Positions 1 through 54,822 of a stretch of DNA of 54,822 bases are shown piece after piece. The stretch is from IMG/VR virus record IMGVR_UViG_2703718791_000011. One strand, written 5' to 3'. Numbering within the stretch: position 1 is the stretch's first letter; each line of letters starts with the position of its first letter. Below the pieces are notes generated by a model, which saw only the letters and a program-made list of their open reading frames with translations, ran no database searches and had not been told where the DNA came from. The translations under genes and the position numbers were made by a program. Source of the DNA: a virus. Taxonomy: Duplodnaviria > Heunggongvirae > Uroviricota > Caudoviricetes.

Positions 1-10184: not shown

Positions 10185-11056
10185 CCACTTTAACCGACAA
10201 AGAACTGATTAAAGAAATCAAAGAGCGCATAGGTAGCCTGGATGTGAGAGACAATATTGAGCGCCGTGCTTATGAAATTGCTCTGGCATCACTGGAGGCA
10301 GAGCCAGTGGCAAAAATTATAGCTCACTACCCATTAGGAATTGACGTAGGCAAACAAAAGTTCGTACAGGCCATTGGAGAGCTTCCTGACTTTGGAGGAC
10401 ATCTATTCGCCGCTCCACCCGTTCCAGTAGTACCGGAAGAAAAACCAATGCCTAATCCTCTTAGCATGTACGCGGTTGATGCTGTTGCCGCTATTGCAGA
10501 GGTAAGAGGCTGGAACGCCTGCCGCGCCGCCATGCTTCAGTCCGGAAACTTTCGGGAAAACAAGAATTCGTCAACCAATAATTTTCGGGAAATCGCGGAA
10601 ACGTCAACCAACTATCCGGTAATTCCTAGTGAGGTGTTGTCCGCAATCTTGAAGGTTGCCAAGATTCGTGCCGATTTCGATGATTTTGACGGTGACAGGC
10701 GAGGTATCGGTGATTGTCTGGATGAGGCTGAGCAAGAGCTTATCGTTACCATTAACAAATATGCCAGTCAGTTGGCAGCAGAACCTATAGCGCCTAATGA
10801 CGTTCGAGAGCAGACAGCCATTCCGCAAGTTCCGGTAACTCCGGATGGTTGGATAAGCTGTAGTGAGCGAATGCCGGATACCAAAACAGCCGTTCTTGTT
10901 GCCAGGGAGTTTGACAGGAAAGGTGACTGGCGAATGAAATGGGCGACTTACATCCCGGGGCATCCTGACGCTAATGATGGGTGGGTAATACCTGGTGCGT
11001 CGTGGATTCCATCACACTGGATGCCGCTACCAGAACCGCCGCAGGAGGCGAAATGA
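10181..11056 (+). CDS. Hypothetical phage protein with DUF551-like C-terminus
   Basis: C-terminal W...IPSHWMPLPEPP pattern resembles DUF551 (from memory). Confidence 0.45.
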   Translation: MTTLTDKELIKEIKERIGSLDVRDNIERRAYEIALASLEAEPVAKIIAHYPLGIDVGKQKFVQAIGELPDFGGHLFAAPPVPVVPEEKPMPNPLSMYAVDAVAAIAEVRGWNACRAAMLQSGNFRENKNSSTNNFREIAETSTNYPVIPSEVLSAILKVAKIRADFDDFDGDRRGIGDCLDEAEQELIVTINKYASQLAAEPIAPNDVREQTAIPQVPVTPDGWISCSERMPDTKTAVLVAREFDRKGDWRMKWATYIPGHPDANDGWVIPGASWIPSHWMPLPEPPQEAK

Positions 11057-11313
11057 TGGATGTAAAAGAGAAGGTTTTGCAGGTGATGCGTTCCCGTGCT
11101 GCCCTACAAGAGAAAGCTCTCGGCGGTGAATATCCATTCACGATAGCAACCTGGAATCTGCGGTTGGCAATGGAGAAGGAATTTCCTGATGAAGAATGGC
11201 GCTCGGCAGATTTGCGCAAAATTCTTATGGAGCTGGCTAAAGACGGAACAGTATCCAAAGATACCCATGCCAGCCGGATTGGTCAGGCGGTATGGAGACT
11301 TGAGGTGCGGTAA
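11053..11313 (+). CDS. Hypothetical protein (86 aa)
   Basis: ORF 10981-11313 in track; start chosen at ATGATG overlapping upstream stop. Confidence 0.4.
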   Translation: MMDVKEKVLQVMRSRAALQEKALGGEYPFTIATWNLRLAMEKEFPDEEWRSADLRKILMELAKDGTVSKDTHASRIGQAVWRLEVR

Positions 11314-11389
11314 TGAGCTGGCCTGAAGCATTTGCGATTGTAGGCGTAGCTATGGCGATTGCCGCTATTTTTATCTTCTGGGGGTAACG

Positions 11390-11623
11390 ATGGGAAAATT
11401 AACTTTTGTTGTCGAATTTGAGGATGGCAAAGAGCCACCTGTTAGCGCCAATCTTGATGTTGCTGGTGGCAGGCTGGTTTCGGTTCTATTTGGTGATTAC
11501 CGCGACGACTTCTTTCAGCCTGAAGAAGTTGATGTAGTGCGAGAAGCATTAAACGAGCTAAGTGTTGATAACGATGATGCTCATGCGGAAATCATCAAAA
11601 AAATGGAACTGCTAACTCACTAA
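11390..11623 (+). CDS. Hypothetical acidic protein (77 aa)
   Basis: ORF track. Confidence 0.4.
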   Translation: MGKLTFVVEFEDGKEPPVSANLDVAGGRLVSVLFGDYRDDFFQPEEVDVVREALNELSVDNDDAHAEIIKKMELLTH

Positions 11624-11705
11624 ATTATCAATTATGGTGCTATCACCTACGACACCGAGAGAAAATTTATAATGTCAAAAGTAAATGTTTTGATTTTTTC
11701 AGCAA

Positions 11706-12095
11706 TTGTTGGCTTTGGTTTTACTGCCGGAGTGCAGATTTATATTGCGTGGGAAAAAATCATCAACTACGCATGGAGTTGTTTTATTAAGTGAGGTAAG
11801 TATGTGGAGAGGTAATAGTCATGGCAAAAGCCAGATGATACTTACCGAATATCAGTTTGACCATAAAACCAATAAATCACGTTCAGTATATTTGCTTCGG
11901 CACAATAGCCGCGTAAGGAATACCGTGCTGGAGCAAAATCTGACTGTTGAAATGGATAATTACGGTGGCTTCAAGCCAACAATTTCGCTTGATGATTTTC
12001 CTCGTGGTTTAAGCGAAAGAGAAGCAATGCTGAAATTAGCAGAATGGCTACAAAGATTAAGCATTGCTATTGAAGATAACTGGTCTGAACCTTAA
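11706..12095 (+). CDS. Hypothetical protein (start uncertain)
   Basis: ORF track. Confidence 0.35.
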   Translation: MLALVLLPECRFILRGKKSSTTHGVVLLSEVSMWRGNSHGKSQMILTEYQFDHKTNKSRSVYLLRHNSRVRNTVLEQNLTVEMDNYGGFKPTISLDDFPRGLSEREAMLKLAEWLQRLSIAIEDNWSEP

Positions 12096-12101
12096 ATTTA
12101 T

Positions 12102-12476
12102 ATGATGACACTAAAACATTTTCTTGACCGCCCATTATGGGCGGCAGCCGCAGGCTATGACTTTAATTATATGGATTGCATGTCTTATACTGCCAATGCA
12201 TACGACCATTCGTTCAGCCTGCTGTTTAATTCTTTAAGAATATTGCCGGAAACAGAAGTTGGAGAGCTTCATTTATGGCTATTGGGCTTTATCGCGGCTG
12301 TCGTTGGTATTGCTGTATGGCCTTTTATTTTCTGGCTGGTGGCTGTTGTAGTGTGGTTTAAGTGCAAGACGTACCGGAGAAAGTATTTCTTAGGTGATGG
12401 AATGACTGATATTGCCAAAATGAACATTGAAAAATGGACTAAGGAATGTGAAAAGAAATGGCGCAAAAAGAAATGA
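12102..12476 (+). CDS. Hypothetical membrane protein (one long hydrophobic segment)
   Basis: ORF track; LWLLGFIAAVVGIAVWPFIFWLVAVVVWF. Confidence 0.4.
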   Translation: MMTLKHFLDRPLWAAAAGYDFNYMDCMSYTANAYDHSFSLLFNSLRILPETEVGELHLWLLGFIAAVVGIAVWPFIFWLVAVVVWFKCKTYRRKYFLGDGMTDIAKMNIEKWTKECEKKWRKKK

Positions 12477-13390
12477 CCAGAATCACTGAAGAGCGTATAT
12501 CAGAGATTATTTCCCGTATCGAAATGTATGGTCACGGTGCTGGATATACGGCAGATGAAGTATTGGCACTTGCCCAAATGGTTTTGGCGGCTTGCAAAGA
12601 TGATAAAAAAATGAAGTTTATCGACTTGTTAGTGAAGGAGCTGCCTAAGTGCGGCGGGTGGCCTGATGGAATGAGTTATTGTTACCTACCCAGTGTCAAT
12701 TTAATGGCACCATGCGCGACTTTTGCTTTTGGCTCAGACCACAAAAAAGACACTTTCTTTGGGCGCAATTTTTGTTGTGATATTGAGCTTCCAATTGGTG
12801 ACCTTGATAGCGATGAATACCAGTCAGTTGTCACTCGCGAACAATACGAATCAGCTCTCATAGCGTCGCAGAAAGTCGAGTTCAATGGTGATGAACTTGA
12901 AAGTAAGACTTACAGGTTGGATTTTGGGCAATGGCTGGAACAGCAACGCGGGAAAATCGATGTGGACTGTGGTTGTGTGTCCACTGAAACATTCATGCAC
13001 TGGCTGCGGGTAGCTTACGAGGCTGGCAACTATCCGGATATTCCGGATAGTTCGGTGCCAGCGCCAGGAAAGGGCGTCACCGGTGAACGTATCCGCATTA
13101 AGCCGCATGTTTATCGCGAACTGGTTAACCGTCTCCACGATACAGCGATCAAGTGTGCTGGCACCCAGCAATTACGAGAAAGAATTAGCCGTGTTTTGGG
13201 CGACGTTATTACGCCATATCATCATAAACAAGCCGAGAAAAGCGGTCTGGAAAGGTGTCATCTTGAGGCAGCATTAAACATTAAGCCGGGGCATACGCTT
13301 GGCATTATTGATGCACTGTTGGTTCATAAGATGGCCATGGCTTTATTGTCGTTGGTGGACGCTGGTGATACAAGCGAGGGTGAAGTATGA
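12458..13390 (+). CDS. Hypothetical protein (310 aa)
   Basis: ORF track. Confidence 0.45.
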   Translation: MAQKEMTRITEERISEIISRIEMYGHGAGYTADEVLALAQMVLAACKDDKKMKFIDLLVKELPKCGGWPDGMSYCYLPSVNLMAPCATFAFGSDHKKDTFFGRNFCCDIELPIGDLDSDEYQSVVTREQYESALIASQKVEFNGDELESKTYRLDFGQWLEQQRGKIDVDCGCVSTETFMHWLRVAYEAGNYPDIPDSSVPAPGKGVTGERIRIKPHVYRELVNRLHDTAIKCAGTQQLRERISRVLGDVITPYHHKQAEKSGLERCHLEAALNIKPGHTLGIIDALLVHKMAMALLSLVDAGDTSEGEV

Positions 13391-13749
13391 GAGTTGCAGA
13401 TCACATCAAACACCTTGAAAGAATTATCGAAAACGGTGAACTCTTAAGAGATCAGATGAGACGCACGGCAGAAGCCAGGGAGGCGATAATCCGCAGTCAG
13501 GCTGGTAAATTAAAGCAATTGTCAGAGATTAACACGCTATACAAGAACAGACGTAACCGGGCGGTGATGCGGCTTCAGAAAGCACGTAATGAAATTAAAT
13601 TGGTGGAGGCAAAACTGAAAAAACAGATCCAGCGTTACGATCAGCAAGATGCTTTTTATGCCGCCATCAAGGCGGCTGCTAATGAAATAGGCATCTGGAA
13701 GTTGCTGGTGGAGAAAGCAAAGACGAAGTTAAATGCCAACGAAAGCTGA
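13387..13749 (+). CDS. Hypothetical coiled-coil protein (120 aa)
   Basis: ORF track; overlapping start/stop with upstream gene. Confidence 0.45.
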   Translation: MRVADHIKHLERIIENGELLRDQMRRTAEAREAIIRSQAGKLKQLSEINTLYKNRRNRAVMRLQKARNEIKLVEAKLKKQIQRYDQQDAFYAAIKAAANEIGIWKLLVEKAKTKLNANES

Positions 13750-13824
13750 ACTACAGGTGCCCACCAGCACATACAGAAAATGATTGTTTCCACATCAAGG
13801 AGATTTTAATGTTTCACTGAAACA

Positions 13825-13962
13825 TTAAGTAAGCCAGTGCATAATTCCATTTTTTACTGACCTTAAAAGCAAAATCAAAACGATGATGAGGATAATAGCC
13901 AGAATCTGGCTAATAATAGGCGCATCTAAAAATGCACTCAGGAACTGAAAAAAAGCGTTCAT
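13825..13962 (-). CDS. Candidate small hydrophobic peptide (45 aa, MNAFFQFLSAFLDAPIISQILAIILIIVLILLLRSVKNGIMHWLT)
   Basis: Own translation of the minus strand; AAGGAA-like RBS upstream; too short for the ORF track. Confidence 0.3.
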   Translation of the reverse strand: MNAFFQFLSAFLDAPIISQILAIILIIVLILLLRSVKNGIMHWLT

Positions 13963-14824
13963 TCAGGTGGTTCCTTGTCAAATGTAAAGGTGCACTTGCT
14001 CACGTTGACGTAGAAACCCAACCCCTATATAGTTGGATTCGGTGAATGAAAGTCGTTAACGTGAGCTTACGGCACATGTTTTCGGAAAAACATCAGGGAA
14101 CGGCTAATTCCTTGATGCGGGTGGGGTCTGTAATGCAGACCCTATCTATTAACGTCATGATTGCATCTCAAATTTTCTCCTTATCTTCAATTAATCTACA
14201 TTCATTTCATCTGTTAGCCACCACAATATGTAGAAAATGGCCCTCTTGCAAGTGCATAACTTTGTGGATAACTCAGGAAGGAAAAAGTGGCTTTCGCGCA
14301 CCTTCGGTCAGACAAGGTGTCCGGGAAAGTCAACGCAAAGAAAAAAATTGTTAAAAATAACGTTTGTTGGAATTGTATATTTCTATCCCCTTCAATGGTT
14401 AGCATTCTATTAACATCTTTTTTTAGAGACAGAAAAACATATCGTAACAACATATATACAGTATTAAGAGGCGAGTATTATCCTGCGGTGGGAATTCTGG
14501 GTGCTGTTAGATTCGACTTTCTCAGCAGGATTACATCGTCAACTTGCGACGTTGCCGTATGACTTTCGTGTAATAGGTGACAATGATGCGGCTAGTGAGT
14601 TACTTGTGAAGTTTTTCGGAAAAGGTTTTGTGGCCTCGGATCTTGATGAGCTACAGCAACATGAAGTGTCTAATTTGATTTTTAGCCATAGCCAATAAGC
14701 CTCCCTCCTCCATCAAGGCCACAATTTGTGACCTTAAACAATTTGTTTTCTGCTTTTTCTTATTTGAGGAAATAACGTTGTTGACAGCTAATAGGCTCGT
14801 TGTTGTTATACATGCCTGTATAGA

Positions 14825-15181
14825 TTATGACCGTAAATTATTAGCGGATTTTAAGCCATATTCACCGTTGTAGAAATTACTCATGTTCCATTCATTAGGA
14901 AGTTCTTTTCTGTCCAATGTATAGTGGCGCACGATATAACGATCTTCATCTTCTTCGATGGACAGGCGGACATAGCCAATGTGAATCACCGATACGGGCG
15001 GTGTTCGTATTGCATAGATGTCGCGGAGATATACCGGCAGCTCGACAAATGCATCAGGTGCATCTGTGATGCTCGTTTTTTCACAGTATTCATATAACGC
15101 ATCGTTGATATCGTTAAGAGATTCATGATCGTATATTTCCAGGTAATTACCGCGATCACGATGGTACTCGATTTTAGCCAT
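14825..15181 (-). CDS. Hypothetical protein (118 aa)
   Basis: ORF track; directly abuts the upstream gene. Confidence 0.45.
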   Translation of the reverse strand: MAKIEYHRDRGNYLEIYDHESLNDINDALYEYCEKTSITDAPDAFVELPVYLRDIYAIRTPPVSVIHIGYVRLSIEEDEDRYIVRHYTLDRKELPNEWNMSNFYNGEYGLKSANNLRS

Positions 15182-15766
15182 TCAAAATCCCCTGTTATCG
15201 TTTTGCATTTCTCTAATCCGGTTCAGAACTACTTCGTGCTGGACTTGGATAGCGGCTTTTTCGTTTTCAAGCCGGGCAATAGACATCTCTAATTCTTTGC
15301 TGTACCAGGCGAGCTGGGCCAGGTTCATCCGGTTGTGGTCGAGAGTTGGAGACACTTCGACGCGATCCCTTTCTTCCTGCTTTAATGAGAAGAGATTTAT
15401 CTCATCCCTTGAGGAAAATTCAGCAACAATTTCTTGTTGATGATCCGGTCGCTGCGGCATCCTCGCCAGTATAAATGGCGGTTCTTTTGAAAACATGAAT
15501 GTCGGTTCAGACCGTGTTTTTACCCAGCTTGCCTGCTGTCTTTCGGCAAGTTCACAGGCTTCATCATAGTTATCTGCCAAACAAAGCACGGATGGACGGT
15601 CCCACGCCCCACCATTCAGACAATAAACTACAATTTTCCCGTCAGGTTGTGTAACCCCATATGGATGGTCCCACCAGGCGTCCAGCTGAGCTTTAGAGCG
15701 TTTCTCGTTAGGAGTGCAGTCAAAATTTTTGGGCAATACAGGATCGAGAGGAATGCGATTAGGCAT
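15182..15766 (-). CDS. Hypothetical protein (194 aa)
   Basis: ORF track. Confidence 0.45.
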   Translation of the reverse strand: MPNRIPLDPVLPKNFDCTPNEKRSKAQLDAWWDHPYGVTQPDGKIVVYCLNGGAWDRPSVLCLADNYDEACELAERQQASWVKTRSEPTFMFSKEPPFILARMPQRPDHQQEIVAEFSSRDEINLFSLKQEERDRVEVSPTLDHNRMNLAQLAWYSKELEMSIARLENEKAAIQVQHEVVLNRIREMQNDNRGF

Positions 15767-15901
15767 AGCTAATTCCTTATTAACTGATTGGCAACGAGGT
15801 TACGCTGATCCGTTGGTGATGAATAGTAGCAAAGAGCACAAAATCATCAGCGGTGGTTGATGTACGTAACGCGTTTGCACCAAAGGTGTCTCTTTAATGT
15901 A

Positions 15902-15921
15902 TACTGTATAAATGAACAGTA
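15902..15921 (+). promoter_or_regulatory. LexA (SOS) box TACTGTATAAATGAACAGTA upstream of humD
   Basis: Matches CTGT-N8-ACAG consensus exactly; about 20 bp upstream of the humD start. Confidence 0.8.
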
Positions 15922-15940
15922 TTATTGAGGTGAAAACGCT

Positions 15941-16330
15941 ATGGGCTTCCCTTCTCCTGCGGCGGATTATGTTGAAAGCCGAATTTCTCTTGATCAGCAA
16001 CTAATCAGGCATCCATCAGCAACCTACTTCATGCGGGCAGCTGATAGCCATCACCGTGAGGGAATATTGCAGGGTGCTTTGCTGGTGGTTGATTCCTCGC
16101 TTACTCCGGTTGATGGTTCTCTGCTTGTGTGCGCTATGGAGGGTGAATATCGCATAAAGAGATACAGGAAGTATCCGCGCCAGCACCTGGAGGATTTAAG
16201 CACCGGGAAGAAAGAGGCGTTACCAGTAGATGACGATGGATACACGGGCAGTAATGCTGTTTTTGGTGTGATCACTCATGTCATCAATGATGCCCGAAGT
16301 GGGGAATTTGATGATTGTCCGGTTATTTAA
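15941..16330 (+). CDS. humD: HumD, UmuD'-like S24-peptidase-family translesion synthesis accessory protein
   Basis: ORF track; UmuD-like C-terminal domain; LexA box upstream; P1 synteny with phd-doc. Confidence 0.75.
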   Translation: MGFPSPAADYVESRISLDQQLIRHPSATYFMRAADSHHREGILQGALLVVDSSLTPVDGSLLVCAMEGEYRIKRYRKYPRQHLEDLSTGKKEALPVDDDGYTGSNAVFGVITHVINDARSGEFDDCPVI

Positions 16331-16402
16331 GCTGCAAAGTGCTGGTGCTTTATGCCTGTGAAGTTTATAATTGTGTACACATAACGAGTACACGAGGTGT
16401 TT

Positions 16403-16624
16403 ATGCAATCCATTAACTTCCGTACCGCGCGTGGCAACCTTTCTGAAGTGCTCAACAATGTTGAAGCCGGGGAAGAGGTTGAAATCACCCGCAGAGGCCG
16501 TGAGCCAGCAGTAATTGTCAGCAAGGCTACTTTCGAAGCCTACAAAAAAGCGGCGCTGGATGCTGAATTTGCATCCCTGTTTGACACCCTGGACTCCACC
16601 AACAAGGAACTGGTTAACCGATAA
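16403..16624 (+). CDS. phd: Phd antitoxin (prevent host death)
   Basis: Sequence [49 protein letters not shown]... matches P1 Phd as I recall it. Confidence 0.9.
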
Positions 16625-17004
16625 TGAGGCATATATCACCGGAAGAACTTATTGCGCTTCATGATGCGAATATAAGCCGCTACGGCGGCCTGCCGGGAAT
16701 GTCTGATCCGGGTAGGGCAGAGGCCATTATCGGGAGAGTTCAGGCCAGAGTTGCCTACGAAGAGATCACCGACCTTTTCGAAGTCTCCGCCACCTACCTG
16801 GTGGCTACAGCGAGAGGGCATATATTCAATGATGCCAATAAGCGTACCGCGCTAAACAGTGCGCTGTTATTTCTACGCCGTAACGGGGTGCAGGTATTTG
16901 ATTCACCTGAACTGGCAGACCTTACCGTAGGGGCTGCGACCGGAGAGATATCTGTATCTTCTGTCGCCGACACGTTACGTAGATTGTATGGTTCCGCAGA
17001 GTAG
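16624..17004 (+). CDS. doc: Doc toxin (death on curing; Fic-fold kinase)
   Basis: 126 aa, overlapping start with phd stop; sequence matches P1 Doc from memory. Confidence 0.9.
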
Positions 17005-17008
17005 ATTA

Positions 17009-17188
17009 ATGGCACGTAAATACAACAAATTGTCCCGTGAAGCGTTAAAGATGCTTCTTGATGGCGTGAGTCGCCGCGAGGTAAAGCAATACCTGGTTGG
17101 TAAGCAAATTGGTGCCAGGACCGCTATTGCTGTGTTATGCCGTCAGGAAATGGTTGTGCTTAAACAGAGAATGCCGGGCAGCAGATAA
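17009..17188 (+). CDS. Small hypothetical protein
   Basis: ORF 16988-17188 in track; internal ATG avoids overlap with doc. Confidence 0.3.
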   Translation: MARKYNKLSREALKMLLDGVSRREVKQYLVGKQIGARTAIAVLCRQEMVVLKQRMPGSR

Positions 17189-17215
17189 AGCCCAATCAGT
17201 GATGAAAGGTGTGAT

Positions 17216-18259
17216 GTGAAAGCCGTAATTACTCCCTTTGTACAAAAAGAGCTTGGCGTCGCCACATTCAAAGTGGATCAGGAAGTCAGAAAGCTGGTGG
17301 AGGCTGGCCGTAAATTTATTATGGAGCCGGTGCCGCGTGAGTTAATCGAGCACATGGACGACGGCCTCGTTGTTTCCGAGCAGACTATGGCAACAAATGA
17401 GGCGTTGCAGCCGTTTTTTAACAGCGATGAACTGTTTCGCCGTATTGGTGGAATTGACGCGCTGGTGGCGTGGTTGCGTAGGAAAGAGGGTCAATGCCAG
17501 GCCGCAGATCGTAGTTGGTGTGACAACCATATTGTCCACGCTGAACGAGACAATAGCGCGGTGTTGTTGTGCTGGCATCACGATAACCATTACCGGATGC
17601 GTGGTTTTAATGAGCTGAAAGAAACGCTGCATAATAATCGCGTTAACTGGATACTGGATGTCGCCCGTCAGGAAATGGGGCTTTCAGATGGCCATGATTT
17701 AAGTATTCAGGAACTGTGCTGGTGGGCTTTCATGCGCAACATGATGCACCTGATGCCGGAAGAAGTTTGCCGTATATCAATAAATAAGATGAAAGCCGCA
17801 ACGCAGGATAGCGGACCTCTGAAAGAGGCGGATATTCGCCCGTATGACGATCGCGCTACAGCATATGTTCAGATGATGGAAGAACGCGCCGCGCCGATGC
17901 GTGCAAAAGTATGCCCTGTGGATGTTGACTCCGACCCTGGCATGGCGCATTTCAAAATACCAAAACTTCAATCGCTAAAATTGCCCGAGTACATGGATTT
18001 TGTGGCTTCCCGTCCATGCTGTGGCTGTGGAGCTGCGGGAGCTGGCGCTCACATTACGCCTTATATCGTTCGTCATAGTCGATTATGCGCGCATGACATT
18101 TATGCTATTCCTCTGTGCCAGTCATGCCAGCGTGATATTGAGCGTGACCGCGATAATTGGGAGAAGACGCACGGTAGGCTGGCGATGCATCAACGATTGT
18201 TCTTTGATTACGCGCTTGGAGTCGGCGCTATCACAAGTCATTCGTCGAGCGTTAGATAA
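17216..18259 (+). CDS. Hypothetical protein (347 aa) with C-terminal Cys/His-rich region
   Basis: ORF track. Confidence 0.5.
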
Positions 18260-18260
18260 A

Positions 18261-18277
18261 ATTGCTCTAATGTATTG
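18261..18277 (+). promoter_or_regulatory. C1 operator-like site (ATTGCTCTAATGTATTG)
   Basis: Consensus match immediately after the stop of 17216-18259. Confidence 0.45.
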
Positions 18278-18347
18278 CTATTTCTTTAATCGAGGGTATT
18301 ATATTCGACGTTGATTAGTTGACATGGGCTAATCAGTAGGTGACAGG

Positions 18348-18800
18348 ATGTTACTTAACTGGCAGGGACGCCACTTCATGGAAATAAATCACTCACGAAT
18401 AACATCGTACGAGATTGCGGATTACATGATCCGCACTAAATCTCTTCTATCAGCGAAAGAACTCGCAGCAATTCTTGAAAAGGAATACCCGCATCTGGAT
18501 GTCGATAAGCGCGATGTTTATCTGCGCTTAAAGGCTATCGCTGTGTCTAAGTATTCGTCTGTTTTGATTGATGACAGTACACGCCCACGTAGATTTCAGA
18601 TCCACTCTCTGAATCCTGAATTCTTTCGCCGCAGCCGCGCTCCGCGCCGGTTTGATGAAAAACTCCAGAACGAACTCTATATGACGCAGGACGAAAAGGA
18701 ACGCCGGGAGCACCAGCCTTGGGTGATGGCGCGTCAACTTTTCAATAAGGTGGTCCGTCAGCACCGTCATTACGGTAATGCCACATCCGCACGTATCTGA
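18348..18800 (+). CDS. Hypothetical protein (150 aa)
   Basis: ORF track. Confidence 0.4.
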   Translation: MLLNWQGRHFMEINHSRITSYEIADYMIRTKSLLSAKELAAILEKEYPHLDVDKRDVYLRLKAIAVSKYSSVLIDDSTRPRRFQIHSLNPEFFRRSRAPRRFDEKLQNELYMTQDEKERREHQPWVMARQLFNKVVRQHRHYGNATSARI

Positions 18801-18886
18801 TTGATTGCTTGCCCGTTCCGGGCCTTTTGACATGTGACTTTCGTTACCCTCGCGTCAAAAAGAGTTTTATACGAAAGGAAGCATAA

Positions 18887-20080
18887 GTGACCTGGGACGA
18901 TCACAAGAAGAATTTTGCTCGCCTGGCGCGAGATGGTGGTTACACCATCGCACAGTATGCCGCCGAGTTTAATCTTAACCCTAATACCGCACGTCGTTAT
19001 CTCCGTGCCTTCAAAGAAGACACCAGGACAGCGGACAGCCGCAAGCCAAATAAGCCAGTCAGGAAGCCTCTAAAAAGCATGATCATTGATCACGCTAATG
19101 ATCAACGTGCAGGTGATCACATTGTGGCTGAAATGGCTGAAAAACAAAGAGTTAATGCTGTTGTCAGTGCCGCAGTCGAGAACGCTAAGCGCCAAAATAA
19201 GCGCATAAATGATCGTTCTGATGATCATGACGTGATCACCCGCGCCCACCGTACCTTACGTGATCGCCTGGAACGCGACACCCTGGATGATGATGGTGAA
19301 CGCTTTGAATTCGAAGCTGGCGATTACCTGATAGATAACGTTGAAGCGCGGAAGGCCGCGCGCGCTATGTTGCGTCGGTCCGGGGCCGATGTTCTGGAAA
19401 CCACTCTTCTGGAAAAGTCTCTTTCTCATCTCCTTATGCTGGAGAACGCCAGGGATACGTGTATTCGTCTGGTGCAGGAAATGCGCGATCAGCAAAAAGA
19501 CGATGATGAAGGTACTCCGCCTGAATACCGTATCGCGAGCATGCTAAACAGCTGTTCCGCGCAGATAAGCAGCCTGATCAACACCATTTACAGCATCCGG
19601 AATAACTATCGAAAAGAAAGCCGGGAGGCGGAAAAGCACGCTTTGTCTATGGGGCAAGCTGGCATTGTTAAGCTGGCATACGAACGAAAGCGTGAAAATA
19701 ACTGGTCAGTGCTGGAAGCAGCTGAATTCATCGAGGCGCATGGCGGGAAAGTGCCGCCCCTGATGCTGGAGCAAATCAAAGCCGATCTGCGTGCTCCGAA
19801 GACCAATACCGATGATGAGGAAAGGCAAACAGCCGTCGGTGGCCCTTCTCTTGAAGATCTGGACAAAGTTGCGCGAGAACGGGCCGCCAACCGCCGCGCC
19901 GATGCCGCATTGTGGATTGAGCAGCGTAGGGAAGAAATCGCCGATATCGTTGATACAGGCGGTTATGGAGATGTTGATACTGAAGATGTATCAAACGAAC
20001 CATGGCTGGAACAAGACCTGGACGAAGACGAGGAGGAAGACGAAGAAGTTACCCGCAAGCTATACGGGGATGATGATTAA
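18887..20080 (+). CDS. pacA: PacA, small terminase/pacase subunit (GTG start)
   Basis: 397 aa, matching P1 PacA length; contains the GATC-rich pac site; acidic C-terminus. Confidence 0.85.
19078..19250 (+). promoter_or_regulatory. pac packaging site: two clusters of TGATCA/G hexamers (Dam sites) flanking the cleavage region
   Basis: GATC repeats at about 19081-19118 and 19210-19245 inside pacA; matches the P1 pac architecture from memory. Confidence 0.8.
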
Positions 20081-21564
20081 TGGCCAGAAGTTGCGTAACG
20101 GATCCACGTTGGCGCGAGCTGGTGGCGCTATATCGTTATGACTGGATTGCGGCCGCTGATGTTTTGTTCGGCAAAACACCTACCTGGCAGCAGGATCTGA
20201 TTATTGAGTCTGTGCAGGAACAGGGTAGCAAGACATCTGTTTCGTCTGGCCACGGTACCGGGAAATCAGACATGACTTCTATCATGATCATGTTGTTCAT
20301 AATCATGTATCCCGGTGCCCGAGCCATTATCGTTGCGAACAAAATTCAGCAGGTAATGACCGGTATATTCAAGTACATCAAGATAAACTGGGCTACTGCC
20401 ACCAGCCGTTTTCCATGGCTTGCTGATTATTTTGTTCTGACAGAAACCGCTTTCTATGAGGTTACTGGTAAAGGTGTATGGACTGTAGTACCGAAGGGCT
20501 TTCGTCTGGGAAGTGAAGAAGCTCTCGCCGGTGAACACGCAGATCATCTTCTGTATATTATCGATGAAGCCTCCGGTGTCAGTGATAGAGCTTTCGGTAT
20601 CATCACCGGTGCTCTTACCGGACAGGATAACCGCATCTTATTGCTGTCACAGCCTACACGCCCAAGCGGCTATTTCTACGATACACACCATAAACTGGCC
20701 AAGCGTCCTGGTAACCCTGATGGCGTTTATACGGCGATCACGCTTAACAGTGAGGAATCACCGCTGGTAACGCCAGCATTTATCAAAATGAAGCTGGCGG
20801 AGTACGGCGGGCGCGATAACCCTATGTACATGATTAAGGTACGCGGCCTATTCCCTAAATCACAGGATGGCTTCCTTCTTGGACGTGATGAGGTTGAACG
20901 TGCAACGCGGCGGAAAGTCAAGATTGCCAAAGGATGGGGCTGGCTTGCATGTGTGGACGTTGCTGGTGGTACGGGAAGGGATAAGTCCGTTATCAATATC
21001 ATGATGGTGTCCGGCCAGCGAAACAAACGCCGTGTAATCAACTATCGAATGCTGGAATACACAGACGTTACAGAAACGCAGCTTGCCGCCAAAATTTTCG
21101 CAGAATGTAATCCTGAGCGATTCCCAAATATCACCATAGCGATAGACGGCGATGGCCTGGGTAAAGCAACAGCGGATCTGATGTACGAGTATTATGGTAT
21201 TACCGTACAGCGTATACGCTGGGGTAAAAAGATGCATAGCCGTGAAGATAAGAGCCTGTACTTTGATAAACGTGCTTATGCCAATGTTCAAGCCGCAGAG
21301 GCCGTAAAATCTGGTCGTATGAGACTGGATAAGGGTAATGAAACTATTGAGGAAGCGTCGAAAATCCCTGTAGGGATTAACTCCGCAGGTCAATGGAAGG
21401 TGATGAGTAAGGAGGATATGAAGAAAAAACTCAACCTGCACTCACCAGACCATTGGGATACATATTGTTTCGCTATGCTGGCGGATTATGTTCCCCAGGA
21501 TGAAGTGCTTAGCGTCGAAGACGAAGCGCAGGTTGATGAAGCTCTGGCATGGCTTAATGAATAA
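20080..21564 (+). CDS. pacB: PacB, large terminase subunit
   Basis: 494 aa as in P1; Walker A-like SGHGTGKSD; start overlaps pacA stop. Confidence 0.85.
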
Positions 21565-21588
21565 CTCATTGACCATGCCGGATGGAAA

Positions 21589-22440
21589 CTATTGCGCGCT
21601 TTCGGGGTTGTCGTTTACTGGCTGCCCTTTCTTAGTTTTACGGCTGCGCGTAACTGATGCGGCTGATTTGACCTTTTTCTCTTCGCGAGTGATGGCAATT
21701 TGTTTTTTTACATTTTCAATATCTGCCAGGCGATATATTTTTGCCTGCGGCCAGCGGTCGCAGATGATCGGTTCTATAGAGTCATAAAGGCTAAATTTTG
21801 CTTTCTCGAATTCACCGTTGATGATAATTCCATCACGGAGAGTTTCATCGCAGATAAACACACCACATAGCGGCACATGGTAACTAACTGATTTACCATC
21901 ATTGTAGTTAGGGCTACTAGAAATGTAATGGACGCGCAGCATTGTTTCGCTAAAGCCGTGTACGCGCATACGGAATTTTTCATCCTCCGGGTACTGCTTC
22001 ATTAGCTCTTTTGTTGCTTCCAGGTTCTCTATGTATTTCGCACTGTGCTCATTGATCCCTGCGCTTTTCTGGATGCGAATGTCCTTATCAATCAGATGAA
22101 TAATGCGGCCAGCGGTCATGTTGACGCTGTTCACAGCTTCTGTCTGATAAGTCGTAACCTTACGCACACCGCGAAGGATGTTAGGCACTGGATATAAAAT
22201 AGTCTTTGGGATATTGAGGTCTGGGTACTGTTCCAGTTCCCGCGCCATTAAAGTCCATTTATCAATTTCAGCCTGAATGCTGTCAGTTTCTTTGAACGGC
22301 AGAACGACAACCGGGCGTACAGGACGACCGTCGCTGGCGGCATCAACGTGTTGGGCGCGTGCAACAGCTTTTTTTAGAAAGAGATCCCTGAAGCTGACGA
22401 ACTCCTGGTACAGTTGTTCGCCGTAGACATAATTTATCAT
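21589..22440 (-). CDS. c1: C1 repressor of lysis/lysogeny
   Basis: 283 aa; sequence MINYVYGEQLYQEFVSFRDLF... matches P1 C1 from memory. Confidence 0.9.
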   Translation of the reverse strand: MINYVYGEQLYQEFVSFRDLFLKKAVARAQHVDAASDGRPVRPVVVLPFKETDSIQAEIDKWTLMARELEQYPDLNIPKTILYPVPNILRGVRKVTTYQTEAVNSVNMTAGRIIHLIDKDIRIQKSAGINEHSAKYIENLEATKELMKQYPEDEKFRMRVHGFSETMLRVHYISSSPNYNDGKSVSYHVPLCGVFICDETLRDGIIINGEFEKAKFSLYDSIEPIICDRWPQAKIYRLADIENVKKQIAITREEKKVKSAASVTRSRKTKKGQPVNDNPESAQ

Positions 22441-22533
22441 TGATCCTCCTCCAGAATTGACATGGCCAACAACTCACAGCGGATTACACTGGGAGTTGTT
22501 GGCCACCATTATAGAAGGATCCAACGAAAATAA

Positions 22534-22550
22534 TAGATTTATTAGTGCAT
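22534..22550 (-). promoter_or_regulatory. C1 operator-like site between coi and c1
   Basis: Reverse complement ATGCACTAATAAATCT. Confidence 0.45.
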
Positions 22551-22760
22551 TTATTGTGAGTCTGGCTGGTTAGTGGCCATGAGATATTCGATTGTGTCAG
22601 TGAGATCATCCAGGTCGTCTTGGGTGATGCGGTACTCCTGATTGGATATCTTTGAGTAGTGTTCAGCAATGGCGCGGGCAGCGTCGGTTTCGGCGGGGTC
22701 TACAGATAAAGCGTTAGAGCAATGTCTAACGTCGTCGATGGTTGGTGGAATGAAAGCCAT
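22551..22760 (-). CDS. coi: Coi, C1 inactivator
   Basis: 69 aa ORF immediately upstream of c1, as in P1 immC. Confidence 0.7.
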   Translation of the reverse strand: MAFIPPTIDDVRHCSNALSVDPAETDAARAIAEHYSKISNQEYRITQDDLDDLTDTIEYLMATNQPDSQ

Positions 22761-22999
22761 AATTATGCCTCACTGTATTGACAACACAGAGCCTGAAGCT
22801 CTGACCTACTGTTTCACCCATGATCCATGCTGGGGTAATCTAACAACATTGCGCTGTGTGTAAGATGAGCAATGCATAGCTGTAATGCCGTTGTATAAGG
22901 TTTCCCTGTTTGCTCATTTCCTTCTGAGCCGCTCTACAACGCTGAAGACACATTAAATAGTGAATCCAAAGTCGTATTACGAAACGGCGGCAAAACTAT

Positions 23000-23016
23000 A
23001 ATTTATTAGAGCAATT
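23000..23016 (-). promoter_or_regulatory. C1 operator (reverse complement ATTGCTCTAATAAATT)
   Basis: Near-perfect consensus match upstream of the coi-c1 operon. Confidence 0.6.
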
Positions 23017-23081
23017 GTCAAACAACTATGAAAAACAATCCAGTTTTTGGCTGGTGGAGTGGGATTTTTCTCTCAAAATTT

Positions 23082-23097
23082 ATTGCTCTAATAATTC
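23082..23097 (+). promoter_or_regulatory. C1 operator (ATTGCTCTAATAATTC)
   Basis: Consensus match. Confidence 0.6.
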
Positions 23098-23141
23098 TTG
23101 ATTTTTATGCGCAGCTGGACGTAAACTCCTCTTCGGACCTA

Positions 23142-23175
23142 ATAACTTCGTATAGCATACATTATACGAAGTTAT
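23142..23175 (+). other. loxP site-specific recombination site (ATAACTTCGTATA-GCATACAT-TATACGAAGTTAT)
   Basis: Exact 34-bp wild-type loxP sequence read directly. Confidence 0.98.
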
Positions 23176-23189
23176 CTTAAGGGTTATTG

Positions 23190-23275
23190 AACATGATCAA
23201 TTTACCTGTAAATCCATACAGTTCAATACCTTATCAGGTCAAATAGTGATCACTTGATCATTTGATCAAGGTTGC
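23190..23275 (+). promoter_or_regulatory. cre promoter region with clustered Dam GATC sites
   Basis: GATC at about 23197, 23247, 23256 and 23265 upstream of cre. Confidence 0.5.
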
Positions 23276-23593
23276 GCTACGTAAAATCTGCGAAATGTTG
23301 GCAGTGTTAGTGCTCCAGATTTCGCGTAGCGCACTTAGCACCACCAATCAATCAGAGGTGAAAAATGGGATATTCAGCTGCTAAAGTGTCCACTCATATT
23401 GAGCTTGAGAAAAACCGTGGTTACTGGCGGGCAAAAGGGTTTGATCGTGATAGTTGTCAACTGTCATTATCGCGCGGTGAAGAGAAAATAGAACGCACGC
23501 GCGGTCGCTGGCGTTTCTATGACGAGAACCATAAACAGGTAAAGGCAGAGCCGATCCTGTACACTTTACTTAAAACCATTATCTGAGTGTTAA

Positions 23594-24625
23594 ATGTCCA
23601 ATTTACTGACCGTACACCAAAATTTGCCTGCATTACCGGTCGATGCAACGAGTGATGAGGTTCGCAAGAACCTGATGGACATGTTCAGGGATCGCCAGGC
23701 GTTTTCTGAGCATACCTGGAAAATGCTTCTGTCCGTTTGCCGGTCATGGGCGGCATGGTGCAAGTTGAATAACCGGAAATGGTTTCCCGCAGAACCTGAA
23801 GATGTTCGCGATTATCTTCTATATCTTCAGGCGCGCGGTCTGGCAGTGAAAACTATCCAGCAACATTTGGGCCAGCTAAATATGCTTCATCGTCGGTCCG
23901 GGCTGCCACGACCAAGTGACAGCAATGCTGTTTCACTGGTCATGCGACGGATCCGAAAAGAAAACGTTGATGCCGGTGAGCGTGCAAAACAGGCGCTGGC
24001 GTTCGAACGCACTGATTTCGACCAGGTTCGTTCACTCATGGGAAATAGCGATCGCTGCCAGGATATACGGAATCTGGCATTTCTGGGGATTGCTTATAAC
24101 ACCCTGTTACGTATAGCCGAAATTGCCAGGATCAGGGTTAAAGATATCTCACGTACTGACGGTGGGAGAATGTTAATCCATATTGGCAGAACGAAAACGC
24201 TGGTTAGCACCGCAGGTGTAGAGAAGGCACTTAGCCTGGGGGTAACTAAACTGGTCGAGCGATGGATTTCCGTCTCTGGTGTGGCTGATGATCCGAATAA
24301 CTACTTGTTTTGCCGGGTCAGAAAAAATGGTGTTGCCTCGCCATCATCCACCAGCCAGCTATCAACTCGCGCCCTGGAAGGGATTTTTGAAGCAACTCAC
24401 CGATTGATTTACGGGGCTAAGGATGACTCTGGTCAGAGGTACCTGGCCTGGTCTGGACACAGTGCCCGTGTCGGAGCCGCGCGAGATATGGCCCGCGCCG
24501 GAGTTTCAATACCGGAGATCATGCAAGCTGGTGGCTGGACCAACGTAAATATTGTCATGAACTATATCCGTAACCTGGATAGTGAAACAGGGGCAATGGT
24601 GCGCCTGCTGGAAGATGGCGATTAG
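23594..24625 (+). CDS. cre: Cre tyrosine recombinase
   Basis: 343 aa; MSNLLTVHQNLPALPVDATSDEVRKNLMDMFRDRQAFSEHTWKMLLSVCRSWAAWCKLNNRKWFPAEPEDVRDYLLYLQARGLAVKTIQQHLGQLNMLHRRSGLPRPSDSNAVSLVMRRIRKE... matches Cre from memory. Confidence 0.97.
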   Translation: MSNLLTVHQNLPALPVDATSDEVRKNLMDMFRDRQAFSEHTWKMLLSVCRSWAAWCKLNNRKWFPAEPEDVRDYLLYLQARGLAVKTIQQHLGQLNMLHRRSGLPRPSDSNAVSLVMRRIRKENVDAGERAKQALAFERTDFDQVRSLMGNSDRCQDIRNLAFLGIAYNTLLRIAEIARIRVKDISRTDGGRMLIHIGRTKTLVSTAGVEKALSLGVTKLVERWISVSGVADDPNNYLFCRVRKNGVASPSSTSQLSTRALEGIFEATHRLIYGAKDDSGQRYLAWSGHSARVGAARDMARAGVSIPEIMQAGGWTNVNIVMNYIRNLDSETGAMVRLLEDGD

Positions 24626-24642
24626 CCATTAACGCGTAAATG

Positions 24643-24659
24643 ATTGCTCTAATTATTTG
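24643..24659 (+). promoter_or_regulatory. C1 operator-like site (ATTGCTCTAATTATTTG)
   Basis: Consensus match upstream of 24676 ORF. Confidence 0.5.
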
Positions 24660-24675
24660 ATATTTATGGTGACAT

Positions 24676-24987
24676 ATGAGAAAGAATTTCAACATCGACG
24701 GAAAATATGTAGTGCTGTCAGTGAGCACTAATATTCAGTCGCCAGCCGTCATTGTCACTGTAAAGCTGAGCGATAGAATGCCTGATATTGACTCAATATC
24801 CGTTGCGTTCCCTGTCAGAAGTATGCGTAGTGCTGAACATTTCGTGATGAATGCCACCGAGGAAGAAGCACGGCGCGGTTTTGCTAAAGTGATGTCTGAG
24901 TTTGGCGAATTTTTGGGGCACGTTGACAAAGCCCTCTCAATCAGTTCAGCAAGGTCCAAAGCATTAACAGCTTCCATGATGAAATAA
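24676..24987 (+). CDS. Hypothetical protein in the position of P1 cra (c8)
   Basis: ORF track; synteny cre-cra-ref. Confidence 0.45.
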   Translation: MRKNFNIDGKYVVLSVSTNIQSPAVIVTVKLSDRMPDIDSISVAFPVRSMRSAEHFVMNATEEEARRGFAKVMSEFGEFLGHVDKALSISSARSKALTASMMK

Positions 24988-25118
24988 AAAAAGCCTGGCA
25001 AGGAGCCAGGCTGCACAAAAGAGCGGGTTTGTATTCCGCATCCAATCAATCAAGAAGGAGTATAGCACACAGGTACTGAAGTGAAAAAATGTGATTCGCG
25101 ATAAACAAAATCTCTACC

Positions 25119-25148
25119 ATTGCTCTAATTGATTGCTATAATTGAGCC
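25119..25148 (+). promoter_or_regulatory. Tandem overlapping C1 operators (ATTGCTCTAATTGATTGCTATAATTGAG) controlling ref
   Basis: Two consensus-like half sites; ref is C1-controlled in P1. Confidence 0.6.
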
Positions 25149-25200
25149 GCAGTTTTTGTCAACTACGAAGACGTTGCCATTACTTAACTCCTTGACATCA

Positions 25201-25228
25201 TTGGCGGCCATCAGGCCGCCTTTTTTTT
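25201..25228 (+). terminator. Hairpin GGCGGCCATCAGGCCGCC followed by T8 just upstream of the ref start
   Basis: Inverted repeat plus T-run seen directly. Confidence 0.5.
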
Positions 25229-25233
25229 GCCAT

Positions 25234-25535
25234 ATGAAAACAATCGAACAAAAAATTGAACAGCACCGTAAGTGGCAGAAGGCAGCCAGAGAACGAGCGA
25301 TCGCTCGGCAACGGGAGAAGTTGGCTGATCCGGCCTGGCGAGAATCTCAATATCAGAAAATGCGGAATACTATCGACCGCCGTATCGCTAAACAGAAAGA
25401 GCGCCCACCAGCCAGCAAAACGCGGAAAAGCGCGGTAAAAATAAAATCTCGTGGCTTGAAGGGACGAACACCGACGGCGGAGGAGCGGCGCATAGCCAAT
25501 GCTCTTGGCGCTCTCCCCTGCATTGCCTGCTATAT
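25234..25535 (+). pseudogene. ref: ref 5' fragment (Ref HNH-type recombination enhancement nuclease), interrupted by Tn3-family insertion after codon for ...IACYM
   Basis: MKTIEQKIEQHRKWQKAARERAIARQ... matches P1 Ref N-terminus; reading frame runs into the transposon IR. Confidence 0.85.
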
Positions 25536-25582
25536 GGGGCTCCGTTTGGGAAACGGAAAATATTGTACGTTAAGGCTGTTTT

Positions 25583-26224
25583 TTAATCAGGTTTAACCTC
25601 TTTATAGAGAGCCTGAATGCGACAAACCTGCGAAGTGCTGTAGCCCGTTGCATCTGCTGTTTCTCTAATGCTGAGTTTTTTTACTTGTCTGTAGTACAAC
25701 ACTTTCTGATGACGTTCCTGATCGGCCTGTTTTCCCCGGTATTTACCCAACGTATGAGCTCGTTCAATTCCCTGTTTTTGGCGTTGGCGACGACTCAGCC
25801 AGTCCTTATGCGACATCGCGGCCATCAGGTCTATAAGCATATTATTTATTGCAGTTATCACTGCGCGGGTAATCGGATCTGATTGTGAAGGATCTTTATC
25901 TGACAGGGCTTGCCATGATGTTGGAACATCCAGACTGACAATCCGCAGTTCGTGTTGTTCTATCTGCTTTTTCAGCGTTATCCAGTCGCTGTTACTCAGT
26001 CGGGTCAGGCGGTCTATCTGCTCGACCAGCAAAATATCATTACGGTGACTGTCCATCAGTAAGCGTTTCAGTTCCGGACGGTCAAGTTTTGTACCGCTTA
26101 TGTTCTCCCGATAATAACTGGCAATTTTATGCCCCCGTTCTTGGACGAACTGTTCCAGCATCTCTTTTGCTCGATCTGCAAACTGATCTTCTGTTGACGC
26201 CCTTAAATAAGCTCTGATGAACAT
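25583..26224 (-). CDS. tnpR: TnpR serine resolvase
   Basis: N-terminal MFIRAYLRASTEDQ serine-recombinase motif, C-terminal HTH; start chosen at the ATG that has a GGTGA RBS. Confidence 0.8.
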   Translation of the reverse strand: MFIRAYLRASTEDQFADRAKEMLEQFVQERGHKIASYYRENISGTKLDRPELKRLLMDSHRNDILLVEQIDRLTRLSNSDWITLKKQIEQHELRIVSLDVPTSWQALSDKDPSQSDPITRAVITAINNMLIDLMAAMSHKDWLSRRQRQKQGIERAHTLGKYRGKQADQERHQKVLYYRQVKKLSIRETADATGYSTSQVCRIQALYKEVKPD

Positions 26225-26390
26225 TTTTTCACCGCATTGTCGCATTTAGGTTGTTGCATATATTCTATCGCATATAGGTTATGTCATTATTTGTATGAGG
26301 TCACATTTTATATCTCGCATCAGGGTGTACCCTTATGCAATAACCTTTTCATCAAAAATAATGTACTAAATAATTAACAAGGATAACTAT
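26225..26390. promoter_or_regulatory. Putative res site and divergent tnpR/tnpA promoters
   Basis: AT-rich divergent intergenic region with repeated GCATATA-like motifs; position as in Tn3-family elements. Confidence 0.5.
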
Positions 26391-29378
26391 ATGGCAAGGA
26401 GGCAGATTCTTTCTCTATCGGAAAGAGAATCATTACTGGCATTGCCAGACGATGAGTTAACACTGACTCGAATGACGTATTTCAGTGAGCAGGATCTGGC
26501 AATTATCAATGCTCACCGTAAACCTGCCAGCCGGTTTGGTTTTGCCGTTCTTCTCTGTTATCTGAAAAGTATTGGGTTTGCCCCGGATAAAAAATCATCC
26601 CCACCCGCAAAATTGCTAAAAACCATTGGCGCTCGACTTAAGTTATCAGCAGAACTTTGGCAGGAATACGTTTCCGGTCGTGATACCACCAGACGTGAGC
26701 ATATGAGGGAACTTTATCGATATCTTGAACTGAAAGCCTTTAACGGTGCACTTCAGAAAGAATGTATCCGGCATCTGCTCCCTCTGTCTACCAGAACGGA
26801 CAGAGGCATACTTATCGCAGAGGAGTTACTAAAGTACCTGCATCAACAGCGAATTATTATTCCAGGCATTGATGTTCTGGAACGTACCTGTGCAGAAGCA
26901 ATGACACTGGGTGATAAAACGGTGTATACAACGCTGAATGCGCACCTTGATATCACGCATAAATCTGCGCTTGATGCCCTGTTGGTGACAAATGAAAAAC
27001 AAATATCCCGTTTGACGTGGCTGCTTCAACCTCCAGGGAAAATCAATGGAAAGAATGTCCTGCAACACATTGACCGCCTTAACGCTATTGAAGCTCTGGC
27101 GCTGCCGGAAGGAGTGGAGAGAACCGTTCACCAGAACCGATTGCTGAAACTCGCGCGTGAGGGCCGCAAAATGAGCAGTCGCGATCTGGCTGATTTTTCC
27201 CCTGCTCGTCGATACGCAACGATGGTCTGTGTACTGACTGAGGCCAGAGCCACAATCATTGATGAAATTATAGAACTGCATGAACGTATTCTAGGCAGCA
27301 TGTTCAGTCGGGCAAAACATCAGCAGGCCGAGCGTCTTCAGAAAACGGGCAAGTTGATACAGCAAAAGTTACGTCAGTATGTTTCTGTTGGCCAGGCTAT
27401 CCTGGATGCACGCAATGCAGGCGAAGATCCTCTGTCTGCTATTGAACGAGTGTTACCGTGGGACGATTTTGTCGCCAGTCTGGAGGAAACAAAGCTTCTT
27501 GCACGTAAGGATAATTTTGAGCCGCTTCATCTTATTACCGAAAAATTCAGTACATTGCGCAAATATTCTTTTCGTTTTCTATCGGCCCTGCAACTGAGAG
27601 CCACTTCGGCAGCGTTGCCGCTTAATGATGCCCTTGAAACTATTCGTGATATGTACCGTAAACAGCTACGAAAGGTTCCTGCATCGGCACCACTGGATTT
27701 CATTCCTGAGAGCTGGAGAAAGATGGTGGTCACCCCCTCAGGCATTGACCGACAATACTATGAAATTTGCGCAATGAATGAGCTAAAGGGGGCGCTGCGG
27801 GCGGGTGATATCTGGGTCAGGGGCTCCCGGCGCTACAAAAACTTTGATGATTATCTTATGCCTAACGATGATTTCGAAAAGTTATTAAATAATAACCTAT
27901 TAAATTTACCTGTTGGCACAGAATGCGGGGCTTATCTTAATGCCAGACTGACTCTACTGGCCTCCCGTCTGGAGGAAGTTAACGCAATGGCTGTCGCAGG
28001 GGAGCTTCCTGATGTGGATATTTCAGATAAAGGTGTAAAGATCACCCCACTGGATAACAGCGTTCCTTCAACAGTCTCTCCCCTGGCCGACCTGATTTAC
28101 AACATGCTACCGCACCCCAAAATTACAGAGATACTTGATGAAGTCGAGCGATGGACTGCCTTCTCGCGACATTTTACTCATCTTAAGAATCCGCTAATCC
28201 GTCCTCAGGATAATCGTTTACTACTAACCACTATCCTGGCGGACGGCATCAATCTAGGGTTGGCAAAAATGGCAGAGTCCTGTCCGGGAACCACACGAGC
28301 TTCGCTGGAAAACATACAAGCATGGTACATCCGTGATGAAACGTACTCTGCTGCACTGGCAGAACTGGTTAATGCCCAGAAGTCACGACCGCTGGCGGCA
28401 TTATGGGGAGACGGTTCCACCTCATCCTCTGACGGCCAGAATTTTAGGGTTGGCAGTCATGGGCGCTATGCCGGTCAGGTTAATTTGAAGTACGGTCAGG
28501 AACCTGGGGTGCAGTTTTATACGCATATCTCAGATCAATATAGTCCGTTTTATACCAAAGTAATCAGTCGTGTTCGTGATTCCACCCACGTACTTGATGG
28601 TCTTCTGTATCACGAAAGTGACCTTGATATAACGGAACATTACACCGATACAGCAGGTTTCACGGAGCATGTTTTTGCACTAATGCATCTGCTGGGATTC
28701 GCTTTTGCCCCAAGGATCCGGGATCTGCATGACAAACGTTTGTTTATTCAAGGTAAAGCTGATAACTATCCTGCTCTACAGTCAATTATCTCCACAACCC
28801 CCCTGAATATCAAAGAGATAAAAATACACTGGAATGAAATTCTGAGACTGGCGACCTCAATAAAACAGGGAACAGTGACCGCTTCTCTGATGCTGAAAAA
28901 ATTGGCCAGTTATCCGAAACAGAATGGCCTTGCTAAGGCGTTAAGAGAAATTGGTCGTATTGAGCGAACACTGTTCATGCTGGACTGGTTCCGCGATCCG
29001 GCGCTTCGTCGTAGGGTTCAGGCAGGTCTGAACAAAGGGGAAGCCCGGAATGCCCTTGCCAGAGCTGTCTTCATGCATCGTCTGGGAGAAATAAGGGATC
29101 GTGGTATTGAAAACCAGAGTTACCGCGCCAGTGGGCTTACGCTGCTCACTGCCGCAATCACTTTGTGGAATACCGTATATATAGAAAACGCCATTAACCT
29201 GCTGAAAAAGAAAGGGCTACATATTAATGAGCAATTGTTGTCACATTTGTCTCCGCTGGGCTGGGAGCACATTAATCTGACAGGGGACTATATCTGGAAA
29301 AACAATAAGAAGCTGGCTGAAGGGAAGTATCGTCCTTTGCGAGCAGTTGATGTCAGTCAGTACAAAAAACAGCCTTAA
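26391..29378 (+). CDS. tnpA: TnpA Tn3-family transposase (995 aa)
   Basis: Size and organisation; stop lies within the terminal inverted repeat. Confidence 0.85.
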   Translation: MARRQILSLSERESLLALPDDELTLTRMTYFSEQDLAIINAHRKPASRFGFAVLLCYLKSIGFAPDKKSSPPAKLLKTIGARLKLSAELWQEYVSGRDTTRREHMRELYRYLELKAFNGALQKECIRHLLPLSTRTDRGILIAEELLKYLHQQRIIIPGIDVLERTCAEAMTLGDKTVYTTLNAHLDITHKSALDALLVTNEKQISRLTWLLQPPGKINGKNVLQHIDRLNAIEALALPEGVERTVHQNRLLKLAREGRKMSSRDLADFSPARRYATMVCVLTEARATIIDEIIELHERILGSMFSRAKHQQAERLQKTGKLIQQKLRQYVSVGQAILDARNAGEDPLSAIERVLPWDDFVASLEETKLLARKDNFEPLHLITEKFSTLRKYSFRFLSALQLRATSAALPLNDALETIRDMYRKQLRKVPASAPLDFIPESWRKMVVTPSGIDRQYYEICAMNELKGALRAGDIWVRGSRRYKNFDDYLMPNDDFEKLLNNNLLNLPVGTECGAYLNARLTLLASRLEEVNAMAVAGELPDVDISDKGVKITPLDNSVPSTVSPLADLIYNMLPHPKITEILDEVERWTAFSRHFTHLKNPLIRPQDNRLLLTTILADGINLGLAKMAESCPGTTRASLENIQAWYIRDETYSAALAELVNAQKSRPLAALWGDGSTSSSDGQNFRVGSHGRYAGQVNLKYGQEPGVQFYTHISDQYSPFYTKVISRVRDSTHVLDGLLYHESDLDITEHYTDTAGFTEHVFALMHLLGFAFAPRIRDLHDKRLFIQGKADNYPALQSIISTTPLNIKEIKIHWNEILRLATSIKQGTVTASLMLKKLASYPKQNGLAKALREIGRIERTLFMLDWFRDPALRRRVQAGLNKGEARNALARAVFMHRLGEIRDRGIENQSYRASGLTLLTAAITLWNTVYIENAINLLKKKGLHINEQLLSHLSPLGWEHINLTGDYIWKNNKKLAEGKYRPLRAVDVSQYKKQP

Positions 29379-29411
29379 CGTACAATATTTTCCGTTTCCC
29401 AAACGGAGCCC

Positions 29412-29675
29412 TATATGCATGGAGTAATATCTGAAGAGGTGTCTCTGCACCATATCTCCGGTCGTACCGCGCCTGGTTGTCACAAAAAGCAATTGCCACT
29501 TTGTAGATGGCACCACCAGCATGCAGCACCGGCTGAAGTAAGAGAAAAATACCCCTGGCTGGTCCCTGTTCATGCCGATGGTGTGGTTGGAGGCAAGAAA
29601 GAATTCACCTTGCTGAACAAGTCAGAGATGGAGTTGCTGGCTGACGCCTATGAGATGGCAAACAGCATGCACTAA
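29412..29675 (+). pseudogene. ref: ref 3' fragment (HGVIS...HH...CRWHHQHAAP...), HNH motif region
   Basis: Continues the Ref sequence exactly after the transposon; HNH-like His/Cys cluster. Confidence 0.85.
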
Positions 29676-29865
29676 TAAATATATTATTTTTAATCTGAAA
29701 TAATTGACAACTGACAAGTGACTTCAGTCAGAATCATCACATGCCCGGTACGGATGGATCCCTTTTCAAATATTCCATGGACGGCACAGTCTGAGTACCG
29801 GGCGCTACCTTCAGTTGTATTGCTAAGCCGCCGCTGGTGGCTTTTCTTTTTTATAAGGGGCGCTA

Positions 29866-30506
29866 TGGATAAGAAAATATGCGTTGTTTCGATGAGCGTC
29901 GGCAAACCGGCGTCAATGACTGCCGCATGGATCAACAATGAGCTGATAATGGCTGAGCGGACCAGCTACCCTGAACGCCGCCGCGATATGGAACTCCAGC
30001 TGCTGCGCGAATTGCGAGAAAAAGAGGAAAAGGGTTTTATCGTGCTGGTGGAAGAGGAAAACAGCTTTATTACGGGTCGAGTTGGCCAGCGTGTAAGGTT
30101 GCGCGATCCCTTCATGAACGGCAGGCCGGTACTAATTGAAGCAATGCAGATTTACAAGGAGCTGGAACGCCAGAAAGCGATCAAGTTACCGCGCAAAGAA
30201 TCCGGCAAATACATCCTCCACCAAAGCATCTTCGATTCCGAACACGACAAAAAAGGCGATGAATTTTTCAACATCAACTGGAGCGAAATAACGACAGAGC
30301 ACGTTCTGTCGTTGTTATGCTGCTTCGCAACGGAATATAACAACGTTGCAAGCGCCGACTACATCAGGGCAATGGCTGGAGAAGTTGAGGCCCGCCAGGA
30401 ACCATCGTTACTAAGCCCTCTGATTAACATAATTCGCGGAACCCAATGTCTAGCCGACAAGCGAGTTCCTCAAGGCTTACTTACCGGCAAAGAAAACTAT
30501 TTATAA
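29866..30506 (+). CDS. mat: Mat-like protein (particle maturation), start chosen at MDKKICVV with AAGGGG RBS
   Basis: ORF 29718-30506 in track; position after ref as in P1. Confidence 0.55.
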
Positions 30507-30596
30507 TTAATTACGTCAGTAGCCAATAGAGATTTTTGTTGTGGAACAAAAATATATATTTTACAATCTAGTAACTTTGGGTGGAGGATTATTACA

Positions 30597-31637
30597 ATGA
30601 TGAATATTAAGCCGCTGAAAATTAGGAACAAGGTCATGAAGCCTCATAAAGCATCATTAAACCCTGACCTAACCGCAAGGAATGTACTTACATACAGTCA
30701 TTGGGATTTTGTCGAACTCTGGTTAAAGCGAAACGAAAAAGATGAGGCTCTTTTTTATTGGGAGCAAGCAAAAGTATTTAATCAGGCGGCCAATGGTTTA
30801 CCCAACCAATCAGCCCCACTTTTGCACTATTATTCATTCATGAATGCAGTAAAGGCGTTACTTTCATCTCGCAATATAAACTTCAAACAGCATCATGGTG
30901 TTGCTAGGGGTGAAAATGCAGCCCAAATTGATAACTTATCTGATATAAAAGTAAAAATAAAAAATGAGGGTATACTTCCGTCTTTTTCAAAATATATTGA
31001 CGGCACCTCTCATGAGGGGGTGTACAATATAAAAAACCTTTTTTCTGGATTGCCATATATTCATCGTACATATTGCCTTACTTATGATGTAACTGATGAT
31101 ATATTTATTCCACTGATCGATGCTGAGTTCGTTTTGAATGAGTCAGACAATAGCCTGTTTTTCACTGCGATTTTATCCAAGGATTTTCGGTTCGACACAG
31201 TTTTCGACATTCTACCGCCAGCGTTCGAATTGTTTGAAAGAGAAAAGTACAAAATAAAATCAGTAGAATCATTACTTGATTTTAATGAAAATCAATCGTC
31301 CAACATGCCGCAATTAACTGAATTTCATCAAAAAATAAGAAGAAATCTTTACTATATCAATGGCGCAGAGACTCTTTGGTATCTCAAACGTAAAAACAAT
31401 CAATCTGAGCATACTTCTGTTTCAATATCGCCATTGGTTATAACCCTAGCAGCTATGCATCGATTAAGTGAGCTATGTCGGTATGACCCACTTAAGCTAA
31501 GACAGTTACTAAATGAAAAAGAAAACTGGATTATTGCTGAATTTATTCAACAATCTCCGTCACAGTTTATAGATGCAATTTCATCTGAAATTACTGGACA
31601 CCAATTTCTTATCCCAAACGTAAGGTCTGCTTCTTAA
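30597..31637 (+). CDS. Cargo gene A: uncharacterised 346-aa protein, low-GC, first gene of a two-gene cassette
   Basis: ORF track; GGTGGAGG RBS; no motif I can assign with confidence (one Rx6H-like stretch SRNINFKQHH). Confidence 0.6.
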   Translation: MMNIKPLKIRNKVMKPHKASLNPDLTARNVLTYSHWDFVELWLKRNEKDEALFYWEQAKVFNQAANGLPNQSAPLLHYYSFMNAVKALLSSRNINFKQHHGVARGENAAQIDNLSDIKVKIKNEGILPSFSKYIDGTSHEGVYNIKNLFSGLPYIHRTYCLTYDVTDDIFIPLIDAEFVLNESDNSLFFTAILSKDFRFDTVFDILPPAFELFEREKYKIKSVESLLDFNENQSSNMPQLTEFHQKIRRNLYYINGAETLWYLKRKNNQSEHTSVSISPLVITLAAMHRLSELCRYDPLKLRQLLNEKENWIIAEFIQQSPSQFIDAISSEITGHQFLIPNVRSAS

Positions 31638-32146
31638 TGAATATATATATCGCATGCGCTTTAACTCATGTTCCAAGGGAAATTTTCCATGAGTACAGTA
31701 ATTGGATTCACAGCCTTGCAAAAGGTTTATCTCAAAATAACAACGTAAAATATGCTTTGATAAATAGTGACCCAGAATTATCAAAGCGCCCTGAAAGTAA
31801 CAAATCTAGACTTTGTTACATTTGGGACAGAGATATGGTTGAGAAATCTGATGTAATAATTGCAGAATGTAGTTTTCCATCAACAGGGCTAGGAATAGAG
31901 TTGCAGATTGCTGAACAGAAGAACATTCCTGTAATCATCTGTTATAAAGATTATGGGATAAATAAAACTAAAACCATTGAATACGTGAATCCAGATGAGA
32001 CTACCCATAATCTACAAGTTGGCGAGGGTTTCATTTCTCATATGGTATTAGGACTACCAAACATCCTTGATGTCATATTATGTAAAGATATTGATAACAC
32101 ATGCAGGAAGCTAAAAATACTGTTAGATATGATTAACCATAATTAA
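31637..32146 (+). CDS. Cargo gene B: 169-aa protein with nucleoside 2-deoxyribosyltransferase / DNPH1 / TIR-like flavodoxin-fold signature
   Basis: N-terminal MNIYIACALTH and core DVIIAECSFPSTGLGIELQIAEQKNIPVI resemble the NDT-family pattern with a conserved Glu; start overlaps the stop of gene A (TAATG). Confidence 0.55.
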   Translation: MNIYIACALTHVPREIFHEYSNWIHSLAKGLSQNNNVKYALINSDPELSKRPESNKSRLCYIWDRDMVEKSDVIIAECSFPSTGLGIELQIAEQKNIPVIICYKDYGINKTKTIEYVNPDETTHNLQVGEGFISHMVLGLPNILDVILCKDIDNTCRKLKILLDMINHN

Positions 32147-32164
32147 AAATTAACACCCACTTAA

Positions 32165-32200
32165 GATGTCTAAACCAGCCCGGTATTAACCGGGCTAGAC
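32165..32200. terminator. Imperfect palindrome (AGCCCGG-TATTAA-CCGGGCT) between the convergent cargo cassette and lxc/ulx
   Basis: Inverted repeat seen directly. Confidence 0.4.
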
Positions 32201-32204
32201 AAAC

Positions 32205-32453
32205 TTAATCAGCATTCAGGAGCAATGCATTATCTATGATGATTTGCTCCCATTCTTCGAATGCCCGGTCGCGGACGCCCTGGGGAACGCTGTTAGTTTT
32301 GAAATCGACGACCGTACGCCATTTCCCGTCCGGGCGGTACATGCGCAGAGCTTTACTTCCCCCTTCCCTGCGCACCTCAACGTTATGCTTATCAGCAAAC
32401 TCTTGTAATGCTCGTAGCGTCCCATGCTTTACTGTGTAGTATCGCTTTTTCAA
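32205..32453 (-). CDS. Small protein downstream of darB (P1 lxc position)
   Basis: ORF track; synteny. Confidence 0.45.
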   Translation of the reverse strand: MKKRYYTVKHGTLRALQEFADKHNVEVRREGGSKALRMYRPDGKWRTVVDFKTNSVPQGVRDRAFEEWEQIIIDNALLLNAD

Positions 32454-32890
32454 GTTTTCTCTCCAGCCTGTGCCAAGGCTTCAACTTCCAAATCGTAAGA
32501 CTCAAACTCATAGTCCTGGTCGTCAACTTCTTCAGGCACTGGCAGTAAATGCCAGGCTGAGTATATCTGACCATTATCAAAACGCTCCTGGCTGTAGAGC
32601 GTCGCGGCTATGAGTGTTAGCGCCGGGCGGTCATAACGGTAAATTTTGCGAACGTCACGGTCAACGAGACGACCGAAATTACCATAACCGCGCTCCAGTA
32701 ATAATTTTTTAATTTCCGGCCAGTATGGACCATAGCTGCGGTACAGGCGGGGATTTTTCAGTAATCGCCCGCGTAGCCCTGACAGGAAGAAATCAACGTA
32801 TTCGTCTTCTGTCTTTCCTAACAACGCTGTACGGAGTACCGCCTCAAGATATGTTTTATTCGGTTTTATTGTATCAGATAGTGTGGCCAT
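32450..32890 (-). CDS. Protein downstream of darB (P1 ulx position)
   Basis: ORF track; overlaps the downstream gene by 4 nt. Confidence 0.45.
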   Translation of the reverse strand: MATLSDTIKPNKTYLEAVLRTALLGKTEDEYVDFFLSGLRGRLLKNPRLYRSYGPYWPEIKKLLLERGYGNFGRLVDRDVRKIYRYDRPALTLIAATLYSQERFDNGQIYSAWHLLPVPEEVDDQDYEFESYDLEVEALAQAGEKT

Positions 32891-32923
32891 ATTATGCGAC
32901 GCCCGGCGAACCGGGCGCTCCTG

Positions 32924-35900
32924 TTATGCGTATTGTTGGATGACGGCCAGAACGTCCGCCACGTTGTGTTTTGTCTCGATAATCCACCAGTTACCCGGGA
33001 AATCGCTGTTCTTCGCCTTCGCTGGCAGCCAGCGAGCGCCGAATTTCGCCTTGATTGCGTCTTTCGCACGGAAAAGAACGCCTTTCATGCCTGAGGCTTC
33101 CTGAAGCCCAAATACCTCGCCAGCGGCGAATTTTGGTGCGTACATCATCTTCAGGTCGGCGGTGGATACGCGATAATTCAGACCAAGAGACTGAGCTATG
33201 CTGGTGGCATCACCCTGTATTGATGATAACTCTTCTTGTTTCTCGTTTCTGGCGGCAATCTCTTCCTCCGTGATGTTGCCAAGGGCTAGGTTTATCCGAT
33301 CAGCGTCGGCCTGTTTCTCTTCATCGGTGCGCCCGGCAAGAACCGTGTTAATTCTCTGCAATATCTCCACATGATTCTTGCGCATGCTGAGCAATTCCGG
33401 CGTAACCTCGTTAAGATCCACCAGCCCAAGGATGGCAAGGTCGGAAAACATTGATACCAGGTTGTAGGTCATGCGATAGCTGAGTTGACCATAGGCTGAT
33501 GGCAACTTCACCGCATCCATTTGATAGGCATCCATAAATTTAGAGCCGTCGTTTACGACATCCGCTATTGCAGGTGTGATTTTCCCTGTGGTGGCGGCCT
33601 CCCTGATTGCTGTTACCCACGATTGAGTCAGCGCGGCGACTGCATGATTCAGATTGGCTTCCCGTTCTGCTGCGATGCGCGCGCTTGCTGCGTCCATTGC
33701 CTGCTTGATCTCGGCTTTATTGCTGTAAATGCCAATGGTGCCAAACTGTGCTGTGGTGATCTCATAATCTGACGCCCGGAACTCATTGGTACCGAAAATG
33801 GCATTGGTGACTTCAAGTTCAGAATCCCCGTTACGAGTAGCCCCCTGGCTTGTTTTTTCCGGCATTCTGGCGATCGCATCCGCTATTTTCTCCTGAATTG
33901 CTTCAGGGGATAGCGTATCTCCGTATGACGCGATTACATCGCCATAATTGGAGCCAAACAGTTCAACCAGGAATGTTTCTGCCGAACGGATCTGGCGGTT
34001 ATTCCCTTCCGACATCATACCAAGCACCCATTTTGCAATTGACGACTTCAGCGCGCCGTCACGGCGATCCGGGTAAACCGCATGCTTCAGTGGGTCCGTA
34101 TAGGTACCAACAAAATCGATGCTATAGCCTGACTCTGTAGTCTGAACGCCGTATGAGTCAGTGATTTTGATCATGCCGCGCTGCTGGAAACGGTAGAAAT
34201 CGTCACAGGAAATGATGTCGTTAATCCCGGCGATGGAGACGCCACCACTGATTTTCTGCATAACAGCATCTTCATCGGGAGTTACATCAACCTGTTTATC
34301 CAGCGTCTTCACATCCCAGTTACCCGATTTGGTGCCTTTGAAGGTAAAGATGATCTCCACGTCTGCGCGCTGGCTGTCGAAGTCCAGCGACTTAATGCGA
34401 ACGATATCACCGGCACAATCATAGTATTGGCCTACACGCCATGAGCGATCGCCGATAACAAGGAACTCATTCGCATGGTTAACCAGATCAGGATCAACAT
34501 CCAGAATGCCTTTATTTATTGCATCCTCCACCAGCGGGCGCAGGCGTTTGATATCCGTCGCGGCCTTCTGAGTACGGTTCAATAATTTCTCATAGCGGGA
34601 GATGGCCTGAGAGATATTAGCCTTGCGCTGAATGGCGCTTTTCAACGACGCGCGATACTGTGCTAACAACGTACGGTCTGTGTGATGGACGCTACCCCAG
34701 CGGGCTTTCCAGTCTGCGTTATCAGCTGCTTTGGCCATTACCGCCTGTTTGAATTTGGCGACGTCGGCGGTGGTCTTTTCAAGTTCCGCTTTGCTTCGCT
34801 CTAATTCAGCGGTAAGCACCTCCACATCCTCACCAGCTGCGTGCTGCGCCTTGATGTAGTTCTGAAGGTCGATAGTAGCCTGTTCTTTCTGGCGAGCGCG
34901 TTGCGCGGCTTTCGCCTTATCCATTTGAACCTGCATCATTGCCAGACGTTCGCCATCATCCTTAGCGGTATACATCTGCATTTCGATCATATCGTTGGCG
35001 TCGGCGTTCTCCATTTCTGACTTATCTGAACGGAGGATATCGGAGATCCAGCCTGCTTTACGCTTCAGCGTCTTCAGTCGGTATTCATCGAAAGAACCCT
35101 TGCCGCAGTAGTAGTGAACGCGAACGCTTGCACGGTTGGAGCCAACTCGGGCACCGCGACCGTTTCGTTGCGCAATACTGGCTGGAGTCCATGGCAACGT
35201 CAGATGATGGATGTCAGTCGTTCCTCGATGCAGGTTGATACCCACCTCTGCCTTTTTGTTGCAGATGATGATCGGAGTCCGGCCCTCCTGGAAGTCGGCT
35301 GCAATCTTTTCCAGACCGCCCAACGACATTTCATTTTGCTGCGCGATATAGGCGTCATACAGAGCCATTTGCTCGTTGTATTTCGCTATCTGTGCATCTG
35401 TTGGTTCATCCGGTAACTCTTTCGGCGGTTTAACCGCTTTCAGTTTCTTACCGGTTTTACCTGCCTCGGCAACCGTCTGAGCATTCAGTATCCCCACCTT
35501 TGAAGGTTCAAGGTTAAGAGCATTGCAGATAATGCGCTTGAGCTTCTGGTGCTGCGTTTTTTCATCGGTGAAGATGATTTGCTTCCCTTCCGGGAAAAAC
35601 TCCTTCAGCGTGGCAATCAGCTTCGCGTATTTGGGCGTAACGGGGTGAGTTACGGTCTGTTCGTCAATGCCAAACCTGGCCAGGCGCTTATTCACTTCCT
35701 GCTCGAACGCTTCCGGAACCTGCAACTGAATAAACTCGCCCTTATCTATCAGGGAGTATTGCGATTGCTGCGTGATTGAATCATCACTGTCGTCGTCTTC
35801 GCTGGTGGCTTGTTTAGGCAAACTGTCTGCCAGCTGCTGCACCGCATCGGCGTACTCCGGCAGGAAACGATAGGTGATCCGGCGATAGTACAGGTCCATG

Positions 35901-38900
35901 TCAGTACATACGCGGTCCATATCCCTGATTATTGAGAAGATCGGACGGGCTTTCTCGTGCTCAATCACGCCGTCTTCATTGACCGAGGTCGTTACACCAT
36001 TGTTGGCTTTGGCCGCCGCTTCCGCCTGCTGACGCAATTCTTCATACGCCGCCAGTTGTTCTTCAGTAAGTGGTGCATCCTGCTGGTGTTCGTCCAGTTC
36101 CGGGATCTCCACGGTATCCTTAACGTCTTCCGCTGTTTTAAGCGTTGTCCAGCGATGGAATATGCCGCGCAGCGCATCAAGGTTTTCAAAACCCACCAGC
36201 GCCATTTTTTCTTCAACTTCGCCGCTGATTTTCTGTACCGTTTCCAGCCTGGTCTTGCCGAAGAATTTTACGAAGTCATCAGGACTGTAGATCCCCATCT
36301 TCTGCCAGTATTCCTTCGGCAGAACATGAGAAAGCATGTTGTATGCATCGATCGGGGTGTTAACGACTGGTGTTGCAGTCAGGAGAACCGGTCCGCGCCC
36401 GCCATTCTTTTTCATCAAGTACGCGTTTTTGATTGCCATATCTCGCGCCGATTGCGCCACCGCGCTGGTGGGCAGATAGGCCAGCTGTGACGCTTCGCGA
36501 CCATTTTTATAGCTATTGCGGTAGTTGTGGCCTTCGTCAGCAATCACGCTGTCGAAGCCCATATCCTCAAAGTACGGATACTTCTCTGCTTTTTCGGTAC
36601 CGGTATCTGAATACTCCGACAATACCCGGCGACGCGCCGCCTCTTTGCGGTGGGAGTCGGAGTCCATTGCGCTGGCTACGCGCCCGGCGGCAACGAAGTC
36701 ATAAAGCATGTCTTGTGCATGCTCATCTACGGTGTCATCACGTAGCGGAATGCGGGCGTATTGTTCTTTGGTAAACACGACTGCACGGTAATTTGAGTGC
36801 GGGATCGCGTTCATCCGCGCCGTGATAGTGGCTTCATCTGCCAGCTTAAGAGCATCGCGCATAACTGGAGTGCCATCAGTACCAAGAACAGGTTTACCGT
36901 TCTCATTGAGCACCGGCACCTGGCGAATCTGATCGCCATCCATCAGCACATCAAGACCGACGAACAAGTAGTTACTGAATGCCTCTTCACTCAGGAATTC
37001 TTTTGCTTCGTAATACCAATTTTCCAGCACTGATTTAGGCACTACATACGCAGTACGGGTGGAGCGACCGTTCTCATAGTTGAACGCCTCAAGCGCCAGC
37101 GCGGTCGTGGTTTTACCCAGCCCGGTGCCGAAGCCTAGGATGCCGCGCCCATCTTCGGACAGTCGGCGCACCTCGCTATTCTGGTAATCAAATGGCTGGC
37201 GCTTACCGCTTAATCCCTTCAACCCAAGCGGATCGCCAGAGTGTTCATACGGGATATTGCTATTGAACACATCGTTGTATTTGGCAACCAGCTCATCGTA
37301 GCGATCGTGCGTCTTGATCCACTTATTGAACTGGTCCTCAAGCAGTGCCATCTGCTCGCGGTAGCCGTTCGCCGTCGCGCTATCTTTGCCACCGATACGC
37401 GCACCATTGAGATACTTTTCCAGCTGTGCCGGGAACCCGGTCGCGTTTTCACCTGATTTACGGTCCCACTCGTAGCGAATCTCACCTGTTTCTTTATCCT
37501 TGCGCTGGACGACACCGTATCGGTGCCCGACGAACAGACCATCACCACCGTGATAGGTGTCAGAAACCATTTCGTCGCCTTCCAGCTGCACTGACTGCAC
37601 ATAGCGCAGATCCGGATAGCCGTTTTCCTGCAAAAATTCCAGAATGACGGAACGGTCGAACCAACGGCTATTGAGCTTAAACCGGATATTCTCTGCTGGC
37701 GTCTTGATGCGCTTCTCTTCGATAGCTGCCAGCTGATTAAGGACGTTGTTCTTTACTGGACCGTCGGGGAGTGTGGCGAGGAATTCCTGTTTTGGAGCCA
37801 CTATCTCGTTAATGTCGCCGCTGGTGGCGCGGGCGAACGGAACAATCCCGCCATACGGTGAAACCGCAATACCAGGGGTGCTGGCCAATAAATTAAGCAA
37901 CTCTTCATCACTGGCTGGCAGTTCGCCGGTAAACGCAAGGCGGAAATCATCGAGCTGGATTGGATCGCGGGTGAGATCGCTATAGAGATAACGCAGGGTG
38001 TCCTGATAGCTGGTGGAGTCATAACTTGCGCTGGAATCATGCGTAACCAGCTTCCCTGTCAGCTCGTCAGAAATAGTGCCATCCAGCTTAATTGCACCAC
38101 GGAAAGCAAACCAGGCGCGCGCACCGCTCCCCGACAATTTCGCTATCGGACCGCGACCGGGGTTACCAAAACGGTCAATCTCTGCCTGCAAACGGGATAC
38201 CAGAGAAAGGCGCTGCTGTTCGATTTGTTCAGCACTATGCCCGGCGGCCTTCATGTCCTGATATTCAATTAACATCCGGCCAATCATCGCCCCGCGATAC
38301 AAGCGTTCACGGTATTTTTCAGGCTGGCTGTTAATCCAGTCCACCAGCTGCACCATATCGTCGCTGATTGATGTGGTGTACTTATCGCGGACATTTGCCA
38401 TCTGGGTAAATGTCATGCCGAGACGGCCTTCTGTTGTAGTCAGGTTACGCTGAAGAGCCTCCCAGCTATCCGCGCCATAACTGGCAGCATCGATCTTAAG
38501 TTCCTTCCCGGCATCAGCTTCAATCCAGCGACCACCAGCATATTTTTGCCATACGCCATTAATCAGGCGCATTTCCCCTTCACCAACAACGTCTGCGGTC
38601 GGTGACGGTTCAGCCATATCGAGCAAAGACCAGTCGATACGGCTTTCGAAACGATGAATCAGCTTCGCTTTAAGAGCCTGGTTATCAATCTGACCGTCGG
38701 CACGAACCTCAATACGCCCCTGGAAGCCCTTTTCCTGGGTGCCATGAACAAACCGGCGGCCGTCCTTTTCAAACCACTTGCCAGAAATAAACGTTGGCCA
38801 AAGCACATTTGCCGATTCGAGAGTGCTTTCATCCACCAGGGGGATTTTCTCAGCCATCTCTGCCGGATGTTTGCGCATCAGCACCACATCAACAACTGTA

Positions 38901-39691
38901 CTGGTCCCGTTTGCGTCAAAAGTACCGGTAGGCAAGCGGTGGGCACCAAGAAATTCAGCTTTCCGTGATAGGCGCAGGCGTAACCGCTTCATGTTTGAAC
39001 CTGAAACAATGGACGGCGGCACAATCACGCACATGAATCCGCCTGGCTTTATCTTGTCCAGCATGCGGAGCATGAAGTAAGAACCCATGTCCGTTTCTTC
39101 TGCGTAAGGCTTATCGATGTTGCGTGTGTTATCACGACCACCGAACGGAACGTTACCCACAACATGGTCGAATGAATCGTTAGGCGTGCTTACAGCCAGT
39201 TGTTCGAACGGAGAAATCTGTACGCTGTCTTCCGGGTGCAACAGCTGGTTTATACGACCGGAAACACTGCTGATCTCAGTCGCGGTCATCACCGTACCAA
39301 CCGGTTTTGTCTCATTAAAAACGCCGGTTCCCGCCGATGGTTCCAGAGTGTTACCTACGTCCGCGCCGTAGAGCTTCATGATCTCCCAGACACCTTCAGC
39401 GATCGGCTTTGGTGTGTAATATTCGGAGACGGACCCGCCAATGCCGCCTTCGCCGGTGTACCCAGCCAGGATCTGGCGCTGTTCATCTGTCAGTGTCGCG
39501 CCGTCCACCAGCGAATTAAGCAAATCTATCGCCTTCTGATTCGCCTCCCGGCGTAGTCGGTCATAGCTTTTGCCTTCCACCTTTTCCACGCCGTATCTAA
39601 TCGGCGCTCGGTGAGATGTTATTGCACTAATGTATTTCAATATTTCGCTGACACTTGAACAGCGAAACACCCCCATAGATAGCTTGTTCAT
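32924..39691 (-). CDS. darB: DarB antirestriction protein: N-terminal N6-adenine methyltransferase domain plus SF2 helicase domains (2255 aa)
   Basis: Length equals P1 DarB; methyltransferase motifs EPSAGTGVF and VVGNVPFGG; helicase motifs GTGLGKT and DEGH. Confidence 0.9.
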   Translation of the reverse strand: MNKLSMGVFRCSSVSEILKYISAITSHRAPIRYGVEKVEGKSYDRLRREANQKAIDLLNSLVDGATLTDEQRQILAGYTGEGGIGGSVSEYYTPKPIAEGVWEIMKLYGADVGNTLEPSAGTGVFNETKPVGTVMTATEISSVSGRINQLLHPEDSVQISPFEQLAVSTPNDSFDHVVGNVPFGGRDNTRNIDKPYAEETDMGSYFMLRMLDKIKPGGFMCVIVPPSIVSGSNMKRLRLRLSRKAEFLGAHRLPTGTFDANGTSTVVDVVLMRKHPAEMAEKIPLVDESTLESANVLWPTFISGKWFEKDGRRFVHGTQEKGFQGRIEVRADGQIDNQALKAKLIHRFESRIDWSLLDMAEPSPTADVVGEGEMRLINGVWQKYAGGRWIEADAGKELKIDAASYGADSWEALQRNLTTTEGRLGMTFTQMANVRDKYTTSISDDMVQLVDWINSQPEKYRERLYRGAMIGRMLIEYQDMKAAGHSAEQIEQQRLSLVSRLQAEIDRFGNPGRGPIAKLSGSGARAWFAFRGAIKLDGTISDELTGKLVTHDSSASYDSTSYQDTLRYLYSDLTRDPIQLDDFRLAFTGELPASDEELLNLLASTPGIAVSPYGGIVPFARATSGDINEIVAPKQEFLATLPDGPVKNNVLNQLAAIEEKRIKTPAENIRFKLNSRWFDRSVILEFLQENGYPDLRYVQSVQLEGDEMVSDTYHGGDGLFVGHRYGVVQRKDKETGEIRYEWDRKSGENATGFPAQLEKYLNGARIGGKDSATANGYREQMALLEDQFNKWIKTHDRYDELVAKYNDVFNSNIPYEHSGDPLGLKGLSGKRQPFDYQNSEVRRLSEDGRGILGFGTGLGKTTTALALEAFNYENGRSTRTAYVVPKSVLENWYYEAKEFLSEEAFSNYLFVGLDVLMDGDQIRQVPVLNENGKPVLGTDGTPVMRDALKLADEATITARMNAIPHSNYRAVVFTKEQYARIPLRDDTVDEHAQDMLYDFVAAGRVASAMDSDSHRKEAARRRVLSEYSDTGTEKAEKYPYFEDMGFDSVIADEGHNYRNSYKNGREASQLAYLPTSAVAQSARDMAIKNAYLMKKNGGRGPVLLTATPVVNTPIDAYNMLSHVLPKEYWQKMGIYSPDDFVKFFGKTRLETVQKISGEVEEKMALVGFENLDALRGIFHRWTTLKTAEDVKDTVEIPELDEHQQDAPLTEEQLAAYEELRQQAEAAAKANNGVTTSVNEDGVIEHEKARPIFSIIRDMDRVCTDMDLYYRRITYRFLPEYADAVQQLADSLPKQATSEDDDSDDSITQQSQYSLIDKGEFIQLQVPEAFEQEVNKRLARFGIDEQTVTHPVTPKYAKLIATLKEFFPEGKQIIFTDEKTQHQKLKRIICNALNLEPSKVGILNAQTVAEAGKTGKKLKAVKPPKELPDEPTDAQIAKYNEQMALYDAYIAQQNEMSLGGLEKIAADFQEGRTPIIICNKKAEVGINLHRGTTDIHHLTLPWTPASIAQRNGRGARVGSNRASVRVHYYCGKGSFDEYRLKTLKRKAGWISDILRSDKSEMENADANDMIEMQMYTAKDDGERLAMMQVQMDKAKAAQRARQKEQATIDLQNYIKAQHAAGEDVEVLTAELERSKAELEKTTADVAKFKQAVMAKAADNADWKARWGSVHHTDRTLLAQYRASLKSAIQRKANISQAISRYEKLLNRTQKAATDIKRLRPLVEDAINKGILDVDPDLVNHANEFLVIGDRSWRVGQYYDCAGDIVRIKSLDFDSQRADVEIIFTFKGTKSGNWDVKTLDKQVDVTPDEDAVMQKISGGVSIAGINDIISCDDFYRFQQRGMIKITDSYGVQTTESGYSIDFVGTYTDPLKHAVYPDRRDGALKSSIAKWVLGMMSEGNNRQIRSAETFLVELFGSNYGDVIASYGDTLSPEAIQEKIADAIARMPEKTSQGATRNGDSELEVTNAIFGTNEFRASDYEITTAQFGTIGIYSNKAEIKQAMDAASARIAAEREANLNHAVAALTQSWVTAIREAATTGKITPAIADVVNDGSKFMDAYQMDAVKLPSAYGQLSYRMTYNLVSMFSDLAILGLVDLNEVTPELLSMRKNHVEILQRINTVLAGRTDEEKQADADRINLALGNITEEEIAARNEKQEELSSIQGDATSIAQSLGLNYRVSTADLKMMYAPKFAAGEVFGLQEASGMKGVLFRAKDAIKAKFGARWLPAKAKNSDFPGNWWIIETKHNVADVLAVIQQYA

Positions 39692-39758
39692 TGGTAATCC
39701 TTAACAAGTGACTAGTGTTAAATTTCCGTTCAAACACGATGCGAATTATTCTAATTAA

Positions 39759-42489
<2,731 letters not shown>

Positions 42490-42774
42490 CCACCAAAAAT
42501 AACCCCGGCAGCTGCCGGGGTTCTCGTTAACTATTATCGCCTTCGTGCCATATATTTGCGCACCGCGCGGCGTGGACAATCTGAAGCGGTTTCTTTCTGC
42601 TGCATCAATCTCGCAGCCATGCTCAAAAATGTCAGGCACAGCCGAAGCCCGGCATACAATAGCGGTTCCAGTGGCCACGTCTCATTGAGCACATATACCG
42701 CCATGAAAATCGAGTCAAAAACTATCGCCGCCAGCGATAACTTCATTGTCGAAAGTCGGCGGAGCTGCCGGAGT

Positions 42775-43332
42775 TTATTCATTGACAAGCCCCGTCAGGC
42801 AAAGCTGGCGTTCTTTTTCACGGCGAATCTTTAAACCTCGCAGGGGCACGCCGTTACTGTTCACGAAATCAGGGAGATGGTTACACATATTCACCCATTC
42901 CCCTTTCTGCGCCCACTTGTGGATGGACGTTTCTACTCGCATGCCTCGCGCTTTGCTGTAGTAGGTCCGTAAGCTATTGCATCCCATATTGAATGCCGCG
43001 CTTGTCATTGCACTGAAGGCATTATCGGGCATGTCTTTGCCCCGGAAGTGCTGATTAATACAGCGTTCAGCGATCAGGATATTCTTTTCCCAATCAGCGG
43101 CGATTTGCTGGTCGGTTTTTCGCACACCCGGCGTTACCCCGTGTGTATTACCGATCCCGTCAGTCCATACCCCCGCCGGGCACATGTATGGATCACGTCG
43201 GCAACCTTCAGCGTTACCAATCAGCTCAAGCCCCGCCTGGTTGGTTCGCACATTGCCATTACCCATCACGATGGTAATCATCACCGCGATAGCGCAAATT
43301 GCACCGCCTCCTGCGGCTGTTTTTCCCTTCAT
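42775..43332 (-). CDS. lyz: SAR endolysin (T4-lysozyme-family muramidase with N-terminal signal-arrest-release segment)
   Basis: N-terminal hydrophobic AAGGGAICAIAVMITIVMG followed by catalytic E...D...T triad region ELIGNAEGCRRDPYMCPAGVWTDGIGNTHG; start chosen at MKGK. Confidence 0.85.
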   Translation of the reverse strand: MKGKTAAGGGAICAIAVMITIVMGNGNVRTNQAGLELIGNAEGCRRDPYMCPAGVWTDGIGNTHGVTPGVRKTDQQIAADWEKNILIAERCINQHFRGKDMPDNAFSAMTSAAFNMGCNSLRTYYSKARGMRVETSIHKWAQKGEWVNMCNHLPDFVNSNGVPLRGLKIRREKERQLCLTGLVNE

Positions 43333-43465
43333 AAAGACCTCATAAGCGAATTTTTTACGCTCCAGGACAAACACCCATTCACAGCCAATACCGACTGACT
43401 CGATCCCTTTAGAAGGCACAGGATAATGCAAATCACTTGTTAGCTACGTTTCAAAGATATACATT

Positions 43466-43482
43466 ATTGCTCTAATTAATTT
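43466..43482 (+). promoter_or_regulatory. C1 operator-like site (ATTGCTCTAATTAATTT) upstream of ssb
   Basis: Consensus match. Confidence 0.5.
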
Positions 43483-43501
43483 ATTTTATTAGGTAAGATA
43501 A

Positions 43502-43990
43502 GTGGCACAACGCGGTGTAAACAAAGTCATCCTGATTGGTACCCTGGGGCAAGACCCGGAGATCAGGTATATACCAAATGGCGGAGCGGTCGGAAGACTC
43601 AGCATCGCAACGAATGAATCATGGCGCGACAAGCAAACGGGCCAACAGAAAGAGCAAACAGAATGGCATAGAGTCGTTTTGTTCGGGAAACTTGCTGAAA
43701 TTGCGAGTGAGTATTTACGAAAAGGTTCTCAGGTCTACATCGAAGGGAAACTTAAAACCCGTAAGTGGACAGATGACGCCGGTGTAGAACGTTACACGAC
43801 GGAAATTATCGTCAGCCAGGGCGGAACTATGCAAATGATCGGCGCCCGCCGCGACGATTCACAGTCCTCAAATGGCTGGGGGCAATCAAACCAACCTCAA
43901 AACCACCAGCAATACAGCGGTGGCGGCAAACCTCAGAGCAGCGCCAATAACGAACCTCCAATGGACTTTGACGACGATATTCCGTTTTAG
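43502..43990 (+). CDS. ssb: Single-stranded DNA-binding protein (GTG start)
   Basis: OB-fold SSB N-terminus, Gly/Gln-rich linker, acidic tail DFDDDIPF. Confidence 0.92.
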
Positions 43991-44025
43991 AGTTAACTTG
44001 TGAGTTATTTGTAAATAGTTCATAC

Positions 44026-44060
44026 ACAGGCCCCTGTTAATACAGGGGATTTTTATTTCT
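44026..44060 (+). terminator. Rho-independent terminator (CAGGCCCCTGT-TAATA-CAGGGGAT then T-run)
   Basis: Hairpin plus T-tract directly after ssb. Confidence 0.6.
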
Positions 44061-44238
44061 AGTAACTATAAGAGGTGTTAATTATTAATTGACAATCTTT
44101 AGTGTTTCGCGCACCTTGCAAGTATCCAATATTTACTGATTGTGGACGCATAAAGAAGATCCACAGCGTTACAAATTTGTATTTCTTTCTTCAGCAATTA
44201 AGCAGGCGACTTGCTCTATCCTGCCCAAAGGAACACGT

Positions 44239-45594
44239 ATGACACACTGCAAAGAAAATACTTGGTATGAGCGTCAAGGGTACAATACCACCCGCCCGAA
44301 TGAGATAAGGTCGGAGTATGAACGTGATCTTTCCCGGTTAATCCACTCTTCCGCTTTTAGGAGATTACAATCGAAGACGCAGGTGTTGGGATTGGGCGAA
44401 AGCGATTTCTACCGTACGCGGCTAACTCACTCTATGGAAGTAGCGCAAATTGGCGGCGGTATCTTGTCTCAGTTGTCTAAGCGCGATACAGATGAGGGGG
44501 GTAAATTCTTACCTGACCCAAGCCTGATGCAGGCTATCTGCCTTGCTCATGATATAGGACATCCCCCCTTCGGTCATGGTGGTGAGGTCGCACTAAACTA
44601 CTGCATGAGATCCTATGGCGGCTTTGAAGGTAACGGGCAGACACTGCGTATACTCTCCAAACTGGATAAGTACACCGAAACCAATGGGCTGGATCCCACC
44701 CGTAGACTTATTTTAGGCGTACTGAAATATCCAGCAAGCTATTCAGAGGTCGTCAATGAGAGGGCTTACAGCCAGTTACAGCCAAGAAGCAATGAGTGGT
44801 TGTTTAAATCATCCGAATTTAAGCCCCCGAAATGTTACCTGGACTCTGAGGAGAACACTGTTAGATTCGCACTCCAACCTTTTGATAGTGATGATGTTAA
44901 GTTATTCAAAACGGTAAAAACTACCGCGTTGAATAAGCACAAGGAAACAATATATAAAGCACTGGATACAACGATTATGGACTTGGCTGATGAGATATCC
45001 TACTCACTCCATGATCTTGAAGACGCAATTTCTCTGAAGATGATCGACAAAAAAATGTGGGAGGAGCACTTCGAGGACAAATCCCATTTATTTGCAGCTT
45101 GCCAATGCGACTCGTTTAATCTAAAAGCCGATGATGTAGCTGAAAAACTGTTCGGCGAAAGTTATCTACGCAAGGAGTGCATAGGGACACTTGTTCATCT
45201 GATGATCACTAGCGTTAAGCTTGAAGTGCAGAACTCTGATTTCAAAAGTAAAATTTTACGCTATAAAGTAGCACTTCCTGCCGCGGTAGAAGAGTTACGT
45301 AAAGCCATTTTTGAGCTGGTTAGGAACAAAGTTATTCAGCACGAAAACGTCCAACTATTAGAGTTCAAAGGTCAGAAACTGATTGTGGAACTATTCAATG
45401 TACTGGCAAATGACCCAATACGTTTTCTCCCGACAGAAACTCGAAAGAAATATAATCAAGAGGAAGCAAAAGGTGATGATAAAAAAATGCGCGTCATTTG
45501 CGACTATGTTTCAGGCATGACAGATGATTACGCTACTCGACTGTATGAGAAAATATTTGTACCGAGAAAAGGCTCTATTTTTGATAGACTCTGA
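44239..45594 (+). CDS. Dgt-family deoxyguanosine triphosphate triphosphohydrolase (HD domain)
   Basis: HD-domain motifs THSMEVAQIG and HDIGHPPFGHGGE; start chosen at MTHCKENTWYER with AAAGGAA RBS; AT-rich island. Confidence 0.8.
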   Translation: MTHCKENTWYERQGYNTTRPNEIRSEYERDLSRLIHSSAFRRLQSKTQVLGLGESDFYRTRLTHSMEVAQIGGGILSQLSKRDTDEGGKFLPDPSLMQAICLAHDIGHPPFGHGGEVALNYCMRSYGGFEGNGQTLRILSKLDKYTETNGLDPTRRLILGVLKYPASYSEVVNERAYSQLQPRSNEWLFKSSEFKPPKCYLDSEENTVRFALQPFDSDDVKLFKTVKTTALNKHKETIYKALDTTIMDLADEISYSLHDLEDAISLKMIDKKMWEEHFEDKSHLFAACQCDSFNLKADDVAEKLFGESYLRKECIGTLVHLMITSVKLEVQNSDFKSKILRYKVALPAAVEELRKAIFELVRNKVIQHENVQLLEFKGQKLIVELFNVLANDPIRFLPTETRKKYNQEEAKGDDKKMRVICDYVSGMTDDYATRLYEKIFVPRKGSIFDRL

Positions 45595-45759
45595 TTTTTT
45601 TCTATTATATAGTACGTAGCCGGGTTCCAGAACCGCATAAAATTAGATCTGGATATAATTCATTTAATTATCTGTTATATGCCAAACATAACGATATATA
45701 ATAGTGGATTAGATGTTACAACTTGACGCAGAATAAATAGCTTTTATTGGCGCATGATG

Positions 45760-45790
45760 CAAACCCCGCAATGAAGCGGGGTTTTAACTG
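45760..45790. terminator. Bidirectional terminator hairpin (AACCCCGC-AATGAA-GCGGGGTT) between convergent genes
   Basis: Inverted repeat with flanking A/T runs. Confidence 0.55.
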
Positions 45791-45801
45791 TGGTAAATGA
45801 G

Positions 45802-46170
45802 TTATAATCTTTTAATCAGGCTCTCAATATTAGTTGGTTCAAAGTAATGCTTATTAACCTCTCCATTTATGAGGAAACCGTCTTTTAGTAGTCGGTCTAG
45901 CTCACGCTCTGCTTCTTTGTTGAACATACCTGGATATATTCTCTTGTACAACTGAAACGTACCATTCATATTCCTGTAAGCATTCTCAGCAATTTCAATG
46001 GAGATTTCATTTCCGGCGTTAAATACAGGAATGAATATCTCAAGAATATCATTCTTTAACTTCTGTTTAAGTTTCTTTTTTTCAACAATATTAGAATAAA
46101 AGATACCTAAAAAAAATGTGCAGATACCAGGAAGCCAATTATTAACGAAAACCTCAGACAAAGCGTCCAC
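45802..46170 (-). CDS. Hypothetical AT-rich orphan protein (122 aa, N-terminal hydrophobic segment)
   Basis: ORF track. Confidence 0.4.
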   Translation of the reverse strand: MDALSEVFVNNWLPGICTFFLGIFYSNIVEKKKLKQKLKNDILEIFIPVFNAGNEISIEIAENAYRNMNGTFQLYKRIYPGMFNKEAERELDRLLKDGFLINGEVNKHYFEPTNIESLIKRL

Positions 46171-46376
46171 TATCTTACTCCAGAGTTAAGATTGATTCTC
46201 ATAACGCACAAACTCCGTTCAAGGCGATTTTTATATTACAAACTATACATAAACGCTGATCAATATCTCCAGATTTTGTGTGCCTGTGCATGAATATGCA
46301 CTAATCATAATCGACCAGAACTTCCGTTAATCGCTAAACTCGAACGATTCTAGCCACATAGACGATCTGTTAGTAT

Positions 46377-46685
46377 CTAATATACAAACTGATCCACATG
46401 ATCACCCAAATCATCGTCGTCGTCCTCATCGCCACCATCTACTGCTGGCCAATCAACAAACCAGCCAGCGTAAAGATGCAGCGTTCGGAGAACATCACTT
46501 GCGGGAGCATCAAGGGTGTTAACGAATCCCATATAGCTATTGGGATTTGCTCCAGCTATGGCTTCAGCGATCATGTCCTCGGTAATGTCACCGGAGATAA
46601 TGCTTAAACGCCCGGAAACTTCTTCATTATCATCAAATTCGATAATGGCATCTCCACCTAATGGCGCTGCGATTTTAATCTGCAT
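46377..46685 (-). CDS. Acidic hypothetical protein, distal gene of the darA-type operon
   Basis: ORF track; start overlaps the stop of the upstream 995-aa gene. Confidence 0.45.
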   Translation of the reverse strand: MQIKIAAPLGGDAIIEFDDNEEVSGRLSIISGDITEDMIAEAIAGANPNSYMGFVNTLDAPASDVLRTLHLYAGWFVDWPAVDGGDEDDDDDLGDHVDQFVY

Positions 46686-49662
46686 TATTTAGCTCCTTTG
46701 CCACACCTAATAACAGTTCCAGCAATCCGTCACCATTCATCAGTGATGCGGCAGCGGCCTCTTTGTCATGATACAACTGAAGAGCCATAGAGAATACTTC
46801 CGTTGCTGACGTTTTGGAAATAGTCGGTGATTTCTGCCGAATTTTCCCGGTGTTACTTACTGAGGCTGGCGGGTATACCTTCGCCATATAAATATTACTC
46901 AATCGAGATCTGAAGCACCATTCAGGCTTGCCACGCCCACCGATATTGACGAAAGATGGCTTATCCCCTTCAACATTGGCCTTCAGGAATGACCGGGCTT
47001 TCTCTAACAAACCAGGGTTACTGTACTCAAGATGATGACCCAGCTCGTGCCACAGTGCACTTGCATTTTCATCGTTCAAATTGACAGCAACAACACCATT
47101 TAGATTTGCATATGCCCTTCCCTGGTGGTGAACTACCTTTGATAAGGTCGATATTTTCCCGCCGGTCAGGCGATAAATATCAGCAAGTTCCTTGCGCAGG
47201 TCTATCCCACCATTCTGTCCAGCGCGGGCTTCTTCCACTTCTTCTGTGATAAAAGAGTCGGCCCACTCAAGAGCTTTTTCTTCAGATACGGATGAGTTTG
47301 CGATCGCACTGTTCATGGCAGATAACACTTTCTCGTGGACCGAACCCATACTTCGCTGATTCATTTGCCAGCGTGTCTGCGGGTTATATGAGAATCGCTT
47401 AAGTAGTTGGTCAAGCTGCTCAAGTTCTTCTTCACTGACATACTTTTTAGCCTCACCAATAATGCCAGGGAGAATATTGCCGTTAGGATTAAACGCTCGC
47501 GAAAGGAAGAGTTTCAGCGCCCCCATGCCCTCCGATGCTTCAATATCACCAATAACCCGGTTAACAATGGCCGCACTCTTCGGATTAGCATCCGCCAACG
47601 CTCTGGCTACAATTTGCAGGGACGATACGACCTCACGCTGCATATCCGTCCTGATCTCATCAATAAACTCTGGCGTTATGCCGTGCTCTTTAAGGATATC
47701 CCTGCCTTCCGCCGTTACCCCATCGATATCTCCGACATGTTTATTAACCCGACTTTGCAATGCCTTAAATGCCTTCAGAATTCCACGGGAATCATCCGCT
47801 TTACTAACGGCCTTCCTGAATGCTGGCAAGAAGTCTGAGTTAACCTCATTTTGTTGATCGGCCCACTGAATGGAGGCTTCTTTCATCTCGTCCAGAGTCA
47901 GATCACCCAACGCGGTATGGTCTGTGAATATGAGCGACAACCTCTGAACCATTTCTGCCAATGGTGATGCCGAATGCGCCGCGCTAAGGAATGCTTTCAC
48001 CCTGGTTGGGCGAATGGAAAACCAGTCAATAGCTGGTGGCATATCTCCGTTTTGTATCGCCTGCGCTATCTCATCAAAGCCGTCGCGCCCAAGGGAGGAT
48101 GCGTGATTTAACAATCCGCGAAGTAACGAATTGCTGATACCGAATAATCGGCACCATTTATTCACGTCGGCAACAGGCATTCGAACAAAATGCGCAAGCA
48201 CTTGTACAAGCTGTTCATCCTGGGGATCTGTGCGGGAAAGCAGCCTGATCAGATGAATAATGTCTTTGATGCCGGATGCCCGATGTAATAGCAAACTGGT
48301 ATACGGAGCAACACCGTTGTAACTACCGCCGGAAACGGACTCGAAAAGACCGCCGGATATCCCTTGCATGCCTTCGTTTTCCAGTTCCTGAGACACCTGG
48401 CGAAGGATATCCTGTAACGACACATCGCCGCCGCCAAACATATCCCCGAGCGCCTGGCCCTGGTGCTGTAACTCATCATTGATACGTTGCGCCATCAACT
48501 TAAAGGCGGTGGCCATACGCTTCGCGCTACGGTTATTCGCGACGATGAACAACGCGAGTGCTTTCACTTCCGGGGCCGTTTCGCTGAACATATCCCCCTG
48601 AGCAATAACATCGGTAATATGCTGGCCTGACTCCTTCGATTGCCTTACCAGGTCTACCGCATCTTTCAATGCCGCCAGCGCCTTTTTATCGAGGCTATCC
48701 GCTGTCTCAATGCCATCAACAATAGTTGTCACAGCCTGCTTGTGCGCTTCTCCTGACAAAGCCTGCATCTGGACAAAATCATTGGCTGCCGCATTAAGCG
48801 CCGTCAGAACATTACGCATATCCGGATCAGGTTCTTCTGCAACCATCCTTACCAGGCGCGCATCCTTATATGCCTTGGCAAAGATCGCGTTTTGTATACG
48901 GTCTACAAGTTGCCGTGTTGGTCGCCCATCTTCAGTTACAAGGCCAGCCGCCTGTGTGGCACCAACTTGCGTCATAAATCCGCGAATAAACGCGTCATTA
49001 CTGCGGCTAAGCAGATCTCCGCTTTCTGACGGGTTAAAAAGCGCCATCATCGCCGGTGTTATGCTGTCGGCATCAACAAAAGCCTTTTCACTGGCTGCCA
49101 TTTCCTGAAGATCAGAAATATTTGAGTCCTTGGCAAACTGAACGCGGTCAACCTTAGTTAACCGGCGGCGCACCAGTACCGGAGCCGTCATTGATTCAAC
49201 CTTTTCAGGTCGTATGCCGAATTCGGTCGCATGATCAATCAGGTACTCACGATACCGATCCGCATTGCCGTCCTGATAGGCTTTAATGATCCCCATGGTC
49301 CGTCCATTACCTGACTCAACGGCATTGTCCTCACCAATTATCGGCGCGCCATGGCTGGATAGACCGGAATCGGTAAGCTGAGCAGGCCGCAAATCCTTGG
49401 ATATCTGGTTAACCTGAAGAAGGCTGGATGCGCGGGTCCGGTCGCGCGGTTGAAGTTCCTGGGGATAGTCAGGATTAATTTTCCCATCCAGAGTATTGGA
49501 TACCAAAAGAGCTGAGGCATCGACGATATCAAACGCTGTTTTTACCTCGTCTCCCTTCGCTGTCACCACATACGAAACCCGCCCATAATCGGGCAAGTTC
49601 TTTAGCAGCTCGATCAGCGTTTCTATGCTGGTGGCCATTACCACCTGATCGCTTAAGCTCAT
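46675..49662 (-). CDS. ddrB: DdrB-like large antirestriction/head-associated protein (995 aa)
   Basis: Size and position downstream of darA/ddrA, as I recall the P1 darA operon. Confidence 0.6.
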   Translation of the reverse strand: MSLSDQVVMATSIETLIELLKNLPDYGRVSYVVTAKGDEVKTAFDIVDASALLVSNTLDGKINPDYPQELQPRDRTRASSLLQVNQISKDLRPAQLTDSGLSSHGAPIIGEDNAVESGNGRTMGIIKAYQDGNADRYREYLIDHATEFGIRPEKVESMTAPVLVRRRLTKVDRVQFAKDSNISDLQEMAASEKAFVDADSITPAMMALFNPSESGDLLSRSNDAFIRGFMTQVGATQAAGLVTEDGRPTRQLVDRIQNAIFAKAYKDARLVRMVAEEPDPDMRNVLTALNAAANDFVQMQALSGEAHKQAVTTIVDGIETADSLDKKALAALKDAVDLVRQSKESGQHITDVIAQGDMFSETAPEVKALALFIVANNRSAKRMATAFKLMAQRINDELQHQGQALGDMFGGGDVSLQDILRQVSQELENEGMQGISGGLFESVSGGSYNGVAPYTSLLLHRASGIKDIIHLIRLLSRTDPQDEQLVQVLAHFVRMPVADVNKWCRLFGISNSLLRGLLNHASSLGRDGFDEIAQAIQNGDMPPAIDWFSIRPTRVKAFLSAAHSASPLAEMVQRLSLIFTDHTALGDLTLDEMKEASIQWADQQNEVNSDFLPAFRKAVSKADDSRGILKAFKALQSRVNKHVGDIDGVTAEGRDILKEHGITPEFIDEIRTDMQREVVSSLQIVARALADANPKSAAIVNRVIGDIEASEGMGALKLFLSRAFNPNGNILPGIIGEAKKYVSEEELEQLDQLLKRFSYNPQTRWQMNQRSMGSVHEKVLSAMNSAIANSSVSEEKALEWADSFITEEVEEARAGQNGGIDLRKELADIYRLTGGKISTLSKVVHHQGRAYANLNGVVAVNLNDENASALWHELGHHLEYSNPGLLEKARSFLKANVEGDKPSFVNIGGRGKPEWCFRSRLSNIYMAKVYPPASVSNTGKIRQKSPTISKTSATEVFSMALQLYHDKEAAAASLMNGDGLLELLLGVAKELNNAD

Positions 49663-49674
49663 CCCTGTTACGCC

Positions 49675-50040
49675 TTATGCTGCCTCTTTAATGTTGGCGG
49701 CTATCCATGCCGCCGTGTGCTGTTTAACCTGGTCCAGGTCGATGTATGTGCCAACATATTGACTCAAATCCTGCAAGGTACCGATAAATGCATCGGTGCT
49801 CTGATCGACGAATTTATCAGCCAGGAAATCAGCAACCAGTTTTGGCACACCATCATGTTCCGAAGGTTGTTTTTCCTCGCCACTACCACCGCCGGACGCG
49901 CCGTACCCCATCTGTTGCATGATCTGGTCGATTTCATCGCTGATATCCAGCAACTCCATGCCACTCGCGGTAGCCGCTTTGGACATCAGAGCATCCAACT
50001 TATCGCTGAGATCCATTAACTCAATAGCTGATAGTGTCAT
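49675..50040 (-). CDS. ddrA: DdrA-like protein (121 aa)
   Basis: Synteny and size. Confidence 0.55.
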   Translation of the reverse strand: MTLSAIELMDLSDKLDALMSKAATASGMELLDISDEIDQIMQQMGYGASGGGSGEEKQPSEHDGVPKLVADFLADKFVDQSTDAFIGTLQDLSQYVGTYIDLDQVKQHTAAWIAANIKEAA

Positions 50041-51956
50041 GCCGCTACCCCCGCTTTCTGGATTGCTACCAGCAGATCAGCCAGGTGGCGAGCAGCGCCA
50101 TTAACCAGCTCTTCGTTTTCCTCAAAACGCCCGGCAGCCTGAAGGGCTGCAATCGCTTCCCGGACATTGCCCCGGGCGTTACGGATCTCCGCCATGTCAG
50201 TGCTTTGCATATCCATCACGTTATTGAGATATTCAATGGCTTTATTAGCCTCTGCATCTGCTTCGCTAACCGTTTCATCAGGCTGTGCCGGGGCAGGTTC
50301 TGGCTGAGTAATCTCACCGACTTCGGCCTGCAATGCATTGATCATGCTCTGCACCATTTTCTCGGTGCCAGCGCCCCCCGGATACGCAATATTGGGGAAA
50401 GTTTTTTGAAACTGAGTTTTCAGCATTACGCGGAACTCGTCTGGTGAGCTGGTGGCCAGCTCCAGAGCTTTTTGTGCATATTTGCCAAACGGACCATTAG
50501 TAAGTGTCTTCGCCAAGAAGTCGAAAGAATCCTCGCGAGGCAATAACTTCAGGTCGTACTCACTCATTTGCTGATCAGAAAGCGGGGTATCGTAAGTAGC
50601 AATGCCGTAGCGTGCATATTCATAATATGGGTCACCTTCATCAGGGCGCGGCAGAATTGCTTTGTTACCTTCAGGTATTGCGCCAGGGGCCGCCGGACGC
50701 ATTTGCAGGGCATATCGATATGCACCTACAGAGACTTCTGGTTCAGGCGAAGAGCTACCGGTATCCTCCGCTGGTTCAGGTTCGACGTTTTCCGGTTTAT
50801 GTTCTTCTGGTTGGACCAGGTATTCCGATACATTACCCGCTTTATAGGCTTTAAACAGCTTGCCGATCGCATCTGCCATGTCCACACCCTGTATGGATTT
50901 AGCCTTGATCATGTACACGCTGCCATCCGAATCGGTTAACTGGATATACCCTTCACCGTCCTCAATGAATTGCTTCATTGATGCACCATTACTGAGCGTC
51001 ACTTCCCCGTTCATATGCATACGATTTTTGATACTTGCAAGGCGATCCGTCATCGCGCGAGAGTGTCCACCAGTCATCCCCGCAGGAGCAATGGTTTCGC
51101 GCCCACCAGTTCGATTGAGCTGATCAATCTCCGTCTGCAAACGCTCATTCTCTTCATAAAGAGAATCCGCTTCCGATGCAACAGCGTTAATTTTCTGCTC
51201 CAGATCTACCTTCTGCCCTTCTACCGCTGCCACCTGATCCGCGAGGTCGCTCATGGCATCCTCTTTCTGGTCACTGTCAGCCTGTAGTTGGGTTATTTCA
51301 TCAACCAGGGCTTTTTTCTTCTTCTGCGCACGCTGGAATTTTGCCGAGTTTTTCTCTGCAAGGTTGGCAAGTTTCATGGTGACCTGCGCCAGCGTCATAT
51401 CACGTCCACTCATCGGAGCAACGGTATGAGTAACGTCTTTTTTATTCAGTAAGAACTGGAAAGCAATCAGCGTATCGCTATTGGTGATCCGGTTTTCCGC
51501 TGTCGGGCTATGAAACAGAATGCTGATAGTCTGACCATCACTGAGCGGAATAATGGCTGGCAGGACCGGCAGCCCGTTAACGTTACGTGCCCGGCCAATT
51601 TCAGCCCCGCCGATCGCGCGTGCACCGTTCTGGGCCACATCCCCCGTTTTATCACTCCCCGCAGAGATTCCGGTACCATTCAGCTTCTGGTTTAATGCCC
51701 GGACAAATGCCTGCATGGTCCGGTGTAACTGCAAACGAGTAGAACTAATCGCCTCCAGTAAATCCGTAGCACACCAGTGGATCGGCGTGTCATAGAAGAA
51801 CGTAGCCTCGATTTCCTCCAGGGTGTTGGATTCCGTCATCAGATAGCGGTCCTCACCGGCCATTAATGCGCGATATTCATCATCAGTCACTGGCGGGGGA
51901 AGCACGTCAAGCCCAGGCTTGATCGTCACCCCTTTATTGATATTGAACTGTTCCAT
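50037..51956 (-). CDS. darA: DarA-like antirestriction protein (639 aa)
   Basis: Synteny and size; coiled-coil central region. Confidence 0.65.
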   Translation of the reverse strand: MEQFNINKGVTIKPGLDVLPPPVTDDEYRALMAGEDRYLMTESNTLEEIEATFFYDTPIHWCATDLLEAISSTRLQLHRTMQAFVRALNQKLNGTGISAGSDKTGDVAQNGARAIGGAEIGRARNVNGLPVLPAIIPLSDGQTISILFHSPTAENRITNSDTLIAFQFLLNKKDVTHTVAPMSGRDMTLAQVTMKLANLAEKNSAKFQRAQKKKKALVDEITQLQADSDQKEDAMSDLADQVAAVEGQKVDLEQKINAVASEADSLYEENERLQTEIDQLNRTGGRETIAPAGMTGGHSRAMTDRLASIKNRMHMNGEVTLSNGASMKQFIEDGEGYIQLTDSDGSVYMIKAKSIQGVDMADAIGKLFKAYKAGNVSEYLVQPEEHKPENVEPEPAEDTGSSSPEPEVSVGAYRYALQMRPAAPGAIPEGNKAILPRPDEGDPYYEYARYGIATYDTPLSDQQMSEYDLKLLPREDSFDFLAKTLTNGPFGKYAQKALELATSSPDEFRVMLKTQFQKTFPNIAYPGGAGTEKMVQSMINALQAEVGEITQPEPAPAQPDETVSEADAEANKAIEYLNNVMDMQSTDMAEIRNARGNVREAIAALQAAGRFEENEELVNGAARHLADLLVAIQKAGVAA

Positions 51957-51957
51957 G

Positions 51958-52569
51958 TTAATTTCCTGCTTTCAGTTGCTTAAGACGGCGTTTGAGTTCG
52001 CCATTTCGGGCCTTTTCGTTATTGAGTCGGCCTGTCTCCTTATCCAGCTTCGCCCGCAAATCAGTGATCTGCTGTTGATTGAAAGACACCGAGTTCTGCG
52101 CTGATTTATAAGCGGCAACCACCTGAGCATTCCGCTGTTTTGCCTCTTGCAGGCGCTGAAAGTTGGATTTTACTGCCGGTTTCTTGTCTACCGGATTGGC
52201 AACACGTTTCGCTTTGGCGATCAGTGATTTCTGGAATTTTGCGGAGTTTTTGCGGGCCGCTTGCCCCATGACGGTACCAAGCGTCTTGATATCCGGCGAC
52301 TGAGCGTTAGGAATAGCTTTTCCATTCAGCCTCACAGACGATATATCGCCAGTATCGTTTACCTGTATGGCAAGAATTTGTCCGTCGTTAAGAACCAGCT
52401 TTGCGGTTTTAACTTTAACGCCATCTTTCGTTGTTGCGCGGTTGCTGGAGTCAACCTCAATTACCGTAACACCGGTTTTATTGATCGCCGCGATAAGGGA
52501 TTTCAGCCCCTTTTCATTAACCTGGTCAAAATCGACCGTTGCATACTTATTTTTCGTCATCTGACACAT
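51958..52569 (-). CDS. Hdf-like protein (203 aa), upstream of darA
   Basis: Synteny; start may be at the internal ATG at 52557. Confidence 0.45.
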   Translation of the reverse strand: MCQMTKNKYATVDFDQVNEKGLKSLIAAINKTGVTVIEVDSSNRATTKDGVKVKTAKLVLNDGQILAIQVNDTGDISSVRLNGKAIPNAQSPDIKTLGTVMGQAARKNSAKFQKSLIAKAKRVANPVDKKPAVKSNFQRLQEAKQRNAQVVAAYKSAQNSVSFNQQQITDLRAKLDKETGRLNNEKARNGELKRRLKQLKAGN

Positions 52570-52990
52570 CCTGTGCGAGATTTATTACGTAACTTCTGCG
52601 GATTTGCTGAGTAACAGGGAAAATCCGATACAACGGGTTAATGAACGAGTCGCCATGCGTAACCATGACGTTGAAATGCCACAGTCGCTCTCCTTTACCC
52701 ATATATTCAGTGGGTATGTACAACCATTCACTGTTTTCGCCCTGTTCAGCCGACGTCAAACAACGTTGTTCGCCTTCAATCACTGTCGTCGGCTTCTGAA
52801 CATCGCGGATCCAATATCTGACCGTTGCGCCGCGCAAAAACGGGAATTTAGACCGGTATTTGAACGGCACCCGGATGAAACCCGGTTTAATTTCCACATC
52901 ACCAAGTTCTAAATGCGTGATGTCCTTGCGTTTTAGCAAATAGCGATCGGCTAAGGCTAACGCAAGAACGCATACACCCCAGCCAATCAT
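52547..52990 (-). CDS. LydB-like lysis regulator (147 aa)
   Basis: Synteny, overlapping starts/stops. Confidence 0.45.
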   Translation of the reverse strand: MIGWGVCVLALALADRYLLKRKDITHLELGDVEIKPGFIRVPFKYRSKFPFLRGATVRYWIRDVQKPTTVIEGEQRCLTSAEQGENSEWLYIPTEYMGKGERLWHFNVMVTHGDSFINPLYRIFPVTQQIRRSYVINLAQDVSDDEK

Positions 52991-53316
52991 TTCCCGCCTC
53001 CCTTTTTCACCAAACTTGTAAGAACATTCAGAATGCTATCGATATTCACTCGTTTCATCCCTGAAATCACCTCATGACCGTTATTGCTGGCTATCGTTAC
53101 CATTAAGTACGTAATTGATAACTCCCAGCCCTCGTGTTGCCCCAATAGGTACGCCACCGCGCCAGCTGTCACTGCAACAAAGATCTCCGTAACCAATCCC
53201 AACAAATTGCCAGACTGGCGACCGTCTCGGACATCCATCAGGAACGTGCCTATCCCACCAATTACTGAAAGCAGGAGCGCAATAGCAACTGGAGCTAATT
53301 CCTGTGTGTCAAGCAC
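52987..53316 (-). CDS. LydA-like holin (109 aa, multiple transmembrane segments)
   Basis: Hydrophobic segments LAPVAIALLLSVIGGIGTFL and IFVAVTAGAVAYLL. Confidence 0.55.
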   Translation of the reverse strand: MLDTQELAPVAIALLLSVIGGIGTFLMDVRDGRQSGNLLGLVTEIFVAVTAGAVAYLLGQHEGWELSITYLMVTIASNNGHEVISGMKRVNIDSILNVLTSLVKKGGGK

Positions 53317-53390
53317 AAGTTCCCTCCTACGTTGTCAGGAGGTAATGGTATGCAAAGTAACTTCTCAACCGGTTATGTTGCATAAGAGAC

Positions 53391-53654
53391 TTACCTATTC
53401 AACCGACTTTTGGAACCTTCAATAATAAGCCTGCTATTGGCGCTGAAAATAAGAACCATGCAGCTCTGAAGGCTTTCATTCATGTCCTTATATTCCGCGA
53501 GATACATGCCAATAAAGCCAGCAAGTACGGCGGAAATACATTCGGCCAGCAATTTCTTGCATGAAGACTCGTAACGGTTTTCACATAGCCCACTCAAATA
53601 CGAATACACCCCACCAAGAAGGGATAACATCACGATATGTACATAAAATGTCAT
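53391..53654 (-). CDS. Small membrane protein (87 aa), holin-like
   Basis: ORF track; two hydrophobic segments. Confidence 0.4.
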   Translation of the reverse strand: MTFYVHIVMLSLLGGVYSYLSGLCENRYESSCKKLLAECISAVLAGFIGMYLAEYKDMNESLQSCMVLIFSANSRLIIEGSKSRLNR

Positions 53655-53781
53655 TTTTTACCTATACAACAGTAAGTTGAACAACATTTGAGAACGGTAT
53701 GCACTTTGTGATTTCCACACACACTGGTTTTGTTAATTAAAACCTGTAGCTTGCAATAAATAACGATAGTGGGCAGAAAAT

Positions 53782-53966
53782 ATGCTAATAGGCTATGTAC
53801 GCATATAGACAAATGAACAAAACACAGCTATGCAGTGAAAAGCACTTGAAAGCGCAGGATGTGAGCTAATTTTTGCGAATAAGGCGAGCAGCAAAAAAGC
53901 TGGGCACCCTGGGTTAAAAAAGGTTCTGCGTATGCTTTCCAGAGGTGATACCCTAGTCTCGGACTA
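53782..53966 (+). pseudogene. Degraded N-terminal fragment of a Cin/Hin/Gin-family serine invertase (MLIGYVRI*TNEQNTAMQ*KALESAGCELIF...RGDTLV) with in-frame stops
   Basis: Own translation; matches the conserved invertase N-terminus MLIGYVRVSTN-QN--LQRNAL with two nonsense codons. Confidence 0.6.
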
Positions 53967-54089
53967 GGGACAACATTTCGAGAACAGTTTTCATTAGCGG
54001 TCAGCAGGCGCTAGATACATCGAATTGATGTGCCGCGCGATAAATGTACCTATTCTATCAAGATAAATTACACCGACGCGGCATTAGAA

Positions 54090-54473
54090 TTACAGCTCAG
54101 ATTGAGTTTGGCGCTTCTCTACAGGATGATAACGATAAATCGTCGATACACCGATATCGTAAATAATTGCCAACTGTTTCCTGCTGTAGCCATTTTCGAT
54201 CAACCTCGCTATTTGCTCATGTTGTTCTTTTGTCAACTTCGGGCGACGTCCGCCAATGCGTCCCTGTTCGCGTGCAGCTGCCAGTCCGGCCAGTGTTCTC
54301 TCAACAATTAATTCACGTTCCATTTCTGCTAAAGCACCCATGACATGAAAAAAGAAACGCCCCATGGGTGTTGATGTGTCAATACTGTCTGTCAGACTAC
54401 GGAAATTAACACCTTTTTCCCGCAACTCCTCTATAAGCGTGATAAGGTGTTTCATACTTCTGCCAAGCCTATC
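54090..54473 (-). pseudogene. cin: C-terminal two-thirds of a Cin-type DNA invertase (from ...DRLGRSMKHL to stop), 5' end replaced by IS
   Basis: Reading frame continues upstream of the listed Met as DRLGRS and then enters the IS end at 54474; conserved SLTDSIDTSTPMGRFFFHVMGALAEMEREL invertase core. Confidence 0.8.
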
Positions 54474-54822
54474 TGAACCGCCCCGGGTTTCCTGGAGAGT
54501 ATTTTATCTGTGAACTCAGGCTGCCAGATCATTATTTCCGATGGAAGCATAATAAGCTTTTTCTGCTTCTGCCGGAGGAATATGGCCCAGCCTTTCCAGC
54601 AATCGTCGATTGTTATACCAGTCCACCCACGTTCGTGTGGCCAGTTCCACTTCTGTCCGGTTTTTCCAGCTATTACGGTGTATTACCTCCGCTTTGTAAA
54701 GACCATTGATGCTCTCAGCCATCGCGTTGTCATACGAGTCGCCAGTACTCCCTGTTGATGCCAGTAATCCGGCTTCCTTAAGCCGCTGCGCGTAGGCCAG
54801 CGATACATACTGAGAACCTTTA
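54474..54822 (-). mobile_element. IS3-family (IS629/IS1203-like) insertion sequence, partial; contains the transposase C-terminus (54516-54822)
   Basis: End sequence TGAACCGCCCCGGGTTTCCTGGAGAGT...; minus-strand translation ...DSYDNAMAESINGLYKAEVIHRNSWKNRTEVELATRTWVDWYNNRRLLERLGHIPPAEAE resembles the IS3-family OrfB C-terminus. Confidence 0.8.

What the first reader, a model, noticed from the sequence alone, without database searches (positions are those of the whole stretch)
25234..29675. ref gene cleanly split by a Tn3-family transposon with target duplication
The Ref frame runs ...LPCIACYM into the left inverted repeat at 25536 and resumes HGVISEEVSLHHISGRTAPGCHKK... immediately after the right inverted repeat at 29411. 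The roughly 38-bp terminal repeats are in inverted orientation and TATAT(G) flanks both junctions, the classic 5-bp duplication of Tn3-family elements. The element carries only tnpR and tnpA (no obvious passenger gene), and the tandem C1 operators and promoter of ref remain intact upstream.
Basis: seen in the sequence. Interest (0 to 1): 0.5.

Follow-up and report, generated by a model that had tools for sequence, protein, structure and literature searches.

The report
Cryptic Tn3-family transposon splitting P1 ref
A 3.9-kb transposon carrying only its own two mobility genes has jumped into the non-essential ref nuclease gene of a P1-like phage-plasmid; this is an ordinary insertion, although related transposons have hit the same few bases of ref in other plasmids.

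Summary
The window is a P1-like phage-plasmid, 98-99.97% identical to E. coli plasmid pTHO-010-4. Its ref gene is interrupted by one 3,875-bp Tn3-family element (25537-29411) with perfect 48-bp inverted ends, tnpR (-), a 166-bp repeat-rich intergenic region, and tnpA (+). There is no room for a passenger gene. Removing the element and one copy of the duplication gives a 561-nt ORF identical at every base to the intact ref of pTHO-010-4.

There are two corrections:
- **Duplication length.** Five other copies and two relatives show that the element ends in GGGC, so the duplication here is 6 bp (TATATG), not the usual 5 bp. The other copies of the same element do have 5-bp duplications.
- **Operators.** Upstream there is one C1 operator, as in P1, not a tandem pair.

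The element is not Tn5403 (TnpA 34% identical). Its closest named relative is TnEc1 (TnpA 76%, TnpR 97%). Near-identical copies lie in three E. coli strains.

The exact ref::Tn junction was not found in any collection searched. However, at least four other independent Tn3-family insertions lie in or next to ref in other P1-like elements. Two of them are within 4 bp of this site, and one of those bounds a ~39-kb resistance region. The finding is ordinary biology, plus a modest possible hotspot.

The parts
25114..25142 (+). P2ref promoter with the single C1 operator Oref (25119-25135)
   Evidence: Positions were transferred from the P1 record NC_005856.1 through the alignment. The operator and the -10 hexamer are identical to P1. 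There is one substitution in the -35 hexamer, shared with pTHO-010-4. This is the only operator match within 3 mismatches at this locus.
25174..25201 (+). P1ref promoter (TTGCCA, 16 nt, CATCAT)
   Evidence: It is annotated in P1, identical in the window, and recovered by the promoter scan.
25203..25228 (+). G+C-rich hairpin followed by T8, immediately before the ref ATG (terminator-like leader)
   Evidence: One search finds 7 G-C pairs and a loop of 4. It is conserved in P1 and pTHO-010-4, with only a loop substitution relative to P1.
25234..25536 (+). ref 5' fragment, codons 1-101. The frame runs on into the left repeat to a stop at 25594-25596, predicting Ref(1-101) plus 19 foreign residues.
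   Evidence: Pfam RecA_dep_nuc positions 1-22 fall at residues 80-101.
25531..25536 (.). Left copy of the 6-bp target duplication TATATG
   Evidence: The empty site in pTHO-010-4 and in P1 reads CTGCTATATGCATGG.
25537..25584 (+). Left terminal inverted repeat. The canonical 38 bp are 25537-25574 (GGGCTCCG...ACGTTAAG); perfect identity with the right end runs for 48 bp.
   Evidence: The end was defined from other copies and from relatives.
25583..26224 (-). tnpR, serine resolvase of 213 aa (the start used by RefSeq for identical copies; an upstream ATG at 26245 would give 220 aa)
   Evidence: Pfam Resolvase E=3.4e-21 plus a C-terminal HTH. RefSeq copies are annotated as 642 nt. It is 96.7% identical to the TnEc1 TnpR.
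26225..26390 (.). Divergent tnpR-tnpA intergenic region, the putative res site with both promoters
   Evidence: It carries repeated TCGCATATAGGTT-like motifs in direct and inverted orientation and promoter-like sites on both strands. The res assignment is inferred from position, not tested.
26391..29378 (+). tnpA, Tn3-family DDE transposase of 995 aa; its stop codon lies inside the right repeat
   Evidence: PF01526 E=2e-147 plus DUF4158. NF033527 scores 1144 bits against a cut-off of 500. It is intact and 100% identical in DNA to a chromosomal copy in E. coli 2013C-3033.
29364..29411 (-). Right terminal inverted repeat (canonical 38 bp are 29374-29411)
29412..29417 (.). Right copy of the 6-bp target duplication TATATG
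29415..29675 (+). ref 3' fragment, codons 101-186. It holds most of the HNH nuclease core, including His134 and His153.
   Evidence: Pfam RecA_dep_nuc positions 22-102, E=1.1e-38. The rebuilt Ref aligns end to end with the solved P1 Ref structure 3PLW. The role of His134 and His153 comes from PMC4713147.
29666..29683 (-). Omat, the C1 operator overlapping the ref stop codon, left intact downstream
   Evidence: The position was transferred from the P1 annotation using the offset. The sequence is visible. It was not realigned separately.

Best explanation
A cryptic Tn3-family transposon carrying only tnpR, a putative res site and tnpA moved into codons 99-101 of ref on a P1-like phage-plasmid. 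It is an unnamed relative of TnEc1. The inferred route is replicative transposition from another replicon in the same cell (a chromosome or an F-type plasmid), followed by resolution of the cointegrate by TnpR. At this site the staggered cut spanned 6 bp (TATATG) rather than the usual 5 bp. The insertion separates the N-terminal DNA-binding region of Ref from most of its HNH nuclease core, so the RecA-dependent nuclease is lost. What remains under the intact C1-controlled promoters is Ref(1-101) with a 19-residue tail. Because ref is dispensable, the phage-plasmid most likely remains viable and now carries the transposon as cargo. Shown: the anatomy, exact reconstitution of the empty site, the family of both proteins, and independent copies of the element elsewhere with their own duplications. 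Inferred: the cointegrate route, current activity of the element, loss of Ref function, and viability of the phage.
For: Anatomy: perfect 48-bp inverted ends, present only twice in the window. tnpA and tnpR are intact and score far above family cut-offs.

Empty site: in-silico excision restores ref with 0 of 561 differences from pTHO-010-4. The element is the only large indel between window 15742 and 54473 relative to that plasmid.

Mobility: copies at 99.9-100% identity lie in the chromosome of E. coli 2013C-3033 (between lsrR and lsrK) and on two plasmids each in strains 21319 and SCU-172. Four of these five copies have different 5-bp duplications (GTATA, GTATT, TATTA, AAATA), which points to recent movement.

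6-bp duplications have a precedent. Tn3-derived miniature elements gave 5- or 6-bp repeats, and all the 6-bp ones arose at a single site (PMC4133298).

Ref function: the N-terminal 76 residues bind DNA, and His134 and His153 are active-site residues (PMC4330346, PMC4713147). P1 lacking ref still forms lysogens, and does so 40-fold better.
Against: No experiment or read-level data were available, so a misassembly that placed a transposon copy here cannot be formally excluded. The exact duplication and exact reconstitution make that unlikely. A 5-bp duplication plus one extra base (a G at the left end or a T at the right end) would give the same sequence. The exact junction is absent from every collection searched, so no second instance corroborates it. 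The res site is inferred from its position and repeats only. One copy of the element (pSCU-172-2) has no flanking duplication.
Confidence: 0.9

Rival explanations
1. The duplication is the classic 5 bp (TATAT), and the left end of this copy carries an extra G (GGGGCTCC). Alternatively the duplication is ATATG, with one extra T at the right junction.
For: Most Tn3-family members have GGGG ends, including the two other elements found at this site. Four other copies of this same element made 5-bp duplications. Structural work on Tn3-family TnpA fits a 5-bp stagger (PMC9579193).
Against: All five other copies and two diverged relatives end GGGC at both ends, and the base before it varies with the target. 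The G at 25536 is exactly the base expected from the empty site, TATATG. The right end has only three C. 6-bp duplications by this family are documented and depend on the site.
Confidence: 0.15
2. The insertion is not an independent event. It descends from the same ancestral insertion as the Tn3-family element at the identical position in plasmids such as that of E. coli CB6886, and its interior was later replaced by recombination with a related transposon.
For: The position is the same (after TATAT), and the tnpA 3' end faces the ref 3' fragment in both. Mosaicism does occur in this group: TnpR is 97% but TnpA only 76% identical to TnEc1.
Against: The terminal repeats differ at several positions, including base 4. 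The duplication lengths differ (6 against 5 bp). The elements are only about 72-75% identical. The ref alleles also differ. Recombination cannot replace the outermost bases of a transposon without homology in the flank.
Confidence: 0.05
3. The recurrence of insertions in ref reflects selection for loss of Ref, not only where the transposase prefers to cut. Plasmids without Ref would lysogenise better and make their host less sensitive to fluoroquinolones.
For: ref lowers lysogenisation 40-fold, and ref+ lysogens show stronger SOS induction and killing by ciprofloxacin (PMC4713147). ref is also broken at other positions in other plasmids: spread-sampled rows show matches ending or starting near nt 426, 322, 452 and 202. 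Five independent Tn3-family insertions lie in or beside ref.
Against: 522 of 666 E. coli records with ref carry a near full-length copy, so loss is not general. Three events within a 10-bp patch point to target choice, because selection alone would accept any disruptive position. The truncated product keeps the N-terminal domain, which alone induces SOS. This explanation is compatible with the best one rather than exclusive of it.
Confidence: 0.3
4. The junctions are an assembly artefact: a repeated transposon was placed in the wrong replicon by the assembler.
For: The element is multi-copy in the strains that carry it. One IMG/VR contig breaks inside it (L020). No other record has this junction.
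Against: A misplacement would not create a precise 6-bp duplication of target sequence, nor leave a site that closes to an exact intact ref.
Confidence: 0.03

Closest known systems
TnEc1 (the Tn3-family element on plasmid pO55 of E. coli O55:H7 CB9615, as named in RefSeq annotation)
   Same: It has the same compact layout: divergent tnpR and tnpA with nothing else, ends of the same 38-bp type finishing ACGTTAAG, and a size of about 3.8 kb. TnpR is 96.7% identical.
   Different: TnpA is only 75.9% identical, and the DNA is about 75-81% identical over part of the length. Its ends start GGGGTCAG rather than GGGCTCCG. The window's element is therefore a distinct mosaic relative, not an isoform.
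Unnamed copies of the same element in public genomes (E. coli 2013C-3033 chromosome, plasmids of strains 21319 and SCU-172; diverged forms in E. albertii pESA134_2 and K. michiganensis pJNQH491-2)
   Same: The E. coli copies are 99.9-100% identical over all 3,875 bp. The E. albertii form is 94.8% identical in DNA (TnpA 98.2%). The K. michiganensis TnpA is 93.5% identical. GGGC ends are seen at both ends of the E. coli and E. albertii copies and at the right end of the K. michiganensis copy, whose left end was not recovered.
   Different: They sit at other sites (between lsrR and lsrK, in a DUF2726 gene, and near IncF replication genes), and four of the five E. coli copies have 5-bp duplications. 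None is in ref. All are annotated only as 'Tn3 family transposase'.
Tn5403 (cryptic Tn3-family transposon of Klebsiella)
   Same: It also carries no resistance or other passenger genes (PMC5142620).
   Different: This was my first guess from memory, and it was tested and rejected. Against the Tn5403-family genes on pKpQIL, TnpA is 34% and TnpR 49% identical, and there tnpA and tnpR point the same way.
Tn3-family-bounded regions in ref of other P1-like plasmids (for example p20170403CC-1, and the plasmids of E. coli CB6886 and AH21)
   Same: The same gene is hit within 0-4 bp, with terminal repeats of the same family and with target duplications (TGCTA; TATAT).
   Different: The elements are different (about 72% identical in DNA). 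They now bound regions of about 30-39 kb carrying IS26, a class 1 integron integrase gene (intI1), tet(A) or metabolic genes, whereas the window holds a bare transposon.
P1 Ref (structure 3PLW), a RecA-dependent HNH endonuclease
   Same: The rebuilt protein has 186 aa and differs from P1 Ref at 7 residues. It aligns end to end with 3PLW.
   Different: Here the gene is in two pieces, so neither piece holds both the DNA-binding region and the complete nuclease core.

Membership tests
Tn3-family transposon | Large (about 1000 aa) DDE transposase of the Tn3 type | tested here: met
   995 aa. PF01526 E=2e-147 and PF13700. NF033527 scores 1144 bits against a cut-off of 500.
Tn3-family transposon | Terminal inverted repeats of about 38 bp, starting GGGG and ending TAAG | tested here: met
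   The 38-bp repeats are identical at both ends and end ACGTTAAG. The first four bases are GGGC rather than GGGG, a variant shared by all copies and relatives examined.
Tn3-family transposon | A site-specific recombinase and a res site for cointegrate resolution | tested here: inconclusive
   A serine resolvase is present (PF00239 E=3.4e-21). The 166-bp intergenic region has repeated motifs, but no res subsites were defined or tested.
Tn3-family transposon | 5-bp target-site duplication | tested here: not met
   At this site the duplication is 6 bp (TATATG) once the ends are set from other copies. Four other copies of the same element do have 5-bp duplications, and 6-bp repeats are documented for this family's machinery (PMC4133298). 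This is a deviation at one site and not grounds for exclusion.
Tn3-family transposon | Replicative transposition through a cointegrate, and target immunity | not testable with these tools
   Only one copy and two ends are present in the window, which is compatible with immunity but does not test it.
TnEc1 (same element or isoform) | Near-identical transposase and ends | tested here: not met
   TnpA is 75.9% identical and the ends differ, although TnpR is 96.7% identical.
Tn5403 | Near-identical transposase and the same gene order | tested here: not met
   TnpA is 34% and TnpR 49% identical, and the genes are co-directional in Tn5403.
Ref family (RecA-dependent HNH nuclease of P1-like phages) | A continuous ORF matching the RecA_dep_nuc profile and P1 Ref over its full length | tested here: met
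   This holds only after in-silico excision: 186 aa, with 7 differences from P1 Ref and a full-length match to 3PLW at E=1.6e-119. The two fragments cover profile positions 1-22 and 22-102. As found in the window, the gene is disrupted.
P1-like phage-plasmid backbone | Synteny and high identity with P1 and its relatives around cre, c8, ref and mat, with C1 operators | tested here: met
   cre and c8 lie upstream. The flanks are 97% identical to P1 and 98-99.97% identical to pTHO-010-4 over most of the window. There are 12 operator-like sites against 0.23 expected.

The most novel reading that the evidence does not exclude
A roughly 10-bp patch of ref (nt 294-303), and the ref locus more widely, may be a preferred landing site for TnEc1-related Tn3-family transposons in P1-like phage-plasmids. 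A bare transposon such as the one in this window would then be the first step toward the 30-39-kb resistance or cargo regions that are bounded by such ends at the same spot in other plasmids. Loss of the Ref nuclease (better lysogenisation, less ciprofloxacin killing) could help such plasmids persist.
Probability: 0.3. Interest if true: 0.45.

Novelty: new member of a known kind. Interest (0 to 1): 0.25.

Why it matters
In itself the finding matters little: it is a textbook insertion of a cryptic transposon into a dispensable phage gene. It has three modest uses.
- It shows that a P1-like phage-plasmid can pick up an apparently active Tn3-family element and could carry it between cells inside a phage particle.
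- It is a natural, well-documented case of a 6-bp duplication made by an element that elsewhere makes 5-bp duplications.
- Together with the other plasmids, it suggests that ref is where Tn3-family elements, and the resistance regions built on them, tend to enter P1-like genomes. That could be tested with a simple transposition assay and a survey of public plasmids.

Tried and rejected
- **Tn5403.** This was my recollection for a tnpA/tnpR-only element. It was rejected by comparison with the Tn5403-family genes of pKpQIL (34% and 49% identity, different gene order).
- **Naming the element.** NCBIfam gave only the generic Tn3 model. The large protein search gave only 'Tn3 family transposase' names, with the best hit at 94% and the nearest family-level name (TnAs3) at 56%.
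- **Searching for the same junction.** Nothing was found in INPHARED phages, complete E. coli genomes, PLSDB, IMG/VR or JGI metagenomes.
- **Homology between the target and the transposon ends** as a cause of the hotspot. The best ungapped matches (15-18 of 38) were no better than shuffles.
- **Counting intact against broken ref.** The result is not clean. 144 of 666 records lack a near full-length match, but many of those are divergent N-terminal alleles annotated as intact.
- **Literature.** No open-access paper searched mentions ref as an insertion site for Tn3-family elements. One lists 'Ref family' as a neighbour of resistance genes in a P1 pangenome graph.
- **Defence-system and Pfam scan of the three genes downstream.** There were no PADLOC hits, only a YaaC-like domain and a weak sub-threshold hit.


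Full report
**What is there**

The window is a P1-like phage-plasmid. Upstream of the finding lie cre (23594-24625) and c8 (24676-24987). The flanks of the finding are 97% identical to phage P1. Most of the window aligns to the E. coli plasmid pTHO-010-4 (NZ_AP022544.1) at 98-99.97% identity.

Between window positions 15742 and 54473, the only large difference from that plasmid is a block at 25537-29411. The two alignments stop at 25536 and restart at 29411.

**Anatomy of the block**

- **Ends.** Positions 25537-25584 and 29364-29411 are perfectly complementary over 48 bp. The first 38 bp (GGGCTCCGTTTGGGAAACGGAAAATATTGTACGTTAAG) occur exactly twice in the window, against none in 100 shuffles.
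- **tnpR.** The ORF at 25583-26224 on the minus strand is a serine resolvase with a C-terminal helix-turn-helix.
- **tnpA.** The ORF at 26391-29378 on the plus strand is a 995-aa Tn3-type DDE transposase. It scores PF01526 E=2e-147 plus DUF4158, and NF033527 1144 bits against a cut-off of 500.
- **Intergenic region.** The 166 bp between the two genes carry several copies of a TCGCATATAGGTT-like motif, in direct and inverted orientation, and promoter-like sites on both strands. This is the expected place for res, but I did not test it.
- **No passenger gene.** Both genes end inside the terminal repeats, so there is no room for one.

Joining 25234-25535 to 29417-29675 gives a 561-nt ORF in frame. 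It is identical at every base to the intact ref of pTHO-010-4, and it differs from P1 ref at 20 nt and 7 aa. A 5,537-nt stretch around the site aligns to pTHO-010-4 without a gap at 99.75%.

The rebuilt protein aligns end to end with the solved P1 Ref structure 3PLW. The two fragments match positions 1-22 and 22-102 of the Pfam RecA_dep_nuc profile.

**Where exactly the element ends, and how long the duplication is**

I used other copies of the element to settle it. Copies at 99.9-100% identity lie in the chromosome of E. coli 2013C-3033 and on two plasmids each of strains 21319 and SCU-172.

In all five copies the element begins GGGCTCC and ends GGAGCCC. The preceding base varies with the target. 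Four of the five are flanked by 5-bp duplications (GTATA, GTATT, TATTA, AAATA), and one has none. A 94.8%-identical form in E. albertii also has GGGC at both ends, and an 87.8%-identical form in K. michiganensis has GGGC at its right end. GGGC... is also the canonical 38-bp register, ending ACGTTAAG.

So the element is 25537-29411 (3,875 bp). The G at 25536 belongs to the target, whose empty form reads CTGCTATATGCATGG. The duplication here is 6 bp, TATATG (25531-25536 and 29412-29417).

A 5-bp duplication plus one stray base cannot be excluded, but it is less economical. There is a precedent for 6 bp. Tn3-derived miniature elements produced 5- or 6-bp repeats, and all the 6-bp cases arose at one site, which led the authors to suggest that the size depends on the target (PMC4133298).

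**Upstream control region**

Window 25095-25240 differs from P1 at four positions and is identical to pTHO-010-4. The P1 record annotates one monovalent C1 operator (Oref) overlapping promoter P2ref, and a second promoter, P1ref. The homologous positions are 25119-25135, 25114-25142 and 25174-25201.

Only 25119-25135 matches the operator consensus within three mismatches.

**What the element is**

I first thought of Tn5403, because it too carries no passenger gene (PMC5142620). The test rejects that. Against the Tn5403-family genes annotated on pKpQIL, TnpA is 34% and TnpR 49% identical, and the two genes there point the same way.

The closest element with a name in the sources available is TnEc1 on pO55. 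TnpR is 96.7% identical but TnpA only 75.9%, and the ends differ. That is the mosaic pattern expected from exchange near res.

The protein search returned only generic names. I therefore treat it as an unnamed member of the TnEc1-related group. Its multiple copies with different duplications in three strains show that it has moved recently.

**Consequences for Ref**

These are inferred from published work. Ref has a 76-residue unstructured N-terminal DNA-binding region and a 110-residue HNH core (PMC4330346). His134 and His153 are active-site residues (PMC4713147).

The insertion falls after codon 101. Two products are predicted:
- The 5' product is Ref(1-101) plus 19 residues read from the left repeat, with a stop at 25594-25596. 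It still sits behind the C1-controlled promoters. It lacks the active site but keeps the whole N-terminal region, which alone was sufficient to induce SOS when over-expressed.
- The 3' fragment starts at the duplicated ATG (29415). By accident it lies 6 nt after a GGAG contributed by the right repeat, 36 nt past the tnpA stop, so read-through translation is conceivable. That product would lack the DNA-binding region and the first 24 residues of the core.

P1 without ref forms lysogens 40-fold better, and ref+ lysogens respond more strongly to ciprofloxacin. The insertion is therefore at worst neutral for life as a plasmid.

From my own knowledge of P1 headful packaging, an extra 3.9 kb should be tolerated. 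I did not test this.

**Is the same insertion known?**

No record holds this junction. I searched INPHARED phages, complete E. coli genomes, PLSDB, and exact patterns in IMG/VR and JGI metagenomes.

**Recurrent insertions at the same place**

Two other P1-like plasmid groups have ref interrupted at almost the same spot by different Tn3-family ends.

- **Group 1.** This comprises p20170403CC-1, at least nine further E. coli plasmids, and Shigella and Salmonella plasmids in PLSDB. The junctions read CC TGCTA|GGGGTCAGTTTGGATATCG... and ...CCCC|TGCTA TATGCATGG. That is a 5-bp duplication 4 bp upstream of the window's site, with a TnEc1-type left end. About 39 kb lie between the ends, carrying IS26, intI1 and tet(A).
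- **Group 2.** This comprises the plasmids of CB6886 and AH21, cattle-associated plasmids, and, for the right junction, S1-ZIM-01-A. The junctions are TATAT|GGGGTCCGC... and ...GGACCCC|TATAT. That is exactly the window's position with a 5-bp duplication, checked on both sides in one plasmid.

The three elements are only about 72-83% identical to one another, so these are separate events.

These hits are biased, because the query was anchored on this junction. I therefore also scanned IMG/VR for the bare 38-bp ends.

- The only P1-like contig with a TnEc1-type end again has it in ref, at nt 118-122 with duplication TATCA (L023 and L027).
- The only contig with the window's end type is also P1-like. 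There the element abuts the start codon of an antirepressor-like gene that occupies the ref position (L020).

That makes five independent Tn3-family insertions in or beside the ref locus, three of them within a 10-bp patch.

The target shows no similarity to the transposon ends beyond chance. It is a short A+T island in a G+C-rich gene. I found no paper in the searchable library that describes this clustering. One lists 'Ref family' among the neighbours of resistance genes in P1-like plasmids.

Whether this reflects target preference, tolerance of insertions in a dispensable gene, selection against Ref, or a mix of these is open. 522 of 666 E. coli records with ref still have a near full-length copy.

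**Verdict**

The finding is real and correctly interpreted in its essentials. It is an ordinary Tn3-family insertion, with a 6-bp rather than 5-bp duplication, into the dispensable ref gene of a P1-like phage-plasmid. The element is an unnamed relative of TnEc1, and this insertion allele was not found elsewhere, so I file it as a new member of a known kind. Interest is low. The only point that might repay further work is the apparent landing site in ref, shared with the ends of large resistance regions in other P1-like plasmids.

Noticed in passing
L002 9420-9480 and L012 4600-4690 (NZ_AP025206.2); L019 about 3920-3990 and L011 4600-4690 (NZ_JBVDMN010000004.1); L003; L010: Other P1-like plasmids have ref cut within 0-4 bp of the window's site by two different Tn3-family elements, with duplications TGCTA and TATAT. 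These ends now bound regions of about 39 kb and about 30 kb; the 39-kb region carries IS26, intI1 and tet(A).
   Followed up: partly
L023 10360-10397 and L027 1061-1098 (IMGVR_UViG_2778261689_000001): A P1-like viral contig has a TnEc1-type element inserted in ref at a different place, about nt 118-122, with duplication TATCA.
   Followed up: partly
L020 27-1021 (IMGVR_UViG_2690316273_000011): A P1-like contig carries the window's type of transposon end (the E. albertii-like variant) directly against the start codon of a 317-aa antirepressor-like gene that sits where ref normally is. The contig breaks inside the transposon.
   Followed up: partly
window 25203-25228: A strong terminator-like hairpin (7 G-C pairs, then T8) lies between the ref promoters and the ref ATG. 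It ends 6 nt before the start codon and is conserved in P1 and pTHO-010-4, so it may be a regulatory leader.
   Followed up: no
window 29405-29417: The right repeat supplies a GGAG 6 nt upstream of the duplicated ATG (codon 101 of ref), 36 nt after the tnpA stop. Read-through from tnpA could therefore translate Ref(101-186).
   Followed up: no
window 25583-26224 versus 26391-29378: The element is a mosaic relative to TnEc1: the resolvase is 96.7% identical but the transposase only 75.9%. This suggests exchange at or near res.
   Followed up: partly
window 29865-32146: Downstream of ref, in the mat region, lie three genes: one of unknown function, a YaaC-like protein (PF14175, E=5.9e-46), and a 169-aa protein with a weak, sub-threshold nucleoside 2-deoxyribosyltransferase match. 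From about 30500 onward the G+C content is low (34-36%). None has a PADLOC hit. The same module is present in pTHO-010-4.
   Followed up: partly
L008 2990-3010 and 6870-6890 (pSCU-172-2, NZ_CP054355.1): One 99.9%-identical copy of the element has no flanking duplication (CTAGCA on one side, AGATC on the other). This suggests a later rearrangement or recombination between two copies.
   Followed up: no
window 7179-15741: This stretch aligns only in pieces, at 92-98%, to the otherwise near-identical pTHO-010-4, so it is a variable region of the backbone. The last 350 bases (54474-54822) also leave the alignment, about 200 bp from an IS26 copy in pTHO-010-4.
   Followed up: no
window, 12 sites (for example 22999-23015, 23082-23098, 24643-24659, 43466-43482): There are 12 matches to the C1 operator consensus within 3 mismatches, against 0.23 expected by chance. 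This is as expected for a P1-type immunity network.
   Followed up: no

What the first reader, a model, noticed from the sequence alone, without database searches (positions are those of the whole stretch)
30507..32204. Low-GC two-gene cassette occupying the P1 res-mod hotspot: candidate undescribed defence module
Between mat and the lxc/ulx-darB block, where P1 carries its type III R-M genes res and mod (EcoP1I), this element instead has two translationally coupled plus-strand genes (stop/start overlap TAATG at 31635-31639). They are visibly far more AT-rich than the flanking backbone, and the cassette is convergent with the flanking genes with a palindrome behind it. Gene B (169 aa) has the hallmark pattern of the nucleoside 2-deoxyribosyltransferase / DNPH1 / TIR-like flavodoxin fold (MNIYIACALTH...DVIIAECSFPSTGLGIELQIAEQKNIPVI with a conserved Glu), a fold used by nucleotide-targeting immune effectors. 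Gene A (346 aa) has no motif I can place confidently. I cannot match the pair to a named system from memory.
Basis: partly seen in the sequence, partly recalled or inferred. Interest (0 to 1): 0.85.

Follow-up and report, generated by a model that had tools for sequence, protein, structure and literature searches.

The report
Uncharacterised two-gene defence candidate in P1-like plasmid
A foreign, AT-rich two-gene operon sits in the slot where phage P1 and its relatives keep anti-phage weapons, and it most likely defends the host cell by destroying nucleotides, although nobody has tested this.

Summary
Bases 30507-32204 are the lowest-GC 1.7 kb of the window (35% against 47.7%). They carry two coupled plus-strand genes (TAATG overlap at 31635-31639) and fill exactly the variable segment between mat and lxc. 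P1 has the EcoP1I res/mod genes in that slot, SJ46 has the validated defence gene CapRelSJ46, and RCS47 has nothing.

Gene A (346 aa) belongs to the Pfam YaaC family. Its predicted structure has a HEPN-fold helical core split by an insert of about 180 aa, and it lacks the Rx4-6H RNase motif. Gene B (169 aa) has the DNPH1/Rcl/NDT N-glycosidase fold, with an invariant catalytic Asp and Glu and a DNPH1-type PSxGxGxE loop.

The pair is kept as a tight unit across many bacterial phyla, often beside R-M, Gabija, BREX, Dpd and CBASS/Pycsar genes. In two genomes, B is coupled to a dCTP-deaminase-like protein instead of YaaC.

About 16% of E. coli genomes carrying the P1-type lxc-ulx-darB flank also have the cassette. 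PADLOC 2.0 and PHROGs have no model for it. The only mention found is a DefensePredictor table that lists a 346-aa E. coli YaaC protein as a "predicted novel defense gene".

The best reading is an unvalidated defence module that acts on nucleotides. Its mechanism is inferred.

The parts
29865..30506 (+). mat (maturation control), the left backbone boundary of the cargo slot
   Evidence: The ORF is. It corresponds to the 642-nt gene directly upstream of the YaaC gene in pEC2_5 (annotated there as hypothetical), which is annotated as mat / maturation control protein at the same position in RCS47, SJ46 and JL22. The translation starts MDKKICVV. Homology to RCS47, SJ46 and P1 ends at its stop codon.
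30507..30596 (+). Cassette leader. It holds an imperfect 16-nt inverted repeat (30525-30540 / 30545-30560), a weak sigma-70-like promoter read by eye (-35 TTGTGG 30539-30544, -10 TACAAT 30562-30567) and a strong Shine-Dalgarno sequence GGTGGAGGA (30580-30588).
   Evidence: The sequence is and the inverted repeat. The consensus scan found no promoter at its threshold here, so the promoter is an inference from the sequence. No P1 C1 operator lies within 5 kb, while 12 lie elsewhere in the window.
30597..31637 (+). Gene A, 346 aa. A YaaC-family protein with a HEPN-fold helical core (about residues 35-91 and 279-333) interrupted by an alpha/beta insert of about 180 aa (about residues 97-273).
31637..32146 (+). 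Gene B, 169 aa. A nucleotide N-glycosidase of the DNPH1/Rcl/NDT fold, with invariant Y4, D64 and E88 and a PSTGLGIE loop.
   Evidence: The model has pLDDT 95.1. Foldseek top hits are DNPH1, the CMP N-glycosidase BcmB and NDTs, with E from 9e-6 and probability 1.0. A profile search hits Rcl at E = 6.5e-5 and aligns D64 and E88 with the catalytic Asp and Glu. The invariant residues are listed. Pfam PF05014 scores 22.1 bits, below its cut-off of 28.8.
31635..31639 (+). TAATG stop/start overlap, implying translational coupling of A and B
   Evidence: The sequence is. In 34 of 35 homologous pairs the A-B spacing is -4 to +19 nt, and 15 of them overlap.
32177..32196 (.). Perfect 8-bp GC-rich hairpin (AGCCCGGT / ACCGGGCT, 4-nt loop) between the convergent gene B and lxc. 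It belongs to the cargo and is the likely terminator.
   Evidence: The hairpin is. In SJ46 the cargo likewise ends in its own, different 10-bp hairpin just before the lxc stop; the RCS47 and P1 sequences at this position are unrelated to both. It has no T-run, so the terminator scan did not call it.
32205..32453 (-). lxc, the right backbone boundary of the cargo slot, followed by ulx (32450-32890) and darB (32924-39691)
   Evidence: The ORFs are and the P1 annotation. Homology resumes at the lxc stop codon.

Best explanation
The segment is a horizontally acquired two-gene operon. It sits in the mat-lxc cargo slot of a P1-like phage-plasmid and most likely acts as an anti-phage (anti-MGE) defence module that works on nucleotides.

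Gene B is the catalytic part. It is a DNPH1/Rcl-type N-glycosidase that cuts the base off a 5'-phosphorylated (deoxy)nucleotide. This would drain the nucleotides an infecting phage needs, or destroy a phage-specific one.

Gene A is made in fixed proportion to B through translational coupling. It is a YaaC-family protein with a non-canonical HEPN core and a large insert. It is the partner that gates B or supplies B's substrate.

Shown here: the anatomy, the foreign origin, the slot, the folds, the conserved catalytic residues of B, the conservation of the pair across phyla, and the defence-island neighbourhoods.

Inferred: that the module defends, that B's substrate is a (d)NMP-like nucleotide, that A and B form a complex, and which of the two senses infection.
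For: Slot. The same mat-lxc position holds the type III R-M system EcoP1I in P1 and a 373-aa RelA/SpoT gene in SJ46, consistent with CapRelSJ46, which is an experimentally validated defence (PMC9712102). It holds a different unknown gene in JL22 and nothing in RCS47. SJ46's cargo, like this one, ends in its own hairpin.

Accessory and foreign. GC is 0.35 against 0.477 for the window. The cassette is in 109 E. coli genomes, against 699 that carry the flank.

No C1 operator lies nearby, so nothing ties its expression to the lytic cycle.

Gene B. It has the DNPH1/BcmB/NDT fold. D64 and E88 align with the catalytic Asp and Glu of Rcl/DNPH1, and the PSxGxGxE loop matches DNPH1's PSLGVGYE. These residues are invariant in 35 homologues of 47-70% identity.

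Pair conservation. 28 of 31 species-level genomes with a B homologue have YaaC directly upstream. So do all 6 viral contigs and all 5 metagenome/genome contexts examined. Spacing is -4 to +19 nt in 34 of 35 pairs, and A and B identities correlate at r = 0.75.

Neighbourhoods. These include:
- BrxR and an integrase on one side and QueD-DpdD-PLD-DEAD on the other, in E. coli chromosomes
- PycTM and Cap2-like E1-E2 genes in Chryseobacterium
- type I R-M, Gabija GajA/GajB, PDC-M19B, mad2 and AriA-like genes
- the defence candidate PDC-S08
- HicAB
- a prophage CI/Cro region with methyltransferase genes

Link to nucleotides. In two genomes, B is start/stop-coupled to a dCTP-deaminase/dUTPase-like protein instead of YaaC.

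Independent machine-learning call. A 346-aa E. coli YaaC-family protein has a mean DefensePredictor log-odds of 11.04, where the strict cut-off is 4.
Against: There is no experimental evidence of protection or of enzyme activity.

Gene B scores below Pfam's curated cut-off for PF05014, and its substrate is unknown. NDT-fold domains in other systems (PsyrTA, from memory) are said to be antitoxins rather than effectors.

Both proteins are unusually well conserved for immune proteins (mean column identity 54-58%). That would also fit a metabolic enzyme pair.

Some homologous pairs sit among ordinary genes, for example in Nitrospina, apart from a neighbouring HicAB.

No convincing promoter was found by the consensus scan.

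The defence-neighbour evidence is qualitative. I did not compute an enrichment statistic against a background.
Confidence: 0.5

Rival explanations
1. This is a toxin-antitoxin or abortive-infection pair with the roles reversed. The HEPN-fold protein A is the toxin (an RNase or other nucleic-acid-targeting effector). The NDT-fold protein B is its antitoxin or small-molecule sensor, binding a nucleotide that appears during infection and releasing A.
Against: The defining Rx4-6H motif of HEPN RNases is absent. 0 of 36 sequences have it in the C-terminal helices, and the four incidental matches in the window protein are not conserved. B keeps an invariant catalytic Asp and Glu, which a mere antitoxin or sensor would not need. 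B also occurs coupled to a dCTP-deaminase-like enzyme instead of A, so B is not a dedicated YaaC antidote.
Confidence: 0.2
2. This is a selfish maintenance (addiction) module of the plasmid prophage, with no role against phages. It kills or arrests cells that lose the P1-like plasmid.
For: It is plasmid-borne, has a tight two-gene architecture, and sits in a slot that also holds R-M and a fused TA, both of which can act as addiction systems. 109 of 112 places in E. coli are on plasmids.
Against: Homologous pairs are mostly chromosomal in other phyla and lie in defence islands. P1-type elements already carry phd-doc (established knowledge). Addiction and defence do not exclude each other.
Confidence: 0.1
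3. This is a counter-defence module serving the phage-plasmid. It would be a nucleotide N-glycosidase that destroys host immune signalling nucleotides or repairs nucleotide pools, placed next to the Dar anti-restriction genes.
For: It lies directly beside ulx and darB, which are anti-restriction genes. Enzymes that degrade nucleotide signals are a known anti-defence strategy (established knowledge).
Against: The pair is rare in viral collections. There is no match in 50,697 phage records at 'near' sensitivity. Only 6 IMG/VR contigs carry it, four of them P1-like. There is no PHROG family. It is widespread on chromosomes beside defence genes. The occupants of the same slot whose function is known are defences, not anti-defences.
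Confidence: 0.08
4. This is ordinary nucleotide-salvage or housekeeping cargo: an NDT/DNPH1-like enzyme with an accessory protein, and no conflict function.
For: The NDT/DNPH1 family is best known for salvage and nucleotide sanitation. Both proteins are highly conserved.
Against: The cassette has foreign composition and a patchy distribution, and it occupies a slot used for defence genes. It sits near integrases, prophage regulators and defence systems. It is present in only 2% of complete E. coli genomes.
Confidence: 0.05

Closest known systems
DNPH1 / Rcl (2'-deoxynucleoside 5'-phosphate N-hydrolase; hmdUMP hydrolase) and the CMP/hmCMP N-glycosidases BcmB and MilB
   Same: These have the same flavodoxin-like fold and are gene B's best structural and profile hits. 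The catalytic Asp and Glu align, and the PSxGxGxE loop is shared (DNPH1 PSLGVGYE, gene B PSTGLGIE). These enzymes act on nucleoside 5'-monophosphates, and the PDB entry names call human DNPH1 '5-hydroxymethyl-dUMP N-hydrolase'. This makes a (d)NMP, possibly a modified one, the most plausible substrate.
   Different: Structural alignments show only 13-22% identity. Gene B has an extra C-terminal beta-hairpin/helix region (residues about 110-169) with its own invariant residues (Y116, L126, Q127, G129, G131). It is encoded on mobile elements, coupled to a YaaC protein, and has no known housekeeping or biosynthetic context. Its activity has not been tested.
NDT-like effectors of type II retrons (Retron-Sen2, Retron-Eco1) and NDT domains fused to AbiJ-NTD1
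   Same: These are NDT-fold domains used in anti-phage or Abi-like systems as the presumed toxic or catalytic module (PMC7736814; PMC3710099).
   Different: The window has no reverse transcriptase, no msr-msd RNA and no winged-helix C-terminal domain. None of the PADLOC-DB 2.0.0 models matches gene B at E <= 1 (from memory that library includes retron effector models). The partner here is a YaaC/HEPN-fold protein.
HEPN-containing defence and TA systems (MNT-HEPN type VII TA, RnlA/LsoA, AbiV/AbiU2, ApeA, HepS)
   Different: No Rx4-6H motif is conserved. The core is split by an insert of about 180 aa with no significant structural match. The partner is an N-glycosidase, not a nucleotidyltransferase. 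There is no sequence-level link to HEPN Pfam families or PDB chains.
Nucleotide-depletion defences (defensive dCTP deaminase and dGTPase; ATP-nucleosidase effectors of Detocs/CBASS)
   Same: The proposed logic is the same: starve the phage of nucleotides through an enzyme active only during infection. In two genomes, gene B's homologue is coupled to a dCTP-deaminase-like protein.
   Different: The fold and chemistry differ, being N-glycosidic cleavage by an NDT-fold enzyme. The dCTP-deaminase-like partners do not match any PADLOC model (from memory that library includes a dCTP-deaminase model). No depletion has been measured. The comparison with these systems rests on my knowledge of the literature, not on a test here.
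EcoP1I res-mod (P1) and CapRelSJ46 (SJ46), the other occupants of the same slot
   Same: They share the same insertion point between mat and lxc, and SJ46's cargo, like this one, ends in its own hairpin. Their defence function is experimentally established (EcoP1I from established knowledge; CapRelSJ46 from PMC9712102).
   Different: The proteins and mechanisms are unrelated. The relationship is positional only.

Membership tests
Pfam YaaC (PF14175) | Whole-protein score above the curated gathering cut-off | tested here: met
   157.7 bits against a cut-off of 27, E = 5.9e-46, covering profile positions 18-307 of 307. RefSeq also names it a YaaC family protein.
HEPN superfamily | Four-helix up-down bundle superposable on HEPN domains | tested here: met
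HEPN superfamily (RNase members) | Conserved Rx4-6H catalytic motif in the last core helix | tested here: not met
   0 of 36 family members have Rx4-6H in residues 275-346. The four matches in the window protein are conserved in at most 23/36 (R) and 28/36 (H), and never both together.
Nucleoside 2-deoxyribosyltransferase / DNPH1 superfamily | Pfam PF05014 or PF15891 score above the gathering cut-off | tested here: not met
   PF05014 scores 22.1 bits against 28.8, and PF15891 scores 12.8 against 30. About a third of the close homologues do carry a precomputed PF05014 hit.
Nucleoside 2-deoxyribosyltransferase / DNPH1 superfamily | Flavodoxin-like NDT fold | tested here: met
   Foldseek against the PDB gives 77 hits at E <= 1e-3. 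The top 24 are DNPH1, BcmB and NDTs at probability 1.0. The model has pLDDT 95.1.
Nucleoside 2-deoxyribosyltransferase / DNPH1 superfamily | Catalytic Glu nucleophile and catalytic Asp | tested here: met
   E88 and D64 are invariant in 35 sequences. They align with the Glu of PSLGVGYE and the Asp of (E)QD in Rcl/DNPH1. The identity of those residues as catalytic comes from the literature on Rcl/DNPH1, and PDB entries exist for D80A/D80N mutants.
Nucleoside 2-deoxyribosyltransferase / DNPH1 superfamily | N-terminal catalytic Tyr after strand beta-1 | tested here: inconclusive
   Y4 is invariant and lies in strand 2-6 of the model. However, no sequence alignment to DNPH1 covered the N-terminus, so the equivalence to DNPH1's Tyr is inferred from position only.
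Named anti-phage systems in PADLOC-DB 2.0.0 | HMM match of either protein to a system component | tested here: not met
   No family matches at E <= 1 for A or B, nor for B homologues or their dCTP-deaminase-like partners. The newest DefenseFinder and PADLOC releases could not be run.
Anti-phage defence system (operational) | Recurrent co-localisation with known defence genes or mobile-element cargo slots | tested here: met
   The evidence is qualitative. The slot is shared with EcoP1I and CapRelSJ46. Neighbours include type I R-M, Gabija, BrxR and Dpd-type genes, PycTM/Cap2, PDC-M19B, PDC-S08 and mad2. No background-corrected statistic was computed.
Anti-phage defence system (operational) | Protection against phage when expressed in a naive host | not testable with these tools
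   This needs a plaque or efficiency-of-plating experiment. YaaC does not appear in the DefensePredictor tables of screened or validated units (S6-S8), only in prediction Table S10.
Type II-like toxin-antitoxin pair | Adjacent, co-translated small genes, one toxic and one neutralising | tested here: inconclusive
   The architecture requirement is met: the genes overlap, and spacing is -4 to +19 nt in 34 of 35 pairs. Toxicity and neutralisation cannot be tested here.
P1 core (backbone) genes | Present at this locus in all P1-like genomes | tested here: not met
   The cassette is in 109 genomes, against 699 with the lxc-ulx-darB flank. It is absent from P1, P7, RCS47, SJ46 and JL22.

The most novel reading that the evidence does not exclude
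YaaC and the DNPH1-like protein together form a previously unrecognised two-step pathway for destroying nucleotides. YaaC would be a new kind of HEPN-fold enzyme or gate, functionally interchangeable with a dCTP-deaminase/dUTPase-like protein, that delivers (deoxy)nucleoside monophosphates. B then removes the base irreversibly. B may prefer phage-specific 5-hydroxymethyl-pyrimidine nucleotides, as DNPH1 does and as MilB is reported to (the latter from memory). This would give the large, functionally unknown YaaC family its first biochemical role. It would also add removal of the base from free nucleotides to the known immune mechanisms.
Probability: 0.15. Interest if true: 0.8.

Novelty: new variant of a known kind. 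Interest (0 to 1): 0.6.

Why it matters
If it is a defence, this would be an unnamed two-gene system. It is carried by about one in six E. coli genomes that have the P1-type flank (2% of complete E. coli genomes) and is conserved from Bacteroidota to Planctomycetota. It would pair two domains not previously seen together. It would give a first functional context to the YaaC family (PF14175), whose founding member is a Bacillus subtilis gene of unknown function. It would extend nucleotide-targeting immunity to a DNPH1-type N-glycosidase, an enzyme class that in humans removes hydroxymethyl-dUMP. It would also show that the mat-lxc slot of P1-like phage-plasmids is a usable place to look for more defence genes. 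Practically, P1-like plasmids spread in clinical and livestock E. coli and Salmonella. Their defence cargo affects phage therapy and transduction.

Tried and rejected
- Literature. Six searches for YaaC combined with phage, defence, deoxyribosyltransferase or PF14175 returned only author names (Bar-Yaacov) or unrelated uses. The 2013 HEPN survey does not mention YaaC. Two recent discovery papers mention neither domain in their text.
- Sequence link of gene A to HEPN. I tested a 'mini-HEPN' profile with the insert removed against PDB sequences and Pfam. It found only YaaC itself and one insignificant hit.
- The insert domain of gene A. Foldseek against the PDB gave nothing significant. The weak hits to the 2H phosphoesterase Usb1 (E about 0.3, probability <= 0.15) are not evidence. 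The afdb50 library was not available.
- Shared B-docking region. I tested whether the dCTP-deaminase-like partner shares one with YaaC. hhalign gave a probability of 0.1%, so this is rejected.
- The 5'-nucleotidase gene upstream of the pair in L004. I first considered it a possible third component. It matches the separate PADLOC candidate PDC-S08 and is absent from the other loci, so I treat it as a neighbour.
- Longer proteins (250-565 aa) with a B-like N-terminal domain, found in the 1.84-billion-protein search. Their C-terminal extensions have no Pfam match and look coiled-coil or low-complexity, so they were uninformative.
- Promoter and terminator consensus scans found nothing convincing for the cassette.
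- Identity of the DefensePredictor protein. I could not confirm that WP_059338150.1 is identical to gene A. Only the name, organism and length (346 aa) match.
Full report
**What is there**

Two plus-strand ORFs occupy 30597..31637 (346 aa, gene A) and 31637..32146 (169 aa, gene B). The TAA stop of A (31635-31637) shares an A with the ATG of B (31637-31639), so the TAATG overlap at 31635-31639 is real.

The segment 30507-32204 has 35.0% G+C. The whole 54.8-kb window has 47.7%, the 5 kb to the left 46.6% and the 5 kb to the right 51.5%. It is the lowest-GC 1.7-kb stretch of the window: none of 995 non-overlapping windows is as low. Third-position GC is 0.32 (A) and 0.30 (B), against about 0.58 for mat and darB.

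A strong Shine-Dalgarno sequence (GGTGGAGGA, 30580-30588) precedes gene A. A 16-nt imperfect inverted repeat (30525-30560) overlaps a weak promoter-like pair of hexamers that I read by eye; the consensus scan did not call it. A perfect 8-bp GC-rich hairpin (32177-32196) lies between gene B and the convergent lxc. Upstream, mat is on the same strand as the cassette, so the cassette is convergent only with the lxc-ulx-darB block.

**The locus**

In P1 the order is ref, mat, res (minus strand), mod (minus strand, carrying IS5), lxc, ulx, darB. The window has the same backbone: 12 matches to the C1 operator consensus against 0.23 expected by chance, plus cre, c8, mat, lxc, ulx and darB.

I aligned both junctions with four other elements. 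RCS47 has only 39 nt between mat and lxc. SJ46 carries a 373-aa RelA/SpoT gene there. JL22 carries a 316-aa unknown gene. P1 carries res-mod. Homology stops at the mat stop codon (30506) and resumes at the lxc stop codon (about 32196). SJ46's cargo, like this one, ends in its own hairpin.

SJ46 is the source of CapRelSJ46, an experimentally validated anti-phage fused toxin-antitoxin (PMC9712102). The RelA/SpoT gene in this slot is the one that fits it. The slot therefore holds proven defences in two relatives.

**Distribution in Enterobacteria**

The cassette is at least 95% identical in 85 PLSDB plasmids: Escherichia 78, Salmonella 6, Cronobacter 1, mostly 75-100 kb and non-mobilizable. It is in 109 of 5426 complete E. 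coli genomes, with 109 of 112 places on plasmids. It is absent from 50,697 deposited phage genomes at megablast sensitivity.

The lxc-ulx-darB flank is in 699 E. coli genomes. About 16% of E. coli genomes that carry the flank therefore also carry this cassette. It is accessory, not core.

**Gene B**

Pfam gives only a sub-threshold hit to Nuc_deoxyrib_tr (22.1 bits against 28.8). Three other lines place B firmly in the DNPH1/NDT fold.
- The AlphaFold model is confident (pLDDT 95.1).
- Its best Foldseek matches in the PDB are human DNPH1, the CMP N-glycosidase BcmB and several nucleoside 2'-deoxyribosyltransferases (E from 9e-6, probability 1.0).
- A profile of 35 homologues hits rat Rcl at E = 6.5e-5 and human DNPH1 at about 4e-4.

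In those alignments D64 and E88 fall on the Asp and Glu that the Rcl/DNPH1 literature identifies as catalytic. The loop PSTGLGIE mirrors DNPH1's PSLGVGYE. Y4, D64 and E88, together with S44-D45-P46, C60-Y61 and W63, are invariant in homologues of 47-70% identity. Whether Y4 corresponds to DNPH1's catalytic Tyr is inferred from position only.

The resemblance is to enzymes that act on nucleoside 5'-monophosphates rather than on nucleosides. I therefore take a (d)NMP-like nucleotide as the most likely substrate.

**Gene A**

An alpha/beta insert of about 180 residues interrupts the core, and no significant structural match was found for it.

The family is strongly conserved, with 49 invariant columns. 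These include H100, H156-R157, R248, W261-Y262, H288, R295-Y296, N310-W311, E315, Q323, D326, E331, N341 and R343. However, the Rx4-6H motif that defines HEPN RNases is absent from all 36 sequences in the C-terminal helices, and no such motif is conserved elsewhere. I file A as HEPN-fold but not as a HEPN RNase.

**The pair is a unit**

Of 31 species-representative genomes that encode a B homologue, 28 have a YaaC gene directly upstream on the same strand. These genomes span Alpha-, Beta-, Gamma- and Epsilonproteobacteria, Myxococcota, Desulfarculales, Bacteroidota, Spirochaetota and Planctomycetota. All six IMG/VR contigs and five further contexts also have the pair.

In 34 of 35 pairs the spacing is -4 to +19 nt, and 15 pairs overlap. 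Pairwise identities of A and B correlate at r = 0.75.

The B subfamily is small: 34 cluster representatives at E <= 1e-30 among 1.84 billion proteins.

**A revealing exception**

In a Desulfarculales genome and a Bacteroidetes genome, the B homologue overlaps the stop codon of a 331/352-aa dCTP-deaminase/dUTPase-like protein (PF22769, E about 1e-26) instead of YaaC. These B homologues are 58-59% identical to gene B, as close as the YaaC-coupled ones. The two deaminase-like proteins are 45% identical to each other and unrelated to YaaC.

B is therefore a module that can be coupled to different partners, and at least one of those partners is an enzyme of deoxynucleotide metabolism.

**Neighbourhoods**

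- E. coli chromosomes carry a 59%-identical pair with BrxR and an integrase on one side and a QueD-DpdD-PLD-DEAD island on the other.
- In Chryseobacterium the pair lies next to PycTM and Cap2-like E1-E2 genes.
- One metagenomic contig has the pair after a prophage CI/Cro/replication module and before methyltransferase and HATPase genes.
- Another contig has the PADLOC candidate PDC-S08 upstream and Uma2/BrnT nearby.
- Nitrospina has HicAB beside it.
- Scanning 147 neighbour ORFs (within 5 kb, at least 190 aa) of the 31 genomes against PADLOC found type I R-M subunits, GajA/GajB, PDC-M19B, mad2, AriA-like, DinG and type II methyltransferases.

This evidence is qualitative. I did not compute an enrichment against a background.

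**Is it already known?**

Neither protein matches any of the 5027 PADLOC-DB 2.0.0 models at E <= 1 or any PHROG. NCBIfam has nothing relevant. The searchable literature has no paper connecting YaaC with defence.

The one trace is Table S10 of the DefensePredictor paper (predictions for 3,000 E. coli strains). It lists WP_059338150.1, 'YaaC family protein', 346 aa, as 'Predicted novel defense gene' with mean log-odds 11.04, where the strict cut-off is 4. 'YaaC' does not occur in the tables of screened and validated units. I could not verify that this accession is identical to gene A.

NDT-like domains are known in defence as presumed effectors of type II retrons (PMC7736814) and as fusions to AbiJ N-terminal domains (PMC3710099).

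**Most likely mechanism**

I commit to a prophage-plasmid-encoded defence in which B is the enzyme that does the damage, by N-glycosidic cleavage of a phosphorylated nucleotide. A is the stoichiometric partner that keeps B in check or feeds it.

For:
- B's catalytic residues are invariant.
- A lacks RNase residues.
- B can swap partner to a dCTP-deaminase-like enzyme.
- The slot and the neighbourhoods point to defence.

Against:
- There are no experimental data.
- The substrate is unknown.
- Both proteins are conserved to a degree more typical of enzymes than of phage sensors.

I put 0.5 on this reading as a whole: about 0.7 that it is a conflict system, and less for the details. The rivals are a reversed TA model with A as toxin and B as antitoxin or sensor (0.2), a pure addiction module (0.1), a counter-defence role (0.08) and housekeeping salvage (0.05).

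**Verdict**

It is a new combination of two domain types that are each already known in immunity. It has been flagged by one machine-learning screen but is unnamed and untested. It is worth an experiment, but it is one of many such candidates. Interest: 0.6.

Noticed in passing
window 25532-29416: A compact Tn3-family transposon (resolvase 25583-26245 on the minus strand, transposase 26391-29378 on the plus strand) has 53-nt terminal inverted repeats at 25532-25584 and 29364-29416. It splits the P1 ref gene: the 5' part is in ORF 25129-25596 and the 3' part in 29415-29675. SJ46 has a Tn1721 transposase gene immediately upstream of mat, at the corresponding position. No PLSDB plasmid holds this insertion together with the cassette in one place.
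   Followed up: partly
L020 9009-10540 and L029 8946-10531: In a Desulfarculales MAG and a Bacteroidetes MAG, the gene B homologue is start/stop-overlapped with a 331/352-aa dCTP-deaminase/dUTPase-like protein (PF22769) instead of YaaC. The C-terminal part of that protein looks hydrophobic. This second, apparently undescribed pairing does not match PADLOC.
   Followed up: partly
L008-L011 (E. coli chromosomes/metagenomes), pair at 8001-9562: A 59%-identical YaaC + B pair sits in an integrase-associated island, with a BrxR regulator on one side and a QueD-DpdD-PLD-DEAD helicase (7-deazaguanine Dpd-type) cluster on the other. In L008 the B gene appears truncated (103 aa).
   Followed up: partly
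L047 1638-2588 (phage JL22 gp7): JL22 carries a different 316-aa hypothetical gene (phrog_9788, unknown function) in the same mat-lxc slot, on the minus strand. It is another untested candidate cargo.
   Followed up: no
L004 5410-6882: A 490-aa PF06189 '5-nucleotidase' protein directly upstream of a YaaC-B pair matches the PADLOC single-gene candidate PDC-S08 (E = 1e-125). I treated it as a neighbour, but a functional link to the nucleotide-acting pair is not excluded.
   Followed up: partly
window 30525-30560: A 16-nt imperfect AT-rich inverted repeat (AATAGAGATTTTTGTT / AACAAAAATATATATT, 4 nt apart) lies just after the mat stop and overlaps the putative -35/-10 region of gene A. It could be a regulator binding site or the mat terminator.
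   Followed up: no
window, 12 sites (e.g. 22999-23015, 43466-43482): There are twelve matches to the P1 C1 operator consensus (up to 3 mismatches), against 0.23 expected by chance. This confirms a P1-type immunity circuit. None lies within 5 kb of the cassette, and the Omat operator that P1 has at the end of ref was not found at this stringency.
   Followed up: partly
proteins P0294-P0332 (from the 1.84-billion-protein search): These are distant relatives of gene B of 250-565 aa. They have the N-glycosidase-like domain at the N-terminus (motif PSTGTGQELERA) and long coiled-coil or low-complexity C-terminal tails with no Pfam match. Their origin and role are unknown.
   Followed up: partly

What the first reader, a model, noticed from the sequence alone, without database searches (positions are those of the whole stretch)
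44000..46376. Second AT-rich cargo island: Dgt-family dGTPase plus convergent orphan ORF between ssb and the darA-type operon
A 451-aa HD-domain protein with the diagnostic dGTPase motifs (HSMEVAQIG, HDIGHPPFGHGGE) sits in an AT-rich insert framed by two terminators (44026-44060 and 45760-45790), with a convergent 122-aa AT-rich ORF beside it. dGTP-depleting dGTPases are an established anti-phage mechanism; carriage by a phage-plasmid suggests superinfection exclusion. I do not remember this gene as part of the P1 backbone.
Basis: partly seen in the sequence, partly recalled or inferred. Interest (0 to 1): 0.6.

Follow-up and report, generated by a model that had tools for sequence, protein, structure and literature searches.

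The report
Known anti-phage dGTPase cargo in P1-like plasmid
A P1-like phage-plasmid carries, in a known swap-in slot between its ssb and hxr genes, a well-annotated anti-phage enzyme that destroys the DNA building block dGTP, plus an unrelated small gene of unknown function; this is real but already described.

Summary
The window is a P1-like phage-plasmid. A 2,386-bp block (43991-46376) replaces the whole gap between the stop codons of ssb and hxr. P1 has isaA-IS1-isaB there and P7 has a porin gene.

The block encodes an intact 451-aa HD-domain dGTPase (44239-45594). It passes NCBI's curated "antiphage_dGTPase" model (571 bits, cutoff 400) and the PADLOC dGTPase model. It is 80% identical to the chromosomal E. 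coli type that is 99% identical, over the 399 nt available, to the experimentally validated G177 gene. It is about 58-60% identical to the validated Shewanella Sp-dGTPase (PDB 9P8W), and all catalytic residues are present. It is not an orthologue of housekeeping E. coli Dgt.

The same block, at 99% identity or more, sits on plasmids in 64 of 5,426 complete E. coli genomes. That is about 13% of those with the P1-like backbone. RefSeq already names the protein "anti-phage deoxyguanosine triphosphatase", and a 2025 survey reports dGTPase as common in E. coli P1-like phage-plasmids.

The 122-aa ORF is a real gene under purifying selection. It belongs to a narrow orphan family found alone on other mobile islands, never beside a dGTPase. 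It is therefore an independent passenger.

Verdict: correct interpretation, already known, low interest.

The parts
43466..43482 (+). C1 repressor operator (Op-ssb/Op21 type) controlling ssb; the only C1-operator match near the locus, with none inside the insert
   Evidence: One mismatch to ATTGCTCTAATAAATTT. It sits at the position of the annotated Ossb in P1 and P7.
43502..43990 (+). ssb, P1 backbone gene and left border of the cargo slot
   Evidence: Pfam SSB, 137 bits. It is 97.8% identical at nucleotide level to P1 ssb, and homology ends at the stop codon.
43991..46376 (.). Cargo block that replaces the whole ssb-hxr intergenic space
   Evidence: No similarity to P1 or P7 between the two stop codons. 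The block is present at 99% identity or more in 52 PLSDB plasmids, 64 complete E. coli genomes and 1 phage record. GC is 39.8%.
44031..44058 (+). Intrinsic terminator after ssb: a 7-bp G+C-rich stem followed by a T-run. It insulates the dGTPase gene from C1-controlled ssb transcription.
   Evidence: Terminator scan. Fold gives -12.9 kcal/mol, z -3.8.
44239..45594 (+). Anti-phage dGTPase (HD-domain dNTP triphosphohydrolase), 451 aa. Metal and catalytic residues are H64, H104-D105, H113, E116 and D251.
   Evidence: NCBIfam NF041026, 571 bits (cutoff 400). PADLOC dGTPase, 493 bits. Pfam HD and HD_assoc. PDB 9P8W at 530 bits. 80% identity to the G177-type enzyme. dN/dS 0.12. AAGGA lies 7-8 nt before the ATG.
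45699..46226 (-). ORF122 module (terminator hairpin, ORF and ribosome-binding site), homologous as a unit to chromosomal islands that lack any dGTPase
   Evidence: 78.5% nucleotide identity to 80-odd E. coli chromosomes over exactly this span.
45761..45788 (.). Bidirectional hairpin between the convergent dGTPase and ORF122 genes
   Evidence: Fold gives -17 kcal/mol on both strands, z -3.3 and -4.0. The hairpin is retained, with altered stem and loop sequence, in the chromosomal ORF122 locus.
45802..46170 (-). ORF122: a 122-aa protein of a narrow orphan family, with a moderately hydrophobic N-terminal helix, a KKKLKQKLK stretch and a helical C-terminal part. Function unknown.
   Evidence: 34 homologues at 55-99% identity with an invariant KLKNDILEIFIPVFN core. 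dN/dS 0.10. No Pfam, NCBIfam or PADLOC hit. PHROG 26730, unknown function. AlphaFold2 pLDDT 72, all-helical.
46242..46271 (-). Promoter-like site upstream of ORF122 (TGGAGA-18-TATAGT); weak evidence only
   Evidence: Consensus scan, 9 of 12 matches. The region holds no more such sites than shuffled sequence.
46377..46685 (-). hxr, P1 backbone gene and right border of the cargo slot
   Evidence: 97.9% identical at nucleotide level to P1, and homology resumes at the stop codon.
46675..49662 (-). ddrB, part of the P1 dar/ddr anti-restriction operon
   Evidence: 995-aa ORF. P1 annotation.

Best explanation
The block is accessory cargo in a recombination-exchangeable slot of a P1-like phage-plasmid. 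Its main gene is a stand-alone defence dGTPase of the Sp-dGTPase / E. coli G177 clade.

Proposed mechanism: in the lysogen the enzyme is made independently of the C1-controlled lytic programme. When another phage infects, the enzyme hydrolyses dGTP to deoxyguanosine plus triphosphate. This starves the invader's DNA replication and protects the host and its resident P1-like plasmid.

Shown here: family membership, intact catalytic residues, purifying selection, position in a variable slot, a terminator after ssb and no C1 operator in the insert.

Inferred from characterised relatives: enzyme activity, expression in lysogeny, what triggers the enzyme and which phages it acts on.

ORF122 is a separate, independently acquired passenger gene. 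It is probably a small protein with an N-terminal membrane-associating helix, and its role is unknown.
For: Family assignment:
- NF041026 antiphage_dGTPase scores 571 bits (cutoff 400), and NF003701 scores 562 (cutoff 383). The PADLOC dGTPase model scores 493 bits.
- The best solved structure is 9P8W (530 bits). That is Shewanella putrefaciens dGTPase, which hydrolyses dGTP on its own in vitro and protects against phage (PMC12265719; Tal et al. preprint 10.1101/2021.04.26.441389).
- Identity to Sp-dGTPase is 58-60%, above the 45% clade of Tal et al., in which 53% of members lie next to defence systems.
- Identity is 80% to the chromosomal E. coli enzyme whose gene is 99% identical, over the 399 nt available, to the G177 gene marked 'Validated experimentally'.
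- H64, H104-D105, H113, E116 and D251 are present, and dN/dS is 0.12.

Cargo status:
- Homology to P1 and P7 breaks exactly at the ssb and hxr stop codons.
- At least five different cargoes occupy this slot.
- 64 of 480 backbone-positive E. coli genomes carry this block.

Regulation:
- There is a terminator after ssb. The only nearby C1 operator is the one for ssb.

Prior reports:
- DefenseFinder-based survey of P1-like phage-plasmids, and the RefSeq name.

ORF122 independence.
Against: - No experiment exists on this allele, and its closest tested relative is 80% identical.
- No convincing sigma-70 promoter was found upstream of the gene (and manual reading). Only about 60 nt upstream are shared with the chromosomal type. 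Expression in lysogeny is therefore an assumption.
- A constitutively active dGTPase should also hamper P1's own lytic replication. How the element tolerates it is unexplained.
- In one phage record the gene carries two 1-nt deletions. This could be sequencing error or evidence that the gene can be lost without harm.
Confidence: 0.85

Rival explanations
1. The dGTPase and ORF122 form a two-gene system, with ORF122 acting as sensor, regulator or antidote of the enzyme, by analogy with Clover CloA-CloB. For example, ORF122 could switch the enzyme off during P1 lytic growth.
For: - The two genes always occur together on P1-like plasmids: 64 plasmid places for each.
- ORF122 lies co-directionally downstream of the dar/ddr operon genes ddrB and hxr, with no detectable terminator in between.
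- Transcription reading through from that operon could therefore both express ORF122 and run against the dGTPase gene.
Against: - The co-occurrence reflects one acquisition (99% identity or more), not independent associations.
- The genes are convergent, so they are not an operon.
- ORF122 homologues sit alone in eight other contexts with no dGTPase within 6-8 kb.
- The G177-type chromosomal dGTPase locus has no ORF122.
- The ORF122 module, with its own hairpin and ribosome-binding site, is homologous as a unit to chromosomal islands.
- Sp-dGTPase works alone.
- ORF122 has no nucleotidyltransferase or any other known domain.
Confidence: 0.06
2. The enzyme serves the phage-plasmid's own nucleotide economy or replication fidelity, a housekeeping Dgt-like role, rather than defence.
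For: - It belongs to the same HD triphosphohydrolase superfamily as E. coli Dgt (TIGR01353, 373 bits).
- It sits next to ssb, a replication gene.
- Tal et al. note that more distant homologues may be housekeeping.
Against: - Every housekeeping equivalog model scores far below its cutoff, for example PRK04926 E. coli Dgt at 143 bits against 405.
- The gene is absent from 87% of P1-like backbones, so it is dispensable.
- Its close relatives were shown to defend.
Confidence: 0.06
3. The gene is an inactive or decaying passenger with no current function.
For: - In phage vB_EcoM-673R5 the gene is split by two 1-nt deletions.
- A few plasmid records lack the dGTPase annotation.
- No clear promoter was found.
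Against: - Here the ORF is intact, with all catalytic residues, and dN/dS is 0.12.
- The exact protein sequence is seen on at least 1,000 contigs.
- The 673R5 record also splits ddrB, which suggests sequencing errors.
Confidence: 0.03

Closest known systems
Defensive dGTPases of Tal et al. [quoted passage not shown]
   Same: - Same single-gene architecture (HD plus HD_assoc).
- Same catalytic residues.
- 58-60% identity to Sp-dGTPase and 80% to the G177 type.
- Passes NF041026 and the PADLOC dGTPase model.
   Different: - Carried by a P1-like phage-plasmid in the ssb-hxr slot, rather than in a chromosomal island or type I restriction-modification operon.
- This allele is itself untested.
E. 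coli housekeeping Dgt (PDB 4X9E/6OIY; target of T7 Gp1.2)
   Same: HD-domain dGTP triphosphohydrolase superfamily, with the same metal-binding motif.
   Different: - Only local similarity: 88 bits, covering residues 13-124.
- The PRK04926 model scores 143 bits against a cutoff of 405.
- Tal et al. give 24% identity between Dgt and Sp-dGTPase.
Clover (CloA dGTPase plus CloB nucleotidyltransferase; PMC12265719)
   Same: CloA is a related HD dGTPase that depletes dGTP.
   Different: - CloA chains match weakly (82-89 bits).
- Clover needs an adjacent nucleotidyltransferase and is octameric and signal-regulated.
- No nucleotidyltransferase is present here.
Vibrio octameric dGTPase Vdg (PMC13519002; presumed to be PDB 9VWA/9VWC, not confirmed here)
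   Same: Anti-phage dGTPase.
   Different: The presumed Vdg chains are only distant matches (152-156 bits, two stretches, 402 aa). This is a different subfamily with a different oligomeric assembly.
Variable ssb-hxr region of P1-group phages (P1 isaA-IS1-isaB; P7 nmpC porin; SJ46 Tad2-like protein)
   Same: Same slot and same borders at the stop codons of two convergent backbone genes. The slot has low G+C, as described for P1 variable regions.
   Different: The cargo content differs. No insertion sequence, attachment site or flanking repeats mark this block.

Membership tests
Anti-phage dGTPase (NCBIfam NF041026 / PADLOC dGTPase / Sp-dGTPase clade) | Full-length match above the curated family cutoff | tested here: met
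   NF041026 scores 571.4 bits against a cutoff of 400, covering profile positions 1-425 of 425. PADLOC PDLC02374 scores 493 bits.
Anti-phage dGTPase (NCBIfam NF041026 / PADLOC dGTPase / Sp-dGTPase clade) | HD domain plus C-terminal HD-associated domain in a single polypeptide of about 450 aa | tested here: met
   PF01966 HD covers residues 61-134 and PF13286 HD_assoc covers 345-437.
Anti-phage dGTPase (NCBIfam NF041026 / PADLOC dGTPase / Sp-dGTPase clade) | Metal-binding H...HD...D residues and the catalytic H/E dyad (D101 of Sp-dGTPase is essential for defence) | tested here: met
   H64, H104-D105, D251, H113 and E116 align with identical residues of 9P8W. The D101A requirement comes from Tal et al..
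Anti-phage dGTPase (NCBIfam NF041026 / PADLOC dGTPase / Sp-dGTPase clade) | At least 45% identity to Sp-dGTPase, the criterion of Tal et al. for the defence-associated clade | tested here: met
   260 of 436 aligned positions are identical. That is 59.6%, or 57.5% counting gap columns. Table S2 of Tal et al. lists E. coli and E. albertii genes of the same 1,356-nt length at 57.2%.
Anti-phage dGTPase (NCBIfam NF041026 / PADLOC dGTPase / Sp-dGTPase clade) | Hydrolysis of dGTP to deoxyguanosine plus triphosphate | not testable with these tools
   Shown for Sp-dGTPase only.
Anti-phage dGTPase (NCBIfam NF041026 / PADLOC dGTPase / Sp-dGTPase clade) | Protection against phage infection | not testable with these tools
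   The closest tested relative is the E. coli G177 enzyme. Identity is 80% to the chromosomal type that matches the G177 fragment at 99%.
Housekeeping Dgt (E. coli dgt orthologues, NF003429/PRK04926) | Match above the equivalog cutoff | tested here: not met
   142.8 bits against a cutoff of 405. All other dGTPase equivalog models also fall below their cutoffs.
Clover (CloA-CloB) | Adjacent Pol-beta-type nucleotidyltransferase gene (CloB) in an operon with the dGTPase | tested here: not met
   The only neighbour, ORF122, is convergent and has no domain match. CloA chains match at only 82-89 bits.
P1 core backbone gene | Present at this position in P1, P7 and most P1-like elements | tested here: not met
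   Absent from P1, P7, SJ46 and 813R1. Present in 64 of 480 backbone-positive E. coli genomes.

The most novel reading that the evidence does not exclude
ORF122 may belong to an undescribed family of stand-alone phage-exclusion, defence or anti-defence genes.

- The family is narrow and has no annotation: only 13 representative clusters among 1.84 billion proteins.
- Its members recur as single genes in defence-island-like and mobile-element neighbourhoods.

In this element ORF122 sits directly downstream of hxr and ddrB on the same strand. Transcription reading through from those dar/ddr operon genes could therefore express ORF122 and also run head-on against the dGTPase gene. That would offer a way to damp the enzyme while P1 replicates lytically.
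Probability: 0.15. Interest if true: 0.45.

Novelty: already known. Interest (0 to 1): 0.15.

Why it matters
This is a clear, well-bounded case of a temperate phage-plasmid carrying a nucleotide-depletion defence gene in an exchangeable cargo slot. It fits the established picture that prophages and phage-plasmids spread defence systems among Enterobacteriaceae. About 13% of E. coli P1-like elements carry this block, so it may affect phage-therapy outcomes in such strains.

Nothing here changes current understanding. Three questions remain open:
- How does a P1-like phage tolerate its own dGTPase during lytic growth?
- What drives expression of the gene?
- What does the small ORF122 family do?

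Tried and rejected
- ORF122 domain searches found nothing in Pfam, NCBIfam or PADLOC. PHROGs gave only an 'unknown function' family.
- A profile search of ORF122 against 1.84 billion representative proteins found 13 hits, all the same small family or fragments of it. There were no fusions and no distant relatives.
- A repeat search across the insert found only 12-15 nt chance-level pairs. There was no target-site duplication, no terminal inverted repeats and no attachment-like site. Exchange by homologous recombination in the flanking genes is therefore the default inference.
- The promoter scan found no consensus sigma-70 promoter upstream of the dGTPase gene. A TTGACA at 44089-44094 lacks a usable -10 element.
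- Rfam found nothing meaningful in 43400-46800.
- PADLOC on the alternative cargoes of this slot (P1 isaA and isaB, SJ46, 813R1) gave no hits. Pfam gave only Tad2-like for one SJ46 protein.
- ORF122 as a transmembrane protein: the peak Kyte-Doolittle 19-residue hydropathy is 1.39, below the classical 1.6 threshold. I therefore call it only a possible membrane-associating helix.
Full report
**What is there.**
The window is a P1-group phage-plasmid. The backbone genes around the finding are:
- ssb at 43502-43990(+), preceded by a C1 operator at 43466-43482;
- hxr at 46377-46685(-);
- ddrB at 46675-49662(-).

They are 97-98% identical to P1 and P7. Between the stop codons of ssb and hxr lie 2,386 bp (43991-46376) with no similarity to P1 or P7. 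The alignments break exactly at the two stop codons.

The block contains, in order:
- a hairpin with a T-run right after ssb (44031-44058; -12.9 kcal/mol, z -3.8);
- a 451-aa ORF at 44239-45594(+), with AAGGA 7-8 nt before the ATG;
- a hairpin at 45761-45784 that folds at about -17 kcal/mol on both strands;
- a 122-aa GTG-initiated ORF at 45802-46170(-).

GC is 39.8% for the block against 47.7% for the window. It is uneven: 49% in the first 560 nt of the large gene, 39% in the rest of that gene, and 34% in the small ORF. One refinement is that the small ORF is convergent with the large gene but co-directional with hxr and ddrB.

**The large gene.**
- Pfam finds HD and HD_assoc domains.
- NCBIfam NF041026 'antiphage_dGTPase' scores 571 bits against a cutoff of 400.
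- Every housekeeping dGTPase equivalog model falls far below its cutoff. E. coli Dgt PRK04926 scores 143 against 405.
- The PADLOC dGTPase model scores 493 bits.
- The best solved structure is 9P8W at 530 bits. According to PMC12265719 this is the Shewanella putrefaciens CN-32 dGTPase. It is a hexamer that hydrolyses dGTP on its own and protects against phage.
- From the printed alignment, identity is 260 of 436 aligned positions.

Tal et al. (preprint 10.1101/2021.04.26.441389) showed three things for this enzyme. It depletes dGTP during T7 infection. A D101A change abolishes defence. T7 escape mutants map to gene 5.7 and gene 0.7, whose products modify host RNA polymerase. Tal et al. also defined a clade at 45% identity or more, in which 53% of members lie next to defence systems. 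Their Table S2 lists E. coli and E. albertii genes of the same 1,356-nt length at 57.2% identity, and marks the E. coli G177 enzyme as experimentally validated.

The 399-nt fragment of the G177 gene given in their Table S5 matches ten E. coli chromosomes at 97-99%. The full-length protein from one of these chromosomes is 80% identical to the window's protein. The catalytic and metal-binding residues H64, H104-D105, H113, E116 and D251 are all present, and dN/dS against the chromosomal type is 0.12. The membership tests that can be run on sequence are all met. Enzyme activity and phage protection by this allele are inferred.

**Is it P1 backbone?**
It is not. Four other cargoes occupy the same gap:
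- P1 carries isaA-IS1-isaB.
- P7 carries an nmpC porin gene.
- SJ46 carries two other genes, one with a Tad2-like anti-Thoeris domain.
- vB_EcoM-813R1 carries two unannotated genes.

The hxr-ddrB backbone occurs in 480 of 5,426 complete E. coli genomes. The dGTPase block occurs in 64 of them, always on plasmids of roughly P1 size and at 99% identity or more. It is also in 52 PLSDB plasmids, including E. albertii and E. fergusonii, and in one phage record.

No flanking repeats or insertion-sequence ends mark the block. Exchange by homologous recombination within the conserved flanking genes is the simplest inference. A 2019 comparison of P1-like plasmids had already noted that variable regions cluster at a few low-G+C loci (PMC6906374).

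**Already known.**
- RefSeq annotates the gene as 'anti-phage deoxyguanosine triphosphatase'.
- The exact protein is seen on at least 1,000 contigs under that name.
- PHROGs holds both proteins as families of unknown function.
- A DefenseFinder survey of 1,592 P1/D6 sequences states that E. coli P1-like phage-plasmids commonly carry dGTPase or CapRel systems (bioRxiv 10.1101/2025.09.12.675607).

**The small ORF.**
It is a real gene.
- It has 34 homologues at 55-99% identity in Escherichia, Salmonella, Enterobacter, Yersinia, Vibrio, Marinomonas and Rheinheimera. They share an invariant KLKNDILEIFIPVFN core.
- dN/dS against an E. coli chromosomal copy is 0.10.
- The family is tiny: 13 representative clusters among 1.84 billion proteins, with no fusions.
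- It has no known domain.
- The N-terminal helix is moderately hydrophobic (peak 1.39) and is followed by KKKLKQKLK.

In eight other contexts it is a lone gene, with no dGTPase within 6-8 kb:
- an E. coli island with a large DEAD/DEAH helicase and insertion sequences;
- a Salmonella/E. coli island with anti-restriction, DUF1281 and Eco57I-type methylase genes;
- a Yersinia locus with a giant LPD/MuF protein;
- a Vibrio locus with Mrr, T5orf172 and HNH genes;
- an Enterobacter plasmid;
- a Rheinheimera locus next to an IS66 transposase;
- a Marinomonas locus next to a 5'-nucleotidase gene;
- a rearranged version of the E. coli island.

The G177-type dGTPase locus in turn has no ORF122. The segment from about 45699 to 46226 comprises the hairpin, the ORF and its ribosome-binding site. 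It is homologous as a unit (78.5%) to the E. coli chromosomal locus, and the hairpin is kept there despite sequence changes. By contrast, only about 60 nt upstream of the dGTPase gene resemble the chromosomal dGTPase locus. The block is thus a mosaic of two independent modules. The second 'terminator' belongs to the ORF122 module.

**Mechanism.**
Most likely (0.85) the enzyme is a stand-alone nucleotide-depletion defence. The resident prophage-plasmid expresses it, and it removes dGTP when another phage infects. The terminator after C1-controlled ssb, and the lack of any C1 operator in the block, fit expression uncoupled from the lytic programme. No good promoter was found, however.

Three things remain unexplained:
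- what triggers the enzyme;
- how P1 tolerates it during its own replication;
- what ORF122 does.

Three rivals are each unlikely, for the reasons given in their entries: a two-gene system with ORF122, a housekeeping role, and a decaying passenger.

**Verdict.**
The feature is already annotated and published, so it is ordinary and of low interest. The only open lead is the orphan ORF122 family.

Noticed in passing
window 30597-32146 (+), within the AT-rich stretch ~30500-32200: This is another low-GC island (35-41% GC). It encodes a 346-aa YaaC-like protein (PF14175, 158 bits). A 169-aa ORF follows with a 1-nt overlap and has a sub-threshold nucleoside 2-deoxyribosyltransferase-like match (22 bits, cutoff 28.8). 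Neither has a PADLOC hit. It looks like a candidate two-gene cargo module.
   Followed up: partly
window 25583-29378: A Tn3-family transposase lies at 26391-29378(+) (DDE_Tnp_Tn3, 491 bits). A divergent serine resolvase lies at 25583-26245(-). This indicates a transposon insertion in the phage-plasmid.
   Followed up: no
L017:1121-1966 (Salmonella phage SJ46, same ssb-hxr slot): The SJ46 cargo in this slot includes a protein with a Tad2-like anti-Thoeris domain (PF11195, 79.6 bits). The same slot therefore carries defence genes in some P1-like elements and anti-defence genes in others.
   Followed up: partly
L001 (phage vB_EcoM-673R5, ON470615.2), positions equivalent to window 44496 and 44563: The otherwise identical dGTPase gene has two single-base deletions there and is annotated as two CDS. 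ddrB is also split in that record. Sequencing error is as likely as true pseudogenisation.
   Followed up: partly
window 46171-46376 (-): No terminator is detectable between hxr and ORF122. ORF122 may therefore be transcribed by read-through from the ddrB and hxr genes as well as from a weak promoter-like site at 46271-46242.
   Followed up: partly
L010:4889-6396 (Marinomonas sp. BSi20584): The Marinomonas ORF122 homologue lies immediately downstream of a 5'-nucleotidase gene (PF06189). This is a single anecdotal link to nucleotide metabolism and is not seen in the other contexts.
   Followed up: no

What the first reader, a model, noticed from the sequence alone, without database searches (positions are those of the whole stretch)
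53655..54473. Invertase locus with convergent N-terminal pseudogene fragment and C-terminal cin fragment
The plus strand at 53782-53966 encodes a decayed invertase N-terminus (MLIGYVRI*TNEQNTAMQ*KALESAGCE...RGDTLV) with two nonsense codons. The minus strand at 54090-54473 encodes the intact-looking C-terminal part of a Cin-type invertase (DRLGRSMKHL...), now headed by an IS. Together the fragments roughly cover a full invertase but are in opposite orientation and only about 125 bp apart, pointing to an inversion or deletion event at the tail-fibre switch, or to remnants of two different invertase genes. The tail-fibre C-segment that cin normally controls is not in this window.
Basis: seen in the sequence. 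Interest (0 to 1): 0.55.

Follow-up and report, generated by a model that had tools for sequence, protein, structure and literature searches.

The report
Dead cin relic beside IS-broken Min invertase
This is the tail-fibre switch end of a P1-like phage-plasmid of the long-known p15B type: an old dead stub of the P1 cin invertase gene sits beside the Min invertase gene that replaced it, and here an IS629 insertion has also cut Min in half, which is ordinary decay and not a new mechanism.

Summary
Both fragments are real, but they are not two halves of one broken gene.

- **The plus-strand piece (53782-53958)** is a pseudogene of P1 cin, codons 1-59. It is 88.7% identical in DNA to cin. The catalytic Ser9 codon is now TAG and Arg19 is now TGA.
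- **The minus-strand piece (54090-54473)** is codons 64-190 of a different invertase, the p15B-type Min. It is 72% identical to Cin in protein and 100% identical in DNA to the intact 190-aa gene of many plasmids.
- **The arrangement is widespread.** The psi-cin, 131-bp spacer and min layout, base for base, occurs with min intact in 147 PLSDB plasmids and 172 of 5426 complete E. coli genomes. Coordinates in the P1 GenBank record reproduce it in plasmid p15B, sequenced in 1991.
- **Origin.** It is the scar of an old replacement of a Cin/C-segment module by a Pin/Min-type module from a P2/e14-like prophage.
- **The only window-specific event** is an IS629 insertion after min codon 63. No searched record shares this junction. 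The window also begins with the other IS629 end, inside P1 gene 25, so it looks like a contig bounded by IS629.
- **No cix/mix crossover site** is in the window.

That psi-cin ends at codon 59 and min' starts at codon 64 is coincidence. Low interest; already known.

The parts
53700..53781 (+). Remnant of the cin promoter and leader region, between the lydC start and the psi-cin ATG.
   Evidence: About 90% identical to the region of P1 that carries the predicted P1cin promoter and the Shine-Dalgarno sequence. The -10 hexamer TAAAAT of P1 reads TAAAAC here. The promoter scan found no sigma-70-like site on the + strand.
53782..53958 (+). psi-cin: pseudogene of the P1-type cin invertase, codons 1-59 only.
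   Evidence: 157 of 177 nt are identical to P1 cin. Ten codons changed non-synonymously and seven synonymously. The catalytic Ser9 codon TCA is now TAG (53806-53808) and the Arg19 codon CGA is now TGA (53836-53838). Homology to P1 stops after Val59. Pfam Resolvase positions 2-68 match.
53800..53871 (+). Counterpart of the Fis-dependent recombinational enhancer annotated inside P1 cin (cin nt 19-90).
   Evidence: The P1 record annotates the enhancer at 31678-31749, which is cin nt 19-90. Here 62 of 72 nt are identical. A 31-nt block (cin nt 64-94, window 53845-53875) is invariant in this psi-cin, in the pGA_Eco1 psi-cin and in P1. Function was not tested.
53951..53969 (.). Perfect 8-bp palindrome, CCCTAGTC-tcg-GACTAGGG, sitting exactly on the psi-cin breakpoint.
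   Evidence: Read directly from the sequence. The left arm is the last 8 nt of cin homology (cin nt 170-177); CTA at nt 172-174 also occurs in the functional allele L018. The right arm carries A>G at 53963 in L002, L007 and L008, so the palindrome is not conserved.
53959..54089 (.). 131-bp spacer between the psi-cin breakpoint and the min stop codon.
   Evidence: It is 100% identical in more than 100 plasmids. 54023-54089 is homologous to the 3' flank of the invertase gene of a chromosomal P2-like prophage. 53959-54022 matched nothing in the set it was compared with: the rest of the window and loci L001, L003, L004, L005, L006, L010 and L021. A weak terminator-like hairpin lies on the minus strand at 54084-54070. 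Rfam gave no match.
54090..54473 (-). min': 3' part (codons 64-190 plus stop) of the p15B-type Min serine DNA invertase. It lacks the catalytic Ser9.
   Evidence: 384 of 384 nt are identical to the 3' part of the intact 190-aa gene WP_001165547.1 in pD72-mcr1. Pfam finds Resolvase 73-144 plus HTH_7. It is 72% identical to P1 Cin.
54474..54822 (-). Right end of IS629 (IS3 family): terminal inverted repeat and the 3' end of orfB. It is co-directional with min' and runs off the window.
   Evidence: Starts TGAACCGCCCCGGG. 99.1% identical to the annotated IS629 OrfB region of phage BP-4795. The OrfB C-terminus ORF lies at 54516-54722 on the minus strand. Identity with intact-min plasmids stops exactly at 54473.
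1..27 (-). Left terminal inverted repeat of IS629, in the same orientation as the copy at the window end. It abuts a truncated P1 gene 25 (tail stability).
   Evidence: 1-27 reads AGTCTCCAGGATTTCCGGGGCGGTTCA, which is the reverse complement of the IS629 left inverted repeat (compare the IS end in L010). From position 28 the window matches P1 from 77429, inside gene 25.

Best explanation
The locus is the left boundary of the tail-fibre inversion module of a P1-like phage-plasmid of the p15B type, and it carries two unrelated lesions of different age.

**1. Old event (inferred from comparison).** An ancestral P1-type module (lydC <- | cin -> cixL, C segment) was replaced by a Pin/Min-type module: invertase on the opposite strand, with its 5' end facing a multiply invertible M segment. 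The incoming block came from a P2/e14-like prophage tail-fibre end. The left crossover was illegitimate and fell inside cin. This left the cin promoter region plus codons 1-59 as a dead stub. The stub has since lost its catalytic Ser9 codon to TAG and Arg19 to TGA.

**2. Recent event (shown).** IS629 inserted into min after codon 63. The part kept in this window (codons 64-190) has the dimer-interface helix and the HTH DNA-binding domain but no active-site serine. It cannot catalyse inversion.

**Consequences.** Neither fragment can recombine DNA, and no crossover site is present in the window. If the M segment still exists beyond the IS, the host-range switch is frozen unless a resident invertase such as e14 Pin acts in trans. 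Cross-complementation within the Gin/Cin/Pin/Hin family is established knowledge and was not tested here.
For: - **psi-cin matches cin, not min.** It is 88.7% identical to cin over nt 1-177, and 64% identical to min over the 185-nt comparison. It carries two nonsense codons, one at the catalytic serine, and homology ends at nt 177.
- **min' matches the intact gene exactly.** It is 100% identical to the 3' 384 nt of an intact 190-aa invertase.
- **The arrangement is common.** Window 53300-54473 is 100% identical to many P1-like plasmids, where min is complete and is followed by a mix-like site and a string of short tail-fibre-tip ORFs. The full arrangement occurs in 147 PLSDB plasmids and 172 of 5426 E. 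coli genomes.
- **It matches p15B.** The P1 GenBank record maps P1 31570-31832 to p15B 7147-7408 and cin nt 25-95 to p15B 6463-6533. That places the min stop at about 7011 and gives the same 131-bp spacer as here.
- **Published reports agree.** They equate these plasmids' inversion region and invertase with p15B Min (PMC5786510; PMC6906374).
- **A second lineage supports an old truncation.** The divergent P1-like backbone pGA_Eco1 has a longer psi-cin (cin nt 1-307) with different lesions, joined to the same spacer and an identical Min protein. The two psi-cins share derived substitutions at nt 22 and nt 51.
- **A plausible donor type exists.** A chromosomal P2-like prophage has the same invertase and invertible-segment layout, 90% identical, with homology running 67 bp past the stop codon.
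- **The IS is IS629.** The IS629 end is 99% identical to an annotated copy. No record shares the junction.
Against: - The primary p15B sequence (X62121) and the papers of Sandmeier et al. could not be retrieved. Identity with p15B therefore rests on coordinates quoted in the P1 record and on secondary citations.
- The direction and mechanism of the old replacement are inferred, not shown.
- The first 64 bp of the spacer have no identified source.
- psi-cin substitutions are clustered rather than uniform, which simple neutral decay does not predict.
- What lies beyond the IS629 copies is unknown. A deletion of the M segment cannot be told apart from a simple insertion.
Confidence: 0.9

Rival explanations
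1. One invertase gene was split by an inversion or deletion at the tail-fibre switch, so that its N- and C-terminal halves now face each other.
For: The fragments are nearly complementary (codons 1-59 and 64-190), convergent and 131 bp apart.
Against: - The halves belong to different genes. psi-cin is 64% identical to the min 5' end over the 185-nt comparison, against 88.7% to cin over nt 1-177.
- The true min 5' end sits next to the same psi-cin in 147 plasmids.
- The min' boundary is an IS629 terminus, not a crossover site.
- No cix/mix-like sequence is present in the window.
Confidence: 0.02
2. psi-cin is not mere debris. It is kept because a cis element inside it still works. Candidates are part of the Fis-bound recombinational enhancer, or a promoter that gives convergent antisense transcription into min.
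For: - A 31-nt block (cin nt 64-94), overlapping the annotated P1 enhancer, is invariant in two independently decaying psi-cin lineages and in P1. Column shuffling gives P about 0.003.
- All 17 psi-specific changes avoid nt 1-21, 64-94 and 126-177; gap clustering gives P about 0.009.
- psi-cin persists unchanged in more than 140 plasmids.
Against: - Ten of the 72 enhancer positions are changed here.
- The pGA_Eco1 copy has a 2-nt deletion inside the enhancer interval, which should upset Fis-site phasing.
- The predicted -10 has lost its final T, and no promoter-like site was found on the + strand.
- min carries its own enhancer homologue.
- Part of the conservation may date from when the gene was still functional, and high identity among plasmids may only reflect recent spread.
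- The statistics are post hoc.
Confidence: 0.1
3. The retained min' fragment is expressed by read-through from the co-directional IS629. It would then act as a catalytically dead, site-binding protein, a dominant-negative regulator of resident invertases.
For: - An ATG-initiated 121-aa ORF (54090-54455) keeps the HTH_7 domain.
- The IS629 transposase genes point into it.
- Gene callers report the same 121-aa product wherever min is disrupted.
Against: - No promoter or convincing ribosome-binding site lies upstream.
- Other plasmids lose min through unrelated lesions: IS26, IS629 at another site in the other orientation, and frameshifts. That points to loss of function, not to selection for a particular fragment.
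Confidence: 0.05

Closest known systems
Min multiple-inversion region of plasmid p15B of E. coli 15T- (GenBank X62121; Sandmeier, Iida, Arber and colleagues, 1990-1992)
   Same: - The order is the same: lydA, lydC, a truncated cin 5' region, a spacer, then min on the opposite strand.
- cin homology stops at about cin nt 173-177.
- The spacer length works out at 131 bp from the coordinates quoted in the P1 record.
- Plasmids 100% identical to this window are reported as 99% identical to the p15B min region (PMC5786510). An invertase of this type is reported as 98.5% identical to Min (PMC6906374).
   Different: Here min is interrupted by IS629 after codon 63. The M segment and its mix sites are not in the window. 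X62121 itself could not be aligned directly.
Cin / C-segment system of phage P1
   Same: - The backbone position is the same, directly upstream of lydC.
- psi-cin keeps the cin promoter region, the start codon and codons 1-59, which include the enhancer region.
   Different: - Only about one third of cin remains, and it has two nonsense codons.
- cixL, which overlaps the cin 3' end in P1, and the C segment are both absent.
- The neighbouring invertase is on the other strand and only 72% identical to Cin.
Pin-type invertase modules at the tail-fibre end of P2/e14-like prophages (for example E. coli WS3294A, locus L004)
   Same: The layout is the same: an invertase whose 5' end faces a short invertible tail-fibre-tip segment. 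The invertase gene is 90% identical in DNA, and homology continues 67 bp past the stop codon.
   Different: The prophage copy is chromosomal and has no psi-cin. Beyond 67 bp its flank is host DNA next to gsk.
Other IS- or frameshift-inactivated invertases in P1-like plasmids (pSvP1, pTZ20_1P; loci L010, L011, L014, L016)
   Same: Loss of the tail-fibre switch recurs in P1-like plasmids (PMC6906374). Independent lesions in min include IS629 at min nt ~108, IS26 at nt ~40, and frameshifts.
   Different: The insertion point here (after min nt 189) and its orientation were not found in any record examined.

Membership tests
Serine DNA invertases (Gin/Cin/Pin/Hin/Min subgroup of the resolvase/invertase family) | N-terminal catalytic domain (Pfam Resolvase) with the active-site serine (Ser9/10). 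| tested here: not met
   min' covers only profile positions 73-144 and starts at codon 64. In psi-cin the Ser9 codon is TAG. The intact relative meets the feature.
Serine DNA invertases (Gin/Cin/Pin/Hin/Min subgroup of the resolvase/invertase family) | C-terminal HTH_7 DNA-binding domain. | tested here: met
   HTH_7 matches at E 2.9e-15 over residues 76-118 of min'.
Serine DNA invertases (Gin/Cin/Pin/Hin/Min subgroup of the resolvase/invertase family) | Inverted 26-bp crossover sites (cix/mix/gix type, core AAACC-NN-GGTTT) flanking an invertible segment. | tested here: not met
   The 26-bp consensus gave no match at up to 3 mismatches. The core gave only two chance-level hits, far from the locus. 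A mix-like site lies 5' of min in the intact relative L001, at about 7895-7922. In the window that position would lie beyond the IS.
Serine DNA invertases (Gin/Cin/Pin/Hin/Min subgroup of the resolvase/invertase family) | Fis-dependent enhancer within the 5' coding region. | tested here: inconclusive
   The min 5' region is absent. psi-cin keeps 62 of the 72 nt of the enhancer annotated in P1. Binding and function cannot be tested with these tools.
p15B-type Min region (psi-cin / spacer / min) | A truncated cin 5' region adjacent to the 3' end of min, in convergent orientation, with p15B's breakpoint and spacing. | tested here: met
   The breakpoint is at cin nt 177, against about 173 for the end of p15B homology in the P1 record. 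The spacer is 131 bp in both. The match is indirect, because X62121 was not available.
p15B-type Min region (psi-cin / spacer / min) | Multiply invertible M segment with several mix sites and alternative tail-fibre 3' ends. | tested here: not met
   It is not in the window. It is present in relatives 100% identical up to 54473.
   min' is 72% identical in protein to Cin and 100% identical in DNA to the Min-type gene.
IS629 (IS3 family) | Terminal inverted repeat TGAACCGCCCCGG... and the OrfB 3' end. | tested here: met
   99.1% identity to an annotated IS629 over 350 nt. The OrfB C-terminal ORF is present. The matching left inverted repeat is at window 1-27.
IS629 (IS3 family) | A 3-bp target duplication flanking a simple insertion. 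| not testable with these tools
   The other side of each IS copy lies outside the window. The two flanks that are available differ, ATC at 54471-54473 and GCG at 28-30. They are therefore not the two sides of one simple insertion.

The most novel reading that the evidence does not exclude
The dead cin stub may be retained in p15B-type phage-plasmids because a 31-nt core of the old recombinational enhancer (cin nt 64-94, window 53845-53875) still binds Fis. It could then influence Min-mediated shuffling or min expression, as a cis element that outlived its host gene.
Probability: 0.08. Interest if true: 0.35.

Novelty: already known. Interest (0 to 1): 0.1.

Why it matters
It matters little beyond correct annotation.

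- The cin-like stub should be labelled as the known psi-cin relic of p15B-type P1-like plasmids.
- The neighbouring gene should be labelled min::IS629, a truncated and inactive invertase, not a cin fragment.
- This element has very probably lost autonomous tail-fibre (host-range) switching. It also carries an IS629 end in tail gene 25. Both fit the common decay of phage functions in P1-like plasmids.
- The comparative data illustrate that the invertase/tail-fibre junction is a recombination and insertion hot spot. There are at least three kinds of cin truncation and several independent min knock-outs.

Tried and rejected
- **Crossover sites.** I searched for cix/mix-like sites in the spacer and the whole window. 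The 26-bp consensus gave none at up to 3 mismatches, and the core gave only chance-level hits.
- **The same junction elsewhere.** I looked for the min|IS629 junction in PLSDB plasmids, in complete E. coli genomes, and in assemblies that carry the 121-aa min' ORF. It was not found. Eight places were read, and all have different lesions or N gaps.
- **Primary literature.** The p15B papers and the P1 genome paper are not held.
- **Known RNAs.** Rfam found nothing in 53300-54822.
- **Origin of spacer bases 53959-54022.** No match in the window, P1, the P2-like prophage or the other loci.
- **Gapless repeat search.** Only trivial hits. The 18/19-nt direct repeat at 53681 and 53970 has a 1-nt indel and differs among relatives, so I treat it as probably chance.
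- **L019 as a possible Cin/Min chimera.** The 190-aa recombinase is simply Cin with the C segment in the other orientation, which changes the last codons through cixL.
- **A single IS629 closing the window into a circle.** Judged unlikely. The window corresponds to P1 77.4-94.8 kb plus 0-31.8 kb and would lack the P1 plasmid and lytic replicons. The flanking triplets also differ.

Full report
**What is in the sequence**

The last 5 kb of the window is the dar/lyd operon of a P1-like phage-plasmid, on the minus strand:
- DarA, 50037-51956
- Hdf, 51958-52569
- LydB, 52547-52990
- LydA, 52987-53316
- LydC, 53391-53654

Directly upstream of lydC, on the plus strand, frame 1 of 53782-53967 reads MLIGYVRI*TNEQNTAMQ*KALESAGCELIFANKASSKKAGHPGLKKVLRMLSRGDTLVSD*.

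On the minus strand, 54090-54473 reads DRLGRSMKHL...VEKRQTQSEL*.

From 54474 to the window end the sequence is the right end of IS629. It is 99.1% identical to the annotated copy in phage BP-4795, and its transposase lies on the minus strand.

**The plus-strand fragment is a cin pseudogene**

Aligned with P1 (AF234172), the window matches from the cin promoter region through cin nt 177 (Val59) and then diverges abruptly.

- Within nt 1-177 there are 20 differences (88.7% identity). Ten codons changed non-synonymously and seven synonymously.
- The catalytic Ser9 codon TCA is now TAG, and the Arg19 codon CGA is now TGA.
- BLASTP against Cin gives 49/59 identities, E 1e-34. Pfam Resolvase matches profile positions 2-68.
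- The same stretch is 64% identical to the 5' end of the neighbouring invertase type over the 185-nt comparison.

**The minus-strand fragment is Min, not Cin**

- The 384 nt are identical to the 3' part of an intact 573-nt gene in pD72-mcr1 (WP_001165547.1, 190 aa). The window keeps codons 64-190.
- Against P1 Cin this part is 72% identical in protein.
- The exact protein is the UniRef entry Q05517_ECOLX, 'DNA-invertase'.
- Published descriptions of plasmids that match this window call their inversion region 99% identical to the min region of p15B (PMC5786510). Plasmid MF510496, described in that paper, is 100% identical to the window up to 54473. A related invertase is reported as 98.5% identical to p15B Min (PMC6906374).

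**The arrangement is common and old**

- Window 53300-54473 is 100% identical to dozens of P1-like plasmids from E. coli, Klebsiella, Salmonella and E. albertii. Identity always stops at 54473, where their min continues and the window has IS629.
- The whole psi-cin, spacer and min-3' block is present in 147 PLSDB plasmids and in 172 of 5426 complete E. coli genomes.
- In those relatives min is followed on its 5' side by a mix-like site and a run of short tail-fibre-tip ORFs, which together form the multiply invertible segment.
- The P1 GenBank record maps P1 31570-31832 to p15B 7147-7408, and cin nt 25-95 to p15B 6463-6533. Since min runs opposite to psi-cin, this puts the p15B min stop at about 7011 and the psi-cin end at about 7143. 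That gives a 131-bp spacer, exactly the 53959-54089 spacer here. This derivation is my own, from quoted coordinates; the p15B record and papers were not retrievable.

**How the arrangement arose (inferred)**

- In P1, cin is on the plus strand and its 3' end overlaps cixL at the edge of the C segment.
- In the p15B type, the invertase is on the other strand and its 5' end faces the invertible DNA.
- That is the layout at the tail-fibre end of a chromosomal P2-like prophage. Its invertase gene is 90% identical, and homology continues 67 bp past the stop codon, to window 54023.
- The simplest reading is a block replacement of the Cin module by a Pin/Min-type module, with the left joint falling illegitimately inside cin.
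- A more divergent P1-like backbone, pGA_Eco1, supports an old single origin. It has a longer psi-cin (cin nt 1-307) with different lesions: 2-nt and 9-nt deletions, and Ser9 intact. This is joined to the same spacer at about 85% identity, and to an identical Min protein.
- The two psi-cins share derived changes at nt 22 and nt 51 that functional cin alleles lack. The window lineage then probably lost cin nt 178-307 in a further deletion.
- Spacer bases 53959-54022 have no identified source.

**The window-specific event**

- IS629 sits after min nt 189 (codon 63) and is co-directional with min'.
- No plasmid or complete E. coli genome contains this junction. None of eight assemblies that carry the same 121-aa residual ORF has it either.
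- Those assemblies show other, independent lesions in min: IS629 at nt ~108 in the opposite orientation, IS26 at nt ~40, and two frameshifts. Three more are only scaffold gaps.
- The window also begins with the reverse complement of the IS629 left inverted repeat (1-27). This abuts P1 coordinate 77429, inside tail-stability gene 25.
- Both IS ends have the same orientation. The window therefore looks like a contig bounded by IS629 and spanning the equivalent of P1 77.4-94.8 kb plus 0-31.8 kb.
- The flanking triplets differ (ATC and GCG), so the ends are not the two sides of one simple insertion. Whether the M segment and the rest of the phage lie on another contig or were deleted cannot be decided here.

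**Function**

- Neither fragment can act as a recombinase. psi-cin is truncated and has a stop at the active-site serine. min' lacks residues 1-63, which include Ser9.
- No cix/mix-like site occurs anywhere in the window.
- Rfam finds nothing in the region.
- The promoter scan finds no plus-strand promoter for psi-cin, and the predicted P1cin -10 has lost its final T.
- The switch is therefore dead or frozen in this element, unless a host invertase complements it. Such complementation is established for this family but was not tested here.

**Residual oddities**

- *Clustered substitutions.* Functional cin alleles are nearly identical to each other. The window psi-cin has 17 private changes, all within cin nt 22-63 and 95-125. 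A 31-nt block (nt 64-94), overlapping the annotated P1 enhancer, is invariant in both psi-cin lineages. Column shuffling gives P about 0.003, and gap clustering gives P about 0.009. This could mean that a cis element survives. Against that, 10 of 72 enhancer positions are changed, the pGA_Eco1 copy has a 2-nt deletion inside the enhancer interval, the tests are post hoc, and part of the pattern may predate pseudogenisation.
- *Palindrome at the breakpoint.* A perfect 8-bp palindrome (53951-53969) sits exactly on the breakpoint. One arm varies among relatives.

**Verdict**

The 'two different genes' alternative is right, and the 'split gene / switch rearrangement' alternative is wrong. The structure is the known p15B-type psi-cin/min junction with an ordinary IS629 disruption. 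Interest is low.

Noticed in passing
window 1-27 and 28-1500: The window starts with the left terminal repeat of IS629, in the same orientation as the copy at the window end. It abuts the middle of P1 gene 25 (tail stability), at P1 coordinate 77429. The window therefore looks like an assembly contig bounded by IS629, and a second phage structural gene is disrupted.
   Followed up: partly
window 53951-53969: A perfect 8-bp palindrome, CCCTAGTC-tcg-GACTAGGG, has its left arm formed by the last 8 nt of cin homology. It may be a trace of a fold-back or template-switch joining event. The right arm carries A>G at 53963 in several relatives, so the palindrome is not conserved.
   Followed up: partly
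window 53681-53698 and 53970-53988: An imperfect direct repeat, ACAACATTTGAGAACGGT and ACAACATTTCGAGAACAGT, brackets psi-cin: one copy lies upstream of the cin promoter region and the other just after the breakpoint. It has a 1-nt indel and varies among relatives (53688, 53983). It is probably chance.
   Followed up: partly
window 53845-53875 (cin nt 64-94): A 31-nt block is invariant in the window psi-cin, in the independently decaying psi-cin of pGA_Eco1 and in P1 cin, while all 17 private substitutions of the window psi-cin fall in nt 22-63 and 95-125. The pseudogene is not decaying uniformly.
   Followed up: partly
L005 (pGA_Eco1, NZ_CP093921.1) 3000-3440: A divergent P1-like backbone carries a longer psi-cin (cin nt 1-307, with 2-nt and 9-nt deletions and Ser9 intact). 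It sits next to the same spacer and an identical Min protein. L022, on the same backbone type, has an intact cin instead.
   Followed up: yes
L021 (pXH989-OQX, NZ_CP102677.1) from about 815: A third kind of cin truncation. The gene matches cin up to about nt 120-150 and then diverges. A 'glycine-rich domain-containing protein' gene lies about 0.5 kb further on, on the opposite strand.
   Followed up: no
L006 (E. coli H8 plasmid A) min gene, equivalent to window 54264-54471: psi-cin and the spacer are the same, but min carries 18 substitutions from window-equivalent 54264 onward. This is a different min allele, and it implies a recombination breakpoint inside the invertase gene.
   Followed up: no
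L010, L011, L014, L016 (draft assemblies carrying the 121-aa min' ORF): min has been inactivated independently several times in P1-like plasmids: IS629 at min nt ~108 in the opposite orientation, IS26 at nt ~40, and two frameshifts. The index lists the 121-aa residual ORF in 74 blocks of the collection, though some of these are only scaffold gaps.
   Followed up: partly
window 25583-26245 (-): A second, unrelated serine recombinase ORF of 220 aa (Pfam Resolvase plus an HTH; 26% identical to Min) lies about 1 kb past the 343-aa ORF (23594-24625) that I took for cre from its length and position. I did not recall such a gene at this position in P1.
   Followed up: no
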